In this document: in pieces, positions 1 through 64,000 of the stretch | Position numbering within the stretch: the first letter of the stretch is position 1 | Layout of the letters: every line of letters starts with the position of its first letter | Assembly (NCBI GenBank): GCA_963835725.1 | Contig: CAWIGM010000003.1 | Span: 116,487-180,486 of the forward strand | DNA length: 64,000 nt | DNA from: an uncultured Acidobacteriaceae bacterium | GTDB lineage: Bacteria > Acidobacteriota > Terriglobia > Terriglobales > Acidobacteriaceae | Direction: 5' to 3' | Made by a program: the position numbers and the translations under genes | Notes under the pieces: model-generated | Told to the model about the DNA's origin: nothing | What the model saw: the letters and a program-made list of their open reading frames with translations, nothing else | Databases searched by the model: none

Positions 1-1039
1 GGTCACACCTTCGCTGAACCACAACGCGCGTGTATCCATCTCGGCCTGGTAGTTAATGGGCTCCAGCGATTGCGGCCGAATCCGCTTCACGTTCCACAGG
101 TGGAAAAACTCATGCGCAGTCACGTCCGCAACAGGCATGTAGTCGGACCGGAGCCGCTCTGCGTTGACATCGATCGCCGTTCCGTAGGCGTGTTCCATAC
201 CGCCGCCCGCCGGTCCTCGTGGCAAGTGATAGAGAAACGTGTACTCGTCGAAGGGGCGATCCTGCATCCAATCGACCTCCGCATGCGTAATTTGCTTAAG
301 GACGGCGTCGATCTTCGCCATATCGTAGTCGGCAGGATTGCCATGTACGACAACGTGGTAGGTCGCTCCGTCCTGCTGGAAGGAAGACTGCTGAAAGATG
401 CCGACCTCGGCCGGGACTGTCGACTAGTTCGTCGTAATTTTTCGCGATGCCAACGGCTTCATCTACTTTGCCGGCGGGCGCGCCGCCCAGCACATGAACA
501 TCTCGCAGCTCCCACGTTGTGGGAACATCGAGCAATCGTATGCTCACCGGCTCTGACCTTAGCGCAGGTGAGTACATCAGCACCATCGCCCAATTGAAGA
601 AACCATGATCGGCATCCAATGAAGAACCGAACGGCCCCCCAGTGGCGAGGTGGATATCGTAGGCAACGACCACGCATCCGGCCGGTGCTGTGATCTCCCA
701 CTCGCTGGTCTTGGTATTTCTTACCGCGGTGGGGCTTCCTGTCGAGTCCTGGGCCGTGACTTTCTCAATGTTTTCCGCAAAGTCGCGCACTTGATAAAGA
801 GCGTTCCACACCGGCATGTTTAAAGAGCGTACGCCACTACCCTCGCGCAGCCGGACACTGACGTGAGCAACATGGTTGGCCGAGTCGGCCAGCGAAACGA
901 AGTACTCGGTCGGCGCAGGCTTGGGATTGATCGGCGACGAACAGGTGACTGGGGTTGAGGCGTACGCAGCAGTGGCAAATAACAAAGCTGCGATGAAAAC
1001 TCGGTCGGCAGAACGAAGAACGCTGCGAAGGAGACTCAC
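1..1039 (-). CDS. M61 family (glycyl) metalloaminopeptidase. The 5' part lies in the window and the gene runs off the window start. The frame is broken by an apparent 1-nt insertion near 408-415.
   Basis: ORF 296..1039 has a signal-like N-terminus. Manual minus-strand translation of 1..415 in the next frame continues as VPAEVGIFQQSSFQQDGATYHVVVHG...GGGMEHAYGTA...VTAHEFFHLWNVKRIRP, which carries an HExxH zinc motif typical of M61. Confidence 0.75.
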
Positions 1040-2463
1040 GCTGTGGTCGTCACCTCGTGGAGCGATTTGAGCTTCTGGGGCAATTTCTCGTATATCCCGC
1101 CAAAGCCTCCGTTCGACAGAATCGCAACGACATCCCCGTTCCGCAATTCGGGCGCAATCGCTTCTACGATCGCATCGGCGCTGGCTAAAAGGCGCGCCGG
1201 CCGGCCGTTGTTATTCAGATCAGCGACGACTGCAACCGGGTCGAGTCTTTCGTTCAGCGGTATCGCCTCAGACTTGAAAACGTCGGCCACGACCACCTGG
1301 TCGGCAATGCTTAGGCTTTGAGCCAATTCGTGCTGAAACACAGCGCGTCGCAGGGTATTAGAACGCGGCTCAAGAATCGCCCACAACCGGCGCCCCTGAT
1401 AGCGAGTGCGAACGGCCTTTAGCGTCTGGGCAATCGCAGTCGGGTGGTGCGCGAAGTCGTCGATGATCGTGATGCCATACATCTCTGCTTTCACTTCCAG
1501 ACGTCGCTTCACACTACGAAACGCTCGCAAAGCGGCGCTGATCGTGGATCTGTCGATACCGTAATTCGAGGCTATGGCAGCAGCGGCGGTCGCGTTCAGC
1601 ACGTTGTATTCGCCGGCCAGAGAGAACTCAAACTCCGCCCACGTTTCACCATTACGAAGTACCTTCCAGCGAGTACCCTCAGGCGAATAGTTGATGTCGA
1701 CGATGCGCCACGCAGACCCTTCAGCAAATCCGTATCGTTCGACGCGGCACAACGCGCGGCTCGAACACTCGTCGACGTTGGAATGGCCGTCCCACGCAAC
1801 CAGCAGTCCGCGCTGCGGAATCAGGTTCACCAGTCGCTTGAACGCCGTCTTTACCTCTTCGAGATCTTTGTAGATGTCGGCATGATCGAATTCAACGGAC
1901 GTAAGCACCACGGCGTCGGGAAAATAGTGCAGGAACTTCGGTCCCTTGTCGAAGAAAGCCGTGTCGTACTCATCGCCTTCGAGGATGAATTCGCGTCCTG
2001 AGCCGAGTCCGAAGGAACTTCCGAAATTCTCCGGAATGCCGCCGATCAGAAAACTTGGCGCGCGTCCGGCGTGATGAAAGATCCAGGCCAACATCGACGT
2101 CGTCGTCGTTTTGCCATGCGTTCCGGCTACAACCAGACGCTCTCTGTCGATCAGGAACTCGTCATGCAGGACCTGCGCCATCGACTGAAACGGCAGGCGC
2201 TGGTCCAGCACGTACTCGAGTTCGACATTGCCGCGCGAGATCGCATTCCCAACAATGACGAGATCGGGGCGGGGCTCGAGATTCGCCGCGCCGAAGGGCT
2301 GAGCGACCGGAATGCTCAGAGACGCCAGAAAGTCCGACATTGGCGGATATGCCGCAGCGTCGGACCCCGTTACCTTATGGCCAATCTGCTTCAGCATCCC
2401 GGCCAAAGAAGCCATCGCGGTGCCGCAGATGCCGATAAGGTGTATGTGTTTGGTTTTCGCCAA
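1036..2463 (-). CDS. mpl: UDP-N-acetylmuramate:L-alanyl-gamma-D-glutamyl-meso-diaminopimelate ligase (murein peptide ligase)
   Basis: 475-aa ORF with Mur-ligase motifs HLIGICGTAM, GTHGKTTTTSM (P-loop) and EGDEYDTAFFDK. Length and N-terminus are Mpl-like, and ldcA sits next to it. The start codon is TTG. Confidence 0.85.
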   Translation of the reverse strand: MAKTKHIHLIGICGTAMASLAGMLKQIGHKVTGSDAAAYPPMSDFLASLSIPVAQPFGAANLEPRPDLVIVGNAISRGNVELEYVLDQRLPFQSMAQVLHDEFLIDRERLVVAGTHGKTTTTSMLAWIFHHAGRAPSFLIGGIPENFGSSFGLGSGREFILEGDEYDTAFFDKGPKFLHYFPDAVVLTSVEFDHADIYKDLEEVKTAFKRLVNLIPQRGLLVAWDGHSNVDECSSRALCRVERYGFAEGSAWRIVDINYSPEGTRWKVLRNGETWAEFEFSLAGEYNVLNATAAAAIASNYGIDRSTISAALRAFRSVKRRLEVKAEMYGITIIDDFAHHPTAIAQTLKAVRTRYQGRRLWAILEPRSNTLRRAVFQHELAQSLSIADQVVVADVFKSEAIPLNERLDPVAVVADLNNNGRPARLLASADAIVEAIAPELRNGDVVAILSNGGFGGIYEKLPQKLKSLHEVTTTA

Positions 2464-2478
2464 CCGTAAATCCTTAAG

Positions 2479-3447
2479 CTACTGGTGCGCCGCTGAGCGA
2501 ACCTGCACTGCGGCGTCAAAGCCAAAGACGACATCTTCCCCTGCTGACAAACTCGCATGCACACCGAACGGGAGCGTCAACGCCCCGCTCGATACATGTC
2601 CGGACTTCAATCCGAAAACAACCGGCACCTTGATGTCGTCGAGCACTCGCATGATGACCTGTTGCAGCGTGTAGTCCAAGGCTCCGGGCTCATTGCAGTC
2701 GATCATCTCACCGAAGAGGATGCCTTTCACCCCGTCGAATTTTCTCGCCAGCTTCAACTGCACCAGCATGCGATCAATCCGATATGGCCTCTCGGCCCGA
2801 TCCTCGATGAACAGAAGGGTACCCTCGGTGCGTATCTCATATGGAGTGCCGAGCGAGGCGACCAGCAGCGACAGGCACCCGCCATACAGGGCACCTCGGA
2901 CGTCACCGGGACGCAATACCTGCAACTCTGCCGCGCTGAATTTTCGCTTCCATGACTCGCCCAAAGACACTGCCGCCTGCCAGTTCGCCTCGTCAACGCC
3001 GCCTCCGCTGCGAGCAAAATCACCCGCGACCATCGGACCATGAAACGTCACCATGCCCGTTGTGTCAGCAATGTACGTCAGCAGGGACGTCACGTCACTA
3101 CAGCCAACGAATATCTTAGGATTCGCGCGAATCAGTTCGAGGTCGAGACGCGGCAGAAGATAATTGCACCCATATCCGCCGCGTGCGCAGAGAATCGCCT
3201 TCACCTCCGGACGCGAAAACATCTCATGCAGCTCACGCACCCGCCTCTCGACCGATCCGCCGAAGTACAACTCGCGGTCAAAGATCGACGGCAGGTAGAA
3301 CGGCTTGTACCCCAGCCGTAACAGATGGGCGCAACCCGCTTCAAATTCGTCGCGGCGAAAGCCACTCGATGGAGCAATGATGCCGACGGTATCGCCGGAC
3401 TGCAGCGCCGCCGGACGGACGCGTTCTGGCTGGGAGAAGGTGGCCAT
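2479..3447 (-). CDS. ldcA: LD-carboxypeptidase (S66 muramoyltetrapeptide carboxypeptidase)
   Basis: 322-aa ORF. GDTVGIIAPSS N-terminus, VGCSDVTSL nucleophile elbow and a C-terminal GHV...LPFG motif are typical of peptidase S66. Confidence 0.8.
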   Translation of the reverse strand: MATFSQPERVRPAALQSGDTVGIIAPSSGFRRDEFEAGCAHLLRLGYKPFYLPSIFDRELYFGGSVERRVRELHEMFSRPEVKAILCARGGYGCNYLLPRLDLELIRANPKIFVGCSDVTSLLTYIADTTGMVTFHGPMVAGDFARSGGGVDEANWQAAVSLGESWKRKFSAAELQVLRPGDVRGALYGGCLSLLVASLGTPYEIRTEGTLLFIEDRAERPYRIDRMLVQLKLARKFDGVKGILFGEMIDCNEPGALDYTLQQVIMRVLDDIKVPVVFGLKSGHVSSGALTLPFGVHASLSAGEDVVFGFDAAVQVRSAAHQ

Positions 3448-3461
3448 GAGGAACGCTTATC

Positions 3462-4244
3462 TTAAATGAAAAACTCACCCCGGCAGAGTAGCGTCGCGGG
3501 TCCGGTGAGGAACACTTCGCGCTCCCATTCCACGGACTGGATGCCACCCAGCGTGTGTATCCGAACCGGTGATTTCGCTTTTCCGCCGTGAATCGATGCT
3601 ACGGCGGCGGCGCAGGAGCCCGTCCCTGACGACATCGTCTCACCTACGCCCCGTTCGCAGAAACGCACATCGATCTCGCCCGGGTTCAGAACCTTCACGA
3701 ACTCGACGTTCATGCCGTGCTTAAAGTCGTGGTGCTTCGAGATCTGCTCAGCCACAGTCTGCCAGCCGAGTTCGAACTCCGGCACGAATACCACGTAATG
3801 CGGATTGCCCATCGAAACCGGCGTGCCGGTAACTTCGCCGTAGGCGACCTTGATGGGAAATGGATCGCCCACCTCAGGCTCGCCCATGGAACTGCGAAAC
3901 TCGAAATTATTGCCGTCGCGCGCCTTCAACTCGCAGCTCTTCAGGCCAGCGCCCGTGCGGATCGCTACTGAACTTTGCTGGTGTTCGCTGCAAAACCAGG
4001 CCGCGACGCAACGCGTCCCGTTGCCCGATATCTCTGCCTCAGAACCGTCCGCATTCAGCAACCGTACACGGAGGTCAGCGTCAGAGGCGGGTAACACCCA
4101 TTCAACGCCATCAGCGCCCACGCCAGTGTGTCGATCGCATATACGGCGGGTGAACGCGTGAATATCCTGCGGTGCATGCGCGAAATCGATGATGAGGAAG
4201 TCGTTGCCGCAGGCAACTGCTTTGATGAAAGGGATGCTGGCCAT
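3462..4244 (-). CDS. dapF: Diaminopimelate epimerase
   Basis: ACGNDFLIIDF, ISGNGTRC, MGNPHYVVFV and SSGTGSCAA give both catalytic Cys motifs. I prefer the ATG at 4244 (MASIPFIKA) to the ORF-track start at 4280. Confidence 0.85.
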   Translation of the reverse strand: MASIPFIKAVACGNDFLIIDFAHAPQDIHAFTRRICDRHTGVGADGVEWVLPASDADLRVRLLNADGSEAEISGNGTRCVAAWFCSEHQQSSVAIRTGAGLKSCELKARDGNNFEFRSSMGEPEVGDPFPIKVAYGEVTGTPVSMGNPHYVVFVPEFELGWQTVAEQISKHHDFKHGMNVEFVKVLNPGEIDVRFCERGVGETMSSGTGSCAAAVASIHGGKAKSPVRIHTLGGIQSVEWEREVFLTGPATLLCRGEFFI

Positions 4245-4301
4245 AACCGGTGTACTGCGCGGATTGTAGCAAAGCCGCATGAGTTCCAGCAGTGCCCGAG
4301 C

Positions 4302-5963
4302 TCACTTCGAATCGGCAACTTTCGGCCTGTACACGGTGCAACTGGCTTGGGCCGGTGCTGACACGGTAATCAGTTCGGTGAACTGGTCGCGATGCTGATT
4401 GATCGCAGCCCATACCGGGTCTCCCGTGCATGCGACAGCGAAATCTGCGTGATGCGCCGGATCGAGCAGCGCAATCTCCCAGTCGGGGTGTTCGGCCTCC
4501 GAGATGACGTGCCGCAGAGGAATGCCCGCCAGTCGCAGCGCTCCGGCATGCTCTGCCTCGTACATCAGCAACGTCGCGGACGGAGGCAGTTGCACCAGAA
4601 CACCGGCCAGCCCCTGCTCCATCGAATTTCGATCGCGCGAGTTGACCTGGGCCTCCCGTAGCGTGAGCGGAGACTCGGCGTACGCGGAGATATAGCTGGC
4701 AGCGACAATCGCCGCTACAAGCACAATGGTCGCTGTTCGGACCTTGGCGCTTGCGCTTTGCACCAATCCCGTCGCCGCGAGTGCCGGGAAAACCGCGAAC
4801 ACCGGCAGCAATTCCAGTCCGTAGCGTACGTTGTAGTACGAGAACGGATACCACGCAGGGATGTAGATCGGCACATTGCCATAGGCAATCGAGAGCGAGT
4901 AGAAGGTTAGCGGCAGCCACAGCAACAGCAGAAATCCGTACCGGCGAAACCGCCACACGGCGATGGCAGTGCCGAGTAACGCCAGTACCAGCAAGAAGTG
5001 ACCCCAGAAGGCGCTACCCATGTTGAGCTGCGCAGACTTAAGAAAATACAGTCCGGCAGTGAACGGATGATCCTGCCCCGGATAAGGCGGCGCTCCCTTC
5101 GCGGTGGTGCGCATGGCTATGGCCTTCGCCGAGTACGGCCCATTGATGAAGTCGAGGGCATTCCCCGAAACCGCCCACGTGTAAACCAGCCAATAGACCG
5201 GCACCAACCCGTTAAGGAACAACACTTCCACGAACGACTTCGCCAGCGTGCGGCGCTGACGGGCATCCTGCATGCGACGATACAAAACCAAGAAGAGCCA
5301 TGTCAGCACCGGAATGAAGATCGCCGCCGAGAACCAGCCGTCGTAACGAGTGAGCGCTCCGCCATAAAGCATGATTCCGCAATACTCGAGTGAGCGCTTT
5401 GGCGTGAGCTGCGTTCCCTGCCCCCCACCATCCGGATGTGGCGGATACGTTGCGCGGAGGAACTCGTCGAGGTAAACCAGCGACCAGATAAAGAACGCGA
5501 GGAATATCGGCTCGTTCATCGCCGTGGTCTGCATGTAGAGCAGGTTAGGATTGAGGGAGTAAATCAGGGCCGCAACATAGCCAGCGAGGTGACCGGCCCG
5601 CGCTCGCACCAGGCGATAGATGCCCAGCGTACCAAGTACATAGGCCACCATGCCGGGGATGGCACCGGCAATCCCGCTCTGCCACAGCGTGTTGACCCAC
5701 ACGAAGGGCAGCATGGCGATGTGTTGCAGCGGAAGCCACACGGTGCCGAGCTGACCGTAGGACTGTATGGGATGACGATTGTCGACGACCCGGCGAGCGA
5801 TGTTCAAATGAGCGACTGCATCGCCGTACAGAAGGAGTTGCTGCTTGGCGTAGTAGTACAGCAGCGCACTGATCGAGATCACCGCCAGCAGCAGGGTGAA
5901 GCGCGCTTCGGAGCGCTGCTGCGTATAACGAATATCGAGAGCAGCACGATCAGCACGCTTCAC
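4302..5963 (-). CDS. Polytopic membrane protein, putative GT-C fold glycosyltransferase (PMT_2/ArnT-like)
   Basis: 553-aa ORF with many predicted TM helices in the N-terminal ~430 aa and a soluble C-terminal domain. Architecture resembles GT39/GT83. No unambiguous catalytic motif was identified by eye. Confidence 0.45.
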   Translation of the reverse strand: MKRADRAALDIRYTQQRSEARFTLLLAVISISALLYYYAKQQLLLYGDAVAHLNIARRVVDNRHPIQSYGQLGTVWLPLQHIAMLPFVWVNTLWQSGIAGAIPGMVAYVLGTLGIYRLVRARAGHLAGYVAALIYSLNPNLLYMQTTAMNEPIFLAFFIWSLVYLDEFLRATYPPHPDGGGQGTQLTPKRSLEYCGIMLYGGALTRYDGWFSAAIFIPVLTWLFLVLYRRMQDARQRRTLAKSFVEVLFLNGLVPVYWLVYTWAVSGNALDFINGPYSAKAIAMRTTAKGAPPYPGQDHPFTAGLYFLKSAQLNMGSAFWGHFLLVLALLGTAIAVWRFRRYGFLLLLWLPLTFYSLSIAYGNVPIYIPAWYPFSYYNVRYGLELLPVFAVFPALAATGLVQSASAKVRTATIVLVAAIVAASYISAYAESPLTLREAQVNSRDRNSMEQGLAGVLVQLPPSATLLMYEAEHAGALRLAGIPLRHVISEAEHPDWEIALLDPAHHADFAVACTGDPVWAAINQHRDQFTELITVSAPAQASCTVYRPKVADSK

Positions 5964-5978
5964 GAAAGCAGTCGCCTC

Positions 5979-6902
5979 TCAGTCCAGGTGCGTCAGTTCG
6001 CGGAAAGTGGCGAAGCGGGCATCAATCTCTTCGCGCGTCAGCGACTGCAGGCGTTCCGTGCCAAAGCGTTCGACCGCGAACGATCCCATGACGCTGCCGT
6101 AAAACATAGCGTGACGCAGCACGCGACGGCTGATCTCGCCCTGCGAGGCCAGATAGCCCATGAAGCCACCGGCGAAGCTGTCGCCTGCTCCGGTGGGATC
6201 GCGTACCTCATCAATCGGCATGGCGGGAGCGCGGAAAGGATGATCGCCGGCTCCAAATTCATGGTCGCGGAAGAAGATGGTCGCACCGTATTCTCCGTGC
6301 TTAATCACCAGCGCTCGCGGTCCCAGCTCCATCACCTTGCGAGCGGCGCGTGGCAGGCTGGTCTCGTCGGCCAGCATCTTGGCTTCACCATCGTTGATCA
6401 GCAGAATATCGACGCCCTTCAGCGTCTTGTCCAGGTTCTCGCGATGGCCGCTGATCCAGTAGTTCATGGTGTCCCCACCGACCATCTTCACCTTCTGCAT
6501 GTTGTCGCGCACACGCTTCTGCAGTACGGGGTCGATATTAGCGAGGAACAGATAGTCGGAGTTGTTGTACTCGTCAGGAATCGAAGGCTGAAAAGTCTCG
6601 AAGACGTTCAGTTCGGTGTTCAGGGTCTTAGCCTCATTGACGTTCTCGCCGTACTCGCCGGTCCAGTGAAAGGTCTTCCCTTTCGCGTGCTGGATGCCTC
6701 GCGTGTCGACCCCGCGCTTCTTCATCACATCTTCATTCTCCGCGCTAAAGTCCTCGCCGACGACGGCAACCACGCGTACATCGGTGAAGTAGCTGGCGGA
6801 AAGTGAGAAGTATGTGGCCGCGCCCCCCAGAATCTTCTGGCGCTCGCCGTACGGAGTCTTCAAGGTATCGAATGCAACCGAACCAACGACAAGAATGGAC
6901 AA
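5979..6902 (-). CDS. PfkB/ribokinase-family carbohydrate or nucleoside kinase
   Basis: 307-aa ORF. N-terminal VVGSVAFD and the C-terminal DPTGAGDSFAGGF PfkB signature. TTG start lies 3 nt after the MTAP stop. Confidence 0.75.
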   Translation of the reverse strand: MSILVVGSVAFDTLKTPYGERQKILGGAATYFSLSASYFTDVRVVAVVGEDFSAENEDVMKKRGVDTRGIQHAKGKTFHWTGEYGENVNEAKTLNTELNVFETFQPSIPDEYNNSDYLFLANIDPVLQKRVRDNMQKVKMVGGDTMNYWISGHRENLDKTLKGVDILLINDGEAKMLADETSLPRAARKVMELGPRALVIKHGEYGATIFFRDHEFGAGDHPFRAPAMPIDEVRDPTGAGDSFAGGFMGYLASQGEISRRVLRHAMFYGSVMGSFAVERFGTERLQSLTREEIDARFATFRELTHLD

Positions 6903-6905
6903 GGC

Positions 6906-7790
6906 CTATGCTCCCGCTTTCTGTTCGGAATCGAAATATTTGCCGACGAGCAGCCGTAGCCGCTCCAGCGTGGCCGCCGGGACTGCGCTCTTCTGCGTGA
7001 TGATGGCGTTCTTCAACGCCGACCCGCATTTGCAGGAGCGCGTCTTCGGCATCGCCGCAACGGCATGACGAACAACACTGCAGGCGTTTTCGGCATTCTT
7101 TACCAGCACACCGATAATCTGCTCCACCGTCACGGCATCGTGCTCTTCGTGCCAGCAATCGTAATCAGTGACCATGGCAACCGTGGCGTAGCAGATTTCG
7201 GCTTCGCGCGCCAGGCGCGCCTCGGTGAGATTGGTCATCCCGATAACATCAAGACCCCAGCTGCGATACAGGTTCGATTCCGCTTTGGTCGAGAACTGTG
7301 GGCCTTCCATATTGAGGTAGGCGCCGCCCGCCTTCGCATTCACACCTGCGCGTCCACATGCGTCGAACGCGACCTTGCCCAGGTCACCACAAACCGGATC
7401 GGCTAGACCGACATGAGCCACAATACCGTCGCTGAAGAACGTGTCGATCCGATGCCGCGTACGATCGATGAACTGGTCAGGGATGACGAAGTCCAGCGGA
7501 TGATGCTCTTCCTTGAGCGAGCCGACGGCCGACAGCGACAGGATGCGCTCCACACCAAGCTGCTTCATGCCATGAACATTGGCGCGATAGTTGATCTCGG
7601 TGGGTGAGAAGCGATGTCCGTTGCCGTGGCGCGACAGGAATGCGACCTTGCGGCCTTCGAGCGTGCCCAGCATGTAGGGATCCGATGGCTTGCCAAACGG
7701 CGTATCCAGTGAAACCTGTTGAACGTCACTGAAGCCCGGCATGGTGTACAGACCGCTGCCGCCAATGATGCCAATCTCTGCCTGCTGCAA
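6906..7790 (-). CDS. mtnP: S-methyl-5'-thioadenosine phosphorylase
   Basis: IGIIGGSGLY, FLSRHGxGH, EGPQFSTKAES and VIGMTNLTEARLAREAEICYATVAMVTDYDCW are characteristic MTAP/PNP-family motifs. Confidence 0.85.
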   Translation of the reverse strand: MQQAEIGIIGGSGLYTMPGFSDVQQVSLDTPFGKPSDPYMLGTLEGRKVAFLSRHGNGHRFSPTEINYRANVHGMKQLGVERILSLSAVGSLKEEHHPLDFVIPDQFIDRTRHRIDTFFSDGIVAHVGLADPVCGDLGKVAFDACGRAGVNAKAGGAYLNMEGPQFSTKAESNLYRSWGLDVIGMTNLTEARLAREAEICYATVAMVTDYDCWHEEHDAVTVEQIIGVLVKNAENACSVVRHAVAAMPKTRSCKCGSALKNAIITQKSAVPAATLERLRLLVGKYFDSEQKAGA

Positions 7791-7840
7791 CTAAAGCTCC
7801 TGGAATGTAGTGTGCAAACTCACGATTATACAGGCAGCGC

Positions 7841-7870
7841 GGAAAGCAAACGGCGCGCTCGAGGCGCGCC
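7841..7870 (-). terminator. Rho-independent terminator after nuoN
   Basis: Minus strand reads GGCGCGC-CTCGA-GCGCGCC followed by GTTTGCTTTCC, directly downstream of the nuoN stop. Confidence 0.6.
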
Positions 7871-7893
7871 GCGTAATTAAAAATCTGACGGGA

Positions 7894-9465
7894 TTATCGC
7901 AGCAGCGCCGCCATTCCCTGCGCATTCTGGGTCAGGCCCAGCGACCAGTTCACCGCGTTGATGAAGAAGTTCGGGAACAATCCGATCCCAACCGTTCCGG
8001 CCGCTGTGATCGTCAACGCTAATGTCATCGCCGGACGCAAGCGGACAGGGTCGGCTTCGACCGGTTGACGCATCAGCATCGCATTAGCAATGCGCATGTA
8101 GTAGTACAGGCCGATGACGGCGTACAACACTGCGACTGCCGCCAGGGTGTAGTGCCCAGTCTGAATCAGGCTGAGGAAGATGAAGTACTTGCCCCAGAAG
8201 CCAGCCAGCGGCGGAATGCCCGCCAGCGACAACAGGAAAAGCAGCATCAGCATTGCTTCTGTCGGTGCCTTGAAGAAGAGGCCGGCAATGTCGTCGATCT
8301 CATCCCCAATAATGTTGCGGCGACGTAGCGAGGTGATCACGGCGAACGCGCCCAGGTTCATGAAGGTGTAGACCAGCAGGTACAGAAGGATCGCCATGAT
8401 GCCGGTCGAATTGTTGGTACCGTCACTGGCGACCAGACCGAGCAGCATGTAGCCTACGTGCGCGATTGATGAGTACGCCAGCAGCCGCTTCAGGTTGGTC
8501 TGTGTCATGGCCGCGAGATTGCCGCCGGTCATGGTCGCGATGGAGACAAACACCAGCAGCGGCACATACATCGACCGCAACGGGTACAGAGCGAAGAGGA
8601 AGATGCGGAGCAACATTGCCCATCCCGCAGCCTTTACGGCAACGGACATGAAGCCGGTAACGCTAGTGGGCGCGCCTTCGTAGGCGTCGGGTGCCCACTG
8701 ATGGAACGGGACGGCTGCGATCTTAAAGAGCAGCCCTGTCGTCGTCGTCAGCAACGCGAAAATCACGATCGGATCGTTGGGGCGGGTCGCCAAAACCTGC
8801 TGTAAGCCTTCGGCGATTTTCCCCAGGTTGGTGCTGCCTGTCAGACCGTAAAACAAGGACAATCCGTAAGCGAAGATACCGGACGAGAACGCGCCCAGCA
8901 GCAGATATTTCAGGGCAGCTTCATTGGAGCGTTTGTCGCGACGGAGAAACCCGACGAGCACGTACGTCGAGATGGCCATAAGTTCAAGGCCAATGAACAG
9001 CAGCACGATATCGAAGCCGGATGCCATGCACATCATGCCGATGACCGCAAACAGCATCAGCGCATAAAACTCGCCGTGATTTTCCTGCTCGATTTCCAGG
9101 TACCGGATTGAGATGAGAACCGCAATGGCGGCACCGGCGAGAAATAAGTAAGAGAAATAGATGGCAAACGGATCGATAACCAGCGTTCCCATGAAGCCAG
9201 TGCCGGCGAAGGCGAGATGCTGCGACTGCGCTACGTGATAAGCCCATTGGAGCTTGCCCACCGCAGCGGCGGAGAATGCAATGCCAGCCAGCGCAATGAA
9301 GGCGTTCGCGCGCTTCCATTGTTTGGGCAGGAACAGATCGATCAGCAGGATGCCCAGCGCGAACAGCGTCAGCAGAAGCATTGGCAGCGCGAGCAGGTAA
9401 TCCGTGGCCGAAAAGAATTGTGTGAGCGGGGTGGTCACAAGATCCTCAGTTGGTAATGGCCGCAA
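7894..9465 (-). CDS. nuoN: NADH-quinone oxidoreductase subunit N
   Basis: 523-aa polytopic ORF with the ND2/NuoN motif FHQWAPDAYEGAPTSVTGFMS. Overlaps the nuoM stop by 20 nt. Confidence 0.9.
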   Translation of the reverse strand: MRPLPTEDLVTTPLTQFFSATDYLLALPMLLLTLFALGILLIDLFLPKQWKRANAFIALAGIAFSAAAVGKLQWAYHVAQSQHLAFAGTGFMGTLVIDPFAIYFSYLFLAGAAIAVLISIRYLEIEQENHGEFYALMLFAVIGMMCMASGFDIVLLFIGLELMAISTYVLVGFLRRDKRSNEAALKYLLLGAFSSGIFAYGLSLFYGLTGSTNLGKIAEGLQQVLATRPNDPIVIFALLTTTTGLLFKIAAVPFHQWAPDAYEGAPTSVTGFMSVAVKAAGWAMLLRIFLFALYPLRSMYVPLLVFVSIATMTGGNLAAMTQTNLKRLLAYSSIAHVGYMLLGLVASDGTNNSTGIMAILLYLLVYTFMNLGAFAVITSLRRRNIIGDEIDDIAGLFFKAPTEAMLMLLFLLSLAGIPPLAGFWGKYFIFLSLIQTGHYTLAAVAVLYAVIGLYYYMRIANAMLMRQPVEADPVRLRPAMTLALTITAAGTVGIGLFPNFFINAVNWSLGLTQNAQGMAALLR

Positions 9466-11200
9466 CGATGGTTGTCTGACTCATCGCGGCAAACATTTTC
9501 GAGTTGTCATCCTGAGCAGCGACGACTTTGTTCTGGTCGTCATTGCCGAATGATCTGCGGTCTGTCGTATTCGAAGGAGCTGTGTTTGGGCTCTCTACCG
9601 CAGGCTGAACAGCAGGGCTGAACCCATGTTCCATTGATGGCACATTGGCCGGTTGCGTAGCTAACACCGGCTTGTTCGGGTTCAGGCCCGGATAATCGGG
9701 CCGAACCGTCGCTACCAGGTTGTTCACCGGGGTGGAGAGAATCTGGAAGAACGGCTTGGGATACAGGCCGATCCAGAAAGCGATCAGGACCAGCGGAACG
9801 AACGTCGCCAGTTCGCGTCCGGAGAGATCGAGCAGCTTTTCGTTCTTGGGATTCTCGACCTTGCCAAAGAACACGCGCTGATAGAGCCACAGCAAATACG
9901 CCGCGGCCAGGATCACGCCCGGCACCGCCCACGCGGCCCAGATTTTGTTCTCCATGAATGTACCTTGGAGAATCGTGAACTCGCCGACGAAGCCGTTCAG
10001 CAGCGGCAGGCCCATCGACGACATAAACATGATCAGGGTAATGGTCGCGTACACCGGCATGACGTTCGAGATGCCGCCGTATTCCGAGATCTCGCGCGTG
10101 TGGCGCCGTTCGTACAGGATGCCGACGATCAAGAACAGTGCGCCAGTGGAGATTCCGTGGTTGATCTGCTGCAGCACCGAACCGCTCAGCCCCAACGGGC
10201 TGAGAGCGAAGATCCCCAGGGTGCAGAAGCCAAGATGGCTGACCGACGAGTAGGCCACCAGCTTTTTCATGTCCTTCTGTATCAGCGAGACCAGCGCGCC
10301 ATAAATGATGCCGATCAGCGACAGCGTGATCATCAACTGGCGTACCCACGGTGTCATCGCGACTGCCGGGAAGAATGGCAGCGAGAAGCGAATCATGCCG
10401 TAAGTTCCCATCTTCAGCAGAACGCCGGCCAGGATGACCGAGCCCGCAGTGGGCGCCTCGACGTGCGCGTCGGGCAGCCAGGTGTGGAACGGGAACATCG
10501 GCACCTTGATCGCGAAGCCGAGAAAGAAGGCGAAGAACAACCAGATCGCCGCGTGGCCGCCGATCTTCGGCGCCGTCGCGTAAAGGTCGGGCAAGTAGAA
10601 GGTGTAAACGCCGGTCAGCGTGTGGTGATGGAAGTAAAGGAACAGGATGCCCAGCAGCATCAGCACCGAGCCAAACAGGGTGTACAGGAAGAACTTGATC
10701 GCCGCATAGAGCTTGCGCGGTCCGCCCCAGATGCCGATCAGCAGATACATCGGCACCAGCATGGCCTCCCAGAAAACAAAGAAGAGGAACATGTCGTTGG
10801 CCATGAAGACGCCAAGCATGCCGGTCTGCAGCACCAGGAACCAGATGTAGTATTCCTTCACCCGCTCCTGGATGGCGTTCCACGACGACAGGATCGAGAT
10901 GGCGCCGAGCAGGGTGGTCAGCATGATCAGCAGGAATGAAATGCCGTCGATGCCGAGGACGTAGCCGGAGCCGATGGTCGGGATCCAGTTGTTGGGCGAG
11001 CCTTCGACAAATTGAAAGCCGGCGCGCTCCTTCAGTGCCCAGAACCAGGGGATCAATGGCAATGAAACCGCGAAGCCGAGGAAGGCGAAAACGTTAGCGA
11101 TCCAGCGGATCGCGTCCTTGTTCTCCTTCGGCACCAGCAATAGGAGAAGTGCTCCCACCAGCGGCGTGAATAAAACGATCGAAAGAATGTGGTTATACAT
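9446..11200 (-). CDS. nuoM: NADH-quinone oxidoreductase subunit M, with ~90-aa hydrophilic C-terminal extension
   Basis: 584-aa ORF with the ND4/NuoM motif HTWLPDAHVEAPTAGSVILAGVLLKMGTYG. The tail from about PDYPGLNPNK onward is non-membrane and low complexity. Confidence 0.9.
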   Translation of the reverse strand: MYNHILSIVLFTPLVGALLLLLVPKENKDAIRWIANVFAFLGFAVSLPLIPWFWALKERAGFQFVEGSPNNWIPTIGSGYVLGIDGISFLLIMLTTLLGAISILSSWNAIQERVKEYYIWFLVLQTGMLGVFMANDMFLFFVFWEAMLVPMYLLIGIWGGPRKLYAAIKFFLYTLFGSVLMLLGILFLYFHHHTLTGVYTFYLPDLYATAPKIGGHAAIWLFFAFFLGFAIKVPMFPFHTWLPDAHVEAPTAGSVILAGVLLKMGTYGMIRFSLPFFPAVAMTPWVRQLMITLSLIGIIYGALVSLIQKDMKKLVAYSSVSHLGFCTLGIFALSPLGLSGSVLQQINHGISTGALFLIVGILYERRHTREISEYGGISNVMPVYATITLIMFMSSMGLPLLNGFVGEFTILQGTFMENKIWAAWAVPGVILAAAYLLWLYQRVFFGKVENPKNEKLLDLSGRELATFVPLVLIAFWIGLYPKPFFQILSTPVNNLVATVRPDYPGLNPNKPVLATQPANVPSMEHGFSPAVQPAVESPNTAPSNTTDRRSFGNDDQNKVVAAQDDNSKMFAAMSQTTIVAAITN

Positions 11201-11212
11201 TATTGAAATCCA

Positions 11213-11247
11213 GCAATTAGCAATTAGCCGTTAGCAACTAGCTAAAT
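11213..11247. repeat. Heptamer tandem repeat (GCNNTTA x5) immediately upstream of the nuoM start
   Basis: Plus strand reads gcaatta gcaatta gccgtta gcaacta gctaaat. Confidence 0.85.
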
Positions 11248-11412
11248 CAAAATCGGGTGTCATCCTGAGCGCAGGCGCGCTTTTCGCGCCGCAAGCGTAC
11301 CCCGGGCTTCCGCCCGGGCTAATCACTTCCGCCCTTGGGGCTCAAGACCCAGTCTCACTCTCAAAGAACGTTCGGTCACATCGGACCGCACTGACAACCG
11401 ACAACTGTTCCT

Positions 11413-13542
11413 TCACCACTTCACGACGTAATAGAAAACGAAACCAACCAAACCCGCCACCATGACTAGCGCATACCACTGCACCAGGCCCCACTGCACC
11501 AGGCGCACCGGATACGACGCCAACCGCGTCACAACGGCCACACCATTGACGAAGAGGCCGTCGATAATCCACTTGTCCCACAGGTTCGACACGGTTCCGG
11601 CCATACGCGTGATCCAGCCTGCGCCGTTGACCGTACCGTCAATCACGTCGGCATCGAACTTCCACAAGCCTTCGCCGAGACCCATCACGCCTAGTCGCAC
11701 GTCGCCAACTTTCTTGCGGCCGGTGAATACCCAGTCGTAGATTTCGTCGACGTACCACTTGTGGAACAGCGTCGTGTAGAACGCAGGAGCGGCTTCCTGG
11801 ATCGGCTCCTTGTAGCCCTTGTCGGCCTTCTTGTACGCCCGCTGGGCGAGCCACCATCCCAGGATGGCCGCGGCGATGGAGGCTGACATCAGCACATACT
11901 CCGTGGGATTGGTGTGCTCTACCTGCTTCTCTCCGGCGGCCACTTGCGCGGCGTCGCCTTCGTGTTCAAGCACAACCGCTTCCTTCGCGAACACCGGCTC
12001 TAGGAACTTGCCAAAACGATCCGATCCGCCGAGGCTGTGAGGCATGCCAAGCAGCCCCGCGCCGATCGAGCAGATCGCCAGGATCACCAGCGGCACCGTC
12101 ATGGTCTTGGGCGATTCGTGAATGTGGTGCTCGACTTCATGACTCATACGCGGCTTGCCAAAGAACGTCAGATAAATAAGCCGGAACATGTAGAACGATG
12201 TCAGCAGCGCGGTGAAGAATCCGATGTACCACAGGTAGCGAAACGCGCCGCCTTCGCGCGACCAGGTCTCCCAAAGAATGGCGTCCTTGGAGAAGAACCC
12301 GGCAAAGCCCGGAATGCCGGAGATCGCCAGCGTCGCCACCAACATGGTGCCGAAGGTGGTCTTGATCTTCCCGCGCAGATTGCCCATGAACTGCATCTCC
12401 TGCTCGCCGCTCATGGAGTGGATCACTGATCCGGCTCCGAGGAAGAGCAGCGCCTTGAAGAACGCGTGCGTGAAGACGTGGAAGACACCAGCGGCAAAGG
12501 CGCCAACACCGAGCGCCAGGAACATGTAGCCGAGTTGCGAAACCGTCGAATACGCCAGGACGCGCTTAATGTCGTTCTGCACCAGGGCGATGGAGGCCGC
12601 AAAGATGGCAGTCAGCGCGCCGACGATTGCAACGGTCTTCATCGCCGTGGGCGCGAGTACAAACAGCGCATTCGAGCGCGCGACCATGTAGACGCCGGCG
12701 GTAACCATCGTCGCTGCGTGGATCAGGGCCGAGACAGGGGTCGGACCTTCCATCGCATCGGGCAGCCAGACGTACAGAGGAAATTGTGCGGACTTGCCGC
12801 AAGCGCCGACGAACAGGCAAAGACAGGCAAATGTAATCACGGGATCGCCGATGGCGAACTGCCCGCTGCGGGCCAGATGATTGATGGCCGTGAACTGCAC
12901 CGAACCGAAGTACCATGCGATACTCAGCAAGCCGAGAAGGAATCCGGCGTCGCCGACGCGATTCGTGATGAAAGCTTTATTGGCGGCGGTCGAAGCCGAG
13001 TGCCGCTGGAAGTAAAAACCGATCAGCAGGTACGAGCACAGGCCTACACCCTCCCAGCCGACAAACATCAGGGCATAGTTGTTGCCCAGGATCAGCGTCA
13101 GCATGGAGAACATGAATAAGTTCAGGTAGCCGAAGAAGCGGTAGTAGCCGCCTTCGTGCGCCATGTAGCCCATCGAGTAAATGTGGATGAGCATGCCCAC
13201 GCCGGTGACAAAGAGCAGCCAAATCGAGGACAGCGGGTCGAGCAGGAAACCGGCATCGGCATTGAACTGCGCCGCACCCCCGTGCATGGGATAAGCCAGT
13301 GACGTGCTGCCGGTGCCCAGCCAGGTGAACAGGATTGTTTCGAAGGGTTTGCCGGGGCTAGCGGCTGAGTATCCGGTGTACTGCCAGACGGCGAGGCAGG
13401 CCCACACGAACGCCAACACAACCATACCGACGCAGACGCCGTTCACCGCCGACTTCGAAAGCTTGCGTCCGAAGAAGAACATGCAAGCCGCCCCGAAGAC
13501 CGGGAACAGGGGAATCAACCAAATGTGCTCTAAGAAAAACAT
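11413..13542 (-). CDS. nuoL: NADH-quinone oxidoreductase subunit L
   Basis: 709-aa ORF with the ND5/NuoL motif LYVWLPDAMEGPTPVSALIHAATMVTAGVYM and a long C-terminal amphipathic arm region. Confidence 0.9.
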   Translation of the reverse strand: MFFLEHIWLIPLFPVFGAACMFFFGRKLSKSAVNGVCVGMVVLAFVWACLAVWQYTGYSAASPGKPFETILFTWLGTGSTSLAYPMHGGAAQFNADAGFLLDPLSSIWLLFVTGVGMLIHIYSMGYMAHEGGYYRFFGYLNLFMFSMLTLILGNNYALMFVGWEGVGLCSYLLIGFYFQRHSASTAANKAFITNRVGDAGFLLGLLSIAWYFGSVQFTAINHLARSGQFAIGDPVITFACLCLFVGACGKSAQFPLYVWLPDAMEGPTPVSALIHAATMVTAGVYMVARSNALFVLAPTAMKTVAIVGALTAIFAASIALVQNDIKRVLAYSTVSQLGYMFLALGVGAFAAGVFHVFTHAFFKALLFLGAGSVIHSMSGEQEMQFMGNLRGKIKTTFGTMLVATLAISGIPGFAGFFSKDAILWETWSREGGAFRYLWYIGFFTALLTSFYMFRLIYLTFFGKPRMSHEVEHHIHESPKTMTVPLVILAICSIGAGLLGMPHSLGGSDRFGKFLEPVFAKEAVVLEHEGDAAQVAAGEKQVEHTNPTEYVLMSASIAAAILGWWLAQRAYKKADKGYKEPIQEAAPAFYTTLFHKWYVDEIYDWVFTGRKKVGDVRLGVMGLGEGLWKFDADVIDGTVNGAGWITRMAGTVSNLWDKWIIDGLFVNGVAVVTRLASYPVRLVQWGLVQWYALVMVAGLVGFVFYYVVKW

Positions 13543-13543
13543 A

Positions 13544-13613
13544 GTAATTAGCCGTTAGCAATTAGCACTTAGCCAAACTGACCACTGGCAACTGGCCACT
13601 GGCTACTGCTTCT
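13544..13613. repeat. Ten consecutive in-phase heptamers filling the nuoK-nuoL spacer
   Basis: gtaatta gccgtta gcaatta gcactta gccaaac tgaccac tggcaac tggccac tggctac tgcttct (70 nt). Confidence 0.9.
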
Positions 13614-13919
13614 TCACCACTTCAACAAATCCACTTCGTCCACATTTACCGTCTCCTTGTTGCGGAAGAAGGCAATGATGATGCCCAGCCCGACGGCGGC
13701 TTCGGCCGCAGCATCGGTGATAACGAAGATGGAAAAAACTTGTCCGTGCAATCCGTACAGCCTCGAGAACGCAACCAGGTTCAGGTTCACGGCGTTCAGG
13801 ATCAGCTCGATCGACATCAGGATGATGATCACGTTCCGGCGGGTCAGCACGCCGATGGTGCCAATGATGAACAGCGCCGCCGCAACAACCAGGTAATGCA
13901 ATGTTGTGATCTCAGTCAT
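13614..13919 (-). CDS. nuoK: NADH-quinone oxidoreductase subunit K
   Basis: 101-aa, 3-TM ORF with [17 protein letters not shown] and [21 protein letters not shown], typical of NuoK/ND4L. Confidence 0.9.
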
Positions 13920-13929
13920 AAGAAACTCG

Positions 13930-14007
13930 GCAATTAGCCGTTAGCAATTAGCAAAACCTTTGCCGGTTATAACCGGCCACTGACCACTAGCCACTGGCCA
14001 CTGCTTC
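13930..14007. repeat. Heptamer repeats plus a 16-nt palindrome in the nuoJ-nuoK spacer
   Basis: gcaatta gccgtta gcaatta gcaaaac; then palindrome GCCGGTTATAACCGGC (13962-13977); then cggccac tgaccac tagccac tggccac tgcttc. Confidence 0.85.
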
Positions 14008-14526
14008 TCAAATCCTCTTCTTCGCCATGACTACAGCGCCTACGATGGCCACCAGCAGCAGCAGCGATGCAACCTCGAACGGCAGCATGTAATTGCCATA
14101 GAGCGCCAGTCCGATCTGCTGCGTGTTGTCGCCTTCGAGCCCGCGGAAGCTCTGCAGAAACGCGGCCGGAAATCCGCCGCGCCCGCTGCGCAGCACGAAT
14201 GCCAGCAGGCCGCCCAACGCTAGCGCGGCGATTGTTCCGACCGCCCACTGCTTGTTGAACTGATATTCGCGAATGTTCTGTTCGAGGTTGATCAGCATGA
14301 TTACGAACAAGAACAGCACCATGATTCCACCGGCGTAGAGGACGATCTGGACGCCAGCGACAAATGGGGCGTACAGCATGAGGTAAAAGCCGGCCAGCGA
14401 AAGCAGGGTCACAATGAGCGACAGCGCCGCGTGTACAGGATTGCGCCGGGTGATCACCGCGATCGCCGAAACGATGGCCATCACCGCGAGAAAGTAGAAG
14501 AAAAATGTTGTGGCAACTGGTGTCAT
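14008..14526 (-). CDS. nuoJ: NADH-quinone oxidoreductase subunit J
   Basis: 172-aa, 5-TM ORF in the conserved position between nuoI and nuoK. NuoJ/ND6-like FVAGVQIVLYAGGIMVLFLFVIML. Confidence 0.85.
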   Translation of the reverse strand: MTPVATTFFFYFLAVMAIVSAIAVITRRNPVHAALSLIVTLLSLAGFYLMLYAPFVAGVQIVLYAGGIMVLFLFVIMLINLEQNIREYQFNKQWAVGTIAALALGGLLAFVLRSGRGGFPAAFLQSFRGLEGDNTQQIGLALYGNYMLPFEVASLLLLVAIVGAVVMAKKRI

Positions 14527-14533
14527 AAAGTCA

Positions 14534-14641
14534 GCAATTAGCCCTTAGCAATTAGCAAAATCAAAACCGTAAGTTCGAATTCAGAAACCCTCGTCATAGA
14601 CTGCAAAACTAACTGGCCACTGGTCACTGACCACTGGCCAC
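14534..14641. repeat. Heptamer repeats at both ends of the nuoI-nuoJ spacer
   Basis: gcaatta gccctta gcaatta gcaaaat at 14534-14561, and tggccac tggtcac tgaccac tggccac at 14614-14641. The last unit overlaps the nuoI stop codon. Confidence 0.85.
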
Positions 14642-15102
14642 TACTTCTCGTACCTCACCGGCTTCGGACCCTCTTCCAGCGCCTGCTGGTCCAGCACCAT
14701 GCCGTCGCGGGTGTAGAGAGCCATCTCGAAGTCAGGCGTCAACTCCAGCGCGTCCGTCGAGCACGCCTCGGCGCACAGGCCGCAGAACAGGCAGCGGCTC
14801 AGGTCGTAGGTCCAGGTCACCGGGAATTTCCGCTTGCTCACCGGATCGCGGTCGCCCTTGATGACGATCAACTGCTCCGGGCAGGCTAGCGCGCACAGGT
14901 TGCAGACGATGCACTTGGAGTGACCTGATCCCTCATCCATGCGCAAACGCGGCTGTCCGCGAAAGCGTTCGGCAACTTTTGGCCGCTCCAGCGGATATTG
15001 CTCGGTGACAGCCTCGCTCGGGGCCTGGTAATTGAATGTGACCTTCAGACCCTTCACCAGATCAACTAGCAGGATCTTGCGAAGCAGCGGCGGCAGACTC
15101 AT
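14641..15102 (-). CDS. nuoI: NADH-quinone oxidoreductase subunit I (2x[4Fe-4S])
   Basis: Two ferredoxin motifs, [12 protein letters not shown] and [11 protein letters not shown]. The ATG at 15102 forms an ATGA overlap with the nuoH stop. The longer ORF-track N-terminus (to 15498) lies inside nuoH and is rejected. Confidence 0.9.
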
Positions 15103-16380
15103 CGCAGCACCCCCAGAATCGCCGATGACATCTCGGGCAGCAGTCCTGCGATCGCGGTGGCAATCAATACCCCGAGTCCAGTCGGCAGCAGAACCTTCCA
15201 GCCGACTTTCATCAGCTGGTCGAAGCGGTAGCGCGGGAACGTACCGCGATACCAGATGTACAGGTACATGAAGAACGCGACTTTCGCGACGAACCAGAAG
15301 ATGTCCTGCACGCGCTCGCGAACGCCGGGGGCAAAGAGCACCAGACCGACGACGCCAAGGAGCAATCCAAAGACTGCCAGGCCGACCGTCTGGATCTTCA
15401 TTTGCGGAATTTTCGGCATACGCGCCGCGCCGAGCAGGCACAGGCCAGCAAGGCCCATCAGCGTCAGGCCTGGGACAAACGAGAACGCCACGTCCCACAC
15501 TGTGCCACCCAGCCAGTTCGGGAAGGGCCGCATCCAGCCACCCAACCAGAGCGTGACCGCGATCGCCGAAACCGCTAGCATGGCCGCATATTCGGCCAGG
15601 AAAAAGAGCGACCAGCGGAAGCCGCTGTATTCGGTGTGAAAGCCGGCGACTAATTCGGACTCGGCTTCGGGCAAGTCAAAGGGAGCGCGATTGGTCTCGG
15701 CCACCATAGCAATGGCAAAAACCATGAAGGCGATAAAGCCCAAGCGGGAAGAATTTGAAGATGAACCAGGTATGCTGCGCCGCCTGTGCCTCGACAATGC
15801 CGATCATGCTCAGCGTGCCCGTGCCCGTCTGCAAACTGGTCATCATGACGGCGCAGACAATCGCCAGACCCATGGCAATTTCGTACGACACCATCTGCGC
15901 ACTCGAGCGCAAGGAGCCCATCAGCGGGTAATGTGAGTTCGATGACCAGCCCGCCATGATGATGCCCAACACACCCAGCGACGAAACGCCGAGCATGAAG
16001 AGAATGCCGATGTTCATATCGGTCACGGCGTGGGTGCGTCCGAAGGGGACGACCAGGAACGTCGTGAAGGCCGTCATCGTGACGACGACCGGCGCGCTCC
16101 AGAACACCAACTTGTCGGCGTCGTGCGGAATGATGTCTTCCTTGATAAGCAGCTTCAGTGCGTCGGCGAAGGGCTGCAGCAATCCGTGCGGGCCGACGCG
16201 CATGGGACCGAGGCGGATCTGCATGTGCGCGAGAATCTTGCGCTCCAGCCAGTTCATCGCAATCACCGCCAGCGAAATGCCGATGGTGATGATCAGGATG
16301 TAGACGGTTGCCCAGAACATGCTGCCGGCTTCGCCAGGGGTGCCGGTTGAATGCAGGTATTTTGTGATCGCGTCAATCAT
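15099..16380 (-). CDS. nuoH: NADH-quinone oxidoreductase subunit H, with the frame broken by an apparent 1-nt insertion at the CCC run 15739-15741
   Basis: ORF 15676..16392 gives the NuoH N-terminal two thirds ([37 protein letters not shown]). ORF 15099..15797 gives the rest ([26 protein letters not shown]). The two halves join as ...FFPLG|FIAFMVF if one G of the GGG run (minus strand) is removed. Confidence 0.85.
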
Positions 16381-16594
16381 GGCTTGGCACACACGGGTTC
16401 GTTTTGAAAGGGCGCCTCTTCGTTTTGAAAGGGCACGGCTTCAGCCGTGCCGCCGACGTCACCTTTGAATGGAGCGTCGCGAGAAAAAGCTGCGCCCATC
16501 GCGCGTTGTTGAAAAGAGCACGACGCTGCCAGGTAGAAGCAGTGACGAAGTACGTCTGTCCGTTATTGGTCGCGTGCTCGCGGGTCGGCTTCAT
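16373..16594 (-). pseudogene. Remnant of a REP-associated tyrosine transposase (RAYT, IS200-like). Only ~43 N-terminal codons are recognisable.
   Basis: MKPTREHATNNGQTYFVTASTWQRRALFNNARWAQLFLATL parallels the N-terminus of the RAYT at 21081..21576 (TKTYFVTASAYTHQNLFQRTETADLLLATI). The HUH and Tyr motifs are absent. The rest of the ORF is a read-through of REP hairpins. Confidence 0.6.
16423..16451. repeat. REP hairpin (left flank of the RAYT remnant)
   Basis: TTTGAAAGG-GCACGGCTTCAGCCGTGCC, preceded by a tandem duplicate of cgttttgaaaggg. Confidence 0.8.
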
Positions 16595-16640
16595 GTCTGC
16601 TTTCCCTCAGGGGCTAAAGCCCTGCTTTTTCTTCGTCTTT

Positions 16641-16668
16641 GGCACGCCTGAAGGCGTGCCCTTTCAAA
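16641..16668. repeat. REP hairpin (right flank of the RAYT remnant), inverted relative to 16423-16451
   Basis: GGCACGCCTGAAGGCGTGCC-CTTTCAAA. It differs from the left copy by a compensatory G..C to C..G swap in the stem. Confidence 0.8.
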
Positions 16669-16673
16669 GCTCT

Positions 16674-17870
16674 TCACCGGTCCACCTCCCCCAGCACGAT
16701 GTCGAGCGTGCCGATCACCGCGACGACATCGGCGATCAGCAGGCCCCGCACCATCTTGTCGAGGGCTTGCAGATTGACGTAGGACGGCGGACGCACGCGC
16801 AACCTGTAGGGCTGCGTCGAGCCGTCGCTAACGATGAAATATCCCAGCTCGCCTTTGGGAGCTTCGATCGAGTGATAAACCTCGCCGGCGGGCGGCTTGA
16901 GGATTTTGGGCACCTTGGCCATGATCGGACCAGCGGGAAGGCTATCCACCGCCTGGCGAATGATGCGTACCGATTGCCGCATCTCCGCGATGCGCACCAG
17001 GTACCGATCGTAGGTGTCGCCGTTCACGCCGGTGGGAATCTCGAAGTCAAAGTTCTTGTAGGCTTCGTACGGTTGTGCTTTGCGCAGGTCCCACTTCACT
17101 CCGCTGGCCCGGAGAACTGGCCCGGTGACACCTAGCGCGATGCAATCTTCCGCCTTCAAAATACCGACGCCCTTTGTGCGGCGAACCCAGATACGGTTCG
17201 TCGTCAACAGCTCTTCGTATTCGTCGAGCTTGGGGAGGAAGGCGTCGCAAAAGTCTTGGCACTCTTTCTCGAACCCGTCATACGTCTCGTAAATACACCC
17301 GCCGATGCGGAATGCGTGCGTAGTCAGCCGCGCGCCGCAGTACTTCTCAAAAATCTCAAGGATGGCTTCGCGGTCGCGGAAACAATAGAACAGTGGTGTA
17401 AGCGCGCCGATGTCGAGCGCATGGGTGCCCAGCCAAACCTGATGGCTGGCGATGCGGCACAATTCCGTGAGGATGACGCGAATGTACTGCGCCCGTGCCG
17501 GAACCTCGGCATTGATCAGCTTCTCAACCGTCTCGCAGTAGCCCAGCCCATTCGAGACCGCCGCGACATAGTCCATGCGGTCGACATAGGGATTGAACAT
17601 CGCGTAGGTTCGGTTCTCGGCGATCTTCTCCACACCGCGATGCAGATAGCCAATCACGCATTCGGTGCCCAGAACCTTCTCGCCATCCAGCTTCAAGATG
17701 ACGCGCAGCACGCCGTGAGTCGAAGGGTGCTGAGGTCCCATATTGAGGACCATTTCCGTGGTGTCGAGGAAGGTCTGCTCTTTGGTATCGAGGTCGAGAT
17801 AGTCCACCACGCCGGGGCCGCTCTCACCGGGTTGCGCGTGGCGATAATCGGATTCGATCAGGTTCTTCAT
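16674..17870 (-). CDS. nuoD: NADH-quinone oxidoreductase subunit D
   Basis: [26 protein letters not shown] and the C-terminal DIVLGEVDR are NuoD/49-kDa motifs. The ATG at 17870 forms an ATGA overlap with the nuoC stop. Confidence 0.9.
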
Positions 17871-18679
17871 TGCGCGCTCTCGATGCCAATGTTGTTCTTC
17901 ACCCACTCGTTGTCCTGCTGCAGGATGGCGTAGTCCTTGCGCAGCGGGTGGCCCTTCCAGTCCTCGGGCATCAGGATGCGTTTGAGTTCCGGGTGCTCGT
18001 CGAACGTGATGCCGAACATGTCGAAGACCTCGCGCTCAAGCCAATTGGCTGTCGGCCAGATACTGACGGCGCTGCGCAGGTGATCGCCGTCCTTGATCTG
18101 CGTTTTAATCCGAATGCGTTCGTTCTTATGGAAGGAGTACAGGACGTAGACGATGTCGAACTGTGCTTCGCGCTTGGGATAGTGAACGGCAGTGACGTCG
18201 ACGCAGTAGTCGAACTGCTCGTCGTCGCGCATACGCAGCAGAATCTCGTAGGCAAGCGTGCTATCGACGACGAGGTAGTTCTGCCGGGCGTAGGTGCTGG
18301 CCTCGCGGAGGCCGGAGCCGTATTGCGCCTCCAGGCTGCTGACCAGGTCGCAATTCCACGGCTCCGGCTTGGGAGCTTCGGGTTTCGGTGCCGGTTTTGC
18401 AGGAGCGGCCGCAGGTTTTGCCGCGGCAGCTGCGGCCGGAGCGGCAGGTTTCGCGGGCGCTGCAGCGGACTTCACGGCAGCCGCTTCAACGGGCTTGGAG
18501 GCAGCCGCGGCCGGTTTGTCGCCGGTCAAAGGAGGTGCGACTGCCTGAACTGGTTGTGCTTCTGCTGCCGGTGCGGGCTTCGTCTCGGGAGCAGCCACCG
18601 CTGACGACGCTGGCGCTGAAGCTGCCGGGGCGGAGTCTTCGAGCGAGACCGGATTTGGCTCTTTCGTTTCCTCTGACAT
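17867..18679 (-). CDS. nuoC: NADH-quinone oxidoreductase subunit C with a ~115-aa Ala/Pro/Lys-rich N-terminal extension
   Basis: The C-terminal 150 aa hold the NuoC/30-kDa core ([51 protein letters not shown]). The start is uncertain, either ATG 18679 or GTG 18766. Confidence 0.85.
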
Positions 18680-18969
18680 GTCTATTTCTTCACTGGGAAC
18701 TGCTACCCCGTCTGGAAGTTTCAGTTGTACAGCGAAGGGGCTGCGGGAAGCTTGTACGCGAGTCACTTCACGATGTGATGGCGGTCACATTAGGGCTTGG
18801 AAGTGCAACATTCGGGGGAGAAGAGAAATGCCTGCGGCCTAATTTGCCGGCGGCGAGCTTGTCTTCCGCGTACCGGCGCTCATTAACGTTTTCCCAGAAT
18901 TCCGGCCCATAAAGTGCCCGATCCAATCTGCCGATGAACCTTTACGAGTAATTCCTTCAGGAGGAGTTC

Positions 18970-20781
18970 GTGACCGACCCGCGCAAGCAGCTTGCCATTA
19001 CCCGCAGAGATTTCGTGAAGACGGTAGGGATTGGAATGAGTGCCTTACAGGGGCTGGGCGTCGGCGCCGGTGTGCTCGAACTCGCCAGCTGCGGCAGTCC
19101 AGCCAATCCGCCGGCTCCGCAGATCGTTTGGTGGCCAATCGCAACCCAGGTGTATACGACGGCACAACAGCAGGTTTGTCCGGTAGCCCTCAGCCCTTCT
19201 GTCCGTCAGCTGCAACCGGGCGATGTCGCGCTTTACGCGCAATACAATTACAGCGGGTGGACACTGGGCGGCCCACTGCAGCACATCGTGCGCAACGATC
19301 TTGCCCCAGGTTATACGGGAGCGCCCAATGCGGCGCGACTGCTGTACTACTTCTCGATTTCCGACATTCATATCGCCGACAAGGAGTCGCCGGCGCAGCC
19401 GATCTACATCGGCTGGAAGGCGCCGTATGGTCCCGCGTCGAGTGGTCAGTCGTCAGCCTATTCGCCAATCCTGCTTTCGACGCCGCAGGTGCTCGACGCT
19501 GCCATCCAGACCATCAACGCCCTGCACAAGGCTATGCCCTTTGATTTCGGCATGTCGCTGGGAGACGCCTGCAACAACACGCAATACAACGAGCTGCGCT
19601 GGTTCCTCGACACCATAGATGGGAAGGTAATCACGCCCAGTTCGGGCGGGCATCTGGGGGCGTCAACCATCGATTATCAGCGCCCGTTCCAGGCCGGCGG
19701 ACTCGATCCATCCCTGCTCTGGTATCAGGTGATGGGCAACCACGATCAGTTCTGGATGGGCTGTGCCTTCGAGAATGAGAAGACGCAGAGCGCACACGTC
19801 GGCGACACCATTATCGACATCGGCAACAATGGCGACCCGCCGCCGGTATCGATCGATCAGACTGGCGCGTACATGGGCGTGATCAACGGCTTGACCCCTT
19901 ACGGCGATATGTGGGGCGGCGGCCCCGAGGCTGACTTTAAGACGCCGCCGAAAGTTGTGGCCGATTCAAACCGGCACTCGCTGGCGACCACCGAGTCCAC
20001 CACGGTCAACTGGATGACCGAGTTCTTCAATACCACAACCAAGCCGGAGGGGCACGGCTTCAGTCAGGACAACCTGAAGAGCGGCATGGCCTGTTACAGC
20101 TTTGTGCCAAAGTCCGACATTCCGATCAGGATCATCGTTCTGGACGACACGGTGAAAGGTCCGGGACAGGCCAATTATGCTGCAGGCGCGCTCGACGACG
20201 CTCGGTATCAGTGGCTAGTGGATGAGTTGCAGGCAGGACAGGCAGCCAACCAGTTGATGATCATTGCGGCCCACGTGCCCATCCTGCCGCAGAACAGCCT
20301 TACCGACACGACACCATTTCCCATGTGGCCGGGCCCGGAATACACCGACGACTACGTGCTCAACACCCTGCACCAGTATCCCAATCTCATCCTGTGGATG
20401 GCGGGACATCGTCATGTAAATGTCGTAACCCCGCAACCGGACCGCAGTGGCGATCCAACGTTGGCGTTCTGGGAGGTTGAAACTTGTTCGTTGCGCGACC
20501 ATCCGCAGCAGTTCCGAACGTTCGACATTCGCCGTAACAGCGATAACACGGTGTCGATCATCATCACCAATGTCGACCCTGCGGTCGTGTCTAATTCGCC
20601 GGCATACAAGTCGCGTGGTTACGCTCTGGGGGCGTTTCGGATTTTCGGTGCGACCCCGGAGATCATCGCCGATACGACCTCGCACTCCTACAACGCCGAG
20701 TTGGTGGTGCAGCTGACGCCGGTCATGCAGGCGGTAATTTCACAGGCGGGAACCGGGCTGTCGGCCTTCTCGACGCGGTGA
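18970..20781 (+). CDS. Tat-signal metallophosphoesterase (calcineurin-like; resembles the TIGR03767/TIGR03768 type)
   Basis: GGAGGAG SD, then GTG. Twin-arginine motif TRRDFVK. Phosphoesterase motifs ISDIHIAD, GDACNN, MGNHDQFW, AAHVP and GHRHVN. Confidence 0.75.
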   Translation: MTDPRKQLAITRRDFVKTVGIGMSALQGLGVGAGVLELASCGSPANPPAPQIVWWPIATQVYTTAQQQVCPVALSPSVRQLQPGDVALYAQYNYSGWTLGGPLQHIVRNDLAPGYTGAPNAARLLYYFSISDIHIADKESPAQPIYIGWKAPYGPASSGQSSAYSPILLSTPQVLDAAIQTINALHKAMPFDFGMSLGDACNNTQYNELRWFLDTIDGKVITPSSGGHLGASTIDYQRPFQAGGLDPSLLWYQVMGNHDQFWMGCAFENEKTQSAHVGDTIIDIGNNGDPPPVSIDQTGAYMGVINGLTPYGDMWGGGPEADFKTPPKVVADSNRHSLATTESTTVNWMTEFFNTTTKPEGHGFSQDNLKSGMACYSFVPKSDIPIRIIVLDDTVKGPGQANYAAGALDDARYQWLVDELQAGQAANQLMIIAAHVPILPQNSLTDTTPFPMWPGPEYTDDYVLNTLHQYPNLILWMAGHRHVNVVTPQPDRSGDPTLAFWEVETCSLRDHPQQFRTFDIRRNSDNTVSIIITNVDPAVVSNSPAYKSRGYALGAFRIFGATPEIIADTTSHSYNAELVVQLTPVMQAVISQAGTGLSAFSTR

Positions 20782-20982
20782 GAGGACCGTGGGGATCAAT
20801 AAGGAGTTGGCATCGCGAACGAGGAAAGGGATCGGCTGTTCGTACGCAGGGCAGGCCAGGCGTCACGCAGTCGTGATCTTCCTGCCCCGATATGAATCTT
20901 CAATTTCGCAGGGAACTTGCGTCGAGTGGCGAAAAGCAGATCCCTCACTCGCTCGTGATGACAATATCGGGGACTCCAGGAC

Positions 20983-21096
20983 AAGCTCGGATAGTGCGGC
21001 ACTTCGTTGCCTTGTCGGACAAAGCTCGGATGGCGGCGCTTCAGCGCTTTGTCGGGGAAACGCTTGGGTAGTGCGGCGCTTCAGCGCCGCGTTAAG
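20983..21096. repeat. Array of three ~37-bp REP units (left flank of the RAYT)
   Basis: Units end in hairpins gcggcacttcgttgcc, ggcggcgcttcagcgc and gcggcgcttcagcgccgc. The last 26 nt (21066-21091) are a perfect inverted copy of 21593-21618. Confidence 0.85.
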
Positions 21097-21576
21097 GTTC
21101 CATCCTCATATTGAGGCTTTAGCCTCGCGGGTACCTCGTCCAGACGTACTAAGGTTTTGGCCGAGGAATGCCGGTAATCCTCGGCGGCCGCGACCAGATG
21201 CCGGCGCACTGGATTCTCGTGGATATACGCCCTGATTCGTTCGTATTCTGCATCGTCACGAACCCGATGCTCGTAGTAGCTGGGCTGCCACACCGCTTTC
21301 AGCTTCAAAGGTCGCGTGAGAAAATCCGCCCTTGATCAACTGCATGGCGCGGCCGATTGAGTGATCGTCGTCGATCGTCAACAACAGATGCATGTGATTT
21401 GGCATGATCACGAATTCGTGCAAATCAAATTCACCCTTGTCACGATTGCGGACGATGGTTGCCAGCAACAGATCGGCGGTTTCGGTTCGTTGGAACAGGT
21501 TCTGATGCGTATACGCCGATGCGGTGACGAAATAGGTTTTGGTCATAAGGTACTTGGGGGCTAAAGCCCTGGTCAT
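21081..21576 (-). pseudogene. REP-associated tyrosine transposase (RAYT / IS200-like, Y1 HUH), frameshifted near 21295-21320
   Basis: ORF 21256..21576 carries HUH (IMPNHMHLLL). ORF 21081..21308, in the next frame, carries the catalytic-Tyr region VWQPSYYEHRVRDDAEYERIRAYIHENPV. Likely start is MTKTYFV at 21546. The 3' end reads into a REP hairpin. Confidence 0.8.
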
Positions 21577-21592
21577 GGGAGGGTCATCTTGA

Positions 21593-21755
21593 CGCGGCGC
21601 TGAAGCGCCGCACTACCCGAACAAAACAATCATGGCGCGGGCCTGAAAGTCCGGCACAACCCGAACAAACCGATCCTGGGGCAGACCTGAAGCCCCGCAC
21701 TACCAGAGCAAATACAATCTTTGCGCATGCCTGAAGTGCCACACGAGGCGAACGT
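21593..21755. repeat. Array of four ~41-43-bp REP units (right flank of the RAYT), inverted relative to the left array
   Basis: Hairpins gcggcgctgaagcgccgc, ggcctgaaagtccggc, gcagacctgaagccccgc and gcatgcctgaagtgccac are each followed by ac(t/a)acc(c/a)ga-like tails. Confidence 0.85.
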
Positions 21756-21763
21756 AGTTGGTT

Positions 21764-21798
21764 TAGCTGACGGCTGACGGCCGATAGCTGACAGCTTC
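21764..21798. repeat. Heptamer tandem repeat directly 3' of the nuoA stop
   Basis: tagctga cggctga cggccga tagctga cagcttc, ending 2 nt before the nuoA stop codon (21801-21803). Confidence 0.85.
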
Positions 21799-21800
21799 TC

Positions 21801-22157
21801 CTACACCCACTCCAGTGCGCCTTTTTTCCAGATCCAGATGTATCCCACGATGAGGATGCCGAGAAAGATCATCATCTCCAGCAAACCGAACAGCCCGAGC
21901 AGCTTGAACTGCACCGCCCAGGGGAACAGGAAGATGGTCTCGACGTCGAACACAACAAAGAGAATGGCCACGATGTAGAAGCGCACTGTGTAACGCCCGC
22001 GCGCGTTGTCGAAGGGCGTGATGCCGCACTCGTAGGGCATCAGCTTCGTGGTGGAGGGATTCTTCGGACGTAGCAGGGTGAAGATCGCCAGGGTTCCGGC
22101 GGCAACGAGAAAAGCAACAAAAGCAAAGATGAAAATCGGTACGTAATTCTGCGGCAT
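21801..22157 (-). CDS. nuoA: NADH-quinone oxidoreductase subunit A
   Basis: 118-aa, 3-TM ORF with PYECGI and FDVETIFLFPWA, which are NuoA/ND3 motifs. Confidence 0.85.
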   Translation of the reverse strand: MPQNYVPIFIFAFVAFLVAAGTLAIFTLLRPKNPSTTKLMPYECGITPFDNARGRYTVRFYIVAILFVVFDVETIFLFPWAVQFKLLGLFGLLEMMIFLGILIVGYIWIWKKGALEWV

Positions 22158-22299
22158 ACGCGTCTTTCGGGGCCATACAAGACGGCCCAGTATGACTAAG
22201 GCGTCACTATACCGCTGCGGATAAACGAGCTGCTATGACGTACGTCACAAATGCCGCAGTTCGCCCTTCGCCTTTTCCCCGGTGCTGTTCGCCAGACGT

Positions 22300-22874
22300 T
22301 CAAAGCATTCTTCCGTTCAGTAAGCCCGTCACTGCTTGCGCTAACAGAATTCCACCCACCACAACCAGTCCCGCGTAAACGTACTTCAGAAATGTATCGC
22401 CGCGCATGCGATGGTTGACAATTCGGCCCAGCGGAATAGCCGGAATCACGACAACCAGCGACAGCAGGTAGTAGTGCGTCACAGCCGGAGTCCATAGCCC
22501 TTTCAGCCAGTATCCGGCCATACCCAGTACGCTGGCCGGCAGGAAATATCCTTGGAACGTGGCGCGAAAATGCTGGGCTGACCACCGTCTCGTCGATGCC
22601 GAAGACTGTCGCTGCCATCAACCATCCCATGCTGCGTACGTGGATCTTGCGCCAATCCTGGGCAACAACAACCAGCGCGATAGTGATTGAGACCAGCACA
22701 GCCAGCGGAGCGGCCACTTCCAGACGCAAGGTCAAAGCTAGCAGAGGAACAGCAATTTAGGGTCTCGCGAAATTTGAAGGCCGATCGAATCAGCGTTGCG
22801 AGGAACACTACTACGAGGACATGGGTATTTGTGGCATTCAACAGGCCGGTAATGCTGTGAACAAAAGGCCCCAC
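22300..22874 (-). pseudogene. Decayed TSUP/DUF81 (TauE/SafE-type) permease
   Basis: Three frames carry consecutive TSUP pieces: ...VVVFLATLIRSAF...; IAVPLLALTLRLEVAAPLAVLVSITIALVVVAQDWRKIHVRSMGWLMAATVFGI; and RRWSAQHFRATFQGYFLPASVLGMAGYWLKGLWTP...AQAVTGLL. There is a 1-nt insertion at the TTT run 22756-22758. A junction at ~22585-22600 skips the central ~70-80 aa expected in this family. Confidence 0.6.
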
Positions 22875-23000
22875 ACCAACATTTTCTTATATCCCGCGCA
22901 GCTTCCGACTGGTCACACCCGGGACAGAACACCGTTACTCAACTGATCGCCGATGATTTTTGCAGGGTAGAAAAGGAGAAGTGTTACCCTTCTGCGTTGC

Positions 23001-23642
23001 ATGAACACGTTACTGAAGAAACTGAAGAAGCCTCACGAGCCGCGGTGGCCCGCCTTCGTGGCGATGGGCGCCGATGCTCTCATCCACTACGCCTTGCCGG
23101 AGCGCCTTTCCGTGGGCCCGCGCTGGCTGCTGTTCGCCGTAATCTTCGTTCTGCTCATCCCCATCGTCTTCTCTTACCATCGGGGGCGCTATGACATCAC
23201 CAAGATCCTCACCTTCGCTGCGCTGGGAGTGATCACCCTGGCGCTGATGGGATCGCTGGGACTACTCATCGAGGGACTGCCGCACCACAAGGATCCGCCA
23301 AACACGCTGCTTCGATCGGCATCGCTGCTCTGGCTGACCAATGTGATCGTCTTCGCGCTGTGGTATTGGAAGCTTGATGCAGGTGGACCGCTCGGCCGCG
23401 AGCATCCTGAGGCGGAAAGCTCCTTCCTGTTTCCGCAGATGACCCGGCCCGACTGTATGGATGCAGGATGGTCACCGATGTTCCTGGACTACCTCTTTCT
23501 GGCCTTTAATACCAGCACGGCATTTTCTCCCACCGACACTTCTGTCCTGTCGAGGTGGGCCAAAGTACTGATGATGCTGCAGTCTCTGATTTCGCTGACC
23601 GTGATCGCGCTTTTGGCGGCACGTGCCGTCAATATTCTTTGA
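23001..23642 (+). CDS. DUF1345 family membrane protein
   Basis: 213-aa ORF. Pattern PRWPAF...YWKLDAGGP...FLFPQ...W.P.FLDYLFLAFNTSTAFSPTDT...ARAVNIL matches my recollection of DUF1345. Confidence 0.6.
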   Translation: MNTLLKKLKKPHEPRWPAFVAMGADALIHYALPERLSVGPRWLLFAVIFVLLIPIVFSYHRGRYDITKILTFAALGVITLALMGSLGLLIEGLPHHKDPPNTLLRSASLLWLTNVIVFALWYWKLDAGGPLGREHPEAESSFLFPQMTRPDCMDAGWSPMFLDYLFLAFNTSTAFSPTDTSVLSRWAKVLMMLQSLISLTVIALLAARAVNIL

Positions 23643-23671
23643 GCGTACAATTCGTCAGCGGGTGCACGGGA

Positions 23672-23932
23672 ATGAAGCTTTGGGTCCGAATCACGATCTT
23701 CACGATCGGTGCAGCCATCCTCTTCTTCAGCTGGCACAAGGCGCACAACCAGATGGTGAATCTGCAGACTCCGAGTTCCGCCGGCAACGTTGGTTCGGCT
23801 GAAGTTTTGGTCGTTATCGGCGGCTTCGTAATGCTGATGGCGTTCGCCCCGTCTCAGCAGTCGCTGGGTCGCTGGATGGCGTTGAAGAAACCCAAGAAGG
23901 CTCGAGCCGCACAGTTCAAGCGTCGACGGTAA
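23672..23932 (+). CDS. Small hypothetical two-TM protein with a basic tail
   Basis: ATG-initiated 86-codon ORF, MKLWVRITIFTIGAAILFF...VIGGFVMLMAF...KKPKKARAAQFKRRR. No recognisable family and a weak SD. Confidence 0.35.
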   Translation: MKLWVRITIFTIGAAILFFSWHKAHNQMVNLQTPSSAGNVGSAEVLVVIGGFVMLMAFAPSQQSLGRWMALKKPKKARAAQFKRRR

Positions 23933-23950
23933 CGTTGCAGACGGCGGCGA

Positions 23951-25597
23951 TCAGGCCGTAGCTTCTGAAGCCAAGGCCAGTTCGCTTTCGCGCAAGTCCA
24001 ACTCCCGTTCAAGTTGCCGCAGTATCTCATCGCTGATGCGCCCCTCATTGCGCAACGCCACGGCCGTGTCCCGCTCGGTTCGAAGCAGCTCCAGATTCAG
24101 ATTCAGGGCTCGACCATATTCGGAGACGTTGGCGTCCGCCTTCTCCTTGCCTTCCAAGACAGCCAGCCGATGCTGGTAGTGTTGCTGCACGTCGTCATAG
24201 ATGGGTGCAAATTCGGGCGAGTCGCTTCCGCGCGCGTCCGCAAGGCGTTGCAGTGCAGCGCGGGTTACGATCCGTCTCGCCTCTTGTGCTTCGCAATTTG
24301 GACCACTCACACCCGCCAGACCCAGGAGCCGGATGAGACGTGGAAGCGTGAGCCCCTGCAAAATCAAGGTCACCAGGATGATGCTGAAGGTGATGAAGAT
24401 GATGAGATTTCGTTGAGGAAACGGAGTTCCGTCGGCCAGCCGCTCGGGCAAGGACATTGCCGCGGCCAACGCCACGACGCCGCGCATTCCCGTCCAGCCA
24501 ATCACAAAGGTCTGCCGGGCACTGGGCATGGTGTAGTGCTGATGCAGGAGGTAGCGGCGAATCCAAAATGCAATGCGTGCTCCGGGAAAGAGCCACACCA
24601 CACGCAGCACAATCACCAGCGCGCTGAAGAATGCTCCGTAGAGGAGCAACTCTTTCATGCTGTATGAGTGAATGCCCGACAGCACGTACGGCAGTTGCAA
24701 ACCGATCAGCACGAAAACCAGGCCATTAAGGGCGAAGGTCAGCGCGTCCCAGACCGCCCAGGCCTGCAGCCGTACCTGAGCCGAGAAGAAGCGCGCACTC
24801 CGCCGGCTGAGAAACAGGCCGCAGGCGACGACAGCGAGCACTCCCGAAGCTCGCAGAGCCTCCGCACCGAGATAGGTGCCGTACGGTATGAGAATGCTGA
24901 CTGCAATCTCGATTGGTCCATCGTCTATATAGTTTTCAAACCAGTCGACCGCTTTGCCGACCACAAGTCCGACAGCGATTCCTCCGACCACAAGGTAAAC
25001 CAATCGCCCCACCGCCTCGGGGGCGGTCGGCGTATACGAACGCGTGACCATGGCGAGCCCGAACTCCAGCGCCACCAGCCCGCTGGCGTCGTTGACCAGG
25101 CTCTCGCCTTCCAGAAGGTCGACCATGCGTTGCGGCAAGGCGAGCTTGCGTGCGATCGAAGTAGCAGCAATGGCATCGGTGGTCGAGACCACGGCTCCTA
25201 AGACAATGCCTAACTGCCAGGTGAAGTCGTGGAATACCGCGTGCGCCACGCCGGCCACGCCAAGCACGGTGAAGGCCACGAGCCCGAATGCCAGCATGCC
25301 GATACTGACCAGGTTGAAGCGGAACTCGCGCCAGGAGGTGAGCCATGCCGCTGAATACAGCAGGGGCGGCAGAACGATGAGGAAAATGACGTCTGGGTCG
25401 AGAGTTATCTTGGGGATGCCGGGAATGAAGCTGAGGACCAGGCCTGCGATGACCAGCACAATCGGATAAGGTATCTGAAGCTTACGGGCCAGCGCGGCGA
25501 AAACCGCCACGAAGGCCAGCAGCAACAGAAACACCATTTCGACTGCGTGGATTCCGCTTCCGTGCATGCTCACCCCGTTGGCAAAACGATAACGCAA
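23951..25597 (-). CDS. Na+/H+ antiporter, CPA1 (NhaP-type) with a C-terminal cytoplasmic coiled-coil domain
   Basis: ~12-TM N-terminal domain with VSTTDAIAA and LLEGESLVNDASGLV motifs. An alternative ATG start lies at 25567. Confidence 0.8.
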   Translation of the reverse strand: MRYRFANGVSMHGSGIHAVEMVFLLLLAFVAVFAALARKLQIPYPIVLVIAGLVLSFIPGIPKITLDPDVIFLIVLPPLLYSAAWLTSWREFRFNLVSIGMLAFGLVAFTVLGVAGVAHAVFHDFTWQLGIVLGAVVSTTDAIAATSIARKLALPQRMVDLLEGESLVNDASGLVALEFGLAMVTRSYTPTAPEAVGRLVYLVVGGIAVGLVVGKAVDWFENYIDDGPIEIAVSILIPYGTYLGAEALRASGVLAVVACGLFLSRRSARFFSAQVRLQAWAVWDALTFALNGLVFVLIGLQLPYVLSGIHSYSMKELLLYGAFFSALVIVLRVVWLFPGARIAFWIRRYLLHQHYTMPSARQTFVIGWTGMRGVVALAAAMSLPERLADGTPFPQRNLIIFITFSIILVTLILQGLTLPRLIRLLGLAGVSGPNCEAQEARRIVTRAALQRLADARGSDSPEFAPIYDDVQQHYQHRLAVLEGKEKADANVSEYGRALNLNLELLRTERDTAVALRNEGRISDEILRQLERELDLRESELALASEATA

Positions 25598-25636
25598 AGC
25601 GGGGTGTTTCGTCGCGGATTTCGATTGAGTCGGGAG

Positions 25637-28111
25637 CTACTCGGCCCGAAGCGCCTGCATCGGGTCCAACCTGGCTGCGCGCCGCGCCGGAAGATAGCAA
25701 GCGAACAGTGCGACCACACAAAGCACTAACGGAACCGAGGCAAACGTGATGAAGTCGGTCGGCGTCACGCCGAACAAGACGGCCGACATTAGCCGAGTCA
25801 TCACAAACGCAACTGCGAGTCCGATCCCGATGCCCGGCAGGGTCATACCGGCACCGTCACGCAATACCGCCCATATGACGTCGGATTTCTGCGCCCCCAA
25901 CGCCATCCGTATGCCTACCTCTCGCGTTCGTTGTCCCACAATGTATGACAGCACGCCGTAGATGCCGAGGCTGGCCAGCAGCAGTGCCCCGGCGGCGAAG
26001 AGGGAGAACAGCATCATGGCAAAGCGCTGTCCCTCGATCGATTCGGCGACCACGCGCTGCATCGACTGCATGCCGTCGACGACCATCTGGCTGTCCATCT
26101 GCGTCAGAGCGCGGCGAATGCTGGGGAAGACAGCTTCCGGATCCATACCCTCACGCACGCGAACGTACGCCGGCATGCCCTCGCCGACCCGTCGCATGAT
26201 CAGGTCGGGCGTCTGCGCAAACGGCTCGTAATACTGGACATCGACGTTGTTTGCTTTGTCGGGCTCGAGCCCGAATTGTTTCACGTGACCCACGACTCCG
26301 ATGATTTCGTCGGTGCGTGGACCGCCTGACGATTCCTGTTGGAAGTGCAGGTGTTTGCCGATTGGATCCTCGCCTGGGAAGTAGCGCTCCGCGAAGCTCT
26401 CATCAATAACCACCACCCGGGCTGAATGTTCGTTATCGGCGTCGGTAAAGAAGCCGCCGCGGATCAGCGGAATCTGCATCAGCTTCAGGAAATCGGGTTC
26501 GACTCCGTATCGCAGCGACAATGGAAGGTCGGCTTCGTGTTCGGCATGAGAACGGCCCTCGATCCAGAAGCCTTCCTCCCAATCGCCGAGCATCGGACGC
26601 GCACCCCAATCAAATGAAACTTCTTCTACTCCCGGCACAGAATGAATCGCCGCGCTCATCTGTCGATAGGCGGCGCGAATAGCGTCTGGCGATTGCCGGG
26701 CCAGCGATGCAGTCGGGGTTACGTTGAACGTAATCACATTCTGCGGCTTGAATCCGGGATTGACGTTCCACAGTCGCACCAGCGTTCGGATCATCAAGCC
26801 TGCTCCAACCAGCAGCACCAGCGCCAGCGCCATCTCGACGGTCACGAACACCGCCTGGGCGCGATGACGCGAGCCGACCAGCGAGCGGCCGCTCTGGTTC
26901 AGCGTGGCGTTCACGTCAGTGCGAGAGGTTCGCAGTGCCGGGGCCAGGCCGAAAACAACGCCAGCCAGAATGGAAACTCCCAGGGTAAACAGCAGCACAG
27001 GGCCGTTAATGCCAACATTTTCAGCTCGCGGCAACATGGTTGGCACCGCTGCAAGAGCGGCTTTAGCTCCCCAGTACGCCAGTATGATTCCCAATGCTCC
27101 CCCAACCAGCGACAGGGCAAGGCTTTCGGTCAGCACCTGACGAACGAGGCGAGCTTGTCGAGCACCCAATGCCACACGAACTGCAAACTCCCGTTGGCGG
27201 GCGGTCGATCGCGCAAGCTGCAGATTGGCCACGTTAACGCACGCAATCAGCAGGACAAACAGTACAGCGCCCATCAGCACAACCAGCACCGGACGCGCCT
27301 GTCCGACAATCTGTTCCTTCAGGGGCACGATCGTCGTCTCGATACCGGCGTCGACGTCGGGATACGTGGCCGCGAGCCCCTGGTTGACGCGTTGCATGTC
27401 CTGCGCGGCGGAGGCCAAAGTCACGCCGGGTTTCAGGCGGGCGATGGCGTCCATGCCCCAGGCGGCATTGCGGTTGCGAAACTGCGGCTCGCGCCACTCG
27501 CCTATCGGCGTGTAAGCCTCAGCCGGACGGAAGTTCCACTGTTGCAACTGGAAGCTGGCGGGTACGATCCCGACAATCGTGCGAGGTACGCCATCCAGCG
27601 TAACGGCTTGTCCCACAATGTGAGGGTTAGATCCAAACTTGCGCTTCCACAGCCCCTCCGAGATCATCACCGTCGGATTGGCCCCGAGGCGATCCTCGTC
27701 GGAAGTGAAGGTGCGGCCCGCGATCGGGTTGACCCCGAGCAATTCAAAGAACCCTGCGGACACCATCTCGCCTTTAACATTTTCCGGCTCGCCCGCGCCC
27801 GTGAGGGTGAATCCGCCGGCGTTGCGATAGGCCGCCATCGCCTCGAAGCAATGATTGTCACGCTGCCAGTCCAGGAAATTCAGATAGGAAATGGAACCCT
27901 TCAAAAAATTGCGCTTGTGGTGGAAGAGTGTCACCAGGCGATTCGATTCTGGATACGGCAGCGGGTTGAGCAACACTCCATTGACGACCGAGAAGATGGT
28001 GGTGTTGGCGCCGATGCCGAGAGCCAACGTCAGAATCGCAACCACGGCAAACCCCGGCGATTTCATCATCTGCCGGCTGGCGTACTGAAGATCGTTTAGC
28101 AAAGTCCGCAT
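25637..28111 (-). CDS. ADOP family duplicated permease (MacB/FtsX-type, two MacB_PCD + FtsX modules)
   Basis: N-terminus MRTLLNDLQYASRQMMKSPGFAVVAILTLALGIGANT is the hallmark of acidobacterial duplicated orphan permeases. Two FtsX-like 4-TM blocks are present. No ABC ATPase lies adjacent. Confidence 0.85.
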   Translation of the reverse strand: MRTLLNDLQYASRQMMKSPGFAVVAILTLALGIGANTTIFSVVNGVLLNPLPYPESNRLVTLFHHKRNFLKGSISYLNFLDWQRDNHCFEAMAAYRNAGGFTLTGAGEPENVKGEMVSAGFFELLGVNPIAGRTFTSDEDRLGANPTVMISEGLWKRKFGSNPHIVGQAVTLDGVPRTIVGIVPASFQLQQWNFRPAEAYTPIGEWREPQFRNRNAAWGMDAIARLKPGVTLASAAQDMQRVNQGLAATYPDVDAGIETTIVPLKEQIVGQARPVLVVLMGAVLFVLLIACVNVANLQLARSTARQREFAVRVALGARQARLVRQVLTESLALSLVGGALGIILAYWGAKAALAAVPTMLPRAENVGINGPVLLFTLGVSILAGVVFGLAPALRTSRTDVNATLNQSGRSLVGSRHRAQAVFVTVEMALALVLLVGAGLMIRTLVRLWNVNPGFKPQNVITFNVTPTASLARQSPDAIRAAYRQMSAAIHSVPGVEEVSFDWGARPMLGDWEEGFWIEGRSHAEHEADLPLSLRYGVEPDFLKLMQIPLIRGGFFTDADNEHSARVVVIDESFAERYFPGEDPIGKHLHFQQESSGGPRTDEIIGVVGHVKQFGLEPDKANNVDVQYYEPFAQTPDLIMRRVGEGMPAYVRVREGMDPEAVFPSIRRALTQMDSQMVVDGMQSMQRVVAESIEGQRFAMMLFSLFAAGALLLASLGIYGVLSYIVGQRTREVGIRMALGAQKSDVIWAVLRDGAGMTLPGIGIGLAVAFVMTRLMSAVLFGVTPTDFITFASVPLVLCVVALFACYLPARRAARLDPMQALRAE

Positions 28112-28394
28112 GAATACCCCTGGTTGACCTACTGATTCGGATGCAATCGCCACACCATCTATTGAAGCCTCAAGTTGTTGACTTCAGGCCATTTAGAGGA
28201 AGGCTGTAGGATGCAGTCAATTTTTGCTGTTCGTGCTCGAACGACATTGTTCAGAATCGAACATGCTTCTATCAGCCCCCTATGAGTGCGATCCGCCCCG
28301 CAGGCATCGATAAGCGGCATCCGTCATCCGGCATTTCTGGTACGCTGCTGGGTCACCCTTTTCGTCACCTCACAAGTGGAGCTTCTCGACTCGA

Positions 28395-30191
28395 ATGCAA
28401 CCTCGCAAGACTTCTGTTTGTATCAGCCTCCTACTCGCAGCTTCCTTCCCTCTCTCGCTGGCAGCGGCGAACAAGTCCAAAAACGATGCCAACGCTGAGC
28501 AGCCTTCGTATGAGCAGCCGCAGCCGCAGCGCGAAACGCTGGACATGAACATGTATCAGCAGATCCGCATGGAGGGCCTGGAGCACTCGCACGTAATGGA
28601 GTACGCCTCGGCGCTGGACGATGGCATTGGACCGCGTCTCACCGGCTCTCAGAACCTGAAGCGCGCGAACGAGTGGACACGCGATCAGTTCACGGCGATG
28701 GGCTGCAAGAACGCTCACCTGGAAGACTGGGGCGAGTTCGGCATGGGCTGGACGCAGCTCAACACCTGGGTTCGCATGACTTCACCGGATACGGCGGTCT
28801 TCATTGCGCAGGCCGCCCCGTGGTCGCCCTCCACCAACGGCGCCGTGAATGGTCAGGCCGTCTCGATGGAAGTCAAAGACGAGAAAGACCTCGAACAATA
28901 CCGAGGCAAGTTGAACGGCAAGATCGTCTTCTTTGGTCCGATGCGCGATGTCCCTCCGGTAGACAAGCCGTTGTGGACTCGACTGGATGAAGCCGAGCTC
29001 AAGAAGCTCACCGAGTATCCGCTGAAGCCGCAAAATCGTGATGACTTTCTTCAGGCCTACATGAAGCGCCTGGAACTACGACAAAAAGTCGGGGCGTTCC
29101 TGGCCAGCGAGCATGCACTTGCAGTAGTGACGCCTAGCCGCGACGGACGCGACGGCGGCGGTTCAGGCGGCACGTTCTTCGACGACAGCGGCGCCGGCTT
29201 TGGATGGGAAGCCTACAAGCGCGAACACATCGATCCCGTGCCCGTGGTAGCGATGGCGATCGAGAATTACGGACGCGTTTACCGCCTGCTGAAGGCGAAT
29301 GTGCCGGTCAGCATCGAGATGAACGTGGACGTGAAATTCACCGGCGATCACGAGCACGGCTACGACACGGTCGCAGAGATTCCGGGCACCGATCCGAAGC
29401 TGAAGGATGAACTCGTGATGGTCGGCGGCCACCTGGACTCCTGGGCCTCCGGAACGGGTGCAACCGACAACGGCGCAGGCACGGTCGTCGCGATGGAAGT
29501 GATGCGCATTCTCAACGCGCTACAAATCAAGCCCCGCCGTACCATCCGCGTCGGCCTTTGGACCGGTGAGGAGGAGGGGGAATACGGCTCGTACGGTTAC
29601 GTGCGCCAGCATTTCGGACAGGTGCCACTCTCGACTACTCCAGAACAGCTGAAGCTGCCGGAGTGGGTACGCAAACCTGCGGGGCCGGTGGAACTGAAGC
29701 CCGAGTCGACGAAGATCTCGGCTTACTTCAACCTTGACAACGGCAGCGGCAAGATTCGCGGGGTGTATCTGCAAGGCAATGCCGCCATCGCGCCAATCTT
29801 CCAGCAATGGATTGAGCCGCTGAAGGACCTTGGCGTTAGCACGCTGACCATGCGCAACACCGGCGGCACTGATCACGAGGCGTTTGACGCGATCGGCATC
29901 CCAGGGTTCCAGTTCATCCAGGATCCGCTGGATTACGGATCGCGCTCTCATCACTCCAACATGGACACCTACGAGCGCCTTTCGCCTGAAGATCTGGCGC
30001 AAGCCGCCGTAGTGGAGGCGATCTTCGTCTACAACGCGGCCATGCGCGACCAGATGTTGCCGCGCAAGCCGCTGCCGCATCCGGAACTCGAGGAGCAGAT
30101 GCAGGCTCCGCTGAAAAACCTGATGCCGGGAGCGGAGGCCGCAGAGAAAGACTCGAAGATGAAGGCTGATCAGACACCGGAACAGAAATAA
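28395..30191 (+). CDS. Secreted M28 family aminopeptidase with PA domain
   Basis: Signal peptide. Zn-ligand motifs GGHLDSW, ATDNGAGT, WTGEEEGEYGS, FNLDNGSG and GGTDHEAF. Confidence 0.8.
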   Translation: MQPRKTSVCISLLLAASFPLSLAAANKSKNDANAEQPSYEQPQPQRETLDMNMYQQIRMEGLEHSHVMEYASALDDGIGPRLTGSQNLKRANEWTRDQFTAMGCKNAHLEDWGEFGMGWTQLNTWVRMTSPDTAVFIAQAAPWSPSTNGAVNGQAVSMEVKDEKDLEQYRGKLNGKIVFFGPMRDVPPVDKPLWTRLDEAELKKLTEYPLKPQNRDDFLQAYMKRLELRQKVGAFLASEHALAVVTPSRDGRDGGGSGGTFFDDSGAGFGWEAYKREHIDPVPVVAMAIENYGRVYRLLKANVPVSIEMNVDVKFTGDHEHGYDTVAEIPGTDPKLKDELVMVGGHLDSWASGTGATDNGAGTVVAMEVMRILNALQIKPRRTIRVGLWTGEEEGEYGSYGYVRQHFGQVPLSTTPEQLKLPEWVRKPAGPVELKPESTKISAYFNLDNGSGKIRGVYLQGNAAIAPIFQQWIEPLKDLGVSTLTMRNTGGTDHEAFDAIGIPGFQFIQDPLDYGSRSHHSNMDTYERLSPEDLAQAAVVEAIFVYNAAMRDQMLPRKPLPHPELEEQMQAPLKNLMPGAEAAEKDSKMKADQTPEQK

Positions 30192-30199
30192 TGATCGCA

Positions 30200-30226
30200 G
30201 GCGCGGGTCATGGCACGACCCGCGCC
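30200..30226 (+). terminator. Terminator-like GC hairpin after the M28 peptidase gene
   Basis: GGCGCGGGTC-atggcac-GACCCGCGCC, 10-bp stem, starting 9 nt after the stop. There is no clear U-tract. Confidence 0.45.
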
Positions 30227-30325
30227 ATTCCGTGGCTAAAGCAAATCCCCTAGTCATTCCAATCCGCAACAATCGGCGATTTTCGGCTACAATCCCCTAC
30301 TCGGGGACTAATTGTCGCCAGGGCT

Positions 30326-32094
30326 ATGCAACCCTTCTACAAACGATTCAGCGTCATCACGGGCTTTTCGGCCCTGCTCATCCTGCTGCTGATCAACGGC
30401 TTGATCATCCGGCGGCAAGTGTCTGTCCAGGTTGAGAGCCAACGAAGGGTGCGACACACCCAGGATGTACTGCTCCAGATCTCACAGACTGAATCTCTTC
30501 TGAAGGACGCCGAAACCGGACAGCGCGGCTATCTCTATACAGGTCAGCTTCGGTACCTTGCTCCGTACGATCTCGCCGCCAGGCGGATCAATACCGAGAT
30601 CGATAAGCTTGCCGAACTGACTGCCGACAATCCCGCTCAACAGGATCGCATCGCTAAGCTCCGAGCCCTCGCAAACGAAAAGCTGCAAGAACTCGCGAGC
30701 ACGATCGCCCTCTATCGTTCGGGGCGACTGGAGGACGCCCGATCCTTGGTTCTCACCGATGAAGGCCTGTCCAGGATGGACAAGATACGGCTGGTCGTCT
30801 CCGAGATGCAAAACGAGGAGCAGTCGCTGGAAGCGGCGCGGACCCAGCAGTACACCCGTAGCGTGCGCATCACAGTGTTTTGCATCTATGCAGCCAGTAT
30901 CTTGGGGGCACTGGGTCTGATCGTGCTGGCGTACTTCATCCTGCATGAGATCAGCTTGCGCGAGCGTCACGCCGCGCAGATCAAGCAGCGCGAGGAGTGG
31001 TTCCGCGTCACCCTCACGAGTATTGGGGACGGCGTCATCGCTACCGATGTCAAAAGGCGAGGTGACCTTCCTCAACCCGGTGGCGGAGCGTCTTACGGGG
31101 ATAGCAAATCCACGAAGCGTCGGGAAAGCCGATCCAGGAAGTATTCCCCATTTTCAACGAGATTACTTTGCACCCGGTCGAAAACCCGGTGAACAAGGTA
31201 ATGGCGCTGGGGCATGTGGTTGGACTGGCCAATCACACCGTACTGCGTCACCGCAATGGCTCACTCCTTCCCATCGAGGACAGTGCCGCCCCCATTCGCG
31301 ACGACGCTGGACGGCTGCTGGGAGTCGTTCTGGTCTTTCGGGATGCGACCGCGGAACGTAAGTCGCAGGACATTTTGCGCAAGACTGAAAAAATCGCCGC
31401 AGCGGCTCGCCTGGCGGCAACCGTCGCGCATGAGATTAATAATCCGTTGGAAGCAGTGAACAACCTCATCTTCCTGGCCAAGCTGCGGCCGGGCGTTCCT
31501 GCCGAGGCGGTGAACGACCTCGCCCTGGCCGAGCAGGAACTCAATCGCGTGTCGCACGTCACGCGGCAGACGCTGGGCTTTTACCGCGAGTCGAACACGC
31601 CCGACAAGATCGAGGTGCCAAAGCTGGTGGAGAACGTGCTGCTGCTGTTTGCGAACAAATTCAAGACCAAGAACATTGTGGTGGAACACGAGGCCGAACC
31701 TTGCCCGCCCATTCAGGGTTGGCCGGGAGAATTGCAGCAGGTCGTGGCCAATCTTGTCTCGAACGCCGCCGATGCGGTCGGAAATGGCGGCAAGATGAAG
31801 GTGACCGTCTCCTGCGTGGACGGCCCCGAGGGCAAGAATGTTCAGGTTCGAGTAGAAGACAACGGACCGGGAATCGCGCCCGAGAATCTGGAGCGGATCT
31901 TCGAACCCTTCTTCACCACGAAGAAAGATGTTGGAACCGGGTTGGGGCTTTGGGTATCGAAGGCGATTGTGGAGCGCCATGGCGGAACCATTCAAGTTCA
32001 CTCGTCAAACGGCGATAGGAACCACAACACCGTATTCAGCATCCGAATTCCTTGCTCGCCCAGCTTTGCTACGCGCGCTGCGCAGGCTACCTAG
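30326..32094 (+). CDS. CHASE3-TM-PAS sensor histidine kinase. The frame is broken twice (about 31052-31055 and about 31098-31107).
   Basis: Frame 1 gives CHASE3 (DAETGQRGYLYTG, LTADNP.Q) plus a TM helix and the PAS start EEWFRVTLTSIGDGVIATDVK. Frame 2 gives GEVTFLNPVAERLTG. Frame 3 gives ...GKPIQEVFPIFNE...IEDSAAPIRDDAGRLLGVVLVFRD, the H-box ATVAHEINNPL, the N-box and G-boxes (DNGPGI, GTGLGL). Confidence 0.8.
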
Positions 32095-32107
32095 CAGCCC
32101 TTCTCTT

Positions 32108-32941
32108 TCACCCCGCGATGTGTTCGATCCGGTGAACAACCTTGTCCGGCAAAGTAATCGGAGTGCTCGCCAGATCCAGCTTCATGTGCTCGACATTGCT
32201 GGTTCCAGTGAGAGGAAGAATGCCAATCTGCCGCGCGAAAGCGAAGACTACCTGCGCCGGTATCAGGCCAAGCTGATCGGCGGGATCGGTCACCACCGGA
32301 TGCTGCAGCACGTCCATGTTGGCCGTAAGCAGCGAGAATCCCTGGTAAACGATGCCGCGCTCGCGGCAGAAGACACGCACATCGCGGTCCCATCCTGTCA
32401 CTGCGAAACAGCGGTTCTGCACGAAGGCCGGAGTCTCTCCATGCACGTGCACCATCTGCTCCAGGTGATGCAGTCCGACGTTGCTTACGCCCAGAAATCG
32501 GCAGCGTCCGGCGTCCCGCTCTTTCTGCATGGCTTGCCAGACTTCGGCATCCTCGTCGCTCCACGCCTGTCGCCATGCTGGCCCGTGCAGTAGCAGGCTG
32601 TCCACATAATCGGTTTGCAGATGCTCGAGGGAACTCGCCATCGACTGGGCGACCTGCATAGTGAGACTGGCTTCAGGATCGTAGGGCAAGCGATGATCCT
32701 GCCCCTGGCGATACGTGAACTTGGTTTGCAGAAACAGATCAGCGCGCGTGACTATGCCGGCTTGATAGGCGGCTGCGAGGCCTTCGCCCACTCCGGCTTC
32801 ATGATAGTGACGAAGCTGGTTGGCGGTATCGATTCCGCGGAAGCCGGTGCGCACTGCGAGTTCCGTCAGCGCTGCTGTCGGGTCTTGTTTCCAGGCGGTG
32901 CCGTAGAGAAACGCAGGAATCGAGGGAGATGATCCGGGCAT
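32108..32941 (-). CDS. Aldo/keto reductase family oxidoreductase
   Basis: 277-aa ORF with YGTAWK, GFRGIDTA, LFLQTKF and YVDSLLLHGP, typical of AKRs. Confidence 0.8.
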   Translation of the reverse strand: MPGSSPSIPAFLYGTAWKQDPTAALTELAVRTGFRGIDTANQLRHYHEAGVGEGLAAAYQAGIVTRADLFLQTKFTYRQGQDHRLPYDPEASLTMQVAQSMASSLEHLQTDYVDSLLLHGPAWRQAWSDEDAEVWQAMQKERDAGRCRFLGVSNVGLHHLEQMVHVHGETPAFVQNRCFAVTGWDRDVRVFCRERGIVYQGFSLLTANMDVLQHPVVTDPADQLGLIPAQVVFAFARQIGILPLTGTSNVEHMKLDLASTPITLPDKVVHRIEHIAG

Positions 32942-33030
32942 GTTGGTATTCTTGCACGCCGATCGTAGAACGATTGAAGTCAGTAGCCTTGGTGTCGGAG
33001 TTCTGCGGGCTCGCCCTTAAGCATCCTTCC

Positions 33031-34188
33031 TTATTTTGAGGAAGTAGCTTGTGCAGGCTTCAACACGATGACTAATACACGTCCGTCTGACTTAATCTCA
33101 CCACCGGTGGCAGTTTTGGTGGATTTGATCGGATTGGAGCGTGTCATATACGACATCGCTTCGACCTGACCCGCCTGTTGCAGGGTCGCGCCAATAAAGT
33201 CGCGCTCATTGTCCACGTCCTGGTCGATCTTGTGGGTGATGGCGTTCGCCGAGCGCTGGTCTTTTTCGATACCGATATCGTGTGTACCCGCGCCCACCCA
33301 TAACGGCTGGTTCTGCGGCGTCTGGAATGGGGCCTTCCAGACGCGACAGTGGTTGCGCTGCGCCGCCACCATAACCGCTTCGGCCCGCTCATAGCCGTAA
33401 TCTTGCGAGCGTCCGAAAAGATACAGCATGCTCATCGGTACCGCAACGTAGACGTTCTTCTGCAGCGTCGCCATCAGCGCACTGACCACAGCATCGGTGT
33501 TCGTCTTATCGGCAACAATCCAGCCGGCAGCCTTGAACGCGCTCGTAACCTGGTCTTCGTTGCCGACCAAGATGAAATTCACCAAATCGCCGGGATTCCC
33601 ACCTTTCGCCTGATCGGTCACACGGTACGGCAGCTTGGAATCGAGTTCGGCGAACAGCGGCTTGAAGTCGTATTTGCTCTGGCTGGCAGAAGCGCCGGAG
33701 GAGGTCGCAGTACTGGATGCCGTGCGATCGATATGTACCTCATAGGATCCGCTCGGCGTCTCCATCGAGTCGCTGTTGATGTTGAGGTACAACTTGCCGG
33801 CAATGGGTGCCAGCATGGTTCCATCGACTCCGATGAAGAACGGAGTTGCGGCGTTGCTGTCGCCGACGCGGCCGATGAGAGCACCACGACCGGCACTGGG
33901 TACAGTCAACGCTCGCAAGGTATCGGTCCAGCCGCGGGCTGCGCCATCTGGTGTAATGCCGGAGTTGTTGCCCATGTTGACGGTGCCCTTCGCAGTAATG
34001 TGCAGCTTGTCGCCGGCCTGAACTTCCATGCCGGTGTCGACCCAGTCCTTACCCCCGGCAACGGTGACATTCAGACTGTTGCTCTTGGCGTTGCTGCTGG
34101 AAGCTGGTACGAACGCGTACGCAGCTGGAGTGCCACACACGAAGGTCGTGGCGAGTAGAAGAAGAACGGCAAGACGAGTAGGCTTCAT
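33031..34188 (-). CDS. Secreted protein with an N-terminal PA-IL-like beta-sandwich domain and an LssY_C domain
   Basis: Signal peptide MKPTRLAVLLLLATT. The N-domain pattern (V.AG..L.I.A.G....G...P.G....GALIGR.G...LYLNIN...SGSYEVHI) resembles the PA-IL lectin fold. The C-domain GDLVNFILVG...AGW..AD...LYLFGR.QDYGYE...RNHCRVW is LssY_C-like. Confidence 0.6.
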   Translation of the reverse strand: MKPTRLAVLLLLATTFVCGTPAAYAFVPASSSNAKSNSLNVTVAGGKDWVDTGMEVQAGDKLHITAKGTVNMGNNSGITPDGAARGWTDTLRALTVPSAGRGALIGRVGDSNAATPFFIGVDGTMLAPIAGKLYLNINSDSMETPSGSYEVHIDRTASSTATSSGASASQSKYDFKPLFAELDSKLPYRVTDQAKGGNPGDLVNFILVGNEDQVTSAFKAAGWIVADKTNTDAVVSALMATLQKNVYVAVPMSMLYLFGRSQDYGYERAEAVMVAAQRNHCRVWKAPFQTPQNQPLWVGAGTHDIGIEKDQRSANAITHKIDQDVDNERDFIGATLQQAGQVEAMSYMTRSNPIKSTKTATGGEIKSDGRVLVIVLKPAQATSSK

Positions 34189-34297
34189 CGCTGGCAGGCC
34201 ATCCTCCAAGAGTATAACCATGCAGGGCGGAAAAGGTCGCGTTGTGCACGGATGTTTATCGCAATCCGGCATCAGGTCTGCCCGCAGTGAAACTAAT

Positions 34298-34633
34298 CTA
34301 ACGCTTCGCTTGATCAAACATAAATTTCCCTAAATAAATGGGATGTGAGATCGGCGGCTTGGTCTGCGCGGCGTCAATGGGGTAAGGCGCCTGCGTGAGG
34401 GTGGGAAAACCCCAGATGTCGCCCGTGCGCATATCGACCACCATCTTCCCGTACATTTGCGCAGTTCCGTCGGGCTTGCGAATGGTCGTGACCCCAGGCT
34501 CGATGAAGAATGGGTAGGCATCACTGGCCTGCGCTCGCACCGGAGCCGGTTGGGTGATGGGGCGAACGACCAGACTAGCGAGCAGGATGGCGATTAAGAC
34601 AAGAATTGTCTTGGTGAATCGATCAAGCGGCAT
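34298..34633 (-). CDS. Hypothetical membrane-anchored or secreted protein
   Basis: GGAGG SD 5 nt before the ATG at 34633. N-terminal TM/signal KTILVLIAILLASLVV. No recognised family. Confidence 0.5.
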   Translation of the reverse strand: MPLDRFTKTILVLIAILLASLVVRPITQPAPVRAQASDAYPFFIEPGVTTIRKPDGTAQMYGKMVVDMRTGDIWGFPTLTQAPYPIDAAQTKPPISHPIYLGKFMFDQAKR

Positions 34634-34828
34634 AGTACCTCCAGATCTTTCCACAGCAGCCTAAAGCACCTGCCGCGAATGTCAACCGACTACATCTCTT
34701 TGGCGATCTGGCCTTGGTCCTGGTGCTGATTTGACTTTGCCGGCGATAACGGGCAACAATGGCGGCTCGTCTCGCAGTAGCGTTCGCAGTAACTCACTTC
34801 ATAATCTTGAATTACAAGGAGAACCCGT

Positions 34829-34978
34829 ATGGCCGACGAACCTCAGAAACAGTGTGCCCACGAGCCGTGTCTGTGCACGGTTCCTCACGGCGAGAAGTAC
34901 TGCAGCGAGTCCTGTAAAGATGCAGGGGCCGACGAAGTCGAGATCGCCTGCGAGTGTGGGCATCCGGCCTGCCAGTAG
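34829..34978 (+). CDS. SmtA/BmtA-type bacterial metallothionein (49 aa). Not in the supplied ORF track.
   Basis: AAGGAG SD 7 nt upstream of the ATG. Product is MADEPQKQCAHEPCLCTVPHGEKYCSESCKDAGADEVEIACECGHPACQ. CAHEPCLCTV, YCSESC and CGHPAC align with Synechococcus SmtA KCACEPCLCNV, YYCSEAC and CGHTGC. A strong terminator follows. Confidence 0.75.
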   Translation: MADEPQKQCAHEPCLCTVPHGEKYCSESCKDAGADEVEIACECGHPACQ

Positions 34979-35011
34979 TTCGATAAAGTCAGACCATCTC
35001 ACCAAAAAACA

Positions 35012-35048
35012 GGAGAACAAGGTATCGAATACCTTGTTCTCCGTTTTT
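35012..35048. terminator. Bidirectional rho-independent terminator between the convergent metallothionein and DUF2950 genes
   Basis: GGAGAACAAGGTAT-cga-ATACCTTGTTCTCC, 14-bp stem. Flanked by an A-run (accaaaaaac) on the left and GTTTTTG on the right. Confidence 0.85.
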
Positions 35049-35061
35049 GTCTGACACCAGC

Positions 35062-36084
35062 TTAGTCGACAGGGCTCCAGCTACTGTCGGGGTTGTACTC
35101 CGTCATCGAACTCGCAATTTTCGCCGTGTCAGGGCCAAGATCCTTTTCGTACACCATGCCGTCCTGGTTAACCATGAACGTCACCACGCCGGAGTTGCGG
35201 TAATCGGAGGGATAAGCGACGAACGCGAATCCCTTGGTGAGTTGGCCATTGACCATGTAGTCGCGCGCACCGCCCTTTGCGGCCGTTCCCTGCTTGGTCA
35301 GTATCCGGTAGTAATAACCGTGATATGGGTCCGCTTTGCCCTGCTGCATGTTGTAGCCCTCGCCCGCCGCTGAGACAAGGAGCGGTCCGATAGGGCTGGG
35401 CGTTTCATTGTCGGTGGTCTTCCAATACAAGCCATCTTGCTTGCCATCGCTGCTGATGAACTTCGCGGCGTAATGCTTCGCCTTGCCGCCATCATGCGTC
35501 TCGGCCATGTAATCGCGCTGGGCATCGACCAGGGATTGCAGAATGTCGATGGCATCGTTCTCGTTGCGCCCAATGCGGCGGTACAGGATCTCCTTCTTGC
35601 CGCTCTCGGTGTCAAAATACCAGGCGCCGCCGTTATTCTTCACGATGGAAATGGGAAACGGCCAGTTGTCCGCTCCGACGTAGAGCGTCACCGACCCATC
35701 GGGTTCCATAACCACGCGGTGCATCTGGTCATAACGCTTCACGAAGTCGGTACGCATATTCTCGTCGGCGACCTTGTCTCCGGTATGGAGAATGTCGGCG
35801 GCGTTGGCGCCGAAGATCGCGTCAGCCGCTTGGCTGTCATTCGCCTTCGCAGCGTTATACAGGGCAAGAACCGCGTCGCCCGGAGAGGCGAAGGTCTTTT
35901 CATTTCCCTGCTGCGCGAAACACATCGCCGCGCCACAGATCATCACAGCCATTAGGGCAACCGCCGCTAGCCTGCCTACCGAAACCGGCATCGCTGGACG
36001 GGACGCCATTGAACTTTGCAGTGCGCCTTGCATGATCGTCTTCTCCTGCCCGCATGGATTCATTTGCACGTCCAGCCCCATCAT
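35062..36084 (-). CDS. DUF2950 domain-containing secreted protein
   Basis: 340-aa ORF with DNWPFPI, GAWYFD, GKKEILYRRIGRNE, YHGYYYRIL and GFAFVAYP..Y..SGV.TF, characteristic of DUF2950. The start forms an ATGA overlap with the upstream DUF3300 stop. Confidence 0.8.
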   Translation of the reverse strand: MMGLDVQMNPCGQEKTIMQGALQSSMASRPAMPVSVGRLAAVALMAVMICGAAMCFAQQGNEKTFASPGDAVLALYNAAKANDSQAADAIFGANAADILHTGDKVADENMRTDFVKRYDQMHRVVMEPDGSVTLYVGADNWPFPISIVKNNGGAWYFDTESGKKEILYRRIGRNENDAIDILQSLVDAQRDYMAETHDGGKAKHYAAKFISSDGKQDGLYWKTTDNETPSPIGPLLVSAAGEGYNMQQGKADPYHGYYYRILTKQGTAAKGGARDYMVNGQLTKGFAFVAYPSDYRNSGVVTFMVNQDGMVYEKDLGPDTAKIASSMTEYNPDSSWSPVD

Positions 36085-37670
36085 CGGCGTCCTCCCCCGC
36101 GGCGTTCGCCGCCGCCACCACGGTTGCCGCCTCCCATGTTGCCGCCTCCCCGATTCGCGGACGCCGCATTCGCTCGCCCGCCCTGCAGGCTTTGCTGTCC
36201 GCGAGCGCTGTTCGCGCGTGCATTGCCGCCCTGCTGGTAATCGCCAAAGGCATTTGAGCCGGAGCCTCGCGTCGGCTGCTGACCGTAGCCGCGCGCTCCA
36301 TCGTTGCGCAAGTTCTGATTGTTATTGGCGGCACGATTCTGGTTCTGGCCGAGGTTCTGCCGGTTCTGTGCGCCCTGGTTTTGCTGACCGCGATTCTGGT
36401 TGAAGTTTGGCTGCTGCCCGCGGTTCTGCTGTCCCCCGCCCAGATTCTGGCGATTGTTTTGCGCCAGATTGCTGTTCTGGTACTTCGGTGAATCGAGCTT
36501 CTGGTTGAAATGGGGCTCGGAATAGCTGCCGCTCTTGAAGTTGTTGGTCCGATTATTAGCGTTGAGGTTGTTGCGATTCAGGTTGTTCGCGTTGAGGTTG
36601 TTCCGGTTGACGTTGTTAACGTTCACATTGTTGCGATTGAAGTTGTTTACGTTAGCGTTATTCCGGTTGTAGTAGTTGTTGCGATTGACGAAGGTGTTCG
36701 AGTTGGAGATGTACGTATTGTGGTTGTAGACCACGGTATTGTTGTGCCAGCCGCATCCCCATGAGTTCCACCCCCAGCCACAACATCCGCCGCCACCGCT
36801 GATGGCCGCGCCCACCGCGATCCCTACGCCGAACGAGATTAAGCTGGTCGCTACCATCGCTCCAGTCGAGTATCCGGGATACACCGCTACCGGCGCGCCA
36901 TAGACGACGGTCGGATTGTAGGTCGGAACGTACACGACATCCGGCTGCGCCGGCTGGATGACGATGGTCTGCGCCGGAGGCTGCACGATCACGGTCTGCT
37001 GTGGTGGCGGAGCGTTCGGATCATCGGCCGGCGGAGGAGGCGGCGGCGCCTGCCCCGGAGGCTGGCTCTGTACCGATACCGTCTGCTGCTGCGTGCTCTT
37101 GAGATTACCCGACTGCTGTGCTCGGCCACGCATGACCTGCACGGCATTCATCACGCTTGAGGGATAGTTGTAATACGCGTCCCCCAGAGCCGACGTCCAC
37201 GAAAGATTAGTCGCCATCTGGTTGAGCACGTCGGGAAACTGCGTAATCCCTTTGACGCTGGGATCCCATGACTGCCCGTTCACGGCATCCAACAGCTGCT
37301 GGCCTTTCAAGCTCGAATTCTGCTGCATCCATGTGTACGCCGCACTGACCTCGTTGGGATAAGTGGAGGCGGCAAGAACCTGCGCCACGAGGTTATCCGG
37401 GAAAAGCGCGATCGGTGCGACCAGTTGGTAGAGCTGGTCCGCGGTCGGCACTGCTGCCTGCGTTGCCGGCGCCTGCCCCTGTTGACCTTGCTGCGCCTGG
37501 CCGGCCTGCCCCTGCTCCGACTTCTTACAGCCATCGAGGCCCAGGACACCGAAGGTAAGACTTGCGCTGAGTATGACCGAGAGCGACTGCCTGCCGACTG
37601 ACTTCCAATCAACGGACTTACGCGCAGAAGAAATAAACGTGGACAGACGGAAACTATTGGGGATGCACAT
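36081..37670 (-). CDS. DUF3300 domain-containing protein with a ~220-aa Asn/Gln/Gly/Arg-rich C-terminal tail
   Basis: GGGAGGTGG SD before the ATG at 37670. Lipoprotein-like LGLDGC. DUF3300 core LVAPIALFPDNLVAQVLAASTYP...DPSVK....FP.VL. Tail repeats of NRNNxNxNN type and GGGNMGGGNRGGGGERRGGGRR. Confidence 0.8.
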   Translation of the reverse strand: MCIPNSFRLSTFISSARKSVDWKSVGRQSLSVILSASLTFGVLGLDGCKKSEQGQAGQAQQGQQGQAPATQAAVPTADQLYQLVAPIALFPDNLVAQVLAASTYPNEVSAAYTWMQQNSSLKGQQLLDAVNGQSWDPSVKGITQFPDVLNQMATNLSWTSALGDAYYNYPSSVMNAVQVMRGRAQQSGNLKSTQQQTVSVQSQPPGQAPPPPPPADDPNAPPPQQTVIVQPPAQTIVIQPAQPDVVYVPTYNPTVVYGAPVAVYPGYSTGAMVATSLISFGVGIAVGAAISGGGGCCGWGWNSWGCGWHNNTVVYNHNTYISNSNTFVNRNNYYNRNNANVNNFNRNNVNVNNVNRNNLNANNLNRNNLNANNRTNNFKSGSYSEPHFNQKLDSPKYQNSNLAQNNRQNLGGGQQNRGQQPNFNQNRGQQNQGAQNRQNLGQNQNRAANNNQNLRNDGARGYGQQPTRGSGSNAFGDYQQGGNARANSARGQQSLQGGRANAASANRGGGNMGGGNRGGGGERRGGGRR

Positions 37671-37899
37671 ATGCCACCTCCCTGGACCTGATTCGCAAGG
37701 ATTACGCTCTCCGGCCCTCCGAAGCGCGCACACACGATTTAAGGGTGAACGGGCATCAGAATACACAGTTTCTGACAAGGTGAAAAGAATTTACTTACAC
37801 GTCGCTGCCACATTGCAGGACTTCACCTGTGCGATGCTCTTATCTTTTTCTCGGCGGAAGCGCAGAACGAGATCAATTTGTCGGCGGAAGAATGGACTC

Positions 37900-38949
37900 T
37901 TACGCTGTGGGATTGAAGAGACGAATCAGCCAGAATGTCGCCATTGCCACAACAGCCGACGCCGGAATCGTAAGCACCCAGGCCCACACAATACGTGCCG
38001 CGATGCCCCAGCGAACCGCCGACAAGCGGCTGGTGGTACCGACACCTACGATAGCCCCGGTGATGGTGTGCGTGGTGCTGACAGGAATGCCGGCAAGCGC
38101 AGTGCCGAATAGTGTGATCGCACCCGCTGTCTCAGCACAGAATCCCCCGACGGGCTTCAGCTTGGTAATCTTCGAACCCATCGTGTGTACGATTCGCCAT
38201 CCGCCGAAATAAGTACCGAGAGCAATCGCCGCGTTAGCTGCCAGGATGATCGGCCAGTGCCACTTTCCCCAGTTCGCAGCAAAGTCATGGGCGTTCATAA
38301 CACCCGCGGTATAGAGCGCGCCGGCCACGATGCCCATAGTTTTTTGCGCGTCATTGCCGCCATGTCCCAGGCTGTAAAAGGCGGCGGAAACCAACTGGAG
38401 TTTGCGAAAGAGAGTGTCGACCTGGCGAGGCGATTTTCGCCGAAAGATCCACGAGATCGCCACCATGAACCCAAACCCCAGCGCCATTCCCATTACGGGA
38501 GCAACCACGATAAAGATCAGGGTCTTGGTCCATCCCGACGCGATGATGACTCCCGGGGCGCTCCTCCATCCATGCAAAATGGCCGCTCGTGCCATCGCCG
38601 CTCCGGCGTAACCGCCGATCAGAGCATGAGAAGACGAGGTGGGTAGGCCCCACAACCAAGTCAGCACGTCCCAGACAATCGCACCCATTAAGCCGGCAAG
38701 GACAACGTACTGGGTCACGATGTTGAGGTCGACCATTCCTTTGCCGATGGTTTTGGCCACAGCCGTACCCAATAGAAAGGCAGCAAGGAAGTTGAACCCG
38801 GCGGCCCAGACGACCGCCAAGCGCGGCGAAAGCACGCGGGTGGAAACCACGGTCGCGATGCTGTTCGCCGCATCGTGAAACCCGTTGAGAAAATCGAAGA
38901 TCAGCGCGGTGAGTACCGTTACACCGAGCAGGATCATGCCCGCGTTCAC
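37900..38949 (-). CDS. Inorganic phosphate transporter, PiT family
   Basis: FDFLNGFHDAANSIAT near the N-terminus and SLGHGGNDAQKTMG mid-protein are the duplicated PHO4 motifs. Confidence 0.85.
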   Translation of the reverse strand: MNAGMILLGVTVLTALIFDFLNGFHDAANSIATVVSTRVLSPRLAVVWAAGFNFLAAFLLGTAVAKTIGKGMVDLNIVTQYVVLAGLMGAIVWDVLTWLWGLPTSSSHALIGGYAGAAMARAAILHGWRSAPGVIIASGWTKTLIFIVVAPVMGMALGFGFMVAISWIFRRKSPRQVDTLFRKLQLVSAAFYSLGHGGNDAQKTMGIVAGALYTAGVMNAHDFAANWGKWHWPIILAANAAIALGTYFGGWRIVHTMGSKITKLKPVGGFCAETAGAITLFGTALAGIPVSTTHTITGAIVGVGTTSRLSAVRWGIAARIVWAWVLTIPASAVVAMATFWLIRLFNPTA

Positions 38950-38998
38950 GAGCGCACAACCTGATCTGGATTTTGTAGGTAACGCACGCTCTCAAGCC

Positions 38999-39619
38999 TC
39001 AACCGTTCTTCAGAACCACTGTCTCAAGTACGTTGGCGACATCTTCCGCTTTGTCCGTCGCGGTTTCGAGAATCTCAAGTAGCTCTTTCAGCTTGATGAG
39101 CGTGATGGGATCGTAATCTCCGTCAAAGAGCCGTCCGATCGCCTCTCGGCTTACCTGGTCGGCTTCGTTCTCCAGACGGTTCACCTCGACACAGTGCTCC
39201 AGCAGCTTGCCGTTCTTGTTCAGCAGAGCGACTGCCTTGCCGAGTTCCTCAGTTTGCTTCAGAACGATTGCAGCCAGGATCCTCGCCGACGGAGACGGTT
39301 TCGTGATCTTGTACGTGAGCAGGCGGTCGCTCGCTCCATTAATAAAATCCAGAACATCATCGAGCGACGAAGTAAGGAGATGGATGTCTTCGCGATCAAA
39401 GGGAGTAATAAATGTCTGATTGAGCTTGATGAGAATGCGGTGCGTCATCTCGTCGCCGTGATGTTCGATTTCTTTGATCTTTTCTACGACGGATGGCAGG
39501 CGCTCGTAATCGTAATTATGTAGACAATCGGAAAGGACCCTGGCTCCTTCCACCAGATTGTCAGCGACTTCTGAGAACATATCGAAGAACTTGGTCTCAC
39601 GTGGGATCAGGCGCACCAT
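38999..39619 (-). CDS. DUF47 (PhoU-like, TIGR00153) protein paired with PiT
   Basis: MVRLIPRETKFFDMF...EHHGDE...ENEADQ. Conserved pairing upstream of PiT transporters. I prefer the ATG at 39619 to the TTG at 39622. Confidence 0.8.
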   Translation of the reverse strand: MVRLIPRETKFFDMFSEVADNLVEGARVLSDCLHNYDYERLPSVVEKIKEIEHHGDEMTHRILIKLNQTFITPFDREDIHLLTSSLDDVLDFINGASDRLLTYKITKPSPSARILAAIVLKQTEELGKAVALLNKNGKLLEHCVEVNRLENEADQVSREAIGRLFDGDYDPITLIKLKELLEILETATDKAEDVANVLETVVLKNG

Positions 39620-39978
39620 CAACGGGCTCCATTGGCTGACTTAACTGTCGGGAGATCCATGCAGTGTGAACGTTCGATTACAGGAATGTTGCAATTTGAT
39701 GAACAGCGTAAGTCTCGCATGCGGGGCCAAGCAGGGTCAAACCCAAGCCGCAGGTCGTTGAAAATCAACAGCAGCTTTCGTGGGTTCCAAATCGGAATTG
39801 AATGGCGGGCGGATGGGCAGTGCAACTCCTCTTAAAGAGCATATGCCACAATGTGGCATATCAAATTTTCGCGAAGATTTGCCGGAAGATTTTCGTTTAG
39901 AAGGCTGGGCGGAGCTGCGCAGCATCAGCATTCACTTAGGCGATGCGTGGATTTGCGCCGCCCCGTCCAGCCACAACC

Positions 39979-40464
39979 TCAAACCGTCGCGTGCGCTGCG
40001 TGAGCCGAAGAGAAGTCCATCACTTCCGGTTTCACCAGGCGTTCAAAATCGCGATACGACATCTTGATCAGTTCGAAATGTGAGCCGGCGTTGAACGCAA
40101 TCTCGCGATCCAGTGTCAGCGTCTCGTCGACATACACCGGAATGCCGTATAGGTTTCCGAACGGAGGCATCGCCCCGGTTTCGCAATCCGGAAAGTGCTG
40201 TTTGAATTCGCGTTCGGTCGCCAGCTCGGCAGCACTTACTCCCGTTCTCTCCCTCAGCTGCTCGAGATCAACCTGATAGGAGGCGGGCAAGACAGCCATT
40301 GCCAGATCGCCGTCGAGCTTGACGACCACGGTCTTGGCCAGTTCCTTGCCGGAGATGTGGGCGATGGCAGCAATACCCTGTGCCGTGTAAGCCTTGGAGT
40401 GCGATATTACGACGTACTTTGTGCCGTGAGCATCGAGGAATGCCCTAACTTTGTTGAGTGGCAT
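39979..40464 (-). CDS. YbaK/EbsC-like aminoacyl-tRNA editing (deacylase) domain protein
   Basis: 161-aa ORF. The KTVVVKLDG..AMAVLPA...D...L and PPFGNLYG.PVYVD pattern fits the YbaK/ProX-type domain. Confidence 0.65.
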   Translation of the reverse strand: MPLNKVRAFLDAHGTKYVVISHSKAYTAQGIAAIAHISGKELAKTVVVKLDGDLAMAVLPASYQVDLEQLRERTGVSAAELATEREFKQHFPDCETGAMPPFGNLYGIPVYVDETLTLDREIAFNAGSHFELIKMSYRDFERLVKPEVMDFSSAHAAHATV

Positions 40465-40630
40465 GGCAGGCCTCCCGAAGGGTTGTGCGGACCAGCGATC
40501 CGCGGTTACATCCCACTCCAGACGAGACGGCGCTCGCGGCTCTGTTAAGCGCAGAGCCTTTCAACACCACTCCGATTGTTCCGGAAATCCGCAATCCGCT
40601 TGCGGGCTCGTCGAAGAGAAACTTCAGCAT
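40445..40630 (-). CDS. Possible 61-aa small protein overlapping the ybaK-like start
   Basis: AAGGAGG lies 8 nt upstream of the ATG at 40630. The ORF ends 20 nt inside the ybaK-like gene. No family recognised and codon bias is not decisive. Confidence 0.25.
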   Translation of the reverse strand: MLKFLFDEPASGLRISGTIGVVLKGSALNRAASAVSSGVGCNRGSLVRTTLREACHATQQS

Positions 40631-40772
40631 CCAGGCTACCTCCTTACGGTCAGGCAACCTCAATTGGCCTCAGTCTAACCCTTACAGAAAAGCGCGCAAG
40701 CGCAGGCGTCACATGATGAATGTGATGAGTGGCCGGTTGTGGCACAACGGTCGCGAAGGCATGGACGGGAAC

Positions 40773-41453
40773 TTAAACGACAGTCGATCGCACGGGATCG
40801 AGTTGAACATCCCTGCCGGGCGGCTGGACGTTCCCCTCGCGCTGCAGGGAATCCATGGTCGCGAGTACTGTGCTGGTGACGTGCTCGATGCCGCCATCGG
40901 AGTTCAGCATAAGGTGATACAGCCTGCGGCACGGCCACTCGGCATTGAAGTACTTGCGAACGAAGGCTGCCCGTTCCTTGTCGATGGTGTCGACCATATC
41001 GATGGCATCCTTCTCTCGCATCTTCAGTTTCACCAGGCGCTCGATTTTCTTCTCCCGCGAGCCATAAACGAAAACGTGGAATGCGTCCGGACGTGCCCGC
41101 AAAATATACGGGGCGCCGCGTCCGACGATGACGCAGTTTCCTTCTTCGGCTTTCCGATCAATGACGCGATGCGCAAGTTCCACCAGCTCGTCTGCATCGA
41201 AAATCTTGTCGTCGCCAATGGGGAGCGAGCGCTCATAACTTCCCCGCCAGAAGACTTTGGCGAGACGGTGGAGGAGAGGATCACATTTCTCCTCGCGGCA
41301 GGCGACGGCGCTCTCTTCCACGGAGGCGATTCTGGCGATCTCGCAGGTGAGCTGCTGATCGAGCAATTGCCAGCCCTTGCGCCGTGCCAACTCGGCAGCA
41401 ACCAGGCTTCCTCCGGCGCCGTACTCCCGCTCAATGGTGATGATTCGGAACAC
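40773..41453 (-). CDS. Cytidylate kinase-like family protein (Cytidylate_kin2 / AAA-like)
   Basis: GGAGGTG SD then a GTG start. N-terminus IITIEREYGAGG and VIVGRGA are typical of this family. Confidence 0.65.
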   Translation of the reverse strand: MFRIITIEREYGAGGSLVAAELARRKGWQLLDQQLTCEIARIASVEESAVACREEKCDPLLHRLAKVFWRGSYERSLPIGDDKIFDADELVELAHRVIDRKAEEGNCVIVGRGAPYILRARPDAFHVFVYGSREKKIERLVKLKMREKDAIDMVDTIDKERAAFVRKYFNAEWPCRRLYHLMLNSDGGIEHVTSTVLATMDSLQREGNVQPPGRDVQLDPVRSTVV

Positions 41454-41820
41454 CCCTCACCTCCAAAAGTTCCTGCTCTGCATAATACTCCGCTTGCCTA
41501 GAACTGATGATAATGCGGGCTCAGTCCGTTGCCCAGCGCAGCACAAAGCCCGGCTTATCCCGAACGAGGAGAACAACTTGTTAACCACGAGTCGAACTCC
41601 AACCTGCAACGGCCCTTCCGATAATCGAAACTAATACGCCACATAAATAGTTTGAATTTCCTATTCTGCGCGAAAGCATATATCACCTTCAACAAGGCAC
41701 TTGGATCCGCCTCGCGGCAGATCAAGGCCGGCACGCTCTCACCCGGGGACGCGGAGTTTTGCCCAGGCGATCCTCACTCGTCGCAGTTCAACGGTTTGAC
41801 ATTTTCATTGGGAGTTTTGC

Positions 41821-43224
41821 ATGCGGTTGGTTCACAAGCTTCTGCCGTTTGCATTGGTGTTGGTGTTTGCCGGATCGTTAGCAGCCCAGACCCCGGCGTC
41901 GAGCCCGCCGACAATCGCGCAGTTGCAGCAGCAGATTGCCGATGCCAAGGGCTCGGCCGATAACGCCTGGATGCTGATGTGCTCCGCGCTTGTGCTGCTG
42001 ATGACCGGACCTGGCCTGGCACTCTTCTACGGCGGACTGGTGCGTAAGAAGAATGTTCTTGCGACCATGATGCAATCGTTCGCCATGATGGCCTTGATCA
42101 CTGTCGTGTGGGCAATCATCGGTTACAGCCTCTGCTTCGGCTCGGGCAACGGTTTCATCGGCGGACTGGAGCACGCCTTTCTGCACTCGGTCGGCGCAGC
42201 GCCTGACGCGGATTACGCCGGCACCATTCCGCAGCAGACATTCATGATCTACCAGCTGATGTTCGCCATCATCACTCCGGCTCTTATCTGCGGCGCCTTT
42301 GCCGAGCGCATGAAGTTCAGCGCGATGTTGCTGTTCATGGCGTTGTGGTCGCTGCTGGTGTACGCGCCAATGGCGCATATGGTTTGGGGCAAGGGCGGTC
42401 TGCTGAATGCCGCGCTGGGCGGCCGATTCCCTACTCTCGATTTCGCCGGAGGGACCGTCGTACACATCACTTCGGGAGTCTCGGCGCTGGTTTGCGCTTT
42501 GTACCTCGGACGCCGCGTTGGTTTTCCGCACGAACCAATGCCACCCCACAGTGTGGTACTTAGCTTTATCGGAGCGTGCCTGCTGTGGGTCGGCTGGTTC
42601 GGATTCAACGCAGGCAGCGCGTTAAGCGCTGGCAGCCTGGCCACCAGCGCCTTCGTCGCCACGCACTTTGCCGCCGCGACCGCCGCGATCGGGTGGGCCG
42701 GCGCCGAATGGATTCGCAACGGCAAGCCCAGCGCACTGGGCGCAATCTCGGGATCGGTGGCTGGATTGGTGGCGATCACTCCTGCAGCCGGTTTCGTCGG
42801 ACCAATGTCGGCGATGATCATTGGCCTGATTGCCGGCGTGTTCTGCTACGCGATGGTGGCGGTCGTCAAAGCAAAGCTTGGTTACGACGATTCGCTCGAC
42901 GCCTTCGGCGTACATGGCGCGGGTGGGACGTTAGGGGCGCTGCTGACCGGAGTCTTCGCCAGTGCAGCGATCAATCCGATGTTCAAAGACGCGCAAGGCC
43001 ACATACTGCCGGTCGGCATGATCGACGGGAATTTCCATCAGATTGGGAATCAGGCGATAGGCGTGCTCATCGCCATCGCGCTGGCGGTCGTCGGTACTTC
43101 TCTGATCTTGTGGGTCGTGAATATTACTATTGGCCTGCGCGTGACGGCGGAGGATGAGGTCCAGGGCCTCGATCTTACGCAGCACGGCGAAGAAGGTTAT
43201 TGCTGGGAAGCATCGATGCCGTAG
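41821..43224 (+). CDS. amtB: Ammonium transporter with signal peptide
   Basis: DNAWMLMCSALVLLMTGPGLALFYGG, DFAGGTVVHITSG and DAFGVHGAGGTLGALLTG are Amt family signatures. Confidence 0.9.
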   Translation: MRLVHKLLPFALVLVFAGSLAAQTPASSPPTIAQLQQQIADAKGSADNAWMLMCSALVLLMTGPGLALFYGGLVRKKNVLATMMQSFAMMALITVVWAIIGYSLCFGSGNGFIGGLEHAFLHSVGAAPDADYAGTIPQQTFMIYQLMFAIITPALICGAFAERMKFSAMLLFMALWSLLVYAPMAHMVWGKGGLLNAALGGRFPTLDFAGGTVVHITSGVSALVCALYLGRRVGFPHEPMPPHSVVLSFIGACLLWVGWFGFNAGSALSAGSLATSAFVATHFAAATAAIGWAGAEWIRNGKPSALGAISGSVAGLVAITPAAGFVGPMSAMIIGLIAGVFCYAMVAVVKAKLGYDDSLDAFGVHGAGGTLGALLTGVFASAAINPMFKDAQGHILPVGMIDGNFHQIGNQAIGVLIAIALAVVGTSLILWVVNITIGLRVTAEDEVQGLDLTQHGEEGYCWEASMP

Positions 43225-43234
43225 GGTCCGAGAC

Positions 43235-43573
43235 ATGACAAAACTGGAAGCGATTGTTCAGCCCGCAAAGTTCGAGGCCGTGAAGGACGCTCTGATCGAG
43301 ATTGGCGTAGAGGGCATGACCGTCATCGAGGTGCGCGGTCATGGCCGGCAAAAGGGTCATACCGAGTTCTATCGCGGACGCGAATACACGGTCGATCTCT
43401 TGCCAAAAGTGAAGATAGAAGCGGTAGTGCCCGACGGCATTGTCGATAAGGCGGTTGCGGCAATCACCAGCGCGGCGCGCTCCGGCAAGATTGGAGACGG
43501 CAAGATCTTCCTTTCGCGCATCGATGATGCAGTTCGCATCCGCAACGACGAACGAGGCGAGAACGCTTTGTGA
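43235..43573 (+). CDS. glnK: Nitrogen regulatory protein P-II
   Basis: MTKLEAIVQPAKFEAVKDAL...GRQKGHTEFYRGREY (T-loop with Tyr)...GDGKIF. Lies immediately after amtB. Confidence 0.9.
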   Translation: MTKLEAIVQPAKFEAVKDALIEIGVEGMTVIEVRGHGRQKGHTEFYRGREYTVDLLPKVKIEAVVPDGIVDKAVAAITSAARSGKIGDGKIFLSRIDDAVRIRNDERGENAL

Positions 43574-46174
43574 GCAGCACGCCGCAACCCGCGAGCGAGT
43601 CCTCACCGGTTCAACCCCCGGAAGCCACTCACGATCCGGCGCTGCGGGCGTTATACCGTCAGGAATTCGAGCGGGAGCGTCGGAGCTTCGAGGCTTCGGG
43701 CGAGGGACTGCGATGTGCGGGGGAACGCTCAGCCCTCGTCGATCGTTTAACTCTGACATTGTGGGACAGTAGTTTTACACATGACGCGTCAGCCGGAGTT
43801 TCACTAGCGGCGGTCGGCGGATATGGGCGCAAACAGCTCTTTCCTCACTCCGATGTCGATCTGTTGTTTCTCACCCGCGACGACGAACTTCGCGAGGCAA
43901 TTAAAGATCGGGTCAGAAATCTCTGCCAGCAGATGTGGGATGCCGGATTGCGGGTCAGTCCAGCGACCCGCACGCTAGCCGAGTGCGCGCGCTTCGACCA
44001 GGACAACGTCGAGTTCACGCTGTCGCTGCTGGACTGCCGCTTTCTTGCCGGCGATAGTGCGTTGTTCGCGCAACTGGAATCGAAGAAGCTTCCGGAACTG
44101 ATTACCCGTGAGTCGGATTCGCTTCTGCAATGCCTCGCAAATGCAACTGCAGTCCGGCACCAGCGCTTCGGCAACACCATCTTTCATCTTGAGCCGAACC
44201 TGAAGGACGGTCCCGGTGGCCTGCGCGACTGCCACGTCTCGCAGTGGATTGACAAGATTCTGGGCAGCGAGGCCAACCCGCGCTCGCAAAGCTTATCGGC
44301 GGCCTTGGAGTTTCTTTCATCCGCCCGATGCCACCTGCACTACACGGCCAACCGCGACGACAACACGCTGAACTGGGCGGCGCAGGAACAGCTCGCGATT
44401 CGAGGCGTAGGGACAGGAGCCGGCGCGGTATCTGCCGCAGAGTGGATGCGGCTCTATTTTGGTCACGCGCGAGCGGTCCTTCGCGAGGCTTCGAACCGCC
44501 TACTCCAGGCCTCTCAGCAACGCTCCTCGCTCTATCGAAGCTTTCAGCACTGGCGATCGCGGATCTCAAACACCGAATTCTCCGTTATCGACGGTCGAGT
44601 CTACTTCCAGCAGAGTGCCGACGCCCGCGACGCCGAGGCTGTTCTACGCCTATTTGCATTCGTTGCCAAGCACGGCGTCACGTTGAGCGCAGACGCCGAG
44701 CGCCGCATCGGCGAAGCCTATAAGCGGCTGGCGGAAACGGTACCGCAGAACGAAACTCTTTGGCCGTATCTGCGCGACATCCTCGTCCAGCCGCATGCCG
44801 CGCACGCCTTGCGGGCCATGCACTCGGTGAACCTGCTATCGCACGCTCTGCCGGAGTTCGAGGCTGTCAACCTGCTCGTGCTGCGCGATCTCTATCACCG
44901 GTATACGGTCGATGAGCATACCTTCCTGGCGATCGACGTCTTGCACCAGCTGAAAACGACCACTGAGCAGGCGTTGCTGCCCTTCGCCGAGTTGCTCTCC
45001 GAGGTTGAGCGTCCGGAACTGCTTTATCTGGCGCTCCTGCTGCACGACACCGGCAAAGGGCTGGAGGGCTCCGACCACGTTTACAGCAGCCTTCAGTTCG
45101 CCCAGACGGCCACCAAGCGGATGGGGCTCAGTAAAGAAGATGCATGGATGGTGTGCTTCCTCGTGTCCGGCCACTTGGAGATATCATCCACGCTGCGTCG
45201 TCGAGATATCTACGACCCAACTGCCATCGCTGAACTCGCAGAGAAGATCGGAACTCCTGAGCGGCTGAAGATGCTCGCGCTACTCACTCTCGCGGACATC
45301 AAGGCGGTCAATCCGGATGCGCTGACGCCGTGGAAGGCCGAAAACCTGTGGCGGCTGTACACCTCGACGGCAAACTACTTCGATCGCAGCGCCGACAGCA
45401 CGCTCGCGGCCGACGTTTCGCGCAAAGCCATTGACGACATCGTAGCGCTTCAGCCCTTGCGCCGCCTGGAGGTGCTGGGGTTCCTCGATGGTCTGCCACA
45501 GCGATACGCCCTCTCGCATGCTGCCGAGGAAGTGATCCAGCACTTCCGAATGTCAACCCGGCTGGCAAAGGAGCCGGTACAACTGCTCCTGCAGCCGCGC
45601 TCGGGAGACTACGAGCTCACCGTGGTCACCGGCGATCGCGGCGGCCTGTTCAGCACGCTGGCTGGCGCTCTGTACGGCTGGGGGATGGATATATCCAAGG
45701 CTGCGGCCTTTTCCAACAGCAGCGGCGTTGTTCTCGATACGTTCTACTTCAAGGATCGATTTCGCACGCTGGAGTTGAATCCGACGGAACGCGAGCGATT
45801 CCTGCGCTCGGTACGGGAGATCCTGCAGGGGGAAGCGTCGCTGGAGAAATTGCTGGAGTCGCGACTGCGCGCCGATCAACGTCCGGTGAAGCTGACGGTG
45901 GAAACGCGGATTCGGCACGACAACGAATGTTCGGCCAGGAATTCTCTACTGGAAGTGGTCACGCAAGACCGGCCCGGATTGCTGCACACGATTAGTTCGA
46001 CCCTGACGGCAGGAACAATGCAGCATCGAAGTAGCCCTGATCGATACGGAGGGTCCGCTGGCGCATGACGTGTTTTACCTGACGCGCAAGGGAGAGAAGC
46101 TCACGACCGAGCAAATGCGCGATTTGGAATGGGCTTTGGCGGCTGAACTGGCTGACTCGATTCCAAGCTGGTAG
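43570..46174 (+). CDS. glnD: [Protein-PII] uridylyltransferase/uridylyl-removing enzyme. The C-terminal ACT region is shifted by an apparent 1-nt insertion near 46000-46010.
   Basis: GTGA start/stop overlap with glnK. NT domain GGYGRKQLFPHSDVDLL, HD domain HDTGKG and ACT domains. After ...LLHTISSTL the next frame continues RQEQCSIEVALIDTEGPLAHDVFYLTRKGEKL...IPSW, stopping at 46172-46174. Confidence 0.85.
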
Positions 46175-46180
46175 CCGACG

Positions 46181-46570
46181 CTATTCAAACTCTACAACGA
46201 CCTGGTTCACTTTCACTCCATCGCCGTGGGCCACATTGATCTTTTTGACCTTACCGGCTCCCGGAGCGGTGATATTGGTTTCCATCTTCATTGCCTCAAG
46301 GACCATCATGAGGTCGTTTGGCTGGAGGGTTTGCCCCGGCTGAACGTTGAGCTTCACCACGACTCCGGCGACGGGACTGCGGCATACTTTGGACTCGTCC
46401 ACCACTTCGTCGGCCGGCGGTGCCTCGTTCCCGGGCGCAGCAAGTGTTACCGGTTGCACCGTCGTCGGCTGGCCGTGCGGCGCAAGGTAAACCGGAGCGA
46501 CATTGTCGTCCTCCAGTACTTCAATGTCTACAACGTACTCGTTACCGTCTATACCGATTTTCAGCTTCAA
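46181..46570 (-). CDS. Biotin carboxyl carrier subunit (1.3S/gamma-type biotinyl protein)
   Basis: 129-aa ORF ending in the biotinyl domain with LEAMKMETNITAP (AMKM biotinylation motif). Confidence 0.85.
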   Translation of the reverse strand: MKLKIGIDGNEYVVDIEVLEDDNVAPVYLAPHGQPTTVQPVTLAAPGNEAPPADEVVDESKVCRSPVAGVVVKLNVQPGQTLQPNDLMMVLEAMKMETNITAPGAGKVKKINVAHGDGVKVNQVVVEFE

Positions 46571-46602
46571 CGTTCACCACCCTGAATGGCCCGTTATCGT
46601 TG

Positions 46603-46965
46603 TTATCTCTCGTGTCGCAACCAATGCGAAGCCTGCACGCTTACGCGGCCTTGCTGCGACCACGGATTGACAATTTCGTAAGGCGTTTGCAGCATTCGCG
46701 CTGAGCGAATGCGAATCTTCTTGCCGAGAAATGAGCTCACAGCGGCCGCGATGATGACCAGTACATCGGGGCTGACGGCGTTCTCGTGAGATGGAGCTTC
46801 CGCCGGTGCCGTGGACGGCTTCGCCGTGAGATTTGCCAGCAACTCCGATTGTTGAGCCAGTTGCCGCCGCATTTGCTCGACGATGTCCGTCAGCGATGCA
46901 ACCTGCTGTTTGAGGCTGCGAAGTTCTTCGCTGTCGACTTGTTCGAGTACCTGCTGCTTGTCCAT
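46603..46965 (-). CDS. Small subunit with an OadG-like C-terminal segment and an N-terminal coiled coil
   Basis: AGGAG SD. The C-terminal VLVIIAAAVSSFLGKKIRIRSARML...NPWSQQGR resembles the conserved C-terminal part of OadG/decarboxylase gamma-delta subunits. The usual N-terminal TM anchor is not evident. Confidence 0.5.
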   Translation of the reverse strand: MDKQQVLEQVDSEELRSLKQQVASLTDIVEQMRRQLAQQSELLANLTAKPSTAPAEAPSHENAVSPDVLVIIAAAVSSFLGKKIRIRSARMLQTPYEIVNPWSQQGRVSVQASHWLRHER

Positions 46966-47075
46966 CACTACTCCTGAAAAACCTGCCGTGCTGCGGCTCA
47001 GCCCTTCTCTTTCGCGTCTGCCCCGAGGCCTGCGCCCGGGCTAAACCCATCCTGCGGCTAGTGCTTCGCGACGTC

Positions 47076-48656
47076 TTATAGCGGAATCAGCCCATGTTTT
47101 TTGGGCGGCCGAAGTTCTCGCTTTGCGTGTAGAGCTTCAAGCGCCAGGGCCAGATACTTCCGCGTCGTCGACGGTTCAATAATGTCATCGACCAGTCGCC
47201 GCCCTGCCGCGACATAAGGATTCGCAAATGTCTCGCGATAACTCGCGATCAGTTCCTTGCGCTTTGCGTTCTTATCTTTCGCCAGCGTGATCTCGTTGCG
47301 GAAGACGATCTCGGCAGCACCTTCAGCGCCCATCACCGCGATCTCGGCCGTCGGCCATGCCACCACACGATCGGCTCCCAGATCCTTTCCGCACATGGCA
47401 AGGTAGGCACCGCCATAAGCTTTCCGCAGAATCACCGTGAGCTTGGGGACGGTGGCTGCCGAATAGGCGAACAGCATCTTCGCGCCGTGACGAATGATCC
47501 CGCCGTACTCCTGCTGAACTCCCGGCAGGAATCCGGGAACATCGACCAGCGTCAGCAATGGAATGTTGAAGGCATTGCAGAAGCGCACAAATCGCGCAGA
47601 CTTGTCGGAGGCATTGATGTCGAGGGCTCCCGCCGACACTGCAGGCTGATTGGCTACTACCCCGATCGGCCTTCCCTGCAGGCGCCCAAAGCCGACAACG
47701 ATGTTTGGCGCAAAGCCCGGCTGGATCTCCAGAAAGTCCTCATAGTCCAGCAAGCGCACGATCACCGACCGGATGTCGTAACTGACCTTGGGATCGCTCG
47801 GCACAAGTCGATTCATCTCCGGGTCGTCTTCAATGGGCAGTTGATAGGCGAGCCGTGGCGGATCTTCGAGATTGTTGGACGGCATGAAGCTCAATAGCCG
47901 GCGGCAGAGGTACATCGCCTCTTCATCGTTCTGCGCCACCAGGTGGACCACACCCGAGGCATTCATCTGCGCAGCGGGCCCGCCGAGTGCTTCCGCGGTT
48001 ACGCTCTCTCCTGTCACCTGCTTGATGACCTGCGGCCCGGTGATGAACATCTGCGAGTTCAGCGTCTGAATGATGAAGTCGGTCAGCGCAGGGCTGTAGG
48101 CCGCGCCACCCGCACAGGGTCCGCAGATCACCGAGATCTGCGGCACTGTTCCCGACAGCACGACGTTGTTGTAGAAGACGCGGCCGTAACCGGAGAGGCT
48201 GTCGATGCCCTCCTGCACACGCGCACCGCCGGAGTCGTTGATGAGGACGAACGGGCTTCCGGTCTTGAGCGACATTTGCATCATGTCGGCTATTTTCTGG
48301 CAGTGCAGTTCGCCGGCGGCGCCGCCAGCGACCGTGAAGTCCTGGCTGGCAAGGTGCACCAGTCGGCCATCCATCGTCGCGCATCCGGTGACCACGCCAT
48401 CGGCCGGCATATCTTTGTCGGCCATGCCGAAGTAGGTCGCGCGATGCTTGGCGAACAGGCCAACCTCCTGAAAGCTCTCGCGATCGACAAGTTTGTCGAT
48501 GCGTTCGCGGGCCGTCAGCTTGCCGGCTGCGTGCTGCTTGTCGATCTTCTCCTTACCGCCGCCCAACTGGATATGCTCGCGGTTCTTGCGCAGCTTTTCC
48601 AGACGGCTGGTTGCTGATTTCTGTTCGACTTTCGCTTTTTCCACCGGTGCTGGCAT
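47076..48656 (-). CDS. Acyl-CoA carboxyltransferase (methylmalonyl-CoA carboxyltransferase 12S / propionyl-CoA carboxylase beta type)
   Basis: GKLTARERIDKL, INDSGGARVQEG and CGPCAGGAAYSPALTDF are carboxyl_trans family motifs. The ATG at 48656 is preceded by GGGAGA. Confidence 0.85.
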   Translation of the reverse strand: MPAPVEKAKVEQKSATSRLEKLRKNREHIQLGGGKEKIDKQHAAGKLTARERIDKLVDRESFQEVGLFAKHRATYFGMADKDMPADGVVTGCATMDGRLVHLASQDFTVAGGAAGELHCQKIADMMQMSLKTGSPFVLINDSGGARVQEGIDSLSGYGRVFYNNVVLSGTVPQISVICGPCAGGAAYSPALTDFIIQTLNSQMFITGPQVIKQVTGESVTAEALGGPAAQMNASGVVHLVAQNDEEAMYLCRRLLSFMPSNNLEDPPRLAYQLPIEDDPEMNRLVPSDPKVSYDIRSVIVRLLDYEDFLEIQPGFAPNIVVGFGRLQGRPIGVVANQPAVSAGALDINASDKSARFVRFCNAFNIPLLTLVDVPGFLPGVQQEYGGIIRHGAKMLFAYSAATVPKLTVILRKAYGGAYLAMCGKDLGADRVVAWPTAEIAVMGAEGAAEIVFRNEITLAKDKNAKRKELIASYRETFANPYVAAGRRLVDDIIEPSTTRKYLALALEALHAKRELRPPKKHGLIPL

Positions 48657-48693
48657 TCCATCTCCCTGAGGTTGGGGCGAGCCTATGCTCTGG

Positions 48694-50202
48694 CTAGCCG
48701 GCAGGAGCAACTGTTACCTTGTGCTCCTGGCCATTAAGGGTGATCACGTAGGTATGAGGTGAAGCCGGTTCGGGCTTTTCGGGCGCAGCCGGCGGCTTCG
48801 GCACAGGCTTCGCTGCGACAGCGCTCGGGTCCCTGCCCAGATTCTTCGGGCCCTCGGCACGAGTCTTGAAGAACTTCGGCGCCACTTGCGGGAACATTGC
48901 ATAGGTCAGCACATCTTCGTCGCTGCCATTGCAGCCCTCTAGTGCCAAAGTCTGCGTGCGCAGCTGCTCCCACTCGGGCTTAAGCAGGTCCGCCGGACGA
49001 ATATTGATGACCGATTTCTTCGCGTGCTCGGCGGCCTTCTTCACGATCTCAGGATTCTTCTCGCCCAAGGTGCTGCCGTAGTAGCCAAGCATCAGGTCAG
49101 CGAACTCGCCCGTAAGCACTTTGTACGGTCCCATGAGGACGTTGAACACAGCCTGGGTGCCGACGATCTGACTCGATGGCGTCACCAGCGGCGGATAGCC
49201 GGCGTCTTTGCGAACTCTCGGAACTTCTTCGAGTACGTCGTGCAAACGATCGGCGGCGCCCTGCCCTTTCAGCTGACTCTCCATGTTGGAGATCATGCCG
49301 CCCGGGATCTGGCTCTTGAAGATTTCGGTATCGACGCCACTGAACTCGCTGAGAAACTCGCGATAGCGCGGACGAATCTTCGCGAAGTGATCGCGCACAC
49401 GCAGAATGCGCTTGAGGTCGAGCCGGGTCTCGAAGCCAGTTCCTTCCAGCATCTCAACCAGGGCTTCGGTGGGATTGTGGCCCGGGCCGAGTGACATTGA
49501 GCTGACCGATGTGTCGACGATGTCGCATCCGGCCTCGATGGCCTTCATGTACGAAACCAGGGTGACGCCGGTGGTGGCATGCGCGTGCAGATGCACCAGC
49601 GTGTCCTGCCCGCACCTGGCCTTGATGTTACTGACCAGGTCGAACGCGGCTTGCGGCTTAAGCAGCCCGGCCATGTCCTTGATGCAGATGGAGTCGCAGC
49701 CCATCTCCTTCAACTGCTGTGCCATCTCGATGAAGGCTTCGGTGGTGTGCACCGGACTAGTGGTGTACGAAATCGTTCCCTCGGCATGCTTGCCGGTGCG
49801 CTTAACAGCGGCGATGCTGGTGCGAAGGTTGCGCAGATCGTTCAGCGCATCGAAAACGCGGAAGACATCCATGCCGGCATCGGCAGCCTTCTCCACGAAG
49901 CGCTCCACCACGCCGTCTTCATAATGGCGATACCCCAGCAGGTTCTGGCCGCGCAACAGCATCTGCAGGCGCGACTTCGGCAGCAACTTGCGGAAGGTGC
50001 GCAGGCGCTCCCAGGGGTCTTCATTCAGAAAGCGGATGCAGGCGTCGAAGGTGGCCCCTCCCCAACACTCCAGTGACCAGTAACCGGCGTTGTCGAGGTC
50101 CTCGCAAACGGGAACCATGTCTTCCAGCGCCATTCGGGTTGCTAACAGACTTTGGTGGGCATCTCTGAGGGCAAGCTCAGTTACTTGGATAACACGAGAC
50201 AT
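48694..50202 (-). CDS. Oxaloacetate decarboxylase alpha / pyruvate carboxylase subunit B / transcarboxylase 5S-type carboxyltransferase, without its own biotinyl domain
   Basis: TELALRDAHQSL, ECWGGATFD, FRVFDALND and HLHAHATTG (HMGL-like TIM barrel). The protein ends without an AMKM motif. Confidence 0.85.
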   Translation of the reverse strand: MSRVIQVTELALRDAHQSLLATRMALEDMVPVCEDLDNAGYWSLECWGGATFDACIRFLNEDPWERLRTFRKLLPKSRLQMLLRGQNLLGYRHYEDGVVERFVEKAADAGMDVFRVFDALNDLRNLRTSIAAVKRTGKHAEGTISYTTSPVHTTEAFIEMAQQLKEMGCDSICIKDMAGLLKPQAAFDLVSNIKARCGQDTLVHLHAHATTGVTLVSYMKAIEAGCDIVDTSVSSMSLGPGHNPTEALVEMLEGTGFETRLDLKRILRVRDHFAKIRPRYREFLSEFSGVDTEIFKSQIPGGMISNMESQLKGQGAADRLHDVLEEVPRVRKDAGYPPLVTPSSQIVGTQAVFNVLMGPYKVLTGEFADLMLGYYGSTLGEKNPEIVKKAAEHAKKSVINIRPADLLKPEWEQLRTQTLALEGCNGSDEDVLTYAMFPQVAPKFFKTRAEGPKNLGRDPSAVAAKPVPKPPAAPEKPEPASPHTYVITLNGQEHKVTVAPAG

Positions 50203-50544
50203 CTTGGGCGGCTCCTGAATCTGATCCTAGTGTAGCCGCGTTCTGTATGGGTCGGCGTACAACGAAAGTTGTTGTTAGCCTTTGCCGAAAGGGGAACGCA
50301 ACTGATTTGAAACAAGCTTGTTAAACGAACGTTCTGTTGAGAAAATCGCGCGCGCAGGCGAGGTAGTTTCTATGGTTGGCAGCGCTGTCTGGCCTTCGAG
50401 AGGTATCGCATCGGTCAATTCCTCTCGGCGTCTGAGTTGTGTTGCAAAATGAAACGGCAAGGAAGAAAATGTTCGAAATATTTCTGCAATTGCTGTAACG
50501 CGTTCGTGGGGAACGCATCCATTCATAGTCGTCTTTTTGCAATC

Positions 50545-51087
50545 ATGAACTCAGCTACCAAAGGTCGCCTCCTTGGGCTTGCCGGGCTGTCGGTATTCGC
50601 GGTTTGGGTTACCGTCAGCTTGGGAAGTAGTCTGTTCCTCTGCCTCGAGAGCCTCACCTGGCCAACCGTGCCGGTGCAGGTGGTTTCCTCCGGCCTCAAC
50701 ACCGGGGAGTCGAATGCCGGGCGTTGGTGGCAGCCGGCCATTGTCTACTCCTACGAGCTGAACGGACACACGTATCAGTCCGGCAATCTGCGTTACATGC
50801 TGCGACCGATCTACCAGGAAGACGACGCGCGGCAGATTCAGGCCGAGTACCCGGCAAACGCCCGCGTAACGGCGGCTTACAATCCTCGAAATCCGTCGCA
50901 GAGTGTCCTGGAGCCCGGCATTCCTGCCGGCCTGCGTTGGATCCCTCTTGTCCCGCTGTTACTGTGGGGGCTTCTAGGCTATTTCTACTTCGAGATCAAG
51001 CATCCGGGGCGCAGGATGGTGCTGCTGCCGGACATCGAATCGGCGCAGGACCGGGATGAAGCTCCGCGCACATCCAAGGCTGCCTGA
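50545..51087 (+). CDS. DUF3592 domain-containing membrane protein
   Basis: N-terminal TM, then WP.V...V............W...I.Y.Y...G..Y, then a C-terminal TM. This matches the DUF3592 topology. Confidence 0.6.
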   Translation: MNSATKGRLLGLAGLSVFAVWVTVSLGSSLFLCLESLTWPTVPVQVVSSGLNTGESNAGRWWQPAIVYSYELNGHTYQSGNLRYMLRPIYQEDDARQIQAEYPANARVTAAYNPRNPSQSVLEPGIPAGLRWIPLVPLLLWGLLGYFYFEIKHPGRRMVLLPDIESAQDRDEAPRTSKAA

Positions 51088-51153
51088 GCGCCCAGGCCCG
51101 TGCTATAACTTGTTTAGCCGCCCGCGACCGGCTGACGAGAGGATTTCCCTGCG

Positions 51154-51819
51154 GTGAACGTGCCGAATTATTTGACGATTTCCCGCATTCTCAGCGTTCC
51201 CTTGCTGATCTGGATTCTCTCAACCAATCTCATCAGTAGCGTTCACGGCGAGAAAGAACTTCTCGCCGCAGCCGTCTTCAGCCTGGCCGCCATCACCGAC
51301 CGTTTGGACGGATACCTCGCCCGCAAGCATGGGCTCATCACCCGTGTCGGGATGCTGCTGGATCCGCTGGCGGATAAGCTGCTCATCGCCTCGGCGCTAA
51401 TCATCCTGGTCCAGTTCAACCCACACTTGATGCCGGCGTGGATTGCCGTGGTCGTGATTGGCCGCGAGTTCCTGGTGACCGATCTGCGCGTAGTTGCTGC
51501 GACGGAAGGGTTCACCATTCAGGCGCGTGATCTCGGCAAATGGAAAATGGGCGTCCAGATTGCCGCGGTGCTGGCCTGCATCCTCGGACGGAAGTGGCCT
51601 GTCGGCGATCTGGGACTTGGCTATGTGTATCTGCCACTGCCGATCGAATGGATCGGCCGAATCACAATTTGGGGCATGGTGATTCTGTCGGTGGTTTCGG
51701 CTATCGATTACTTTGTGGTCTTCTGGAACAAAATCGATGCCGCCGCGATAGCCCATCATCACAGTACGCGCCCTGTGCGCCGGCCCGTGCGCTCGAAGAT
51801 GAGCCCCGTCCGCGAATAG
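51154..51819 (+). CDS. pgsA: CDP-diacylglycerol--glycerol-3-phosphate 3-phosphatidyltransferase
   Basis: NYLTISRIL and the CDP-alcohol phosphatidyltransferase motif DRLDGYLARK...G..LDPLADK. GTG start. Confidence 0.85.
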   Translation: MNVPNYLTISRILSVPLLIWILSTNLISSVHGEKELLAAAVFSLAAITDRLDGYLARKHGLITRVGMLLDPLADKLLIASALIILVQFNPHLMPAWIAVVVIGREFLVTDLRVVAATEGFTIQARDLGKWKMGVQIAAVLACILGRKWPVGDLGLGYVYLPLPIEWIGRITIWGMVILSVVSAIDYFVVFWNKIDAAAIAHHHSTRPVRRPVRSKMSPVRE

Positions 51820-51880
51820 TCCTCTCACATCACAAACAACGCTCTTCGATTCGCGTAACATAGGCGGCATAGGAGTCTCT

Positions 51881-52438
51881 ATGGCAGCCAATTCGCAATC
51901 ATCTGTACTCATTTTTATCGAAGACCACTACGAGGATATGGAATTGATGTATCCCAAGTACCGGCTCGAAGAAGCGGGCTACCGCGTCGTCATTGCTGGT
52001 CCGAAGGCTAAGCACACGTATCTGGGAAAACACGGTTATCCGTGCGTCAGTGACGCTGCGATCGCCGACATGGAAGAGAAAGATTTCGTCGGCGTCATCT
52101 GTCCCGGAGGCTGGGCCCCCGATAAGCTGCGCCGCATCGAGAAGCTGAAAGAGTTGTTGGTGCAGTTTCATCGGTCCAAGAAGCTGGTCGCGGCGATCTG
52201 CCATGGCGGCTGGATGCCAATTTCTGCCGGCATCTATGGCGGGGTGCGTGTGACCGGCAGCCTGGGAATTAAAGACGACCTGGTAAATGCCGGGGCGATC
52301 TTCGAAGATGCAGCGGTAGTCACAGACCGACATTTTGTGAGCAGCCGGAAGCCGGATGACTTGCCGGCGTTCATGACGGAGTGCCTGAAAACATTAGCGG
52401 TGAGGGTCGCGTCTGAACGCCAGGCCGTGACTATTTAG
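51881..52438 (+). CDS. DJ-1/PfpI family protein (type 1 glutamine amidotransferase-like)
   Basis: AGGAG SD. Nucleophile elbow AAICHGG. PfpI-like length of 185 aa. Confidence 0.8.
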   Translation: MAANSQSSVLIFIEDHYEDMELMYPKYRLEEAGYRVVIAGPKAKHTYLGKHGYPCVSDAAIADMEEKDFVGVICPGGWAPDKLRRIEKLKELLVQFHRSKKLVAAICHGGWMPISAGIYGGVRVTGSLGIKDDLVNAGAIFEDAAVVTDRHFVSSRKPDDLPAFMTECLKTLAVRVASERQAVTI

Positions 52439-52452
52439 TTGCAGGGCTTGTT

Positions 52453-52468
52453 TGTGATGCCCATCACC
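52453..52468. promoter_or_regulatory. CRP/FNR-type site (9 of 10 half-site bases) at the far end of the glpA leader
   Basis: TGTGA-tgccca-TCACC, 15 nt after the pfpI-like stop and ~370 nt upstream of glpA. Confidence 0.3.
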
Positions 52469-52829
52469 GACAGAGCAATAAGCGGTGCGGATAATCGTGT
52501 TGTTGTAACACCGCTTCTCGGAGAGTGATCGAGAAACCAGTAGCGGTGGCTGTTCGCGGGTAAAGAGAACGAACGTTTCGGGGTCTGGAAGGGATCCTGG
52601 GATGGAGTTCCGAGCGGCAGCCCACCCCGGCTTTGCACTGGTACTTTCCTGGTCAGTCCAAAGCTTCTGCGCGTGAGCTGAGTACCTCTCCTCGATTCCT
52701 TCCCATCGTATCTGTCGTACACAATTTCCTTCTTCCTTCCCGGCACGTTCTCGGTTTGAGCCCTCGCAGGTCCAGCAAATAGCTCGATCGAATTTGCTGT
52801 GTTTGCGCCGGAGTTCATGAGCGGAGCGC

Positions 52830-54470
52830 ATGCGTATGGACAAAACACAGGTCGTCATCATCGGCGGAGGTGTAACCGGAGCGGGTCTCTTGTGGGACCT
52901 TTCGCTGCGTGGAATTTCTGCTGTCCTGCTCGAAAAGAAAGATCTGGCGAACGGAGCCACCGGGCGATGTCACGGGCTGCTGCACAGCGGCGGCCGCTAT
53001 GTCGTGAAAGACGCCGAGGCGGCGAAGGAATGCATCAGCGAAAACATGATCTTGAAGAAGATCGCCGCGGGGTGCATTCATGACACGGGAGGCCTCTTCG
53101 TCCACTTGAAAGAGGACGATCCGAAGTACGTGGACGACTGGTCTACGGGCTGCGGCAAGATCGGCATTCCGATCGAAGAGCTCTCGCGAACCGAGGCACT
53201 GAATCTCGAGCCAAACCTTCCGGACAGCCTGGTAAAGGCCTACACAATTCCCGATGCCCATGTCGATGTATTCCTGCTGACGCTGCTGAATGTCAAAGCC
53301 GCGGTGGCTCGTGGCGCACGCCTTCGCACCTATGCCGAAGTGACCGCGATCGACGTTGAAGATTCGCACGTGAAACGCGTTCGTTTCCGCGATACTCGAA
53401 CCGGCGAACTGGACGCCATCGAATGCGAGATCGTGATCAACGCAGCTGGTGGCTGGGCGCAACAAGTTGCGGCCATGGCGGGAGTCGAGGTTCCGGTGCG
53501 CTGCGATCGTGGTGCCTTGCTGATCTTCAACCATTGCGTGGTCACCCGCGTCGTGAATCGCCTCCGCAAACCGGGAGACGCCGACATCCTGGTACCATGC
53601 GGTCCCGTTTGCATTCTCGGGACAAGTTCAATCACGGTTCCCTCCCCTGAAAACCTGAGCGTGCTACCTGAAGAAATCCATAAGCTGATGGGCCTGGGAA
53701 TCGAGTTGATTCCTGCTCTCGCCGAAGCGCGACTGCTCCGCATCTTCACCGGCGCGCGTCCGCTGTACGTGCCGAAGAGTGCGACAGGTGCGGCCGGCCG
53801 CGAAGTCAGTCGCAACTTCGCCCTGCTGGATCATGACAGTAAAGACGGCGTCGGCGGATTTATCTCGATCGTTGGCGGAAAGCTCACGACGTATCGCCTG
53901 ATGGCCAAAGCCACCGCTGATCTTATTAGCAAGAAACTCGGCATCGACGAAGAGTGCACGACGGAAACAACACCGTTGCAGGAATCCGCCGACCAGGATG
54001 TCGTTTATGAGGCAGAGAAATTGCTGCCCGCGGCGGCGGTCGAAAAAGCAGGGCGGCGCCTGGGTGTCAGGCTGGCGCAGATGGTCAGCGCGATTCAGGC
54101 CAATCCCATGCTGTCAGAGATTGTCTGCGAGTGTGAGTTGGTCACGCGCGCCGAGTTGGATATGGTGCTGCGCGATGCCGCGGTTCCGGCGCTCACGATC
54201 GGCGACGTCGGCCGACGCACGCGTCTCGGCTTCGGCCCGTGCCAGGGAACCTTCTGCGGATACAAAGCGATGCTCGCCGGATATCAGAACCAGAACTGGT
54301 CGGCGGCCGAGGCTTCGGAACTTCTCCAGATTTATCTCAATGATCGCTGGAAGGGGCAGGGATGGGTTCCCGCCGGAAAGCAAGCGGAGCAGCTTTGCCT
54401 GAGTAAGGAGATTTTCGAGCCTGCCTACTACGTATCGGAAAGAATTGAGGTGACCACCCATGAGCGCTAA
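52830..54470 (+). CDS. glpA: Anaerobic glycerol-3-phosphate dehydrogenase subunit A
   Basis: VVIIGGGVTGAG FAD fold, GLLHSGGRY and a C-terminal BFD-like 2Fe-2S region CECELVTRAEL...GPCQGTFC. The start may be the second ATG, at 52836. Confidence 0.85.
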   Translation: MRMDKTQVVIIGGGVTGAGLLWDLSLRGISAVLLEKKDLANGATGRCHGLLHSGGRYVVKDAEAAKECISENMILKKIAAGCIHDTGGLFVHLKEDDPKYVDDWSTGCGKIGIPIEELSRTEALNLEPNLPDSLVKAYTIPDAHVDVFLLTLLNVKAAVARGARLRTYAEVTAIDVEDSHVKRVRFRDTRTGELDAIECEIVINAAGGWAQQVAAMAGVEVPVRCDRGALLIFNHCVVTRVVNRLRKPGDADILVPCGPVCILGTSSITVPSPENLSVLPEEIHKLMGLGIELIPALAEARLLRIFTGARPLYVPKSATGAAGREVSRNFALLDHDSKDGVGGFISIVGGKLTTYRLMAKATADLISKKLGIDEECTTETTPLQESADQDVVYEAEKLLPAAAVEKAGRRLGVRLAQMVSAIQANPMLSEIVCECELVTRAELDMVLRDAAVPALTIGDVGRRTRLGFGPCQGTFCGYKAMLAGYQNQNWSAAEASELLQIYLNDRWKGQGWVPAGKQAEQLCLSKEIFEPAYYVSERIEVTTHER

Positions 54471-55530
54471 CGGCGGCGAGGTGCTCGTAATCGGCGAAGG
54501 TCTGTCAGGCATCATGGCAGCAGCCAGCGCCGCCACGCAGGGTTCGCGCGTGACGCTCGTCAGCAAAGGCCCAGGCAACTTTGTATTGGGGCCTACGTGC
54601 GTGGATGCCGAAGGCCTGGCAGGCCTCTCTATGCCAGCTGACGTGCGGGAGGCGGCCATCGGGTGCTTCCTCGACCTGACCGCGTCCGCGGCATGCGCTT
54701 ATAGCGGCGGCAAACGTGAGCGACAACTTGTACCCACAATTCTTGGCACCTTTCAGGAAGTCTCCGTCGCACCCCGCTGGCTGTGGCAAGCCGACCCGCG
54801 GAAGCTCTCGAACGTCGTTGTTGTCGGCATCGCCAACCTGCCAAGCTTCGACGCAAAATTCCTCGCCGACCGTCTCGGGTATCAGGCCTCGGAGATGGGA
54901 TTGACGACCTGCTACAGGAGCGAGACCGTCACCCTGCCTCATCATCCAAAACACTCGCTGACCGCACTGGAGATCGCCAATGCCATCGATCGCGACGACT
55001 CGTATCGTATCGCCTTGGCCCATGCCGTTCGAGCAGTCGTTCGCGATGCAGAGCTGGTGATCCTGCCCGGTGTCCTTGGTGTGAAATCGAGTGACGCCGA
55101 CATCGTCTGCTTCGAGGAGGAGATTGGCTGCGCGGTTTGCGAACTGGCAACGCTGCCTCCTTCGGTTCCGGGTCTCAGGCTGCTGCAGCGACTCGAGCGG
55201 CGGCTCGCGGACTTACGCGTCGACATCTCCAGCGGCTTCGCAGTCCAGAAACTCTGCCTGGAGAACGGCCATTGTGTTGGAGCTGAATTAGAAACTCCGG
55301 GCCGTCCCCGGCGCTTGCGCGCCGATACGGTGATTCTTGCCTGCGGCAGGTTCGCTGAGTTCCTGGAAGCGTCAGTGGAAGCCAACCCCGAGTATCCGTC
55401 GAACGTATTTACCTGCGGCAGTCTGTTGGCACAATCCGAACCGCGGCATCGCAACGCGATCTCAATTCTTACGGGTTATCAGGCGGGACTACTGGCGAGC
55501 CAGCAAGGAGTGCAGCATGCGGGACGATGA
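54460..55530 (+). CDS. glpB: Anaerobic glycerol-3-phosphate dehydrogenase subunit B
   Basis: VLVIGEGLSGIMAA dinucleotide fold. Sits between glpA and glpC with overlapping stops and starts. Somewhat short at 356 aa. Confidence 0.7.
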   Translation: MSANGGEVLVIGEGLSGIMAAASAATQGSRVTLVSKGPGNFVLGPTCVDAEGLAGLSMPADVREAAIGCFLDLTASAACAYSGGKRERQLVPTILGTFQEVSVAPRWLWQADPRKLSNVVVVGIANLPSFDAKFLADRLGYQASEMGLTTCYRSETVTLPHHPKHSLTALEIANAIDRDDSYRIALAHAVRAVVRDAELVILPGVLGVKSSDADIVCFEEEIGCAVCELATLPPSVPGLRLLQRLERRLADLRVDISSGFAVQKLCLENGHCVGAELETPGRPRRLRADTVILACGRFAEFLEASVEANPEYPSNVFTCGSLLAQSEPRHRNAISILTGYQAGLLASQQGVQHAGR

Positions 55531-56722
55531 TCTGAAACTCGACAATTGTATAAAGTGCTCCGACTGCAATACCGTTTGCCCGGTCGCGAAGGTGTTTCCC
55601 GATTTCTCCGGGCCAAAGGCCCTTGGACCCGACATGGAGCGCTTCCGGCGCGAGGGCATCTCCAGCGACACTCGCTGGGTTGAATATTGCCTTGGCTGCA
55701 ATCGTTGTGATGTTGCATGTCCGCACAGCGTAAACGTCTCGGAGCTGATCGCGAAAGGTAAGGCTCAACACGCGAAAAGCGGCCGCGCGGCGTTGCGCGA
55801 TTACTGGCTGGCGCGGCCAAGCACGCTGGGCAAGCTGTGCTCGAGCATTGCTCCAGTGGCGAACGCCGTCATGAACCTGAAACCGAATCGCTGGCTCATG
55901 TCCTCTATTGGCCACATGACCTCGGAACGGAAACTGCCTCGTTACTACTCAACGCCAATTCGGCCAGAACTCAGAAATCACGGGTCGAAGCCGGTTCTAT
56001 TCTTCCCGGGCTGCTATATCCGATACAACAATCCGCGTATCGGGCAGATCGTCGTTGATCTGCTGCGGATCAATGGCTGCTCGGTCCAAATCGCCTCCGA
56101 CATCTGCTGCGGCATGCCGGCGATTGCCAATGGCGATAGCCAGCAGCTTACGGAGTGTGTGGAAAAGAATGTCAGCGAGATGGTCGAGGCCGTCGATCGC
56201 GGCGCGGTCATCGTCACCGCGTGCACCAGTTGCGGATATGCGCTGAAAGGAGACTACGCGCATCTGCTCACCGGCCACCCCACGCTGGCCGCGGCTGCTC
56301 AGAAGGTTTCCAGCAACACGTATGACCTGGGTGAACTGCTTGTCGAGCTGCAGGAAAATGGCAAGCTGAATACCGACTTCTCTGCCGCGAGCCATCGCCT
56401 CGCCTATCATGCTCCATGTCACATGAAGTCCCAGGGCATCGGCCGCCCCTGGCTAAAGATCCTGCGCTCGGTACCCGGCGTCGAGATTGAAGAAATCAAA
56501 GCCGACTGCTGCGGCATGGCAGGAACCTACGGCTTCAAAAACGAGAAATACAAGATCTCGATGGACATTGGCCGCGATCTCTTTCGCGGCATCCAGGCCT
56601 ACAAACCCGACTTGGCGGTCACCGAATGTGGCAGTTGCCAGATGCAGATCGAACACGGCGCACATGTGCGAACGGCGCATCCGGCCGAAATCCTCTATGA
56701 GGCCTACCAGCACAAAGACTAG
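55517..56722 (+). CDS. glpC: Anaerobic glycerol-3-phosphate dehydrogenase subunit C (Fe-S, CCG domains)
   Basis: CIKCSDCNTVCP and CLGCNRCDVACP ferredoxin motifs, plus two Cys-rich CCG regions (CCGMP, CCGMAG). Confidence 0.85.
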   Translation: MRDDDLKLDNCIKCSDCNTVCPVAKVFPDFSGPKALGPDMERFRREGISSDTRWVEYCLGCNRCDVACPHSVNVSELIAKGKAQHAKSGRAALRDYWLARPSTLGKLCSSIAPVANAVMNLKPNRWLMSSIGHMTSERKLPRYYSTPIRPELRNHGSKPVLFFPGCYIRYNNPRIGQIVVDLLRINGCSVQIASDICCGMPAIANGDSQQLTECVEKNVSEMVEAVDRGAVIVTACTSCGYALKGDYAHLLTGHPTLAAAAQKVSSNTYDLGELLVELQENGKLNTDFSAASHRLAYHAPCHMKSQGIGRPWLKILRSVPGVEIEEIKADCCGMAGTYGFKNEKYKISMDIGRDLFRGIQAYKPDLAVTECGSCQMQIEHGAHVRTAHPAEILYEAYQHKD

Positions 56723-56874
56723 AGCCGTGGCCGCCTGACTGCGGCTGCTGCTTCGGCTGGCCTGCGTAAGATCCGAACTCTTCCGTCAACAGCAGCATTG
56801 TTGCGTACGCGGTCGACGGAATATCATGATTCGTTCCACCGACTCGCATTCATACAATCTGAGGGTGCGCACGA

Positions 56875-57513
56875 ATGTTGCTTGGCTGCGTTGTGGCGGG
56901 AACCGTCGCCTATTTACTAGGGTCGATTCCCTTCGGACTGGTCCTGTTACGGGTATTTCGCGGAGTCGACGTCAGAAAAACCGGCAGCGGCAACATCGGT
57001 ACCGCCAATGTCGCCAGAGTTGCTCCCGGGCTAGGTTTGGCTACGCTTTTCTTCGACTCAGCTAAGGGATTGGTTGCGGTCCTGCTGGCCAGGGTCATCG
57101 GGACACACATGCTGAAAGGCTCGGCGGATCTGCAGAACATGGCGATCATCACCGGTCTGAGTGGCCTGCTCGCCATTGTCGGTCACGTGTTTCCGGTCTG
57201 GCTGAAGTTCAAGGGCGGCAAAGGTGTCGCGACAGCAATGGGAGCGTTCCTCGGGCTCATGCCTTGGGCGGTGCTGATCACGGTCGTTTTCTATGTCGTC
57301 ATTTATGCAATCTGGCACTACACGTCTTTGGCATCGATCACGTGCGCTGCATTATTCCCTATCGTTGCTGGCTTCCTGATGCCGGCAGTCGAACGTCCCT
57401 TGCTGCTGCCCTTTCTCGTCGCGGCTTCCTTGCTCATCATCGTGAAGCATCACGAAAACATCCGCCGGTTGCTGGCCGGTACCGAAAACCGTCTCGATCT
57501 GAAACGGCACTGA
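56875..57513 (+). CDS. plsY: Glycerol-3-phosphate acyltransferase (acyl-phosphate dependent)
   Basis: YLLGSIPFG, GSGNIGTANV, HVFPVWLKFKGGKGVAT and KHHENIRRL are PlsY motifs. Confidence 0.9.
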   Translation: MLLGCVVAGTVAYLLGSIPFGLVLLRVFRGVDVRKTGSGNIGTANVARVAPGLGLATLFFDSAKGLVAVLLARVIGTHMLKGSADLQNMAIITGLSGLLAIVGHVFPVWLKFKGGKGVATAMGAFLGLMPWAVLITVVFYVVIYAIWHYTSLASITCAALFPIVAGFLMPAVERPLLLPFLVAASLLIIVKHHENIRRLLAGTENRLDLKRH

Positions 57514-57555
57514 GACAGCCACCTTGCCGTAATCACCACATTTGAATGCCATCTA

Positions 57556-57571
57556 TGTGATCTGAATCACA
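57556..57571. promoter_or_regulatory. Perfect CRP-type palindrome TGTGA-N6-TCACA upstream of glpP
   Basis: tgtga tctgaa tcaca, centred ~47 nt upstream of the glpP ATG (57611). Confidence 0.45.
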
Positions 57572-57610
57572 GCTACAGGTCTAATTCCCATTTAGAAACA
57601 AGGTAGTCAC

Positions 57611-58280
57611 ATGCCTACCTCATTCAGGTCCGAACACGGCTCAATCCGGATTGCCGGTAACACAGCGGCTCACCACGACAACCGAAGCCGGGAAGAACGC
57701 ACTCGCGAAAGTCTGGAGCGCTTCATCGTACTCCTTGAGCAAACACCCATTATCCCCGCCGTTCGTTCTCCGGAATACCTTATTCCAGAGCAGCCAGTGC
57801 CCGGGTAAAATCGTGTACTTCCTCTTCGGCGATCCGGAAAACAGCAGTGACATGATGGCGTTTGTAGCGGCCGCGGGTAAGGTGCCGATTATCAATATCG
57901 ACCTGGCTGCAGGATTTGCCCGTGACCATGCTGCCGTTTCATACCTGGCGCGTCGCAGTGTTCAGGGCATCATATCGACACATCCCGAGCCCCTTCGGGC
58001 CGCACGCGATCTGGGATTATTTGCCGTCAAGCGAACCTTTCTGCTGGATTCCGCCGCACTGGAAAGCGCTTTGCGCAGCCTCGATCAGTTCATGCCCGAC
58101 GCCTTGGAGGTGCTGCCTGCGATGGCCGCCCCGCACATCGTCAACCGGCTCCATGAGCTCTATCCCAGGCTGCCCGTGATCGCCGGCGGCCTCATCACGA
58201 CCTTGCGTGAGATCGACGATTTGATCACCCATGGCATCCACGCGGTTTCAGTCAGCGACCCTCGGCTCTGGGTGGCTTGA
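57611..58280 (+). CDS. glpP: Glycerol-3-phosphate responsive antiterminator (GlpP family). The frame is broken by an apparent 1-nt insertion near 57779-57783.
   Basis: Frame 1 ends ...LEQTPIIPAVRSPEYL. The next frame continues FQSSQCPGKIVYFLFGDPENSSDMMAFVAAAGKVPIINIDLAAGFARDHAAVSYLA...GIISTH...AGGLITT, the G3P_antiterm pattern. Confidence 0.7.
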
Positions 58281-58421
58281 GGCCGTTTCCTCATCCAAAA
58301 ACCTTACTGAACGGGAAATCAGCCTCCGAACGTGGGCACGTCACAGTTTCCAGAGACAGAGGTCACAGACAGGGGAGTTTGCAGAACAATAAATTGATAT
58401 TGCGCGGCAGAGACATAGAGA

Positions 58422-58498
58422 GGCCGTCCGGAGTCAGAAAGTTTCCACCTAGGGCGGGTGGGAGACTTTTTGCTTCGGACGGCCCTTTCATTTCCTCC
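58422..58498 (+). promoter_or_regulatory. Long two-tier hairpin with a U-rich tail in the porin/glpK leader (candidate attenuator)
   Basis: Outer stem GGCCGTCCG (58422-30) pairs with CGGACGGCC (58476-84). Inner stem TTTCCACC pairs with GGTGGGA. Followed by CTTTCATTTCC, ~40 nt before the porin ATG. Confidence 0.4.
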
Positions 58499-58535
58499 TG
58501 CAGATCGCACACCGCACACATTAAAAGGAGAAGCT

Positions 58536-60029
58536 ATGGAGAAGTCCAGCCGGCTTCACAGATTCGAGAGAAACATCTTTGTACTTTCTACAATCCTCTT
58601 CGTGATCTGTCTGCTCTTAGTCGCATTACCAGCTGTTGCTCAAGACACGTCATCTTCGTCTTCCAATCAAACGACCACCCAAACGACACCTCCATCATCC
58701 ACTGGTGGAATCAAAGCCAACCCCGGCACAGATAAGGGCTCCACTCCGGTACCCGAAGCCAAGCCGGATTTCTGGCACCAACAGTATCTCCTCGGTGATT
58801 GGGGCGGAGAGCGCACCAAGTTGGCCGAGCAGTACGGAGTAACCTTCGACTTCTTCTACGTCACCGACATGCTGTATGCCGACAACGCCCGGGTCAAAGA
58901 TGGTGGCGCCGGATGGAACCGCGTCCGCGGCACCATGGATATTGATTTCGGCAAACTGGCAGGCGTGAAGGGCTTATTCTTCCACGTAACTGGATTGTGG
59001 CAAGGTGGTCCAAATCTCGGTGCCGATTACCTGGGCAGCATCTCCAATCCTAGCGGCTTGGTGAGCGCTCGGACGGAAATTCTCGACTCCTACTGGCTGG
59101 AATACGACATGTTGGACCAGAAAGTTGCATTCCGCTTCGGCCAGTTCGCCAGCATGGATATCTACGGCCTCCAGCCTTATGGTGGAGCATTCTTGATGGA
59201 GCCACTGGATTACGGCTTCAACAACCGCTTCAACGACTACGCTTCGTTCGACCCTGCTTCCGGTCCCGGTATGCAGATACAGGTGAAACCTACGCCTTGG
59301 ATGTATTTCAGGGGCGCCTACACCTCCGGCAACCGCAACCCTTATGTACAGGATCCGAATGGCTTCCATTATGTGAAAGCGAATTCGGGCGTGCTGAGTG
59401 ACGAAATCGGCTTCGTCCACGATCAAATCCCGAATCCTAAGAATGCAGACCAGAAACGCTATCCTGGCCAGTATGCTTTCGGGTCGACCTACAACGGAGG
59501 CAAGTTCGCAAATTCGTTCTGCAGTCCGACGGCTCAAGTTGCTTACTGCCCGCCGGTCACTTCGGAATACTATACAAACCCCCTGTTCTTCTCGCCCTAC
59601 ACGGGCAACTACGTGATGTATGCCATGGCAAACCAGGCGATCTACCGTCGGAAACCCAACTCGAACACCGGGTTGGACGCACTATTCGGTATCGCATGGT
59701 CGCCGAATGAACCCTACAACTTCGTAGACAAAAACATCCTCGCCGGCGTGGTTTACAACGGACCGATTCCTTCCCGGCCGAAGGATTCTCTCGCTTTCGC
59801 ACTGTCCTATAGCGGTGTGAGCAGCAAGTACAACCAGGCCTATCTCTCGGCTAGTCCAGCCGGGACTTGGCCCTACTCATCCGAGACGGCGTACGAATTT
59901 AACTATATGTTCCAGGCCACACCGTTCTGGATGGTTCAGCCAACCGTGCAGTGGTATCACAACACGGGCGGGTTCTCGAACTCCCCGACCGGAGTTGTAC
60001 TCGGTTTCCGTACAAAGATTGACTTCTAG
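58536..60029 (+). CDS. Carbohydrate-selective porin, OprB family
   Basis: AAGGAG SD. Signal peptide, Ser/Thr-rich linker, then LLGDWGG.R..L...G..F and a C-terminal ...GFRTKIDF beta-barrel terminus. Confidence 0.75.
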   Translation: MEKSSRLHRFERNIFVLSTILFVICLLLVALPAVAQDTSSSSSNQTTTQTTPPSSTGGIKANPGTDKGSTPVPEAKPDFWHQQYLLGDWGGERTKLAEQYGVTFDFFYVTDMLYADNARVKDGGAGWNRVRGTMDIDFGKLAGVKGLFFHVTGLWQGGPNLGADYLGSISNPSGLVSARTEILDSYWLEYDMLDQKVAFRFGQFASMDIYGLQPYGGAFLMEPLDYGFNNRFNDYASFDPASGPGMQIQVKPTPWMYFRGAYTSGNRNPYVQDPNGFHYVKANSGVLSDEIGFVHDQIPNPKNADQKRYPGQYAFGSTYNGGKFANSFCSPTAQVAYCPPVTSEYYTNPLFFSPYTGNYVMYAMANQAIYRRKPNSNTGLDALFGIAWSPNEPYNFVDKNILAGVVYNGPIPSRPKDSLAFALSYSGVSSKYNQAYLSASPAGTWPYSSETAYEFNYMFQATPFWMVQPTVQWYHNTGGFSNSPTGVVLGFRTKIDF

Positions 60030-60138
60030 ACACAGTGCGCATAACGAATCAGATATATGAAATGCCGCTCCGAGCGGAATGCAGGAAATCAAAGGCATTC
60101 TCTTTGACTCACTGATCGGCGGAGGGCAGGAGGAAAGA

Positions 60139-61689
60139 ATGGCGAATTACATTGGAGCAATTGATCAGGGCACGACGAGCACCCGCTTCATCGTGTTTGA
60201 CCGTTCCGGACGGATCGTCACCACGGCCCAGAAGGAACACGAGCAAATCTACCCCAAGCCAGGTTGGGTTGAGCACAATCCCGAAGAGATCTGGGCCCGT
60301 ACCCAGGAAGTCATCGAAGAAGCGCTAAAGGCCAAGAACCTGACCGCGAAAGACCTCGCGGGCGTCGGCATCACCAACCAGCGCGAGACCACGGTCGTCT
60401 GGAACAAGAAGACCGGCAAGCCGGTTTACAACGCGTTGGTCTGGCAGGACACCCGCACCGCCGACTACGTTGCGGAGTACTCCCGCATCGGCGGTCAGGA
60501 CCAGTTCCGTCGCAAGACTGGTCTGCCGTTGGCAACCTACTTCAGCGGTCTGAAAATTAAGTGGATCCTGGAGAACGTTCCCGGCGTTCGTCCGCTGGCT
60601 GAAAAGGGTGAAGTACTCTTCGGCAACATCGATACCTACCTGATCTGGCACCTCACGGGCGGCCCGAACGGTGGTATTCATGTCACCGACGTCAGCAATG
60701 CAAGCCGCACGCAATTAATGAATCTCGAGACCCTCGCATGGAGCTCGGAGATTACCAAGGCCTTCAATATTCCGTTGGCGATGCTGCCGAAGATCTGCTC
60801 CAGCAGCGAAGTCTACGGGACCGTGAAAGTCACCGCGCTGGCGGGCATTCCCGTAGCCGGCGACCTGGGCGACCAGCAGGCCGCTCTGGTCGGACAGACC
60901 TGCTTCAAGCCCGGACAGGCAAAGAACACCTATGGCACAGGCTGCTTCCTGCTCCTGAACACCGGAACCACTCCGGTCCAGTCGCAGTTCGGCCTGCTGA
61001 CCACCTTGGCGTACAAGCTCGGCAAAGAGCCGGCTGTTTACGCTCTGGAAGGCAGCGTTGCCATTACCGGTGCCTTGGTGCAGTGGCTGCGTGACAACCT
61101 GGGAATGATCAGCAAGAGCTCGGATATCGAAGCTCTGGCCAAGACAGTTGAGGACAACGGCGGCGTGTACTTCGTACCGGCGTTCTCCGGACTGTTCGCT
61201 CCCTACTGGAAGGCTTCGGCTCGCGGCGTGATCGCGGGTCTCACCCGTTATGTCAATAAGGGCCACATCGCACGTGCGGTCCTGGAAGCCACCGCGTTCC
61301 AGACTCGCGAAGTCGTTGACGCTATGAAGAACGACTCCGGTATCGAGCTTGACGTGCTGCGCACCGACGGCGGCATGGTCTTCAACAACCTGCTCATGCA
61401 GTTCCAGGCCGACATTCTTAACAAGCCTGTCGTGAAGCCTGTTGTCAACGAGACCACTGCTCTGGGCGCTGCTTATGCAGCCGGCCTGGCTGTTGGCTTC
61501 TACAAGAACCTCGACGACCTGGTGGCGAACTGGGCCGTTGATCACACCTGGAAACCGGACATGGACCCGGTGAAGCGCGAAACCGAATACAAGCTGTGGA
61601 AGAAAGCTGTTACCCGTACTTTCGATTGGGTTGAAGAAGCACCAAAGGTTGAAGAACCCGAGAAAGAACTCGCAGCCACCACAAAATAA
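60139..61689 (+). CDS. glpK: Glycerol kinase
   Basis: [42 protein letters not shown] and TYGTGCFLL are FGGY/GlpK motifs. GGAGG SD. Confidence 0.95.
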
Positions 61690-61708
61690 CCGTAAGGAGA
61701 CTGAACTT

Positions 61709-62437
61709 ATGCATGGACCATTATTTGGTGAATTCATGGGAACCATGGTGCTGATCCTCCTGGGCGACGGCGTAGTAGCCAACGTCCTCCTCAAGAAGTC
61801 GAAAGGCGAGGGATCGGGCTGGATCGTCATCACAACCGGATGGGGAATGGCAGTGATGGCCGGAATCTTTACGGCAATCGCCTGCGGAAGCTCCGCCGCG
61901 CACATCAATCCTGCGGTCACGCTGGCTGTGGCCCTGCTCTCCGGCAAGTGGAGCATGGTTCTGCCCTTCTGGGCAGCTCAGTTTGCCGGCGCCTTCGTGG
62001 GCGCGACGTTAACCTGGCTCGTCTATCTGCCGCACTGGGCAGTTACGGACGATCCGGGCGCAAAGCTGGGTATCTTCTGCACCGGCCCCGCGATCCGCAA
62101 TCTTCCCGAGAACTTCCTGACCGAAGTTATCGCGACCACTACGCTGATCTGCGTCGGCTTCGCGTTTGGTGCAACAGCTGTTTCGCCAAACGGCCTGCCT
62201 CCGGGATTTGCTCCGTACCTCTGGGGATGCCTGGTATGGGTACTCGGTCTGTGCCTCGGTGGCCCGACCGGTTACGCCATGAACCCTGCTCGTGACTTCG
62301 GTCCGCGCGTGGCTCATGCCGTTCTGCCTATCCCTGGCAAGGGTGGTTCGGATTGGGGTTATGCCCTGATTCCGATCCTCGGACCGTTGGTTGGTGCCGG
62401 TATTGCCGCTGCCAGCATTCACCTCATCAAGTACTAG
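61709..62437 (+). CDS. glpF: Aquaglyceroporin / glycerol uptake facilitator (MIP family)
   Basis: Two NPA boxes (HINPAVT, AMNPARDFGPR). AAGGAG SD. Lies 19 nt after glpK. Confidence 0.9.
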   Translation: MHGPLFGEFMGTMVLILLGDGVVANVLLKKSKGEGSGWIVITTGWGMAVMAGIFTAIACGSSAAHINPAVTLAVALLSGKWSMVLPFWAAQFAGAFVGATLTWLVYLPHWAVTDDPGAKLGIFCTGPAIRNLPENFLTEVIATTTLICVGFAFGATAVSPNGLPPGFAPYLWGCLVWVLGLCLGGPTGYAMNPARDFGPRVAHAVLPIPGKGGSDWGYALIPILGPLVGAGIAAASIHLIKY

Positions 62438-62476
62438 GGAGTGGTTGCCGCAACCTGGTGCAAATCCTCTCTTCGC

Positions 62477-62507
62477 GCTGGCGTCGCCTTTAAGGGGCGG
62501 CGCCAGC
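62477..62507 (+). terminator. Strong GC hairpin after glpF (terminator-like or REP-like, no U-tract)
   Basis: GCTGGCGTCGCC-tttaagg-GGCGGCGCCAGC, 12-bp stem with one G-U pair. Confidence 0.4.
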
Positions 62508-62570
62508 CGAAAGAAGTCTTAAGAGCTCAACTCCAAAATTCGTCGGCTGTACGTAGAAGGAGGTAAGCAA

Positions 62571-63593
62571 ATGCCAGAGGTTCATGCTGGTGTTATGAAG
62601 AAGCTCATCAACTCCCCTCAGGAAGTCGTGCGCGAGGCACTTGAGGGCATGGAGGCAGCGCATGGCGATCGCCTCCGCATCAACTACGAGCCGGTTTTTA
62701 TCGCGCGCAAAGACGCCCCGGTCAAAGGTAAAGTTGGTCTGATCTCCGGCGGAGGCAGCGGCCATGAGCCAATGCACGGCGGCTATGTGGGTAAGGGAAT
62801 GCTCGACGCAGCCTGCCCAGGCGCGGTTTTCACCAGCCCAACACCTGATCAGATGTACGAAGCCAGTAAAGCCGTCGACGGTGGCGCCGGGATCCTTCAC
62901 ATCGTGAAGAACTATACCGGCGACGTAATGAACTTCGATCTTGCGGCTGATATGCTCAAGGCTGACGGGATCGATGTGCAGAGCGTTCTCACCGACGATG
63001 ACGTCGCCGTCGAGAACAGCCTCTACACGGCTGGCCGGCGCGGCGTCGGTTTGACGGTCATCATGGAGAAGTTGCTTGGTGCCGCCGCCGAGCAGAAGAT
63101 GTCCCTCGCCGACATCAAGAAGCTGGGCGACCAGATTCGCAACACCGGCAGAAGCATGGGCATGGCTCTTAACGCCTGTACCGTTCCTCACGCCGGCAAG
63201 CCATCCTTCGATCTGCCCGATGACGAGATCGAAGTCGGGATTGGTATCCACGGAGAGCCCGGACGCCGTCGCGTCAAGATGGCCAGCGCAGACGAGATTA
63301 CCGAGATGCTGATGGAGCCGGTCATTACCGATCTGCCCTTCAAAAAAGGTGATGACGTCCTGCTGTTCGTCAACGGTATGGGCGGCACTCCACTGATCGA
63401 GTTGTACATCATCTATCGCAAGGCGGCGGAGATCGCAAAGCAACACGGTCTTAAGATTGTCCGCAACCTGGTTGGCTCCTACATCACCAGTCTGGAGATG
63501 GCGGGCACCTCGGTAACGCTCCTGAAGATGAACGATCAGCTTTGCAAACTGTGGGATGCTCCCGTTGATACTCCGGCGCTACGCTGGGGCTGA
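62571..63593 (+). CDS. dhaK: Dihydroxyacetone kinase subunit DhaK
   Basis: AAGGAGG SD 7 nt upstream. [20 protein letters not shown] and NYTGDVMNF are DhaK motifs. Confidence 0.9.
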
Positions 63594-63609
63594 GACACTC
63601 AGAACTGTC

Positions 63610-64000
63610 ATGGAATATTTGACTCTTGAAAATGCGCGGTCGTGGATCAAAGCGGCCGCGCTTCTTATTTCTGAAAATGCCGCCATGCTCAGCGAACTCG
63701 ATGCCGCTATCGGAGACGGCGACCATGGCGAAAACATGAACCGCGGCTTCAAGGCCATCGAGAAGAAGCTCGAAAGCTCTACGCCTGCCGACTTGCCATC
63801 GTTCTTCAAGCTGGTTGGAATGACGCTGCTGTCGTCGGTTGGCGGCGCCGCCGGCCCACTTTATGGCGGCTTCTTTCTCGCGCTCAGCAAAGCATCAACC
63901 GGCAAGGACAAGCTGAACAAGCAGGAGCTGGGCGAGGTCCTTACGGACGGGCTTGCCGACATTCAAAAACGCGGCAAAGCTCAGCTCGGCGATAAAACCA
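63610..64000 (+). CDS. dhaL: Dihydroxyacetone kinase subunit DhaL (5' part; runs off the window end)
   Basis: LSELDAAIGDGDHGENMNRGF and GGAAGPLYG are DhaL/Dak2 motifs. Confidence 0.85.
   Translation, partial: MEYLTLENARSWIKAAALLISENAAMLSELDAAIGDGDHGENMNRGFKAIEKKLESSTPADLPSFFKLVGMTLLSSVGGAAGPLYGGFFLALSKASTGKDKLNKQELGEVLTDGLADIQKRGKAQLGDKT

Follow-up and report, generated by a model that had tools for sequence, protein, structure and literature searches.

The window, the whole 64,000-nt stretch of DNA analysed here, comes from a soil acidobacterium and carries arrays of heptanucleotide repeats on its minus strand, between the genes for respiratory complex I. The identities of nuoA, C, D, H, I, J, K, L, M and N were confirmed with Pfam and by alignment to relatives. 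The nuoH gene is split, and both the window and several of the related sequences resemble long-read assemblies with indels, so single-base details are uncertain.

Heptamer arrays in the nuo spacers

In the window, the I/J, J/K, K/L and L/M spacers each contain a (CAGTKGY)n array 0-5 nt past the upstream stop codon and a (GCTAANN)n array that reaches the downstream start codon (Table 1). The arrays described in an earlier sequence-only reading are all present on the minus strand, displaced by a few bases at most. Its statement that repeats occupy every non-overlapping nuo spacer was too broad, as the nuoD/H spacer (~290 nt, 16393-16673) has no heptamer array. The post-stop arrays that it named exist, but it missed a fifth, which follows nuoA with the same GAGAAG junction; the nuoL/M sequence CTGACAA CCGACAA, which it took for a different element, is the plus-strand reading of the post-stop family (CAGTTGT).

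The I/J post-stop array (TRF period 7, 4.4 copies) begins within the gene, its first unit opening with the nuoI stop codon TAG. Unit 2 (TGGTCA) is the reverse complement of unit 3 (TGACCA), and units 1 and 4 (TGGCCA) are self-complementary. The short L/M post-stop array has orthologues of 3-8 units in relatives, and the nuoA unit CTGTCAG is the exact reverse complement of a pre-start unit of relatives, (GCTGACA)n.

Table 1. Heptamer arrays and associated features of the nuo operon in the window
Feature	Position	Strand	Units and context
nuoA post-stop array	21760..21800	-	TAG GAGAAG CTGTCAG CTATCGG CCGTCAG CCGTCAG CTAAACC
nuoI/J post-stop array	14611..14643	-	TAG TGGCCAG TGGTCAG TGACCAG TGGCCAG TT
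nuoI/J pre-start array	14527..14561	-	ATTTT GCTAATT GCTAAGG GCTAATT GCTGACT TT; then nuoJ ATG (14524-14526)
nuoJ/K junction GAAG and post-stop array	13972..14007	-	CAGTGGC CAGTGGC TAGTGGT CAGTGGC CGGT; immediately 3' of nuoJ TGA (14008-14010)
nuoJ/K pre-start array	13920..13957	-	GTTTT GCTAATT GCTAACG GCTAATT GCCGAGT TTCTT; then nuoK ATG (13917-13919)
nuoK/L junction AGAAG and post-stop array	13576..13613	-	CAGTAGC CAGTGGC CAGTTGC CAGTGGT CAGTT; 3' of nuoK TGA (13614-13616)
nuoK/L pre-start array	13543..13575	-	TG GCTAAGT GCTAATT GCTAACG GCTAATT ACT; adjoins the post-stop array at one end and nuoL ATG (13540-13542) at the other
nuoL/M junction AGGAA and short post-stop array	11386..11412	-	CAGTTGT CGGTTGT CAGTG CGG; 3' of nuoL TGA (11413-11415)
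nuoL/M spacer interior (loop)	11251..11385	-	small conserved hairpin and REP-like, hairpin-rich insert
Rfam RF01687 match in nuoL/M spacer	11300..11342	+	26.2 bits, below the gathering score
nuoL/M pre-start array	11201..11250	-	TTGATTTA GCTAGTT GCTAACG GCTAATT GCTAATT GCTGGAT TTCAATA; then nuoM ATG (11198-11200)

The heptamer repeats are real and lie far above chance. With up to two mismatches allowed, GCTAATTGCTAA has 15 matches (14 inside four nuo spacers) against 2.0 ± 1.4 in shuffles, and CAGTGGCCAGTGG has 11 (10 inside three nuo spacers) against 1.7 ± 1.3. When periods 4-12 were compared, period 7 alone was enriched (7 runs versus 0-1), and among ~32 crudely defined window spacers of at least 28 nt, a period-7 score of at least 16/21 was reached by nuo spacers only. 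The proposed GAAGCAG junction holds in part: exact GAAGCAGTRG occurs solely at the nuoJ and nuoK stops, and the nuoI stop has one mismatch. Arrays occupy four of the five internal nuo spacers versus none of the ~13 further spacers on this strand that measure 60 nt or more (Fisher p ~0.002, a type of value that is inflated here because neither the units of one array nor homologous loci are independent of each other).

Complementarity of the two arrays and predicted folds

The sequence-only reading described the post-stop and pre-start arrays as separate unit types. By their sequence they are not independent families but the two arms of one imperfect inverted repeat. The Watson-Crick fraction between the arms is 0.57, versus 0.435 ± 0.011 for shuffled arms, and was reached by none of 300 shuffles. 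Transition mismatches read on the sense strand are mostly G·U (91, versus 13 A·C); this share of 0.88 versus 0.73 ± 0.04 exceeds what composition predicts, although part of the G·U excess arises because both arms are G+T-rich on the sense strand. In 25 of 28 spacers the predicted duplex is more stable on the sense than on the antisense strand (mean -20.5 versus -12.7 kcal/mol).

Whole spacers of several relatives are predicted to fold strongly: the I/J spacer of locus L084 (-56.5 kcal/mol, z -5.2), the K/L spacer of L001 (-35.9 kcal/mol, z -3.5) and the L/M spacer of L004 (-94.3 kcal/mol, z -5.5), where the insert sits in the loop. In the window, whole-spacer folds are modest (z -0.6, -2.9, -0.6 and -1.9 for I/J, J/K, K/L and L/M), and the suggested hairpins are borne out in the predicted folds of the post-stop arrays: -20.2 kcal/mol for I/J (z -6.19, with 0 of 200 shuffles as good), -17.0 for J/K (z -3.21) and -12.7 for K/L (z -2.82). 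The nuoA array alone folds no better than shuffles (z -0.46), and many (CAGUUGY)n arrays of relatives fold weakly on their own.

The predicted unpaired share is lower in the 30 nt past the stops (0.23-0.38) than in the 28 nt around the starts (0.34-0.51), K/L excepted; the leader around the window's start codons is only moderately unpaired. The suggestion of an unstructured, stop-laden leader agrees with the finding that the window's pre-start arrays fold no better than shuffles (for example z -0.98 for K/L and -0.60 for L/M) and that stop codons close every one of the three forward frames in 27 of 32 such arrays from the compared loci. No Shine-Dalgarno sequence was found before the nuoJ, nuoK, nuoL or nuoM starts; a Shine-Dalgarno-like 4-mer precedes 20 of 56 crude ORF starts, versus a 13% background. 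Most pre-start arrays, the window's and those of relatives alike, have a U-rich lead-in, (G)GTTTTG(A)TTTG, on their 5' side.

Inserts within the spacers

The L/M interior contains a small conserved hairpin, GGTCCGATGTGACC plus GTTCTTTGAG, and a REP-like insert that terminates in GCTCAGGATGACA and, read on the opposite strand, bears a weak resemblance to Acido-Lenti-1. The Acido-Lenti-1-like motif (RF01687) scores above the gathering score in L001 (39.8 bits). A RAYT-like remnant flanked by inverted hairpins occupies the nuoD/H spacer. RAYT (Y1_Tnp) genes and GTAG-plus-hairpin REP-like units share spacers with heptamer arrays; many loci have them between the two arms, and several different junctions are involved.

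Conservation and turnover among relatives

We compared 54 nuo spacers from 19 related loci of a Korobacteraceae-like Acidobacteriota lineage, in which the array layout is seen again; some junctions have no spacer. Pre-start arrays are present in 32 of the 54, ending 0-22 nt (median about 3) from the start codon, and post-stop arrays in 26, starting 0-13 nt (median 3) past the stop; none was seen in the opposite orientation in these spacers. The position- and orientation-specific reuse noted earlier therefore extends to the relatives. Arrays are kept at the same junctions across contigs whose NuoL/M are only 83-93% identical, while the units turn over among GCTAATT, GCTGANN and GCGAANN before starts and among CAGTGGC, CAGTTGY and AGCAAYT after stops. 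The post-stop unit type (GTGG or GTTG) tends to agree across the junctions of one genome, a tendency that is not significant (permutation p = 0.13).

Position is conserved among relatives; copy number and unit sequence are not. Loci L003 and L004 are 97-98% identical around the operon, yet their L/M interiors differ. Sister lineages have a tight J/K junction (TGAcATG) and tight I/J and K/L junctions, L255 has K/L and L/M spacers without arrays, and in some loci REP or RAYT insertions stand in place of one arm. The I/J insertion can be read as GAGAAGT[AG...AT]GACA within an ancestral GTGA overlap. The sequence-only reading had argued against microsatellite slippage. Close relatives differ, however, in copy number (2-5 or more units) and in the sequence of the units, and entire spacers are gained, lost or replaced, from which we conclude that the arrays evolve like microsatellites. 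Their position and orientation are constrained despite this.

Nor are the repeats specific to nuo. Genome and metagenome scans found each family in at least 120 loci from many phyla, beside many unrelated genes and with the same orientation rule. Inverted array pairs have a fixed inside-out polarity (19 versus 2) that is independent of gene orientation. The same arrays also lie between convergent genes and in many unrelated contexts, where an intercistronic role is inapplicable.

Discussion

Our tentative reading, possible though somewhat short of probable, is that the spacers hold an inserted heptamer-repeat module, which would serve in the mRNA as a stem between cistrons, followed by a stop-laden leader free of Shine-Dalgarno sequences. 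Each array-bearing nuo spacer would be one module of heptanucleotide simple-sequence repeats, with a G/U-rich upstream arm, (CAGUKGY)n or (NNGUCAG)n, from 0-6 nt past the stop, a roughly reverse-complementary downstream arm, (GCURANN)n, reaching the next start codon, and optional REP-like or RAYT insertions between the two arrays. Modules would have been inserted at junctions that are tight in sister lineages, and would since have changed by slippage and replacement. Within the polycistronic mRNA, pairing of the two arrays would give a wobble-rich stem; in the window the self-complementary post-stop array would fold on itself rather than with the pre-start arm. The stem would compact the spacer and place both the stop and the start codon close to the base of a single helix, and could shield the upstream 3' end or be an RNase III-type processing site. 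The final GCUAAUU units would provide a weakly structured, A/U-rich leader lacking a Shine-Dalgarno sequence. This leader would be closed in all three frames because of a stop codon every 7 nt, so that stray ribosomes would terminate right before the start codon, where initiation would be independent of a Shine-Dalgarno sequence. Such stems may form in vivo and may influence mRNA stability or processing, and the leader may aid initiation or reinitiation. The arrays are, however, not essential, given the tight junctions of sister lineages and the array-free spacers of L255.

A neutral or selfish origin of the arrays is a serious rival to the RNA stem, though on balance we consider it rather unlikely. 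The arrays would be a palindromic microsatellite that perpetuates itself and might represent the ends of a small, non-autonomous mobile element. It would land at gene junctions, where insertions are tolerated, change size by slippage and have no role in nuo expression. Their regular placement would reflect only purifying selection against gene-damaging insertions; an insert has, for example, to provide a stop and a start codon without occluding the start. The turnover of spacers, copy number and units is consistent with this origin, as are the tight J/K junction of the sister clade, the I/J insertion readable within an ancestral overlap, the dissimilar L/M interiors of L003 and L004, the many-phyla spread beside unrelated genes, a fixed polarity like that of terminal inverted repeats, and the REP-like elements and RAYT genes nested in the same spacers. 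According to Mrazek 2007, as recounted in PMC4679880 and PMC4692102, heptamers top the over-represented long simple-sequence repeats of bacteria, and polymerase slippage has been proposed as their cause. Yet we found no transposase, target-site duplication or near-identical dispersed copies, the arrays sharing units rather than full-length identity. The G·U bias beyond composition, the persistence at the same junctions across NuoL/M divergence while unit types change, and the concentration in nuo spacers of the window also argue against a purely neutral origin.

It is improbable that the heptamers are reiterated sites for an RNA-binding (S1, cold-shock-like or ring-shaped oligomer) or DNA-binding protein that, when bound, sets translation or stability of the flanking cistrons. 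The strict 7-nt spacing of units with five conserved and two variable bases (GCTAA-NN, CAGT-NNN) and the unstructured pre-start arrays adjoining start codons without a Shine-Dalgarno sequence would suit such a factor, and the same idea was put forward for TAACTGA repeats (PMC4679880). The likeness of post-stop units within a genome points the same way but falls short of significance; orthologous junctions differ in pre-start family, a variation at odds with recognition by one sequence-specific factor; we identified no candidate for such a factor, and the many-phyla spread demands a very widespread or very unspecific binder. We likewise strongly doubt that the arrays matter at the DNA level, where they would be extruded as single-stranded hairpins or cruciforms and any RNA structure would be a by-product. 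Such hairpins would offer landing pads or recognition structures to single-strand Y1 transposases (RAYT, IS200-like), or would be hotspots of replication or recombination. In many loci the arms do enclose RAYT genes and REP-like hairpins, the polarity is independent of gene orientation, and the G·U bias also fits a hairpin of the non-template strand, because G·T is the best-tolerated mismatch in DNA hairpins too. However, the window I/J, J/K and K/L spacers have arrays without a REP or RAYT insert, the D/H spacer has a RAYT remnant without arrays, the local REP hairpins are built from GTAG plus a stem and bear no relation to the heptamers, and no tie was found between the heptamer sequence and Y1 transposase target motifs. 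Least credible are intrinsic terminators or attenuators, in which the post-stop hairpin and U-rich lead-in (GGUUUUGAUUUUG) would partially stop transcription between cistrons and set up an expression gradient. The I/J hairpin is followed by GUUAGUUUUG and was flagged by a terminator scan, and the lead-in precedes most pre-start arrays, but only one of the four spacers was flagged, and the U tracts, short and broken up as they are, mostly follow an insert rather than the array hairpin in the majority of relatives. Complex I subunits are required in equal amounts, and the essential nuoK-N lie downstream; the true operon-end terminator past nuoN looks quite unlike the arrays, G-C making up 8 of its 9 pairs.

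REP/BIME elements with RAYT transposases in enterobacteria and pseudomonads are hairpin repeats of intercistronic spacers that can stabilise upstream mRNA. The nuo spacers likewise hold hairpin-forming repeats, RAYT (Y1_Tnp) genes and GTAG-plus-hairpin units. The heptamer arrays, however, are tandem 7-nt units rather than ~35-nt palindromic units with a GTAG foot, and they flank REP-like inserts without being REP units themselves.

The STRR units CCCCAGT, TTGGTCA and CAACAGT seem akin to those post-stop units of the window that contain CAGT. Cyanobacterial STRR belong to the heptanucleotide long simple-sequence repeats of bacteria (Mrazek 2007, Mazel 1990, as cited in PMC4692102 and PMC4679880), and G-rich GGGAATC / GGGGAYT repeats occur in Xanthomonas and Nostoc (Rehm 2015, PMC4692102). 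These repeats share with ours the period of 7 and intergenic location, with some inverted pairs and some arrays within operons (pecE-pecF). Compared with these repeats, the arrays here have different units without G-quadruplex potential, a two-arm layout tied to stop and start codons, and a sense-strand G·U bias.

The TAACTGA direct repeats of marine Beggiatoaceae, Cyanobacteria and Bacteroidetes adjoin start codons without a Shine-Dalgarno sequence, and a role in translation was proposed for them (MacGregor 2015, PMC4679880). As with our pre-start arrays, they are intergenic tandem 7-nt units in 2-6 or more copies, oriented forward to the downstream gene and ending a few nt from its start codon, usually with the Shine-Dalgarno sequence missing and stop codons in the forward frames; the array alone has no predicted structure, and arrays also occur inside essential operons (PMC4679880). 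The unit here is GCTRANN (GCTAACT rotated is TAACTGC, one base off) and the host belongs to the Acidobacteriota. The pairing with a reverse-complement-type post-stop array and its fixed polarity are both undescribed in PMC4679880.

In Haemophilus influenzae, the (ATCTTTC)n repeat of hmw1A/hmw2A is one arm of a long 5'-UTR hairpin that is cut by RNase III (Rapun-Araiz 2025, PMC12721329). The heptamer repeat is transcribed there within an untranslated region and pairs with a G-rich arm in a long imperfect hairpin, an arrangement similar to the one predicted for our arrays. The hmw repeat works as a phase-variation switch for an adhesin gene of a pathogen; it lies in the 5' UTR, and just one of the arms is a repeat, of at least 11 copies (PMC12721329), whereas here both arms consist of 2-8 repeat units and the setting is a spacer between cistrons in a housekeeping operon. 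It nonetheless provides an experimentally shown route from a heptamer-repeat hairpin through RNase III processing to altered expression (PMC12721329). Heptamer repeats are widespread in bacteria, and the stop/start-bracketing form seen here, with two arrays that could pair in RNA, is a variant of those.

Layout of the heptamer arrays in the nuo operon

Pfam searches and alignment to relatives identified nuoA, C, D, H, I, J, K, L, M and N on the minus strand; none of nuoB, E, F and G was found among the ORFs scanned in the nuo cluster of the window. Read in mRNA sense, the I/J, J/K, K/L and L/M spacers, each named for its flanking nuo genes, share one layout: the stop codon is followed by a purine run (GAAG, AGAAG or AGGAA in the array-bearing spacers), a post-stop array of heptamers, a variable middle, a U-rich lead-in (GGTTTTGATTTTG), a pre-start array and the ATG. 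The post-stop units of the window spacers repeat with period 7 as CAGTGGC, CAGTGGT or CAGTTGY. The pre-start arrays are of the type GCTAANN, also with period 7 (GCTAATT, GCTAACG and GCTAAGT in the window), and end 0-17 nt from the ATG. nuoI is an exception: its purine run is part of the coding sequence, and the first heptamer unit includes the TAG. All of the arrays are intergenic, lying between the stop and start codons of Pfam-confirmed nuo genes.

The sequence-only reading had described these heptamer families and assigned them to every non-overlapping nuo spacer. The families are real, and the listing left out a fifth array, of post-stop type, behind the nuoA stop. The assignment holds for four spacers and fails at nuoD/H, which is non-overlapping, approximately 290 nt long and free of heptamers. 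The interpretation given there of the spacers as a whole is borne out in part.

Period 7 is the sole enriched period among 4-12, with 7 runs versus 0-1 at the other periods, and TRF returned 3.6-4.6 copies per array in the window. Allowing up to 2 mismatches, GCTAATTGCTAA matched 15 times versus 2.0 +/- 1.4 in shuffles and CAGTGGCCAGTGG 11 times versus 1.7 +/- 1.3; the exact string GAAGCAGTRG is confined to the nuoJ and nuoK stops. The 64-kb window has approximately 32 crudely called spacers 28 nt or longer; among these a high period-7 score was found in nuo spacers only, and nearly all arrays in the window and in the 20-kb loci of its relatives are nuo-associated.

The nuoC product has a long N-terminal extension rich in Ala and Pro. 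Between nuoA and nuoC lie a RAYT (Y1 transposase, Y1_Tnp) element and two plus-strand ORFs, for which a Pfam search gave no match. nuoH and the RAYT-like gene each occupy two reading frames relative to relatives. The nuoH frameshift is most likely an assembly indel, the gene being essential, and the two frameshifts suggest a long-read assembly. Because genes are split in the window and in many relatives, single-base indel errors are likely and the exact unit sequences should not be over-read. A further tandem repeat, detected by TRF, lies far from the nuo operon.

Coordinates of features in the window
Feature	Position	Strand	Remarks
Hairpin GGTCCGATGTGACC, then GTTCTTTGAG	11355-11390	minus	L/M spacer; small hairpin
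Acido-Lenti-1 (RF01687) match	11300-11342	plus	L/M insert
Apparent nuoH frameshift	~15736-15743		
nuoD/H spacer	16393-16673	minus	contains a truncated RAYT-like (Y1 transposase) remnant, MKPTREHATNNGQTYFVTAS...; without heptamer arrays
Region of the nuoA-nuoC separation	18767-21255		
ORF	18970-20781	plus	
ORF	20789-21235	plus	
REP-like tandem array	20979-21088		37-nt period
Y1_Tnp/RAYT-like gene	~21204-21546	minus	within 20979-21735; directly downstream of nuoA
Apparent frameshift in RAYT-like gene	~21301-21308		
REP-like tandem array	21603-21735		44-nt period
Post-stop-type array behind nuoA stop	21760-21800	minus	TAG GAGAAG CTGTCAG CTATCGG CCGTCAG CCGTCAG
Tandem repeat, GCGTTGAGGTTGTT...	36556-36647		15/30/45 nt

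Array placement is conserved among relatives and array sequence turns over

At least 16 public contigs encode an identical NuoK protein, and ten 20-kb loci were taken from them. At the DNA level, nuoK in these ten loci differs at 20-27 of 306 positions; NuoL and NuoM are mostly 83-93% identical to the window proteins. Nine more loci, with NuoK 90-92% identical, were included. The same operon is present on a Korobacteraceae MAG contig (L084), with a NuoM 91.6% identical, which assigns the window to a Korobacteraceae-like member of Terriglobia. A census of these 19 loci, some of them near-duplicates, covered 73 junctions and used a strict array detector that misses short or indel-ridden arrays.

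The 73 junctions comprise 19 tight junctions and 54 spacers. A pre-start array is present in 32/54 spacers, ending 0-22 nt from the start codon (median ~3) and lying in sense in 32/32; a post-stop array is present in 26/54, its first unit 0-13 nt past the stop, and 23 of the 54 carry both. Array orientation is identical throughout the census. The units themselves turn over, with GCTAATT, GCTGANN or GCGAANN, sometimes in series, before the start and CAGTGGC, CAGTTGY, CNGTCAG or AGCAAYT after the stop, and orthologous arrays range from 2 to ~8 copies with differing unit variants. Since unit type and copy number turn over under a constant orientation, the arrays are microsatellite-like in sequence and length and conserved in position and orientation. 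The earlier proposal of a position- and orientation-specific element, as opposed to slippage, therefore stands for placement, which is conserved in the 19 loci; copy number and units vary as slippage products do.

Several relatives have tight junctions or spacers without arrays. In a sister clade J/K is TGAcATG and I/J a GTGA overlap; K/L in one locus (L252) is TAAaccaATG, and another (L255) has K/L and L/M spacers without arrays. The window I/J spacer may be read as an insert in the ancestral overlap, GAGAAGT[AG...AT]GACA, the insert bringing a new TAG and a new ATG. Two loci, L003 and L004, are 97-98% identical on either side of L/M, and their alignment fails exactly at the interior of this spacer (12554-12650 in L003, 12555-12748 in L004). 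The L004 interior resembles that of L009, though L009 is only ~87% identical overall, a pattern indicative of spacer modules having been recombined or replaced. Given the tight junctions, the array-less spacers and the L003/L004 break, the array-bearing spacers can be dispensed with, probably arose by insertion, and undergo rapid exchange or replacement.

The two arrays form the arms of one inverted repeat

Judged by their complementarity, the two heptamer families are the arms of a single inverted repeat. The nuoA post-stop unit of the window, CTGTCAG, and the L004 pre-start unit GCTGACA are exact reverse complements, and the K/L spacers of two further loci (L001 and L259) have (AGCAAYT)n past the stop and (GCTAATT)n ahead of the start. 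In the best ungapped register, Watson-Crick pairs between the arms of 20 spacers amounted to 57% versus 43.5 +/- 1.1% when the arms were shuffled; neither the units of an array nor homologous loci are independent in these statistics. Transition-type mismatches on the sense strand comprised 91 G·U and 13 A·C, a G·U share of 0.88 versus 0.73 +/- 0.04 expected from composition. In duplexes predicted between the first 35 nt and the last 35 nt of each spacer, the sense RNA outperformed the antisense in 25/28 spacers (mean z, the fold energy relative to shuffles, -1.8).

All RNA structures described here are predictions. In relatives, the predicted whole-spacer folds are long stems that place the insert in their loop, at -56.5 kcal/mol (z -5.2) for L084 I/J, -35.9 kcal/mol (z -3.5) for L001 K/L and -94.3 kcal/mol (z -5.5) for L004 L/M. 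The post-stop arrays of the window are self-complementary, TGGCCA being palindromic and TGGTCA and TGACCA complements, and they are predicted to fold locally (-20.2, -17.0 and -12.7 kcal/mol; z -6.2, -3.2 and -2.8). The window pre-start arrays alone fold no better than shuffles (z -0.6 to -1.0), and predicted whole-spacer z values in the window are modest (-0.6 to -2.9). No SD-like (Shine-Dalgarno) 4-mer is present ahead of the nuoJ, K, L and M starts. No Rfam family matched over the heptamer arrays, either in window positions 7000-24000 or in L001.

Three candidate regularities were rejected. Stop codons in all three frames are found in 27/32 pre-start arrays and in 5/26 post-stop arrays read antisense, so the rule that stop codons always face the adjacent gene applies to the pre-start arrays and not to the post-stop ones. 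A helix joining the stop region to the start region had a mean z of -0.42 over 32 spacers, and pairing with the matched partner (-5.2 kcal/mol) gave no gain over a mismatched one (-5.8). Internal sigma-70 promoters were not predicted in the arrays of any spacer; the 15 kb scanned gave 2 sites, both within genes, versus 5.4 expected.

REP/RAYT elements occupy the same operon

The RAYT remnant in the nuoD/H spacer sits between the inverted hairpins CTTTGAAAGGGCACGCCTTCAGGCGTGCC ... GGCACGGCTGAAGCCGTGCCCTTTCAAA. Two relatives (L009 and L010) have an intact Y1_Tnp gene at this junction, and the D/H hairpin element also fills the I/J spacer of L005 and L008-L010. The tandem arrays flanking the RAYT gene downstream of nuoA are REP-like, with GTAG plus GCGGCGC-TTCA-GCGCCGC hairpins. 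In other relatives RAYT genes lie in K/L (L253) or in L/M (L005, L252, L257 and L258). Since RAYT genes occupy different nuo spacers, the complex I operon is a recurrent REP/RAYT landing site.

The sole Rfam match in window positions 7000-24000 was to Acido-Lenti-1, at a sub-threshold 26 bits. A second match, in the L001 insert (9797-9840, minus strand), scored 39.8 bits versus a gathering score of 37. Both lie in REP-like inserts, antisense to nuo, and here the motif behaves like a component of a dispersed hairpin insert, not like a free-standing sRNA gene. The small GGTCCGATGTGACC hairpin is kept in the L/M spacer of nearly all relatives, the remainder of the spacer being replaced, and may represent a functional RNA or protein-binding motif in its own right. 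Target-site duplication through repeated insertion and excision of transposons was rejected as a source of the heptamers, the insert flanks being inverted families and not direct repeats.

Arrays beyond nuo follow the same polarity

An exact scan for (GCTAANN)3GCTAA, with one genome per species, returned at least 120 loci, where by our own estimate approximately 1 is expected by chance at uniform composition. By record titles, the matches listed include ~29 from Acidobacteriota, 19 from Cyanobacteria, 20 from Bacteroidota and 13 from Desulfobacterota, along with Clostridia, Planctomycetota and others, proportions that are indicative only. A nuo spacer accounts for 1 of the 120 genome matches listed. 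Specificity for nuo was rejected as a general property, the array neighbors in Acidobacteriota MAGs being unrelated to nuo: the genes beside (GCTAANN)4 arrays are rplQ, ruvB, cbbQ, TMEM175, an IF-2B family gene and the genes of a cysteine desulfurase and an E2 acyltransferase. Long ORFs contained none of 139 GCTAANN arrays from elsewhere, as expected because the arrays hold stops in all frames.

With crude ORF calls, the GCTAANN arrays among the matches listed were sense in 18 cases and antisense in 5 when within 30 nt ahead of a start codon, and antisense in 48 and sense in 17 when within 30 nt past a stop codon. Close inverted pairs on the listed genome contigs (L011-L130) had the polarity 5'-TTAGC...GCTAA-3' in 19 cases and the opposite in 2. 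A metagenome scan for (CAGTTGN)2CAGTTG returned at least 120 loci (L131-L250); among the matches listed, arrays within 30 nt past a stop were sense in 32 and antisense in 5, and the reverse-complement family stood after CAGTKGN arrays 7 times and before them 0 times. Inverted-pair polarity is thus nearly fixed across phyla. Gene orientation cannot account for this rule, because a palindrome reads alike on both strands. As the same orientation and polarity appear in the genome and metagenome scans, the nuo spacers follow a general rule. In one MAG (L052), two inverted pairs have a conserved core of 25 nt in common, oppositely oriented in the two, suggestive of a dispersed element.

Relation to known repeats and possible function

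Heptanucleotide tandem repeats have been on record in bacteria since 1990. According to the accounts of Mrazek 2007 in PMC4679880 and PMC4692102, in many bacteria the long simple-sequence repeats (SSRs) most in excess are heptamers, and polymerase slippage has been proposed as their cause. G-rich heptamers of Xanthomonas and Nostoc occupy the same gene gaps in related species, with large differences in length and sequence (PMC4692102). In Beggiatoaceae, Cyanobacteria and Bacteroidetes, TAACTGA heptamers point forward and end a few nt short of start codons that lack an SD sequence; a translational role has been proposed for them (PMC4679880). In Haemophilus, a long hairpin in the 5' UTR, with (ATCTTTC)n as one of its arms, is cut by RNase III, affecting expression and repeat dynamics (PMC12721329). 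A literature search for heptamer repeats in Acidobacteria found no paper.

The nuo arrays resemble long heptanucleotide SSRs in their head-to-tail 7-nt units above chance, intergenic location, and variation in copy number and unit. They share with the TAACTGA type a forward placement a few nt from the start codon, the lack of an SD, forward stops and the absence of structure in the array alone. The unit differs (GCTAATT, GCTAACG, GCTAAGT and GCTGANN), the closest, GCTAACT, being a rotation of TAACTGC and one base off. Relative to the Haemophilus (hmw) type of repeat-arm hairpin, stems are strongly predicted in relatives, whereas the predicted folds of the window are local. The nuo arrays therefore belong to the known bacterial intergenic heptamer repeats, with new regularities.

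The likeliest mechanism, in our view possible but somewhat short of probable, is that gene junctions have received an inverted repeat built of heptamer repeats, which selection on the sense transcript has shaped. The groundwork, which we count as established, comprises the anatomy, the placement and orientation, the arm complementarity with its G·U bias, the predicted stems and hairpins as such, and the SD-less leaders closed in three frames. On this reading a stem or hairpin would form in the polycistronic mRNA straight after the stop codon. It would protect the upstream segment or serve as an RNase III-type site, and would shorten the through-space distance from stop to start. The last GCUAAUU units would provide an accessible leader at which stray ribosomes terminate and initiation occurs without an SD.

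The slippage-type variation and rapid replacement of the spacers are consistent with a palindromic microsatellite or mobile module of neutral or selfish nature, an explanation that we find rather unlikely but of appreciable weight; the sense-strand G·U bias speaks against it. Homogenization of units within a genome, a sign of a trans-acting factor binding reiterated sites, was present as a tendency only (p = 0.13), and such a factor appears quite improbable. We give similarly little credence to single-stranded DNA hairpins used by RAYT-type transposases: RAYT genes recur in the operon, but the heptamer arrays lack the ~20-40-nt palindrome with 5' GTAG of REP/BIME elements, which the inserts and RAYT-flanking arrays possess. 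That the arrays are internal attenuators of the operon is highly improbable; a terminator scan flagged the I/J hairpin (6 pairs, 3 of them G-C, tail GTTAGTTTTG) and left J/K, K/L and L/M unflagged.

A broader version of the transcript-selected reading is speculative and rather improbable, namely that a heptamer-armed palindrome of fixed inside-out polarity, 5'-(NNTYAGY)n ... (RCTRANN)n-3', defines a hitherto unrecognized class of spacer modules in many phyla, selected on the sense RNA and acting as a portable intercistronic device. Such a module would insert between stop and start codons. Its stem would shield the upstream message or serve in its processing, and would draw the two codons close to each other, and its stop-laden SD-less leader would drive initiation of the downstream gene.

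In the papers on heptamer repeats consulted here, we found no description of reverse-complement post-stop and pre-start families, of a fixed inverted-pair polarity across phyla, or of a sense-strand G·U mismatch bias. These three regularities give specific, testable predictions concerning RNA stems, processing sites and SD-less translation. The nuo spacers offer a compact comparative system, in which the junctions of one essential operon are either tight or filled by a two-arm module. If the portable device is real, it would at last provide a function for bacterial heptamer repeats (STRR, TAACTGA and similar); if the modules are neutral or selfish, they would represent a mobile microsatellite-based element that, along with REP/RAYT, has repeatedly invaded the junctions of a core respiratory operon.

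Follow-up and report, generated by a model that had tools for sequence, protein, structure and literature searches.

We analysed a 64-kb stretch of DNA from a soil acidobacterium (the window), whose minus strand carries the complex I (nuo) gene cluster. Pfam searches confirmed NuoI, NuoJ, NuoK, NuoL, NuoM and NuoN, with NuoH, NuoD and NuoC farther upstream in the cluster, and the NCBI annotation for the exact NuoK sequence is Candidatus Korobacteraceae / Terriglobales. The nuoK stop codon (TGA, 13614-13616) and the nuoL ATG (13540-13542), both on the minus strand, lie exactly where a first-pass annotation of this DNA had placed them. The genes and the repeat features are listed in Table 1.

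Table 1. Genes, heptamer arms and other repeats of the nuo region, in window coordinates; sequences are those of the mRNA strand
Feature	Position	Strand	Description	Evidence
nuoN (NuoN)	7894-9465	-		Pfam
nuoM (NuoM)	9446-11200	-		Pfam
nuoL-nuoM B arm	11212-11242	-	GCUAGUUGCUAACGGCUAAUUGCUAAUUGCU, then GGAUUUCAAUA, then nuoM AUG	
A-type arm after nuoL stop	11389-11407	-	degenerate, CAGUUGUCGGUUGUCAGUG	
nuoL	11413-13542	-		PF00361, PF00662
nuoK-nuoL spacer, complete	13543-13613	-	71 nt: 5-nt purine prefix AGAAG, A arm, B arm, tail ACU	
nuoK-nuoL B arm (start-proximal)	13546-13573	-	four GCUAAnn units, A+U-rich, SD-free, ends 3 nt before nuoL AUG	
nuoK-nuoL A arm (stop-proximal)	13574-13608	-	five CAGTnnn units, G+C-rich, UGGCCA palindromes, self-folding in predicted RNA	
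nuoK	13614-13919	-		PF00420
nuoJ-nuoK B arm	13930-13954	-	GCUAAUUGCUAACGGCUAAUUGC, then tail CGAGUUUCUU, then nuoK AUG	
nuoJ-nuoK A arm	13975-14004	-	GCAGUGGCCAGUGGCUAGUGGUCAGUGGCC, begins 3 nt past nuoJ stop	
nuoJ (NuoJ)	14008-14526	-		Pfam
nuoI-nuoJ B arm	14533-14558	-	GCUAAUUGCUAAGGGCUAAUUGCUGA, then CUUU, then nuoJ AUG	
nuoI-nuoJ A arm	14612-14642	-	AGUGGCCAGUGGUCAGUGACCAGUGGCCAGU, first unit overlapping nuoI UAG stop	
nuoI (NuoI)	14641 to ~15105	-		Pfam
REPs	21066-21096 and 21588-21618		true REPs with GTAG, flanking a Y1_Tnp gene	
Variant array after nuoA	21765-21800	-	GCUGUCA GCUAUCG GCCGUCA GCCGUCA GCUAA (GCNGUCA type), directly after nuoA stop (21801-21803)	

On the mRNA strand, the nuoK-nuoL spacer reads AGAAG, followed by CAGUAGC, CAGUGGC, CAGUUGC, CAGUGGU and CAGUUUG (the A arm), then GCUAAGU, GCUAAUU, GCUAACG and GCUAAUU (the B arm), and finally ACU before the AUG. 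The CAGT motifs lie at offsets 6, 13, 20, 27 and 34 and the GCTAA motifs at 41, 48, 55 and 62, and the two families share a single continuous 7-nt phase. Lag-7 self-matches numbered 40 of 64, compared with a maximum of 30 in 20,000 shuffles, and TRF called both arrays with period 7. The offsets, the shared phase and the lag-7 excess therefore bear out the earlier description of this spacer. Its two unit families, one near the stop and one near the start, were confirmed as five CAGTnnn units followed by four GCTAAnn units, and UAA is present in all three frames of the B arm, as had been claimed for the stretch before nuoL. Where ten in-phase heptamers had been counted, the single 7-nt phase stands and is far from chance, but nine units are clear, the first (AGAAGCA) and last (UAAUUAC) of the ten being degenerate.

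TRF and pattern searches showed that the A and B families recur in the neighbouring nuo spacers, which the first-pass annotation had overlooked. Both arms are present in the nuoI-J, nuoJ-K and nuoK-L spacers, which they fill, and at the two ends of the nuoL-M spacer. The G+C-rich A arm (GUGGCCA / GUGGUCA type) starts at or within 3-5 nt of the nuoI, nuoJ and nuoK stop codons. The A+U-rich B arm (GCUAAUU / GCUAACG type) lies ahead of the nuoJ, nuoK, nuoL and nuoM ATGs, with its last full unit ending 3-21 nt upstream. The A-then-B order along transcription was identical in all four spacers, and all four GCTAA arrays of the window face a start codon. The pattern GCTAAnnGCTAA had nine matches in the whole window, all nine in these nuo spacers and on the mRNA strand, and none of the 21 non-nuo intergenic regions of the window contained a period-7 array. 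No SD-like 4-mer was found at -17 to -4 of nuoJ, nuoK, nuoL or nuoM, compared with 24 of the 47 window genes that have one, in agreement with the earlier remark that nuoL lacks the SD seen before other genes. These results indicate that the nuoK-L spacer is one of at least four two-arm modules in the nuo operon.

In the predicted RNA of the window modules, the A arm pairs with itself and most of the B arm stays open; the sense strand is predicted to be 8-13 kcal/mol more stable than the antisense strand. Pairing between the window A and B arms would provide three G.U and two Watson-Crick pairs per heptad, interrupted by two C.A mismatches, and for this reason the two arms form no joint hairpin. 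A special RNA structure of the nuoK-L spacer was rejected, since RNAfold with flanks gave z = -0.59 against dinucleotide shuffles. An unstructured-leader idea fared no better, as the predicted start-codon accessibility of array-preceded genes was ordinary (0.37-0.52 vs a median of 0.36). Across the window no known structured RNA matched Rfam at the gathering score; the lone sub-threshold match was Acido-Lenti-1 at 11300-11342, outside the arrays. The mRNA strand of the nuoK-L spacer contained no terminator-like site, and weak terminator-like hairpins with U-rich tails were found at 14633-14614 (nuoI-J) and 11388-11373 (nuoL-M). The number of such sites was not significantly above that in shuffles (9 vs 4.6 +/- 2.2). 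The arrays do not have the form of an intrinsic terminator (a G+C-rich hairpin with a U tract), and none of the candidate internal promoters or terminators in the spacers was convincing.

Orthologous loci were collected through exact or near-exact NuoK proteins (8 loci), a metagenome scan with NuoK (80 loci) and relatives of NuoL (6 loci). The genes nuoI to nuoM were mapped by tblastn in the first 88 loci, and the six NuoL-relative loci were read directly. The comparison of orthologous spacers, which the first-pass annotation had suggested, showed that among these roughly 90 related Terriglobales loci the nuo spacers usually have a heptamer array at each end. The nuoK-L spacer exceeded 40 nt in 72 of 79 loci, and a canonical-position SD preceded nuoL in just 6 of 79 orthologues. 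A typical spacer begins after the stop codon with a prefix rich in purines (AAGGCAG, AAAGCAG, GAGGGCAG and the like); a heptamer arm follows on the 5' side, then either a loop or inserted repeats, then the 3' heptamer arm, which 0-6 nt separate from the ATG. The unit families differ by lineage and include TTAGCnn/GCTAAnn, TCAGCnn/GCTGAnn, TTCGCnn/GCGAAnn, GCAnTTA/TAAnTGC, CAGTACC and CGACnAA. In the 33 spacers of at least 150 nt, arrays covered 17% of the first 45 nt and 17.5% of the last 45 nt vs 2.2% of the middle.

The two arms of one spacer are often mutual reverse complements, which gives a single long predicted hairpin across the spacer. The median folding z was -3.1 for nuoJ-K, -4.3 for nuoK-L and -4.5 for nuoL-M spacers, and z was below -3 in 86 of 159 unique orthologous spacers; in the window itself the A arm alone pairs with itself, and it lacks complementarity to B. 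The predicted helix starts a median of 4 nt past the stop codon and ends a median of 4-9 nt ahead of the start codon. Because differences between unit families cannot be aligned, complementarity within a spacer was compared with that across loci in place of covariation between families, and it was higher within the spacer in 114 of 159 cases. Formal covariation within the alignable sub-family yielded one compensatory pair of 21. The arms of some lineages are not complementary, among them those of the window and of the relatives closest to it (L003, L004 and L214); there A is predicted to fold via its UGGCCA palindromes and B to remain mostly open. In another sub-family (L152-L208), a conserved hairpin comes first, and a second array of CGACnGA or GCUGArU units, which is unpaired, lies between it and the ATG, the same hairpin-then-open-array layout as in the window. 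The two families first noticed in the nuoK-L spacer are therefore real, but they are better seen as the stop-side and start-side arms of a recurrent module, often reverse complements in relatives. Three-frame stops before the start codon hold for the window but for just 26-44% of the orthologous spacers.

In one alignable sub-family, the arms were 84% identical, compared with 51% at nuoK third positions, which are saturated at this level, and 40% in the loop; the arms scored higher in 11 of 11 pairs. The window B arm before nuoL was identical to that of L214 at 24 of 26 positions, with nuoL third positions 63% identical. These alignments show the arms to be conserved well above synonymous sites. 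The nearest relatives compared share 85-91% DNA identity in the nuo genes. The window nuoK-L spacer corresponds to that of L214 minus a central block of about 285 nt, and the junction falls at a TTTGGC found on both sides, this repeat being the site of one deletion or insertion. Since L214 has the same arms about 285 nt apart, with other repeats between them, the all-heptamer spacer of the window, which the first-pass annotation had described as a whole spacer of in-phase heptamers, is presumably a derived, minimal form.

Among relatives, the spacer centre may be missing or may hold up to about 300 nt of REP-, MITE- and Acido-Lenti-1-like inserts, namely REP-like hairpins, MITE-like "GGTCCTTCGACTC...CGCTCAGGATGACA" elements and Acido-Lenti-1 motifs. 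REP-like hairpins and Y1_Tnp genes were found in the same spacers as arrays, and Y1 transposase genes sometimes lie inside the array-bearing spacers. The nuoI-J B arm has four units in the window and five in L209, a difference of one unit. In L213, nuoI and nuoJ overlap and the nuoJ-K spacer is 1 nt; the nuoK-L spacer of L007 is 4 nt, and the nuoK-L spacers of L209 and L213 contain REPs only. The spacers turn over through changes in their units and through loss or gain of the centre. The first-pass annotation had asked whether the units are absent or unalignable in close relatives: L213 and L007 are without arrays, whereas the window B arm aligns readily with that of L214.

Cyanobacterial heptanucleotide tandem repeats have been known since 1990, and such repeats were later seen to be over-represented in many bacteria; we know of no demonstrated function for them. 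The units of the window differ, as we understand it, from the canonical STRR1-3 units, and the A unit GUGGUCA is presumably one base off STRR2 (TTGGTCA). Between hupS and hupL of cyanobacteria, the 7-bp STRR repeats form hairpins, for which transcript stability or translational coupling has been proposed (PMC2670836). The likeness to STRR heptamers suggested by the first-pass annotation holds: both are tandem 7-nt units in intergenic, intra-operon positions (cf. PMC2670836, PMC4679880). Inverted arrays able to form hairpins between adjacent cistrons, as in STRR, are predicted in most relatives, but in the window the A arm alone self-pairs. The position is also kept while sequence and length vary among relatives, as reported for heptamers of Nostoc and Xanthomonas, which stay at the same gene junctions and include inverted pairs (PMC4692102). 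In contrast to STRR, the host here belongs to the Terriglobales (Acidobacteriota) and is not a filamentous cyanobacterium, the acidobacterial units are CAGTGGC, GCTAATT, GCTGAGA, GCGAACA, CGACTGA and others, a stop-side and a start-side arm are regularly laid out at successive junctions of one operon, and the arms are measurably more conserved than synonymous sites.

The TAACTGA heptamers of Beggiatoaceae, cyanobacteria and Bacteroidetes lie in forward orientation just upstream of SD-less starts, with occasional reverse-orientation sets just after stop codons (MacGregor 2015, PMC4679880). The arrays described here share with them the downstream genes mostly without SD, the stops in forward frames, the reverse sets after stops, the 7-nt-step indels between strains and the occurrence in essential operons (PMC4679880). 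The direct repeats of the window are likewise forward and end 3-21 nt before the start in all four arrays, a placement that is split 10:10 elsewhere in Acidobacteria. They differ in that the window units TAATTGC, TAACGGC and TAAGTGC match TAACTGA at 4-5 of 7 positions, that a second, stop-side arm accompanies the window array, and that Acidobacteria are absent from the taxa reported (PMC4679880). The Xanthomonas GGGAATC and Nostoc GGGGAYT SSRs are also over-represented intergenic heptamers, some in inverted pairs and one within an operon (pecE-pecF), but they are prone to form G-quadruplexes (PMC4692102), whereas the acidobacterial units are not G-tracts and have no evident G4 potential. REP and REPIN elements with their RAYT (Y1) transposases are extragenic palindromes as well, forming transcript hairpins and often lying in operons, but each is a fixed palindrome of 20-40 nt that carries a conserved motif of GTAG type and follows one consensus throughout the genome (PMC3116915, PMC3337134). 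A REP/REPIN identity was ruled out for the acidobacterial arrays, which are site-variable tandem 7-mers of several families.

The nuo arrays are thus very probably heptanucleotide tandem repeats of the STRR / TAACTGA type. Acidobacteria are not mentioned in PMC2670836, PMC4692102, PMC4679880 or the Nostoc preprint (10.1101/2022.06.06.494920), and a full-text literature search found no description of acidobacterial heptamer arrays, in line with the first-pass annotation, which knew of no acidobacterial equivalent. For these reasons we take the acidobacterial arrays as new within a known kind: they are apparently undescribed, and the kind itself is already known from other phyla.

The reading that we favour, with about even confidence, is that the arrays form a boundary module acting on the polycistronic mRNA, which combines a hairpin with an SD-independent or termination-coupled start. 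The arrays would grow, shrink and fuse through replication slippage and deletion between short repeats, the all-heptamer spacer of the window probably being the minimal form from which the centre is missing, and they would be retained at stop/start boundaries because of their action on the polycistronic mRNA. In the window, a short hairpin formed by the A arm would lie immediately 3' of the stop codon, and the open, SD-free and stop-rich B arm would offer an SD-independent landing or re-initiation site. The genes nuoJ, nuoK, nuoL and nuoM would be translated without SD via the open B arm, and their initiation would probably depend on ribosomes terminating on the preceding gene. Where the arms of a relative are complementary, a ribosome that terminates some 4 nt ahead of the helix may open the helix base and so unmask the start codon 4-9 nt beyond, as in the RNA-unfolding model of translational coupling (PMC12548453). 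This model includes rpmI-rplT at a spacing of +52 nt (PMC12548453). Recurrence, the near-exclusive period of 7, persistence in orthologues, folding, hairpin geometry, the fit between arms, conservation, localisation at boundaries, enrichment in nuo, the absent SD and the published precedent together suggest a function.

Several simple functional predictions are not borne out. The lack of a co-directional or start preference outside nuo, the Watson-Crick hairpins with no G.U excess on the sense strand, the single compensatory pair of 21, the ordinary predicted accessibility, the unremarkable fold of the window nuoK-L spacer and the array-less relatives argue against a functional reading, as does a report that structure just past the stop codon lowers coupling (PMC12548453). 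The main rival, a substantial possibility that we nevertheless hold to be short of even, is that the arrays are neutral or selfish repeats: slippage-prone microsatellites, with inverted pairs as quasi-palindromes that template switching has perfected, building up in any intergenic DNA that tolerates them, the hairpin and the open leader being by-products. Slippage of the polymerase has been suggested as the cause of the general excess of heptamer SSRs in many bacteria (PMC4692102). The nuo spacers would be permissive for such repeats because the nuo genes can do without an SD close by.

The distribution outside nuo bears on this rival. A scan for GCTAAnnGCTAAnnGCTAA in one genome per GTDB species gave at least 120 loci. 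Among the matches listed, there were at least 32 Acidobacteriota loci (Terriglobia, Blastocatellia, Vicinamibacteria, Holophagae and Thermoanaerobaculia) and at least 18 cyanobacterial loci, and others belonged to Bacteroidota, Clostridia, Desulfobacterota, Gemmatimonadota, Planctomycetota and further groups. In many of these loci, matches on the two strands are separated by about 100 nt and make up an inverted pair formed by a TTAGC array, a loop and a GCTAA array. Outside nuo, the gene pairs around acidobacterial GCTAA arrays are tandem, convergent and divergent at 14:8:8, in proportion to the background of 76:30:33. A general intercistronic bias, for which the first-pass annotation had proposed a genome-wide test, is therefore absent, and this goes part of the way to refuting that annotation by its own standard. 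The 3' ends of these arrays face start and stop codons equally (10:10), and a genome-wide start-proximal preference was rejected. An intergenic location is no evidence of function either, since three or more GCTAA units place TAA in the three forward frames and TAG in the three reverse frames and so make it automatic.

Other features also fit neutral repeats. The sense-strand excess of G.U pairs in strong hairpins was not significant (283 vs 246, p = 0.30), and an RNA-strand-specific constraint on this basis was rejected; because these hairpins are Watson-Crick palindromes without G.U asymmetry, a DNA-level origin or constraint is equally compatible. The fast turnover with complete absence in some close relatives, the differences in unit number, the deletion between TTTGGC repeats and the gathering of REP hairpins, MITE-like elements, Acido-Lenti-1 motifs and Y1 transposase genes in the same spacers point the same way. 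Neutral repeats account poorly, however, for arms that are far more conserved, position by position, than saturated synonymous sites, for the 8-fold concentration of arrays at stop/start boundaries relative to spacer centres and for the fact that A precedes B, in the direction of transcription, in each of the four window spacers. Bacterial genomes are usually biased toward deletion, and long spacers nevertheless persist in 72 of 79 lineages. In array-bearing Acidobacteria, period-7 arrays were found in 33-54% of nuoJ-M spacers vs 14% of other intergenic regions, an enrichment of about 3-fold that is not unique to nuo and in which orthologous nuo spacers are non-independent samples.

A role of the arrays in mRNA processing or stability appears improbable. 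The stop-proximal hairpin would block 3' exonucleases and the A+U-rich arm would be an entry site of the RNase E/G type, so that the nuo transcript would be segmented. Each window module is predicted to be a hairpin followed by an open AU-rich tract, transcript stabilisation is among the two roles proposed for STRR hairpins (PMC2670836), and the nuoI-J and nuoL-M spacers contain the weak U-tailed hairpins mentioned above. Against this, the number of terminator-like sites was not significant, the AU-rich arm is buried in a long hairpin in many relatives, and a differential stability of segments would be of no obvious benefit because the complex I subunits are needed in equal amounts.

We rate as distinctly improbable that the arrays are a platform for a protein that reads a 7-nt register (a cold-shock-domain protein, ribosomal protein S1 or another factor) and regulates hairpin melting or translation. 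The period would suit such a protein, as all intergenic sets tested contained no arrays of period 5, 6 or 9 and one of period 8, and unit sequences are conserved within clades. S1, Csp and CsrA have been proposed to bind TAACTGA repeats, and CspB occupies heptamer repeats at one protein per unit (discussed in PMC4679880). A heptamer-binding partner was postulated in the Nostoc preprint, in which heptamer repeats affect the expression of recF and recO by a mechanism left unresolved there (10.1101/2022.06.06.494920). A single sequence-specific binder is disfavoured because a single genome, and even a single operon, can contain several unit families unrelated to each other, and many arrays are locked in double-stranded stems.

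A split ribosome-binding site, for which phage T4 genes 25 and 38 provide precedent and in which the purine prefix after the stop codon would be the SD of the downstream gene, brought to the AUG by the hairpin, is hardly credible as a general explanation: purines make up 84% of positions +1 to +5 after the nuoK stop, SD-like 4-mers occur in 24 of 71 nuoK-L spacers at +1 to +10 vs 1 of 71 at +11 to +20, and the hairpins leave 4 nt unpaired on the stop side and 4-9 nt on the start side, but SD-like prefixes are found in just 34% of nuoK-L, 21% of nuoJ-K and 5% of nuoL-M spacers, the window prefix AGAAG is not an SD and the window arms do not pair, so that it fits a minority of spacers.

Beyond the boundary module acting on the polycistronic mRNA, which we continue to favour, it is conceivable but unlikely that boundary arrays are selected cis-elements of a widespread SD-independent expression of internal cistrons. 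The arms, alone or as a hairpin that juxtaposes stop and start, would then recruit or hand over ribosomes, possibly via a protein that reads RNA in 7-nt steps. If true, such an SD-independent role would give a function to STRR-type repeats in Acidobacteria, cyanobacteria, Beggiatoaceae and Bacteroidota.

The acidobacterial nuo operon offers a clean comparative system, in which the same junctions can be followed across dozens of lineages with arrays at stop/start boundaries. The arms are conserved although synonymous sites are saturated, and array-less close relatives serve as natural "knock-outs", which makes the old question of whether heptamer repeats are junk or signal testable. For annotation, the array-preceded nuo genes are to be regarded as genes without SD and with long structured leaders, and the curated Rfam "sRNA" motif Acido-Lenti-1 is one of the modules that populate nuo spacers.

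Acido-Lenti-1 (RF01687), which Rfam lists as an sRNA, had matches within nuo intercistronic spacers of both the window and relatives. Four sites scored above the gathering score, in the relatives' loci L130 (two sites), L005 and L001, and every match lay antisense to nuo. Acido-Lenti-1 here behaves like a dispersed repeat module and not like a stand-alone sRNA gene. A second element, reading ...GGTCCTTCGACTC-N-CGCTCAGGATGACA and followed by GGTTTTG, was located directly 5' of start-proximal heptamer arrays (B arms). The same element recurred in many spacers of the comparison loci L001-L008, L129, L141 and L214, and its full palindromic form, TGTCATCCTGAGCG...CGCTCAGGATGACA, was present in L183, L195 and L200. 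The element resembles a MITE.

Directly downstream of nuoA in the window, the neighbouring gene was an IS200-like Y1 transposase gene. It was bordered by two REP-like hairpins (GGGTAGTGCGGCGCTTCAGCGCCGC), which were 97% complementary, and by tandem copies of a further repeat unit, and together these form a RAYT/REP-like arrangement. Among the relatives, Y1_Tnp genes were found within the nuoK-L spacer of L008 and within the nuoL-M spacer of L007 and L209-L213.

In the window, nuoH consists of two overlapping ORFs in different frames, indicating a frameshift that either is real or stems from the assembly; a similar nuoH split was seen in the comparison locus L003. The stretch from the nuoA stop (21801) to nuoC (17867-18766) yielded no nuoB, and the cluster is interrupted at 18767-21255, where two ORFs without a Pfam match were located.

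Features of the window and comparison loci
Feature	Locus	Position	Strand	Source
Acido-Lenti-1, sub-threshold (26.2 bits)	window	11300-11342	plus	Rfam
Acido-Lenti-1, above gathering score	L130	3044-3093; 4438-4487		Rfam
Acido-Lenti-1, above gathering score	L005	4392-4441		Rfam
Acido-Lenti-1, above gathering score	L001	3797-3840		Rfam
MITE-like element	window	~11262-11290	minus	
nuoH, both ORFs	window	15099-16392	minus	PF00146
nuoH ORF 1 (profile positions 3-176)	window	15676-16392	minus	PF00146
nuoH ORF 2 (profile positions 174-297)	window	15099-15797	minus	PF00146
ORF, 603 aa	window	18970-20781	plus	
ORF	window	20789-21235	plus	
Y1 transposase gene	window	21256-21576	minus	PF01797
REP-like inverted hairpins, 31 nt each	window	21066-21096; 21588-21618		
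Tandem repeat, four copies, unit ~44 nt	window	21586-21756		
Tandem repeats, periods 21 and 24, in/near nuoH and nuoC regions	window	16392-16442; 18458-18508		TRF
Tandem repeat, period 15/30/45, within ORF 36081-37778	window	36556-36647		TRF
Long GCTAATT array	L111	6054-6261		

The polarity of inverted heptamer pairs is lineage-dependent: about 12 loci from Terriglobia and Blastocatellia had the TTAGC arm ahead of the GCTAA arm, and L082 (Vicinamibacteria) and L112 (Thermoanaerobaculia) had the reverse order. GCTAA-type arrays reach well past Acidobacteria and cyanobacteria, with dense or long ones in unrelated genomes. An uncultured Clostridia locus (L033) carried very dense arrays (8 matches in 8 kb), and L111, from Acidobacteriaceae, held a very long one of more than 20 GCTAATT units.
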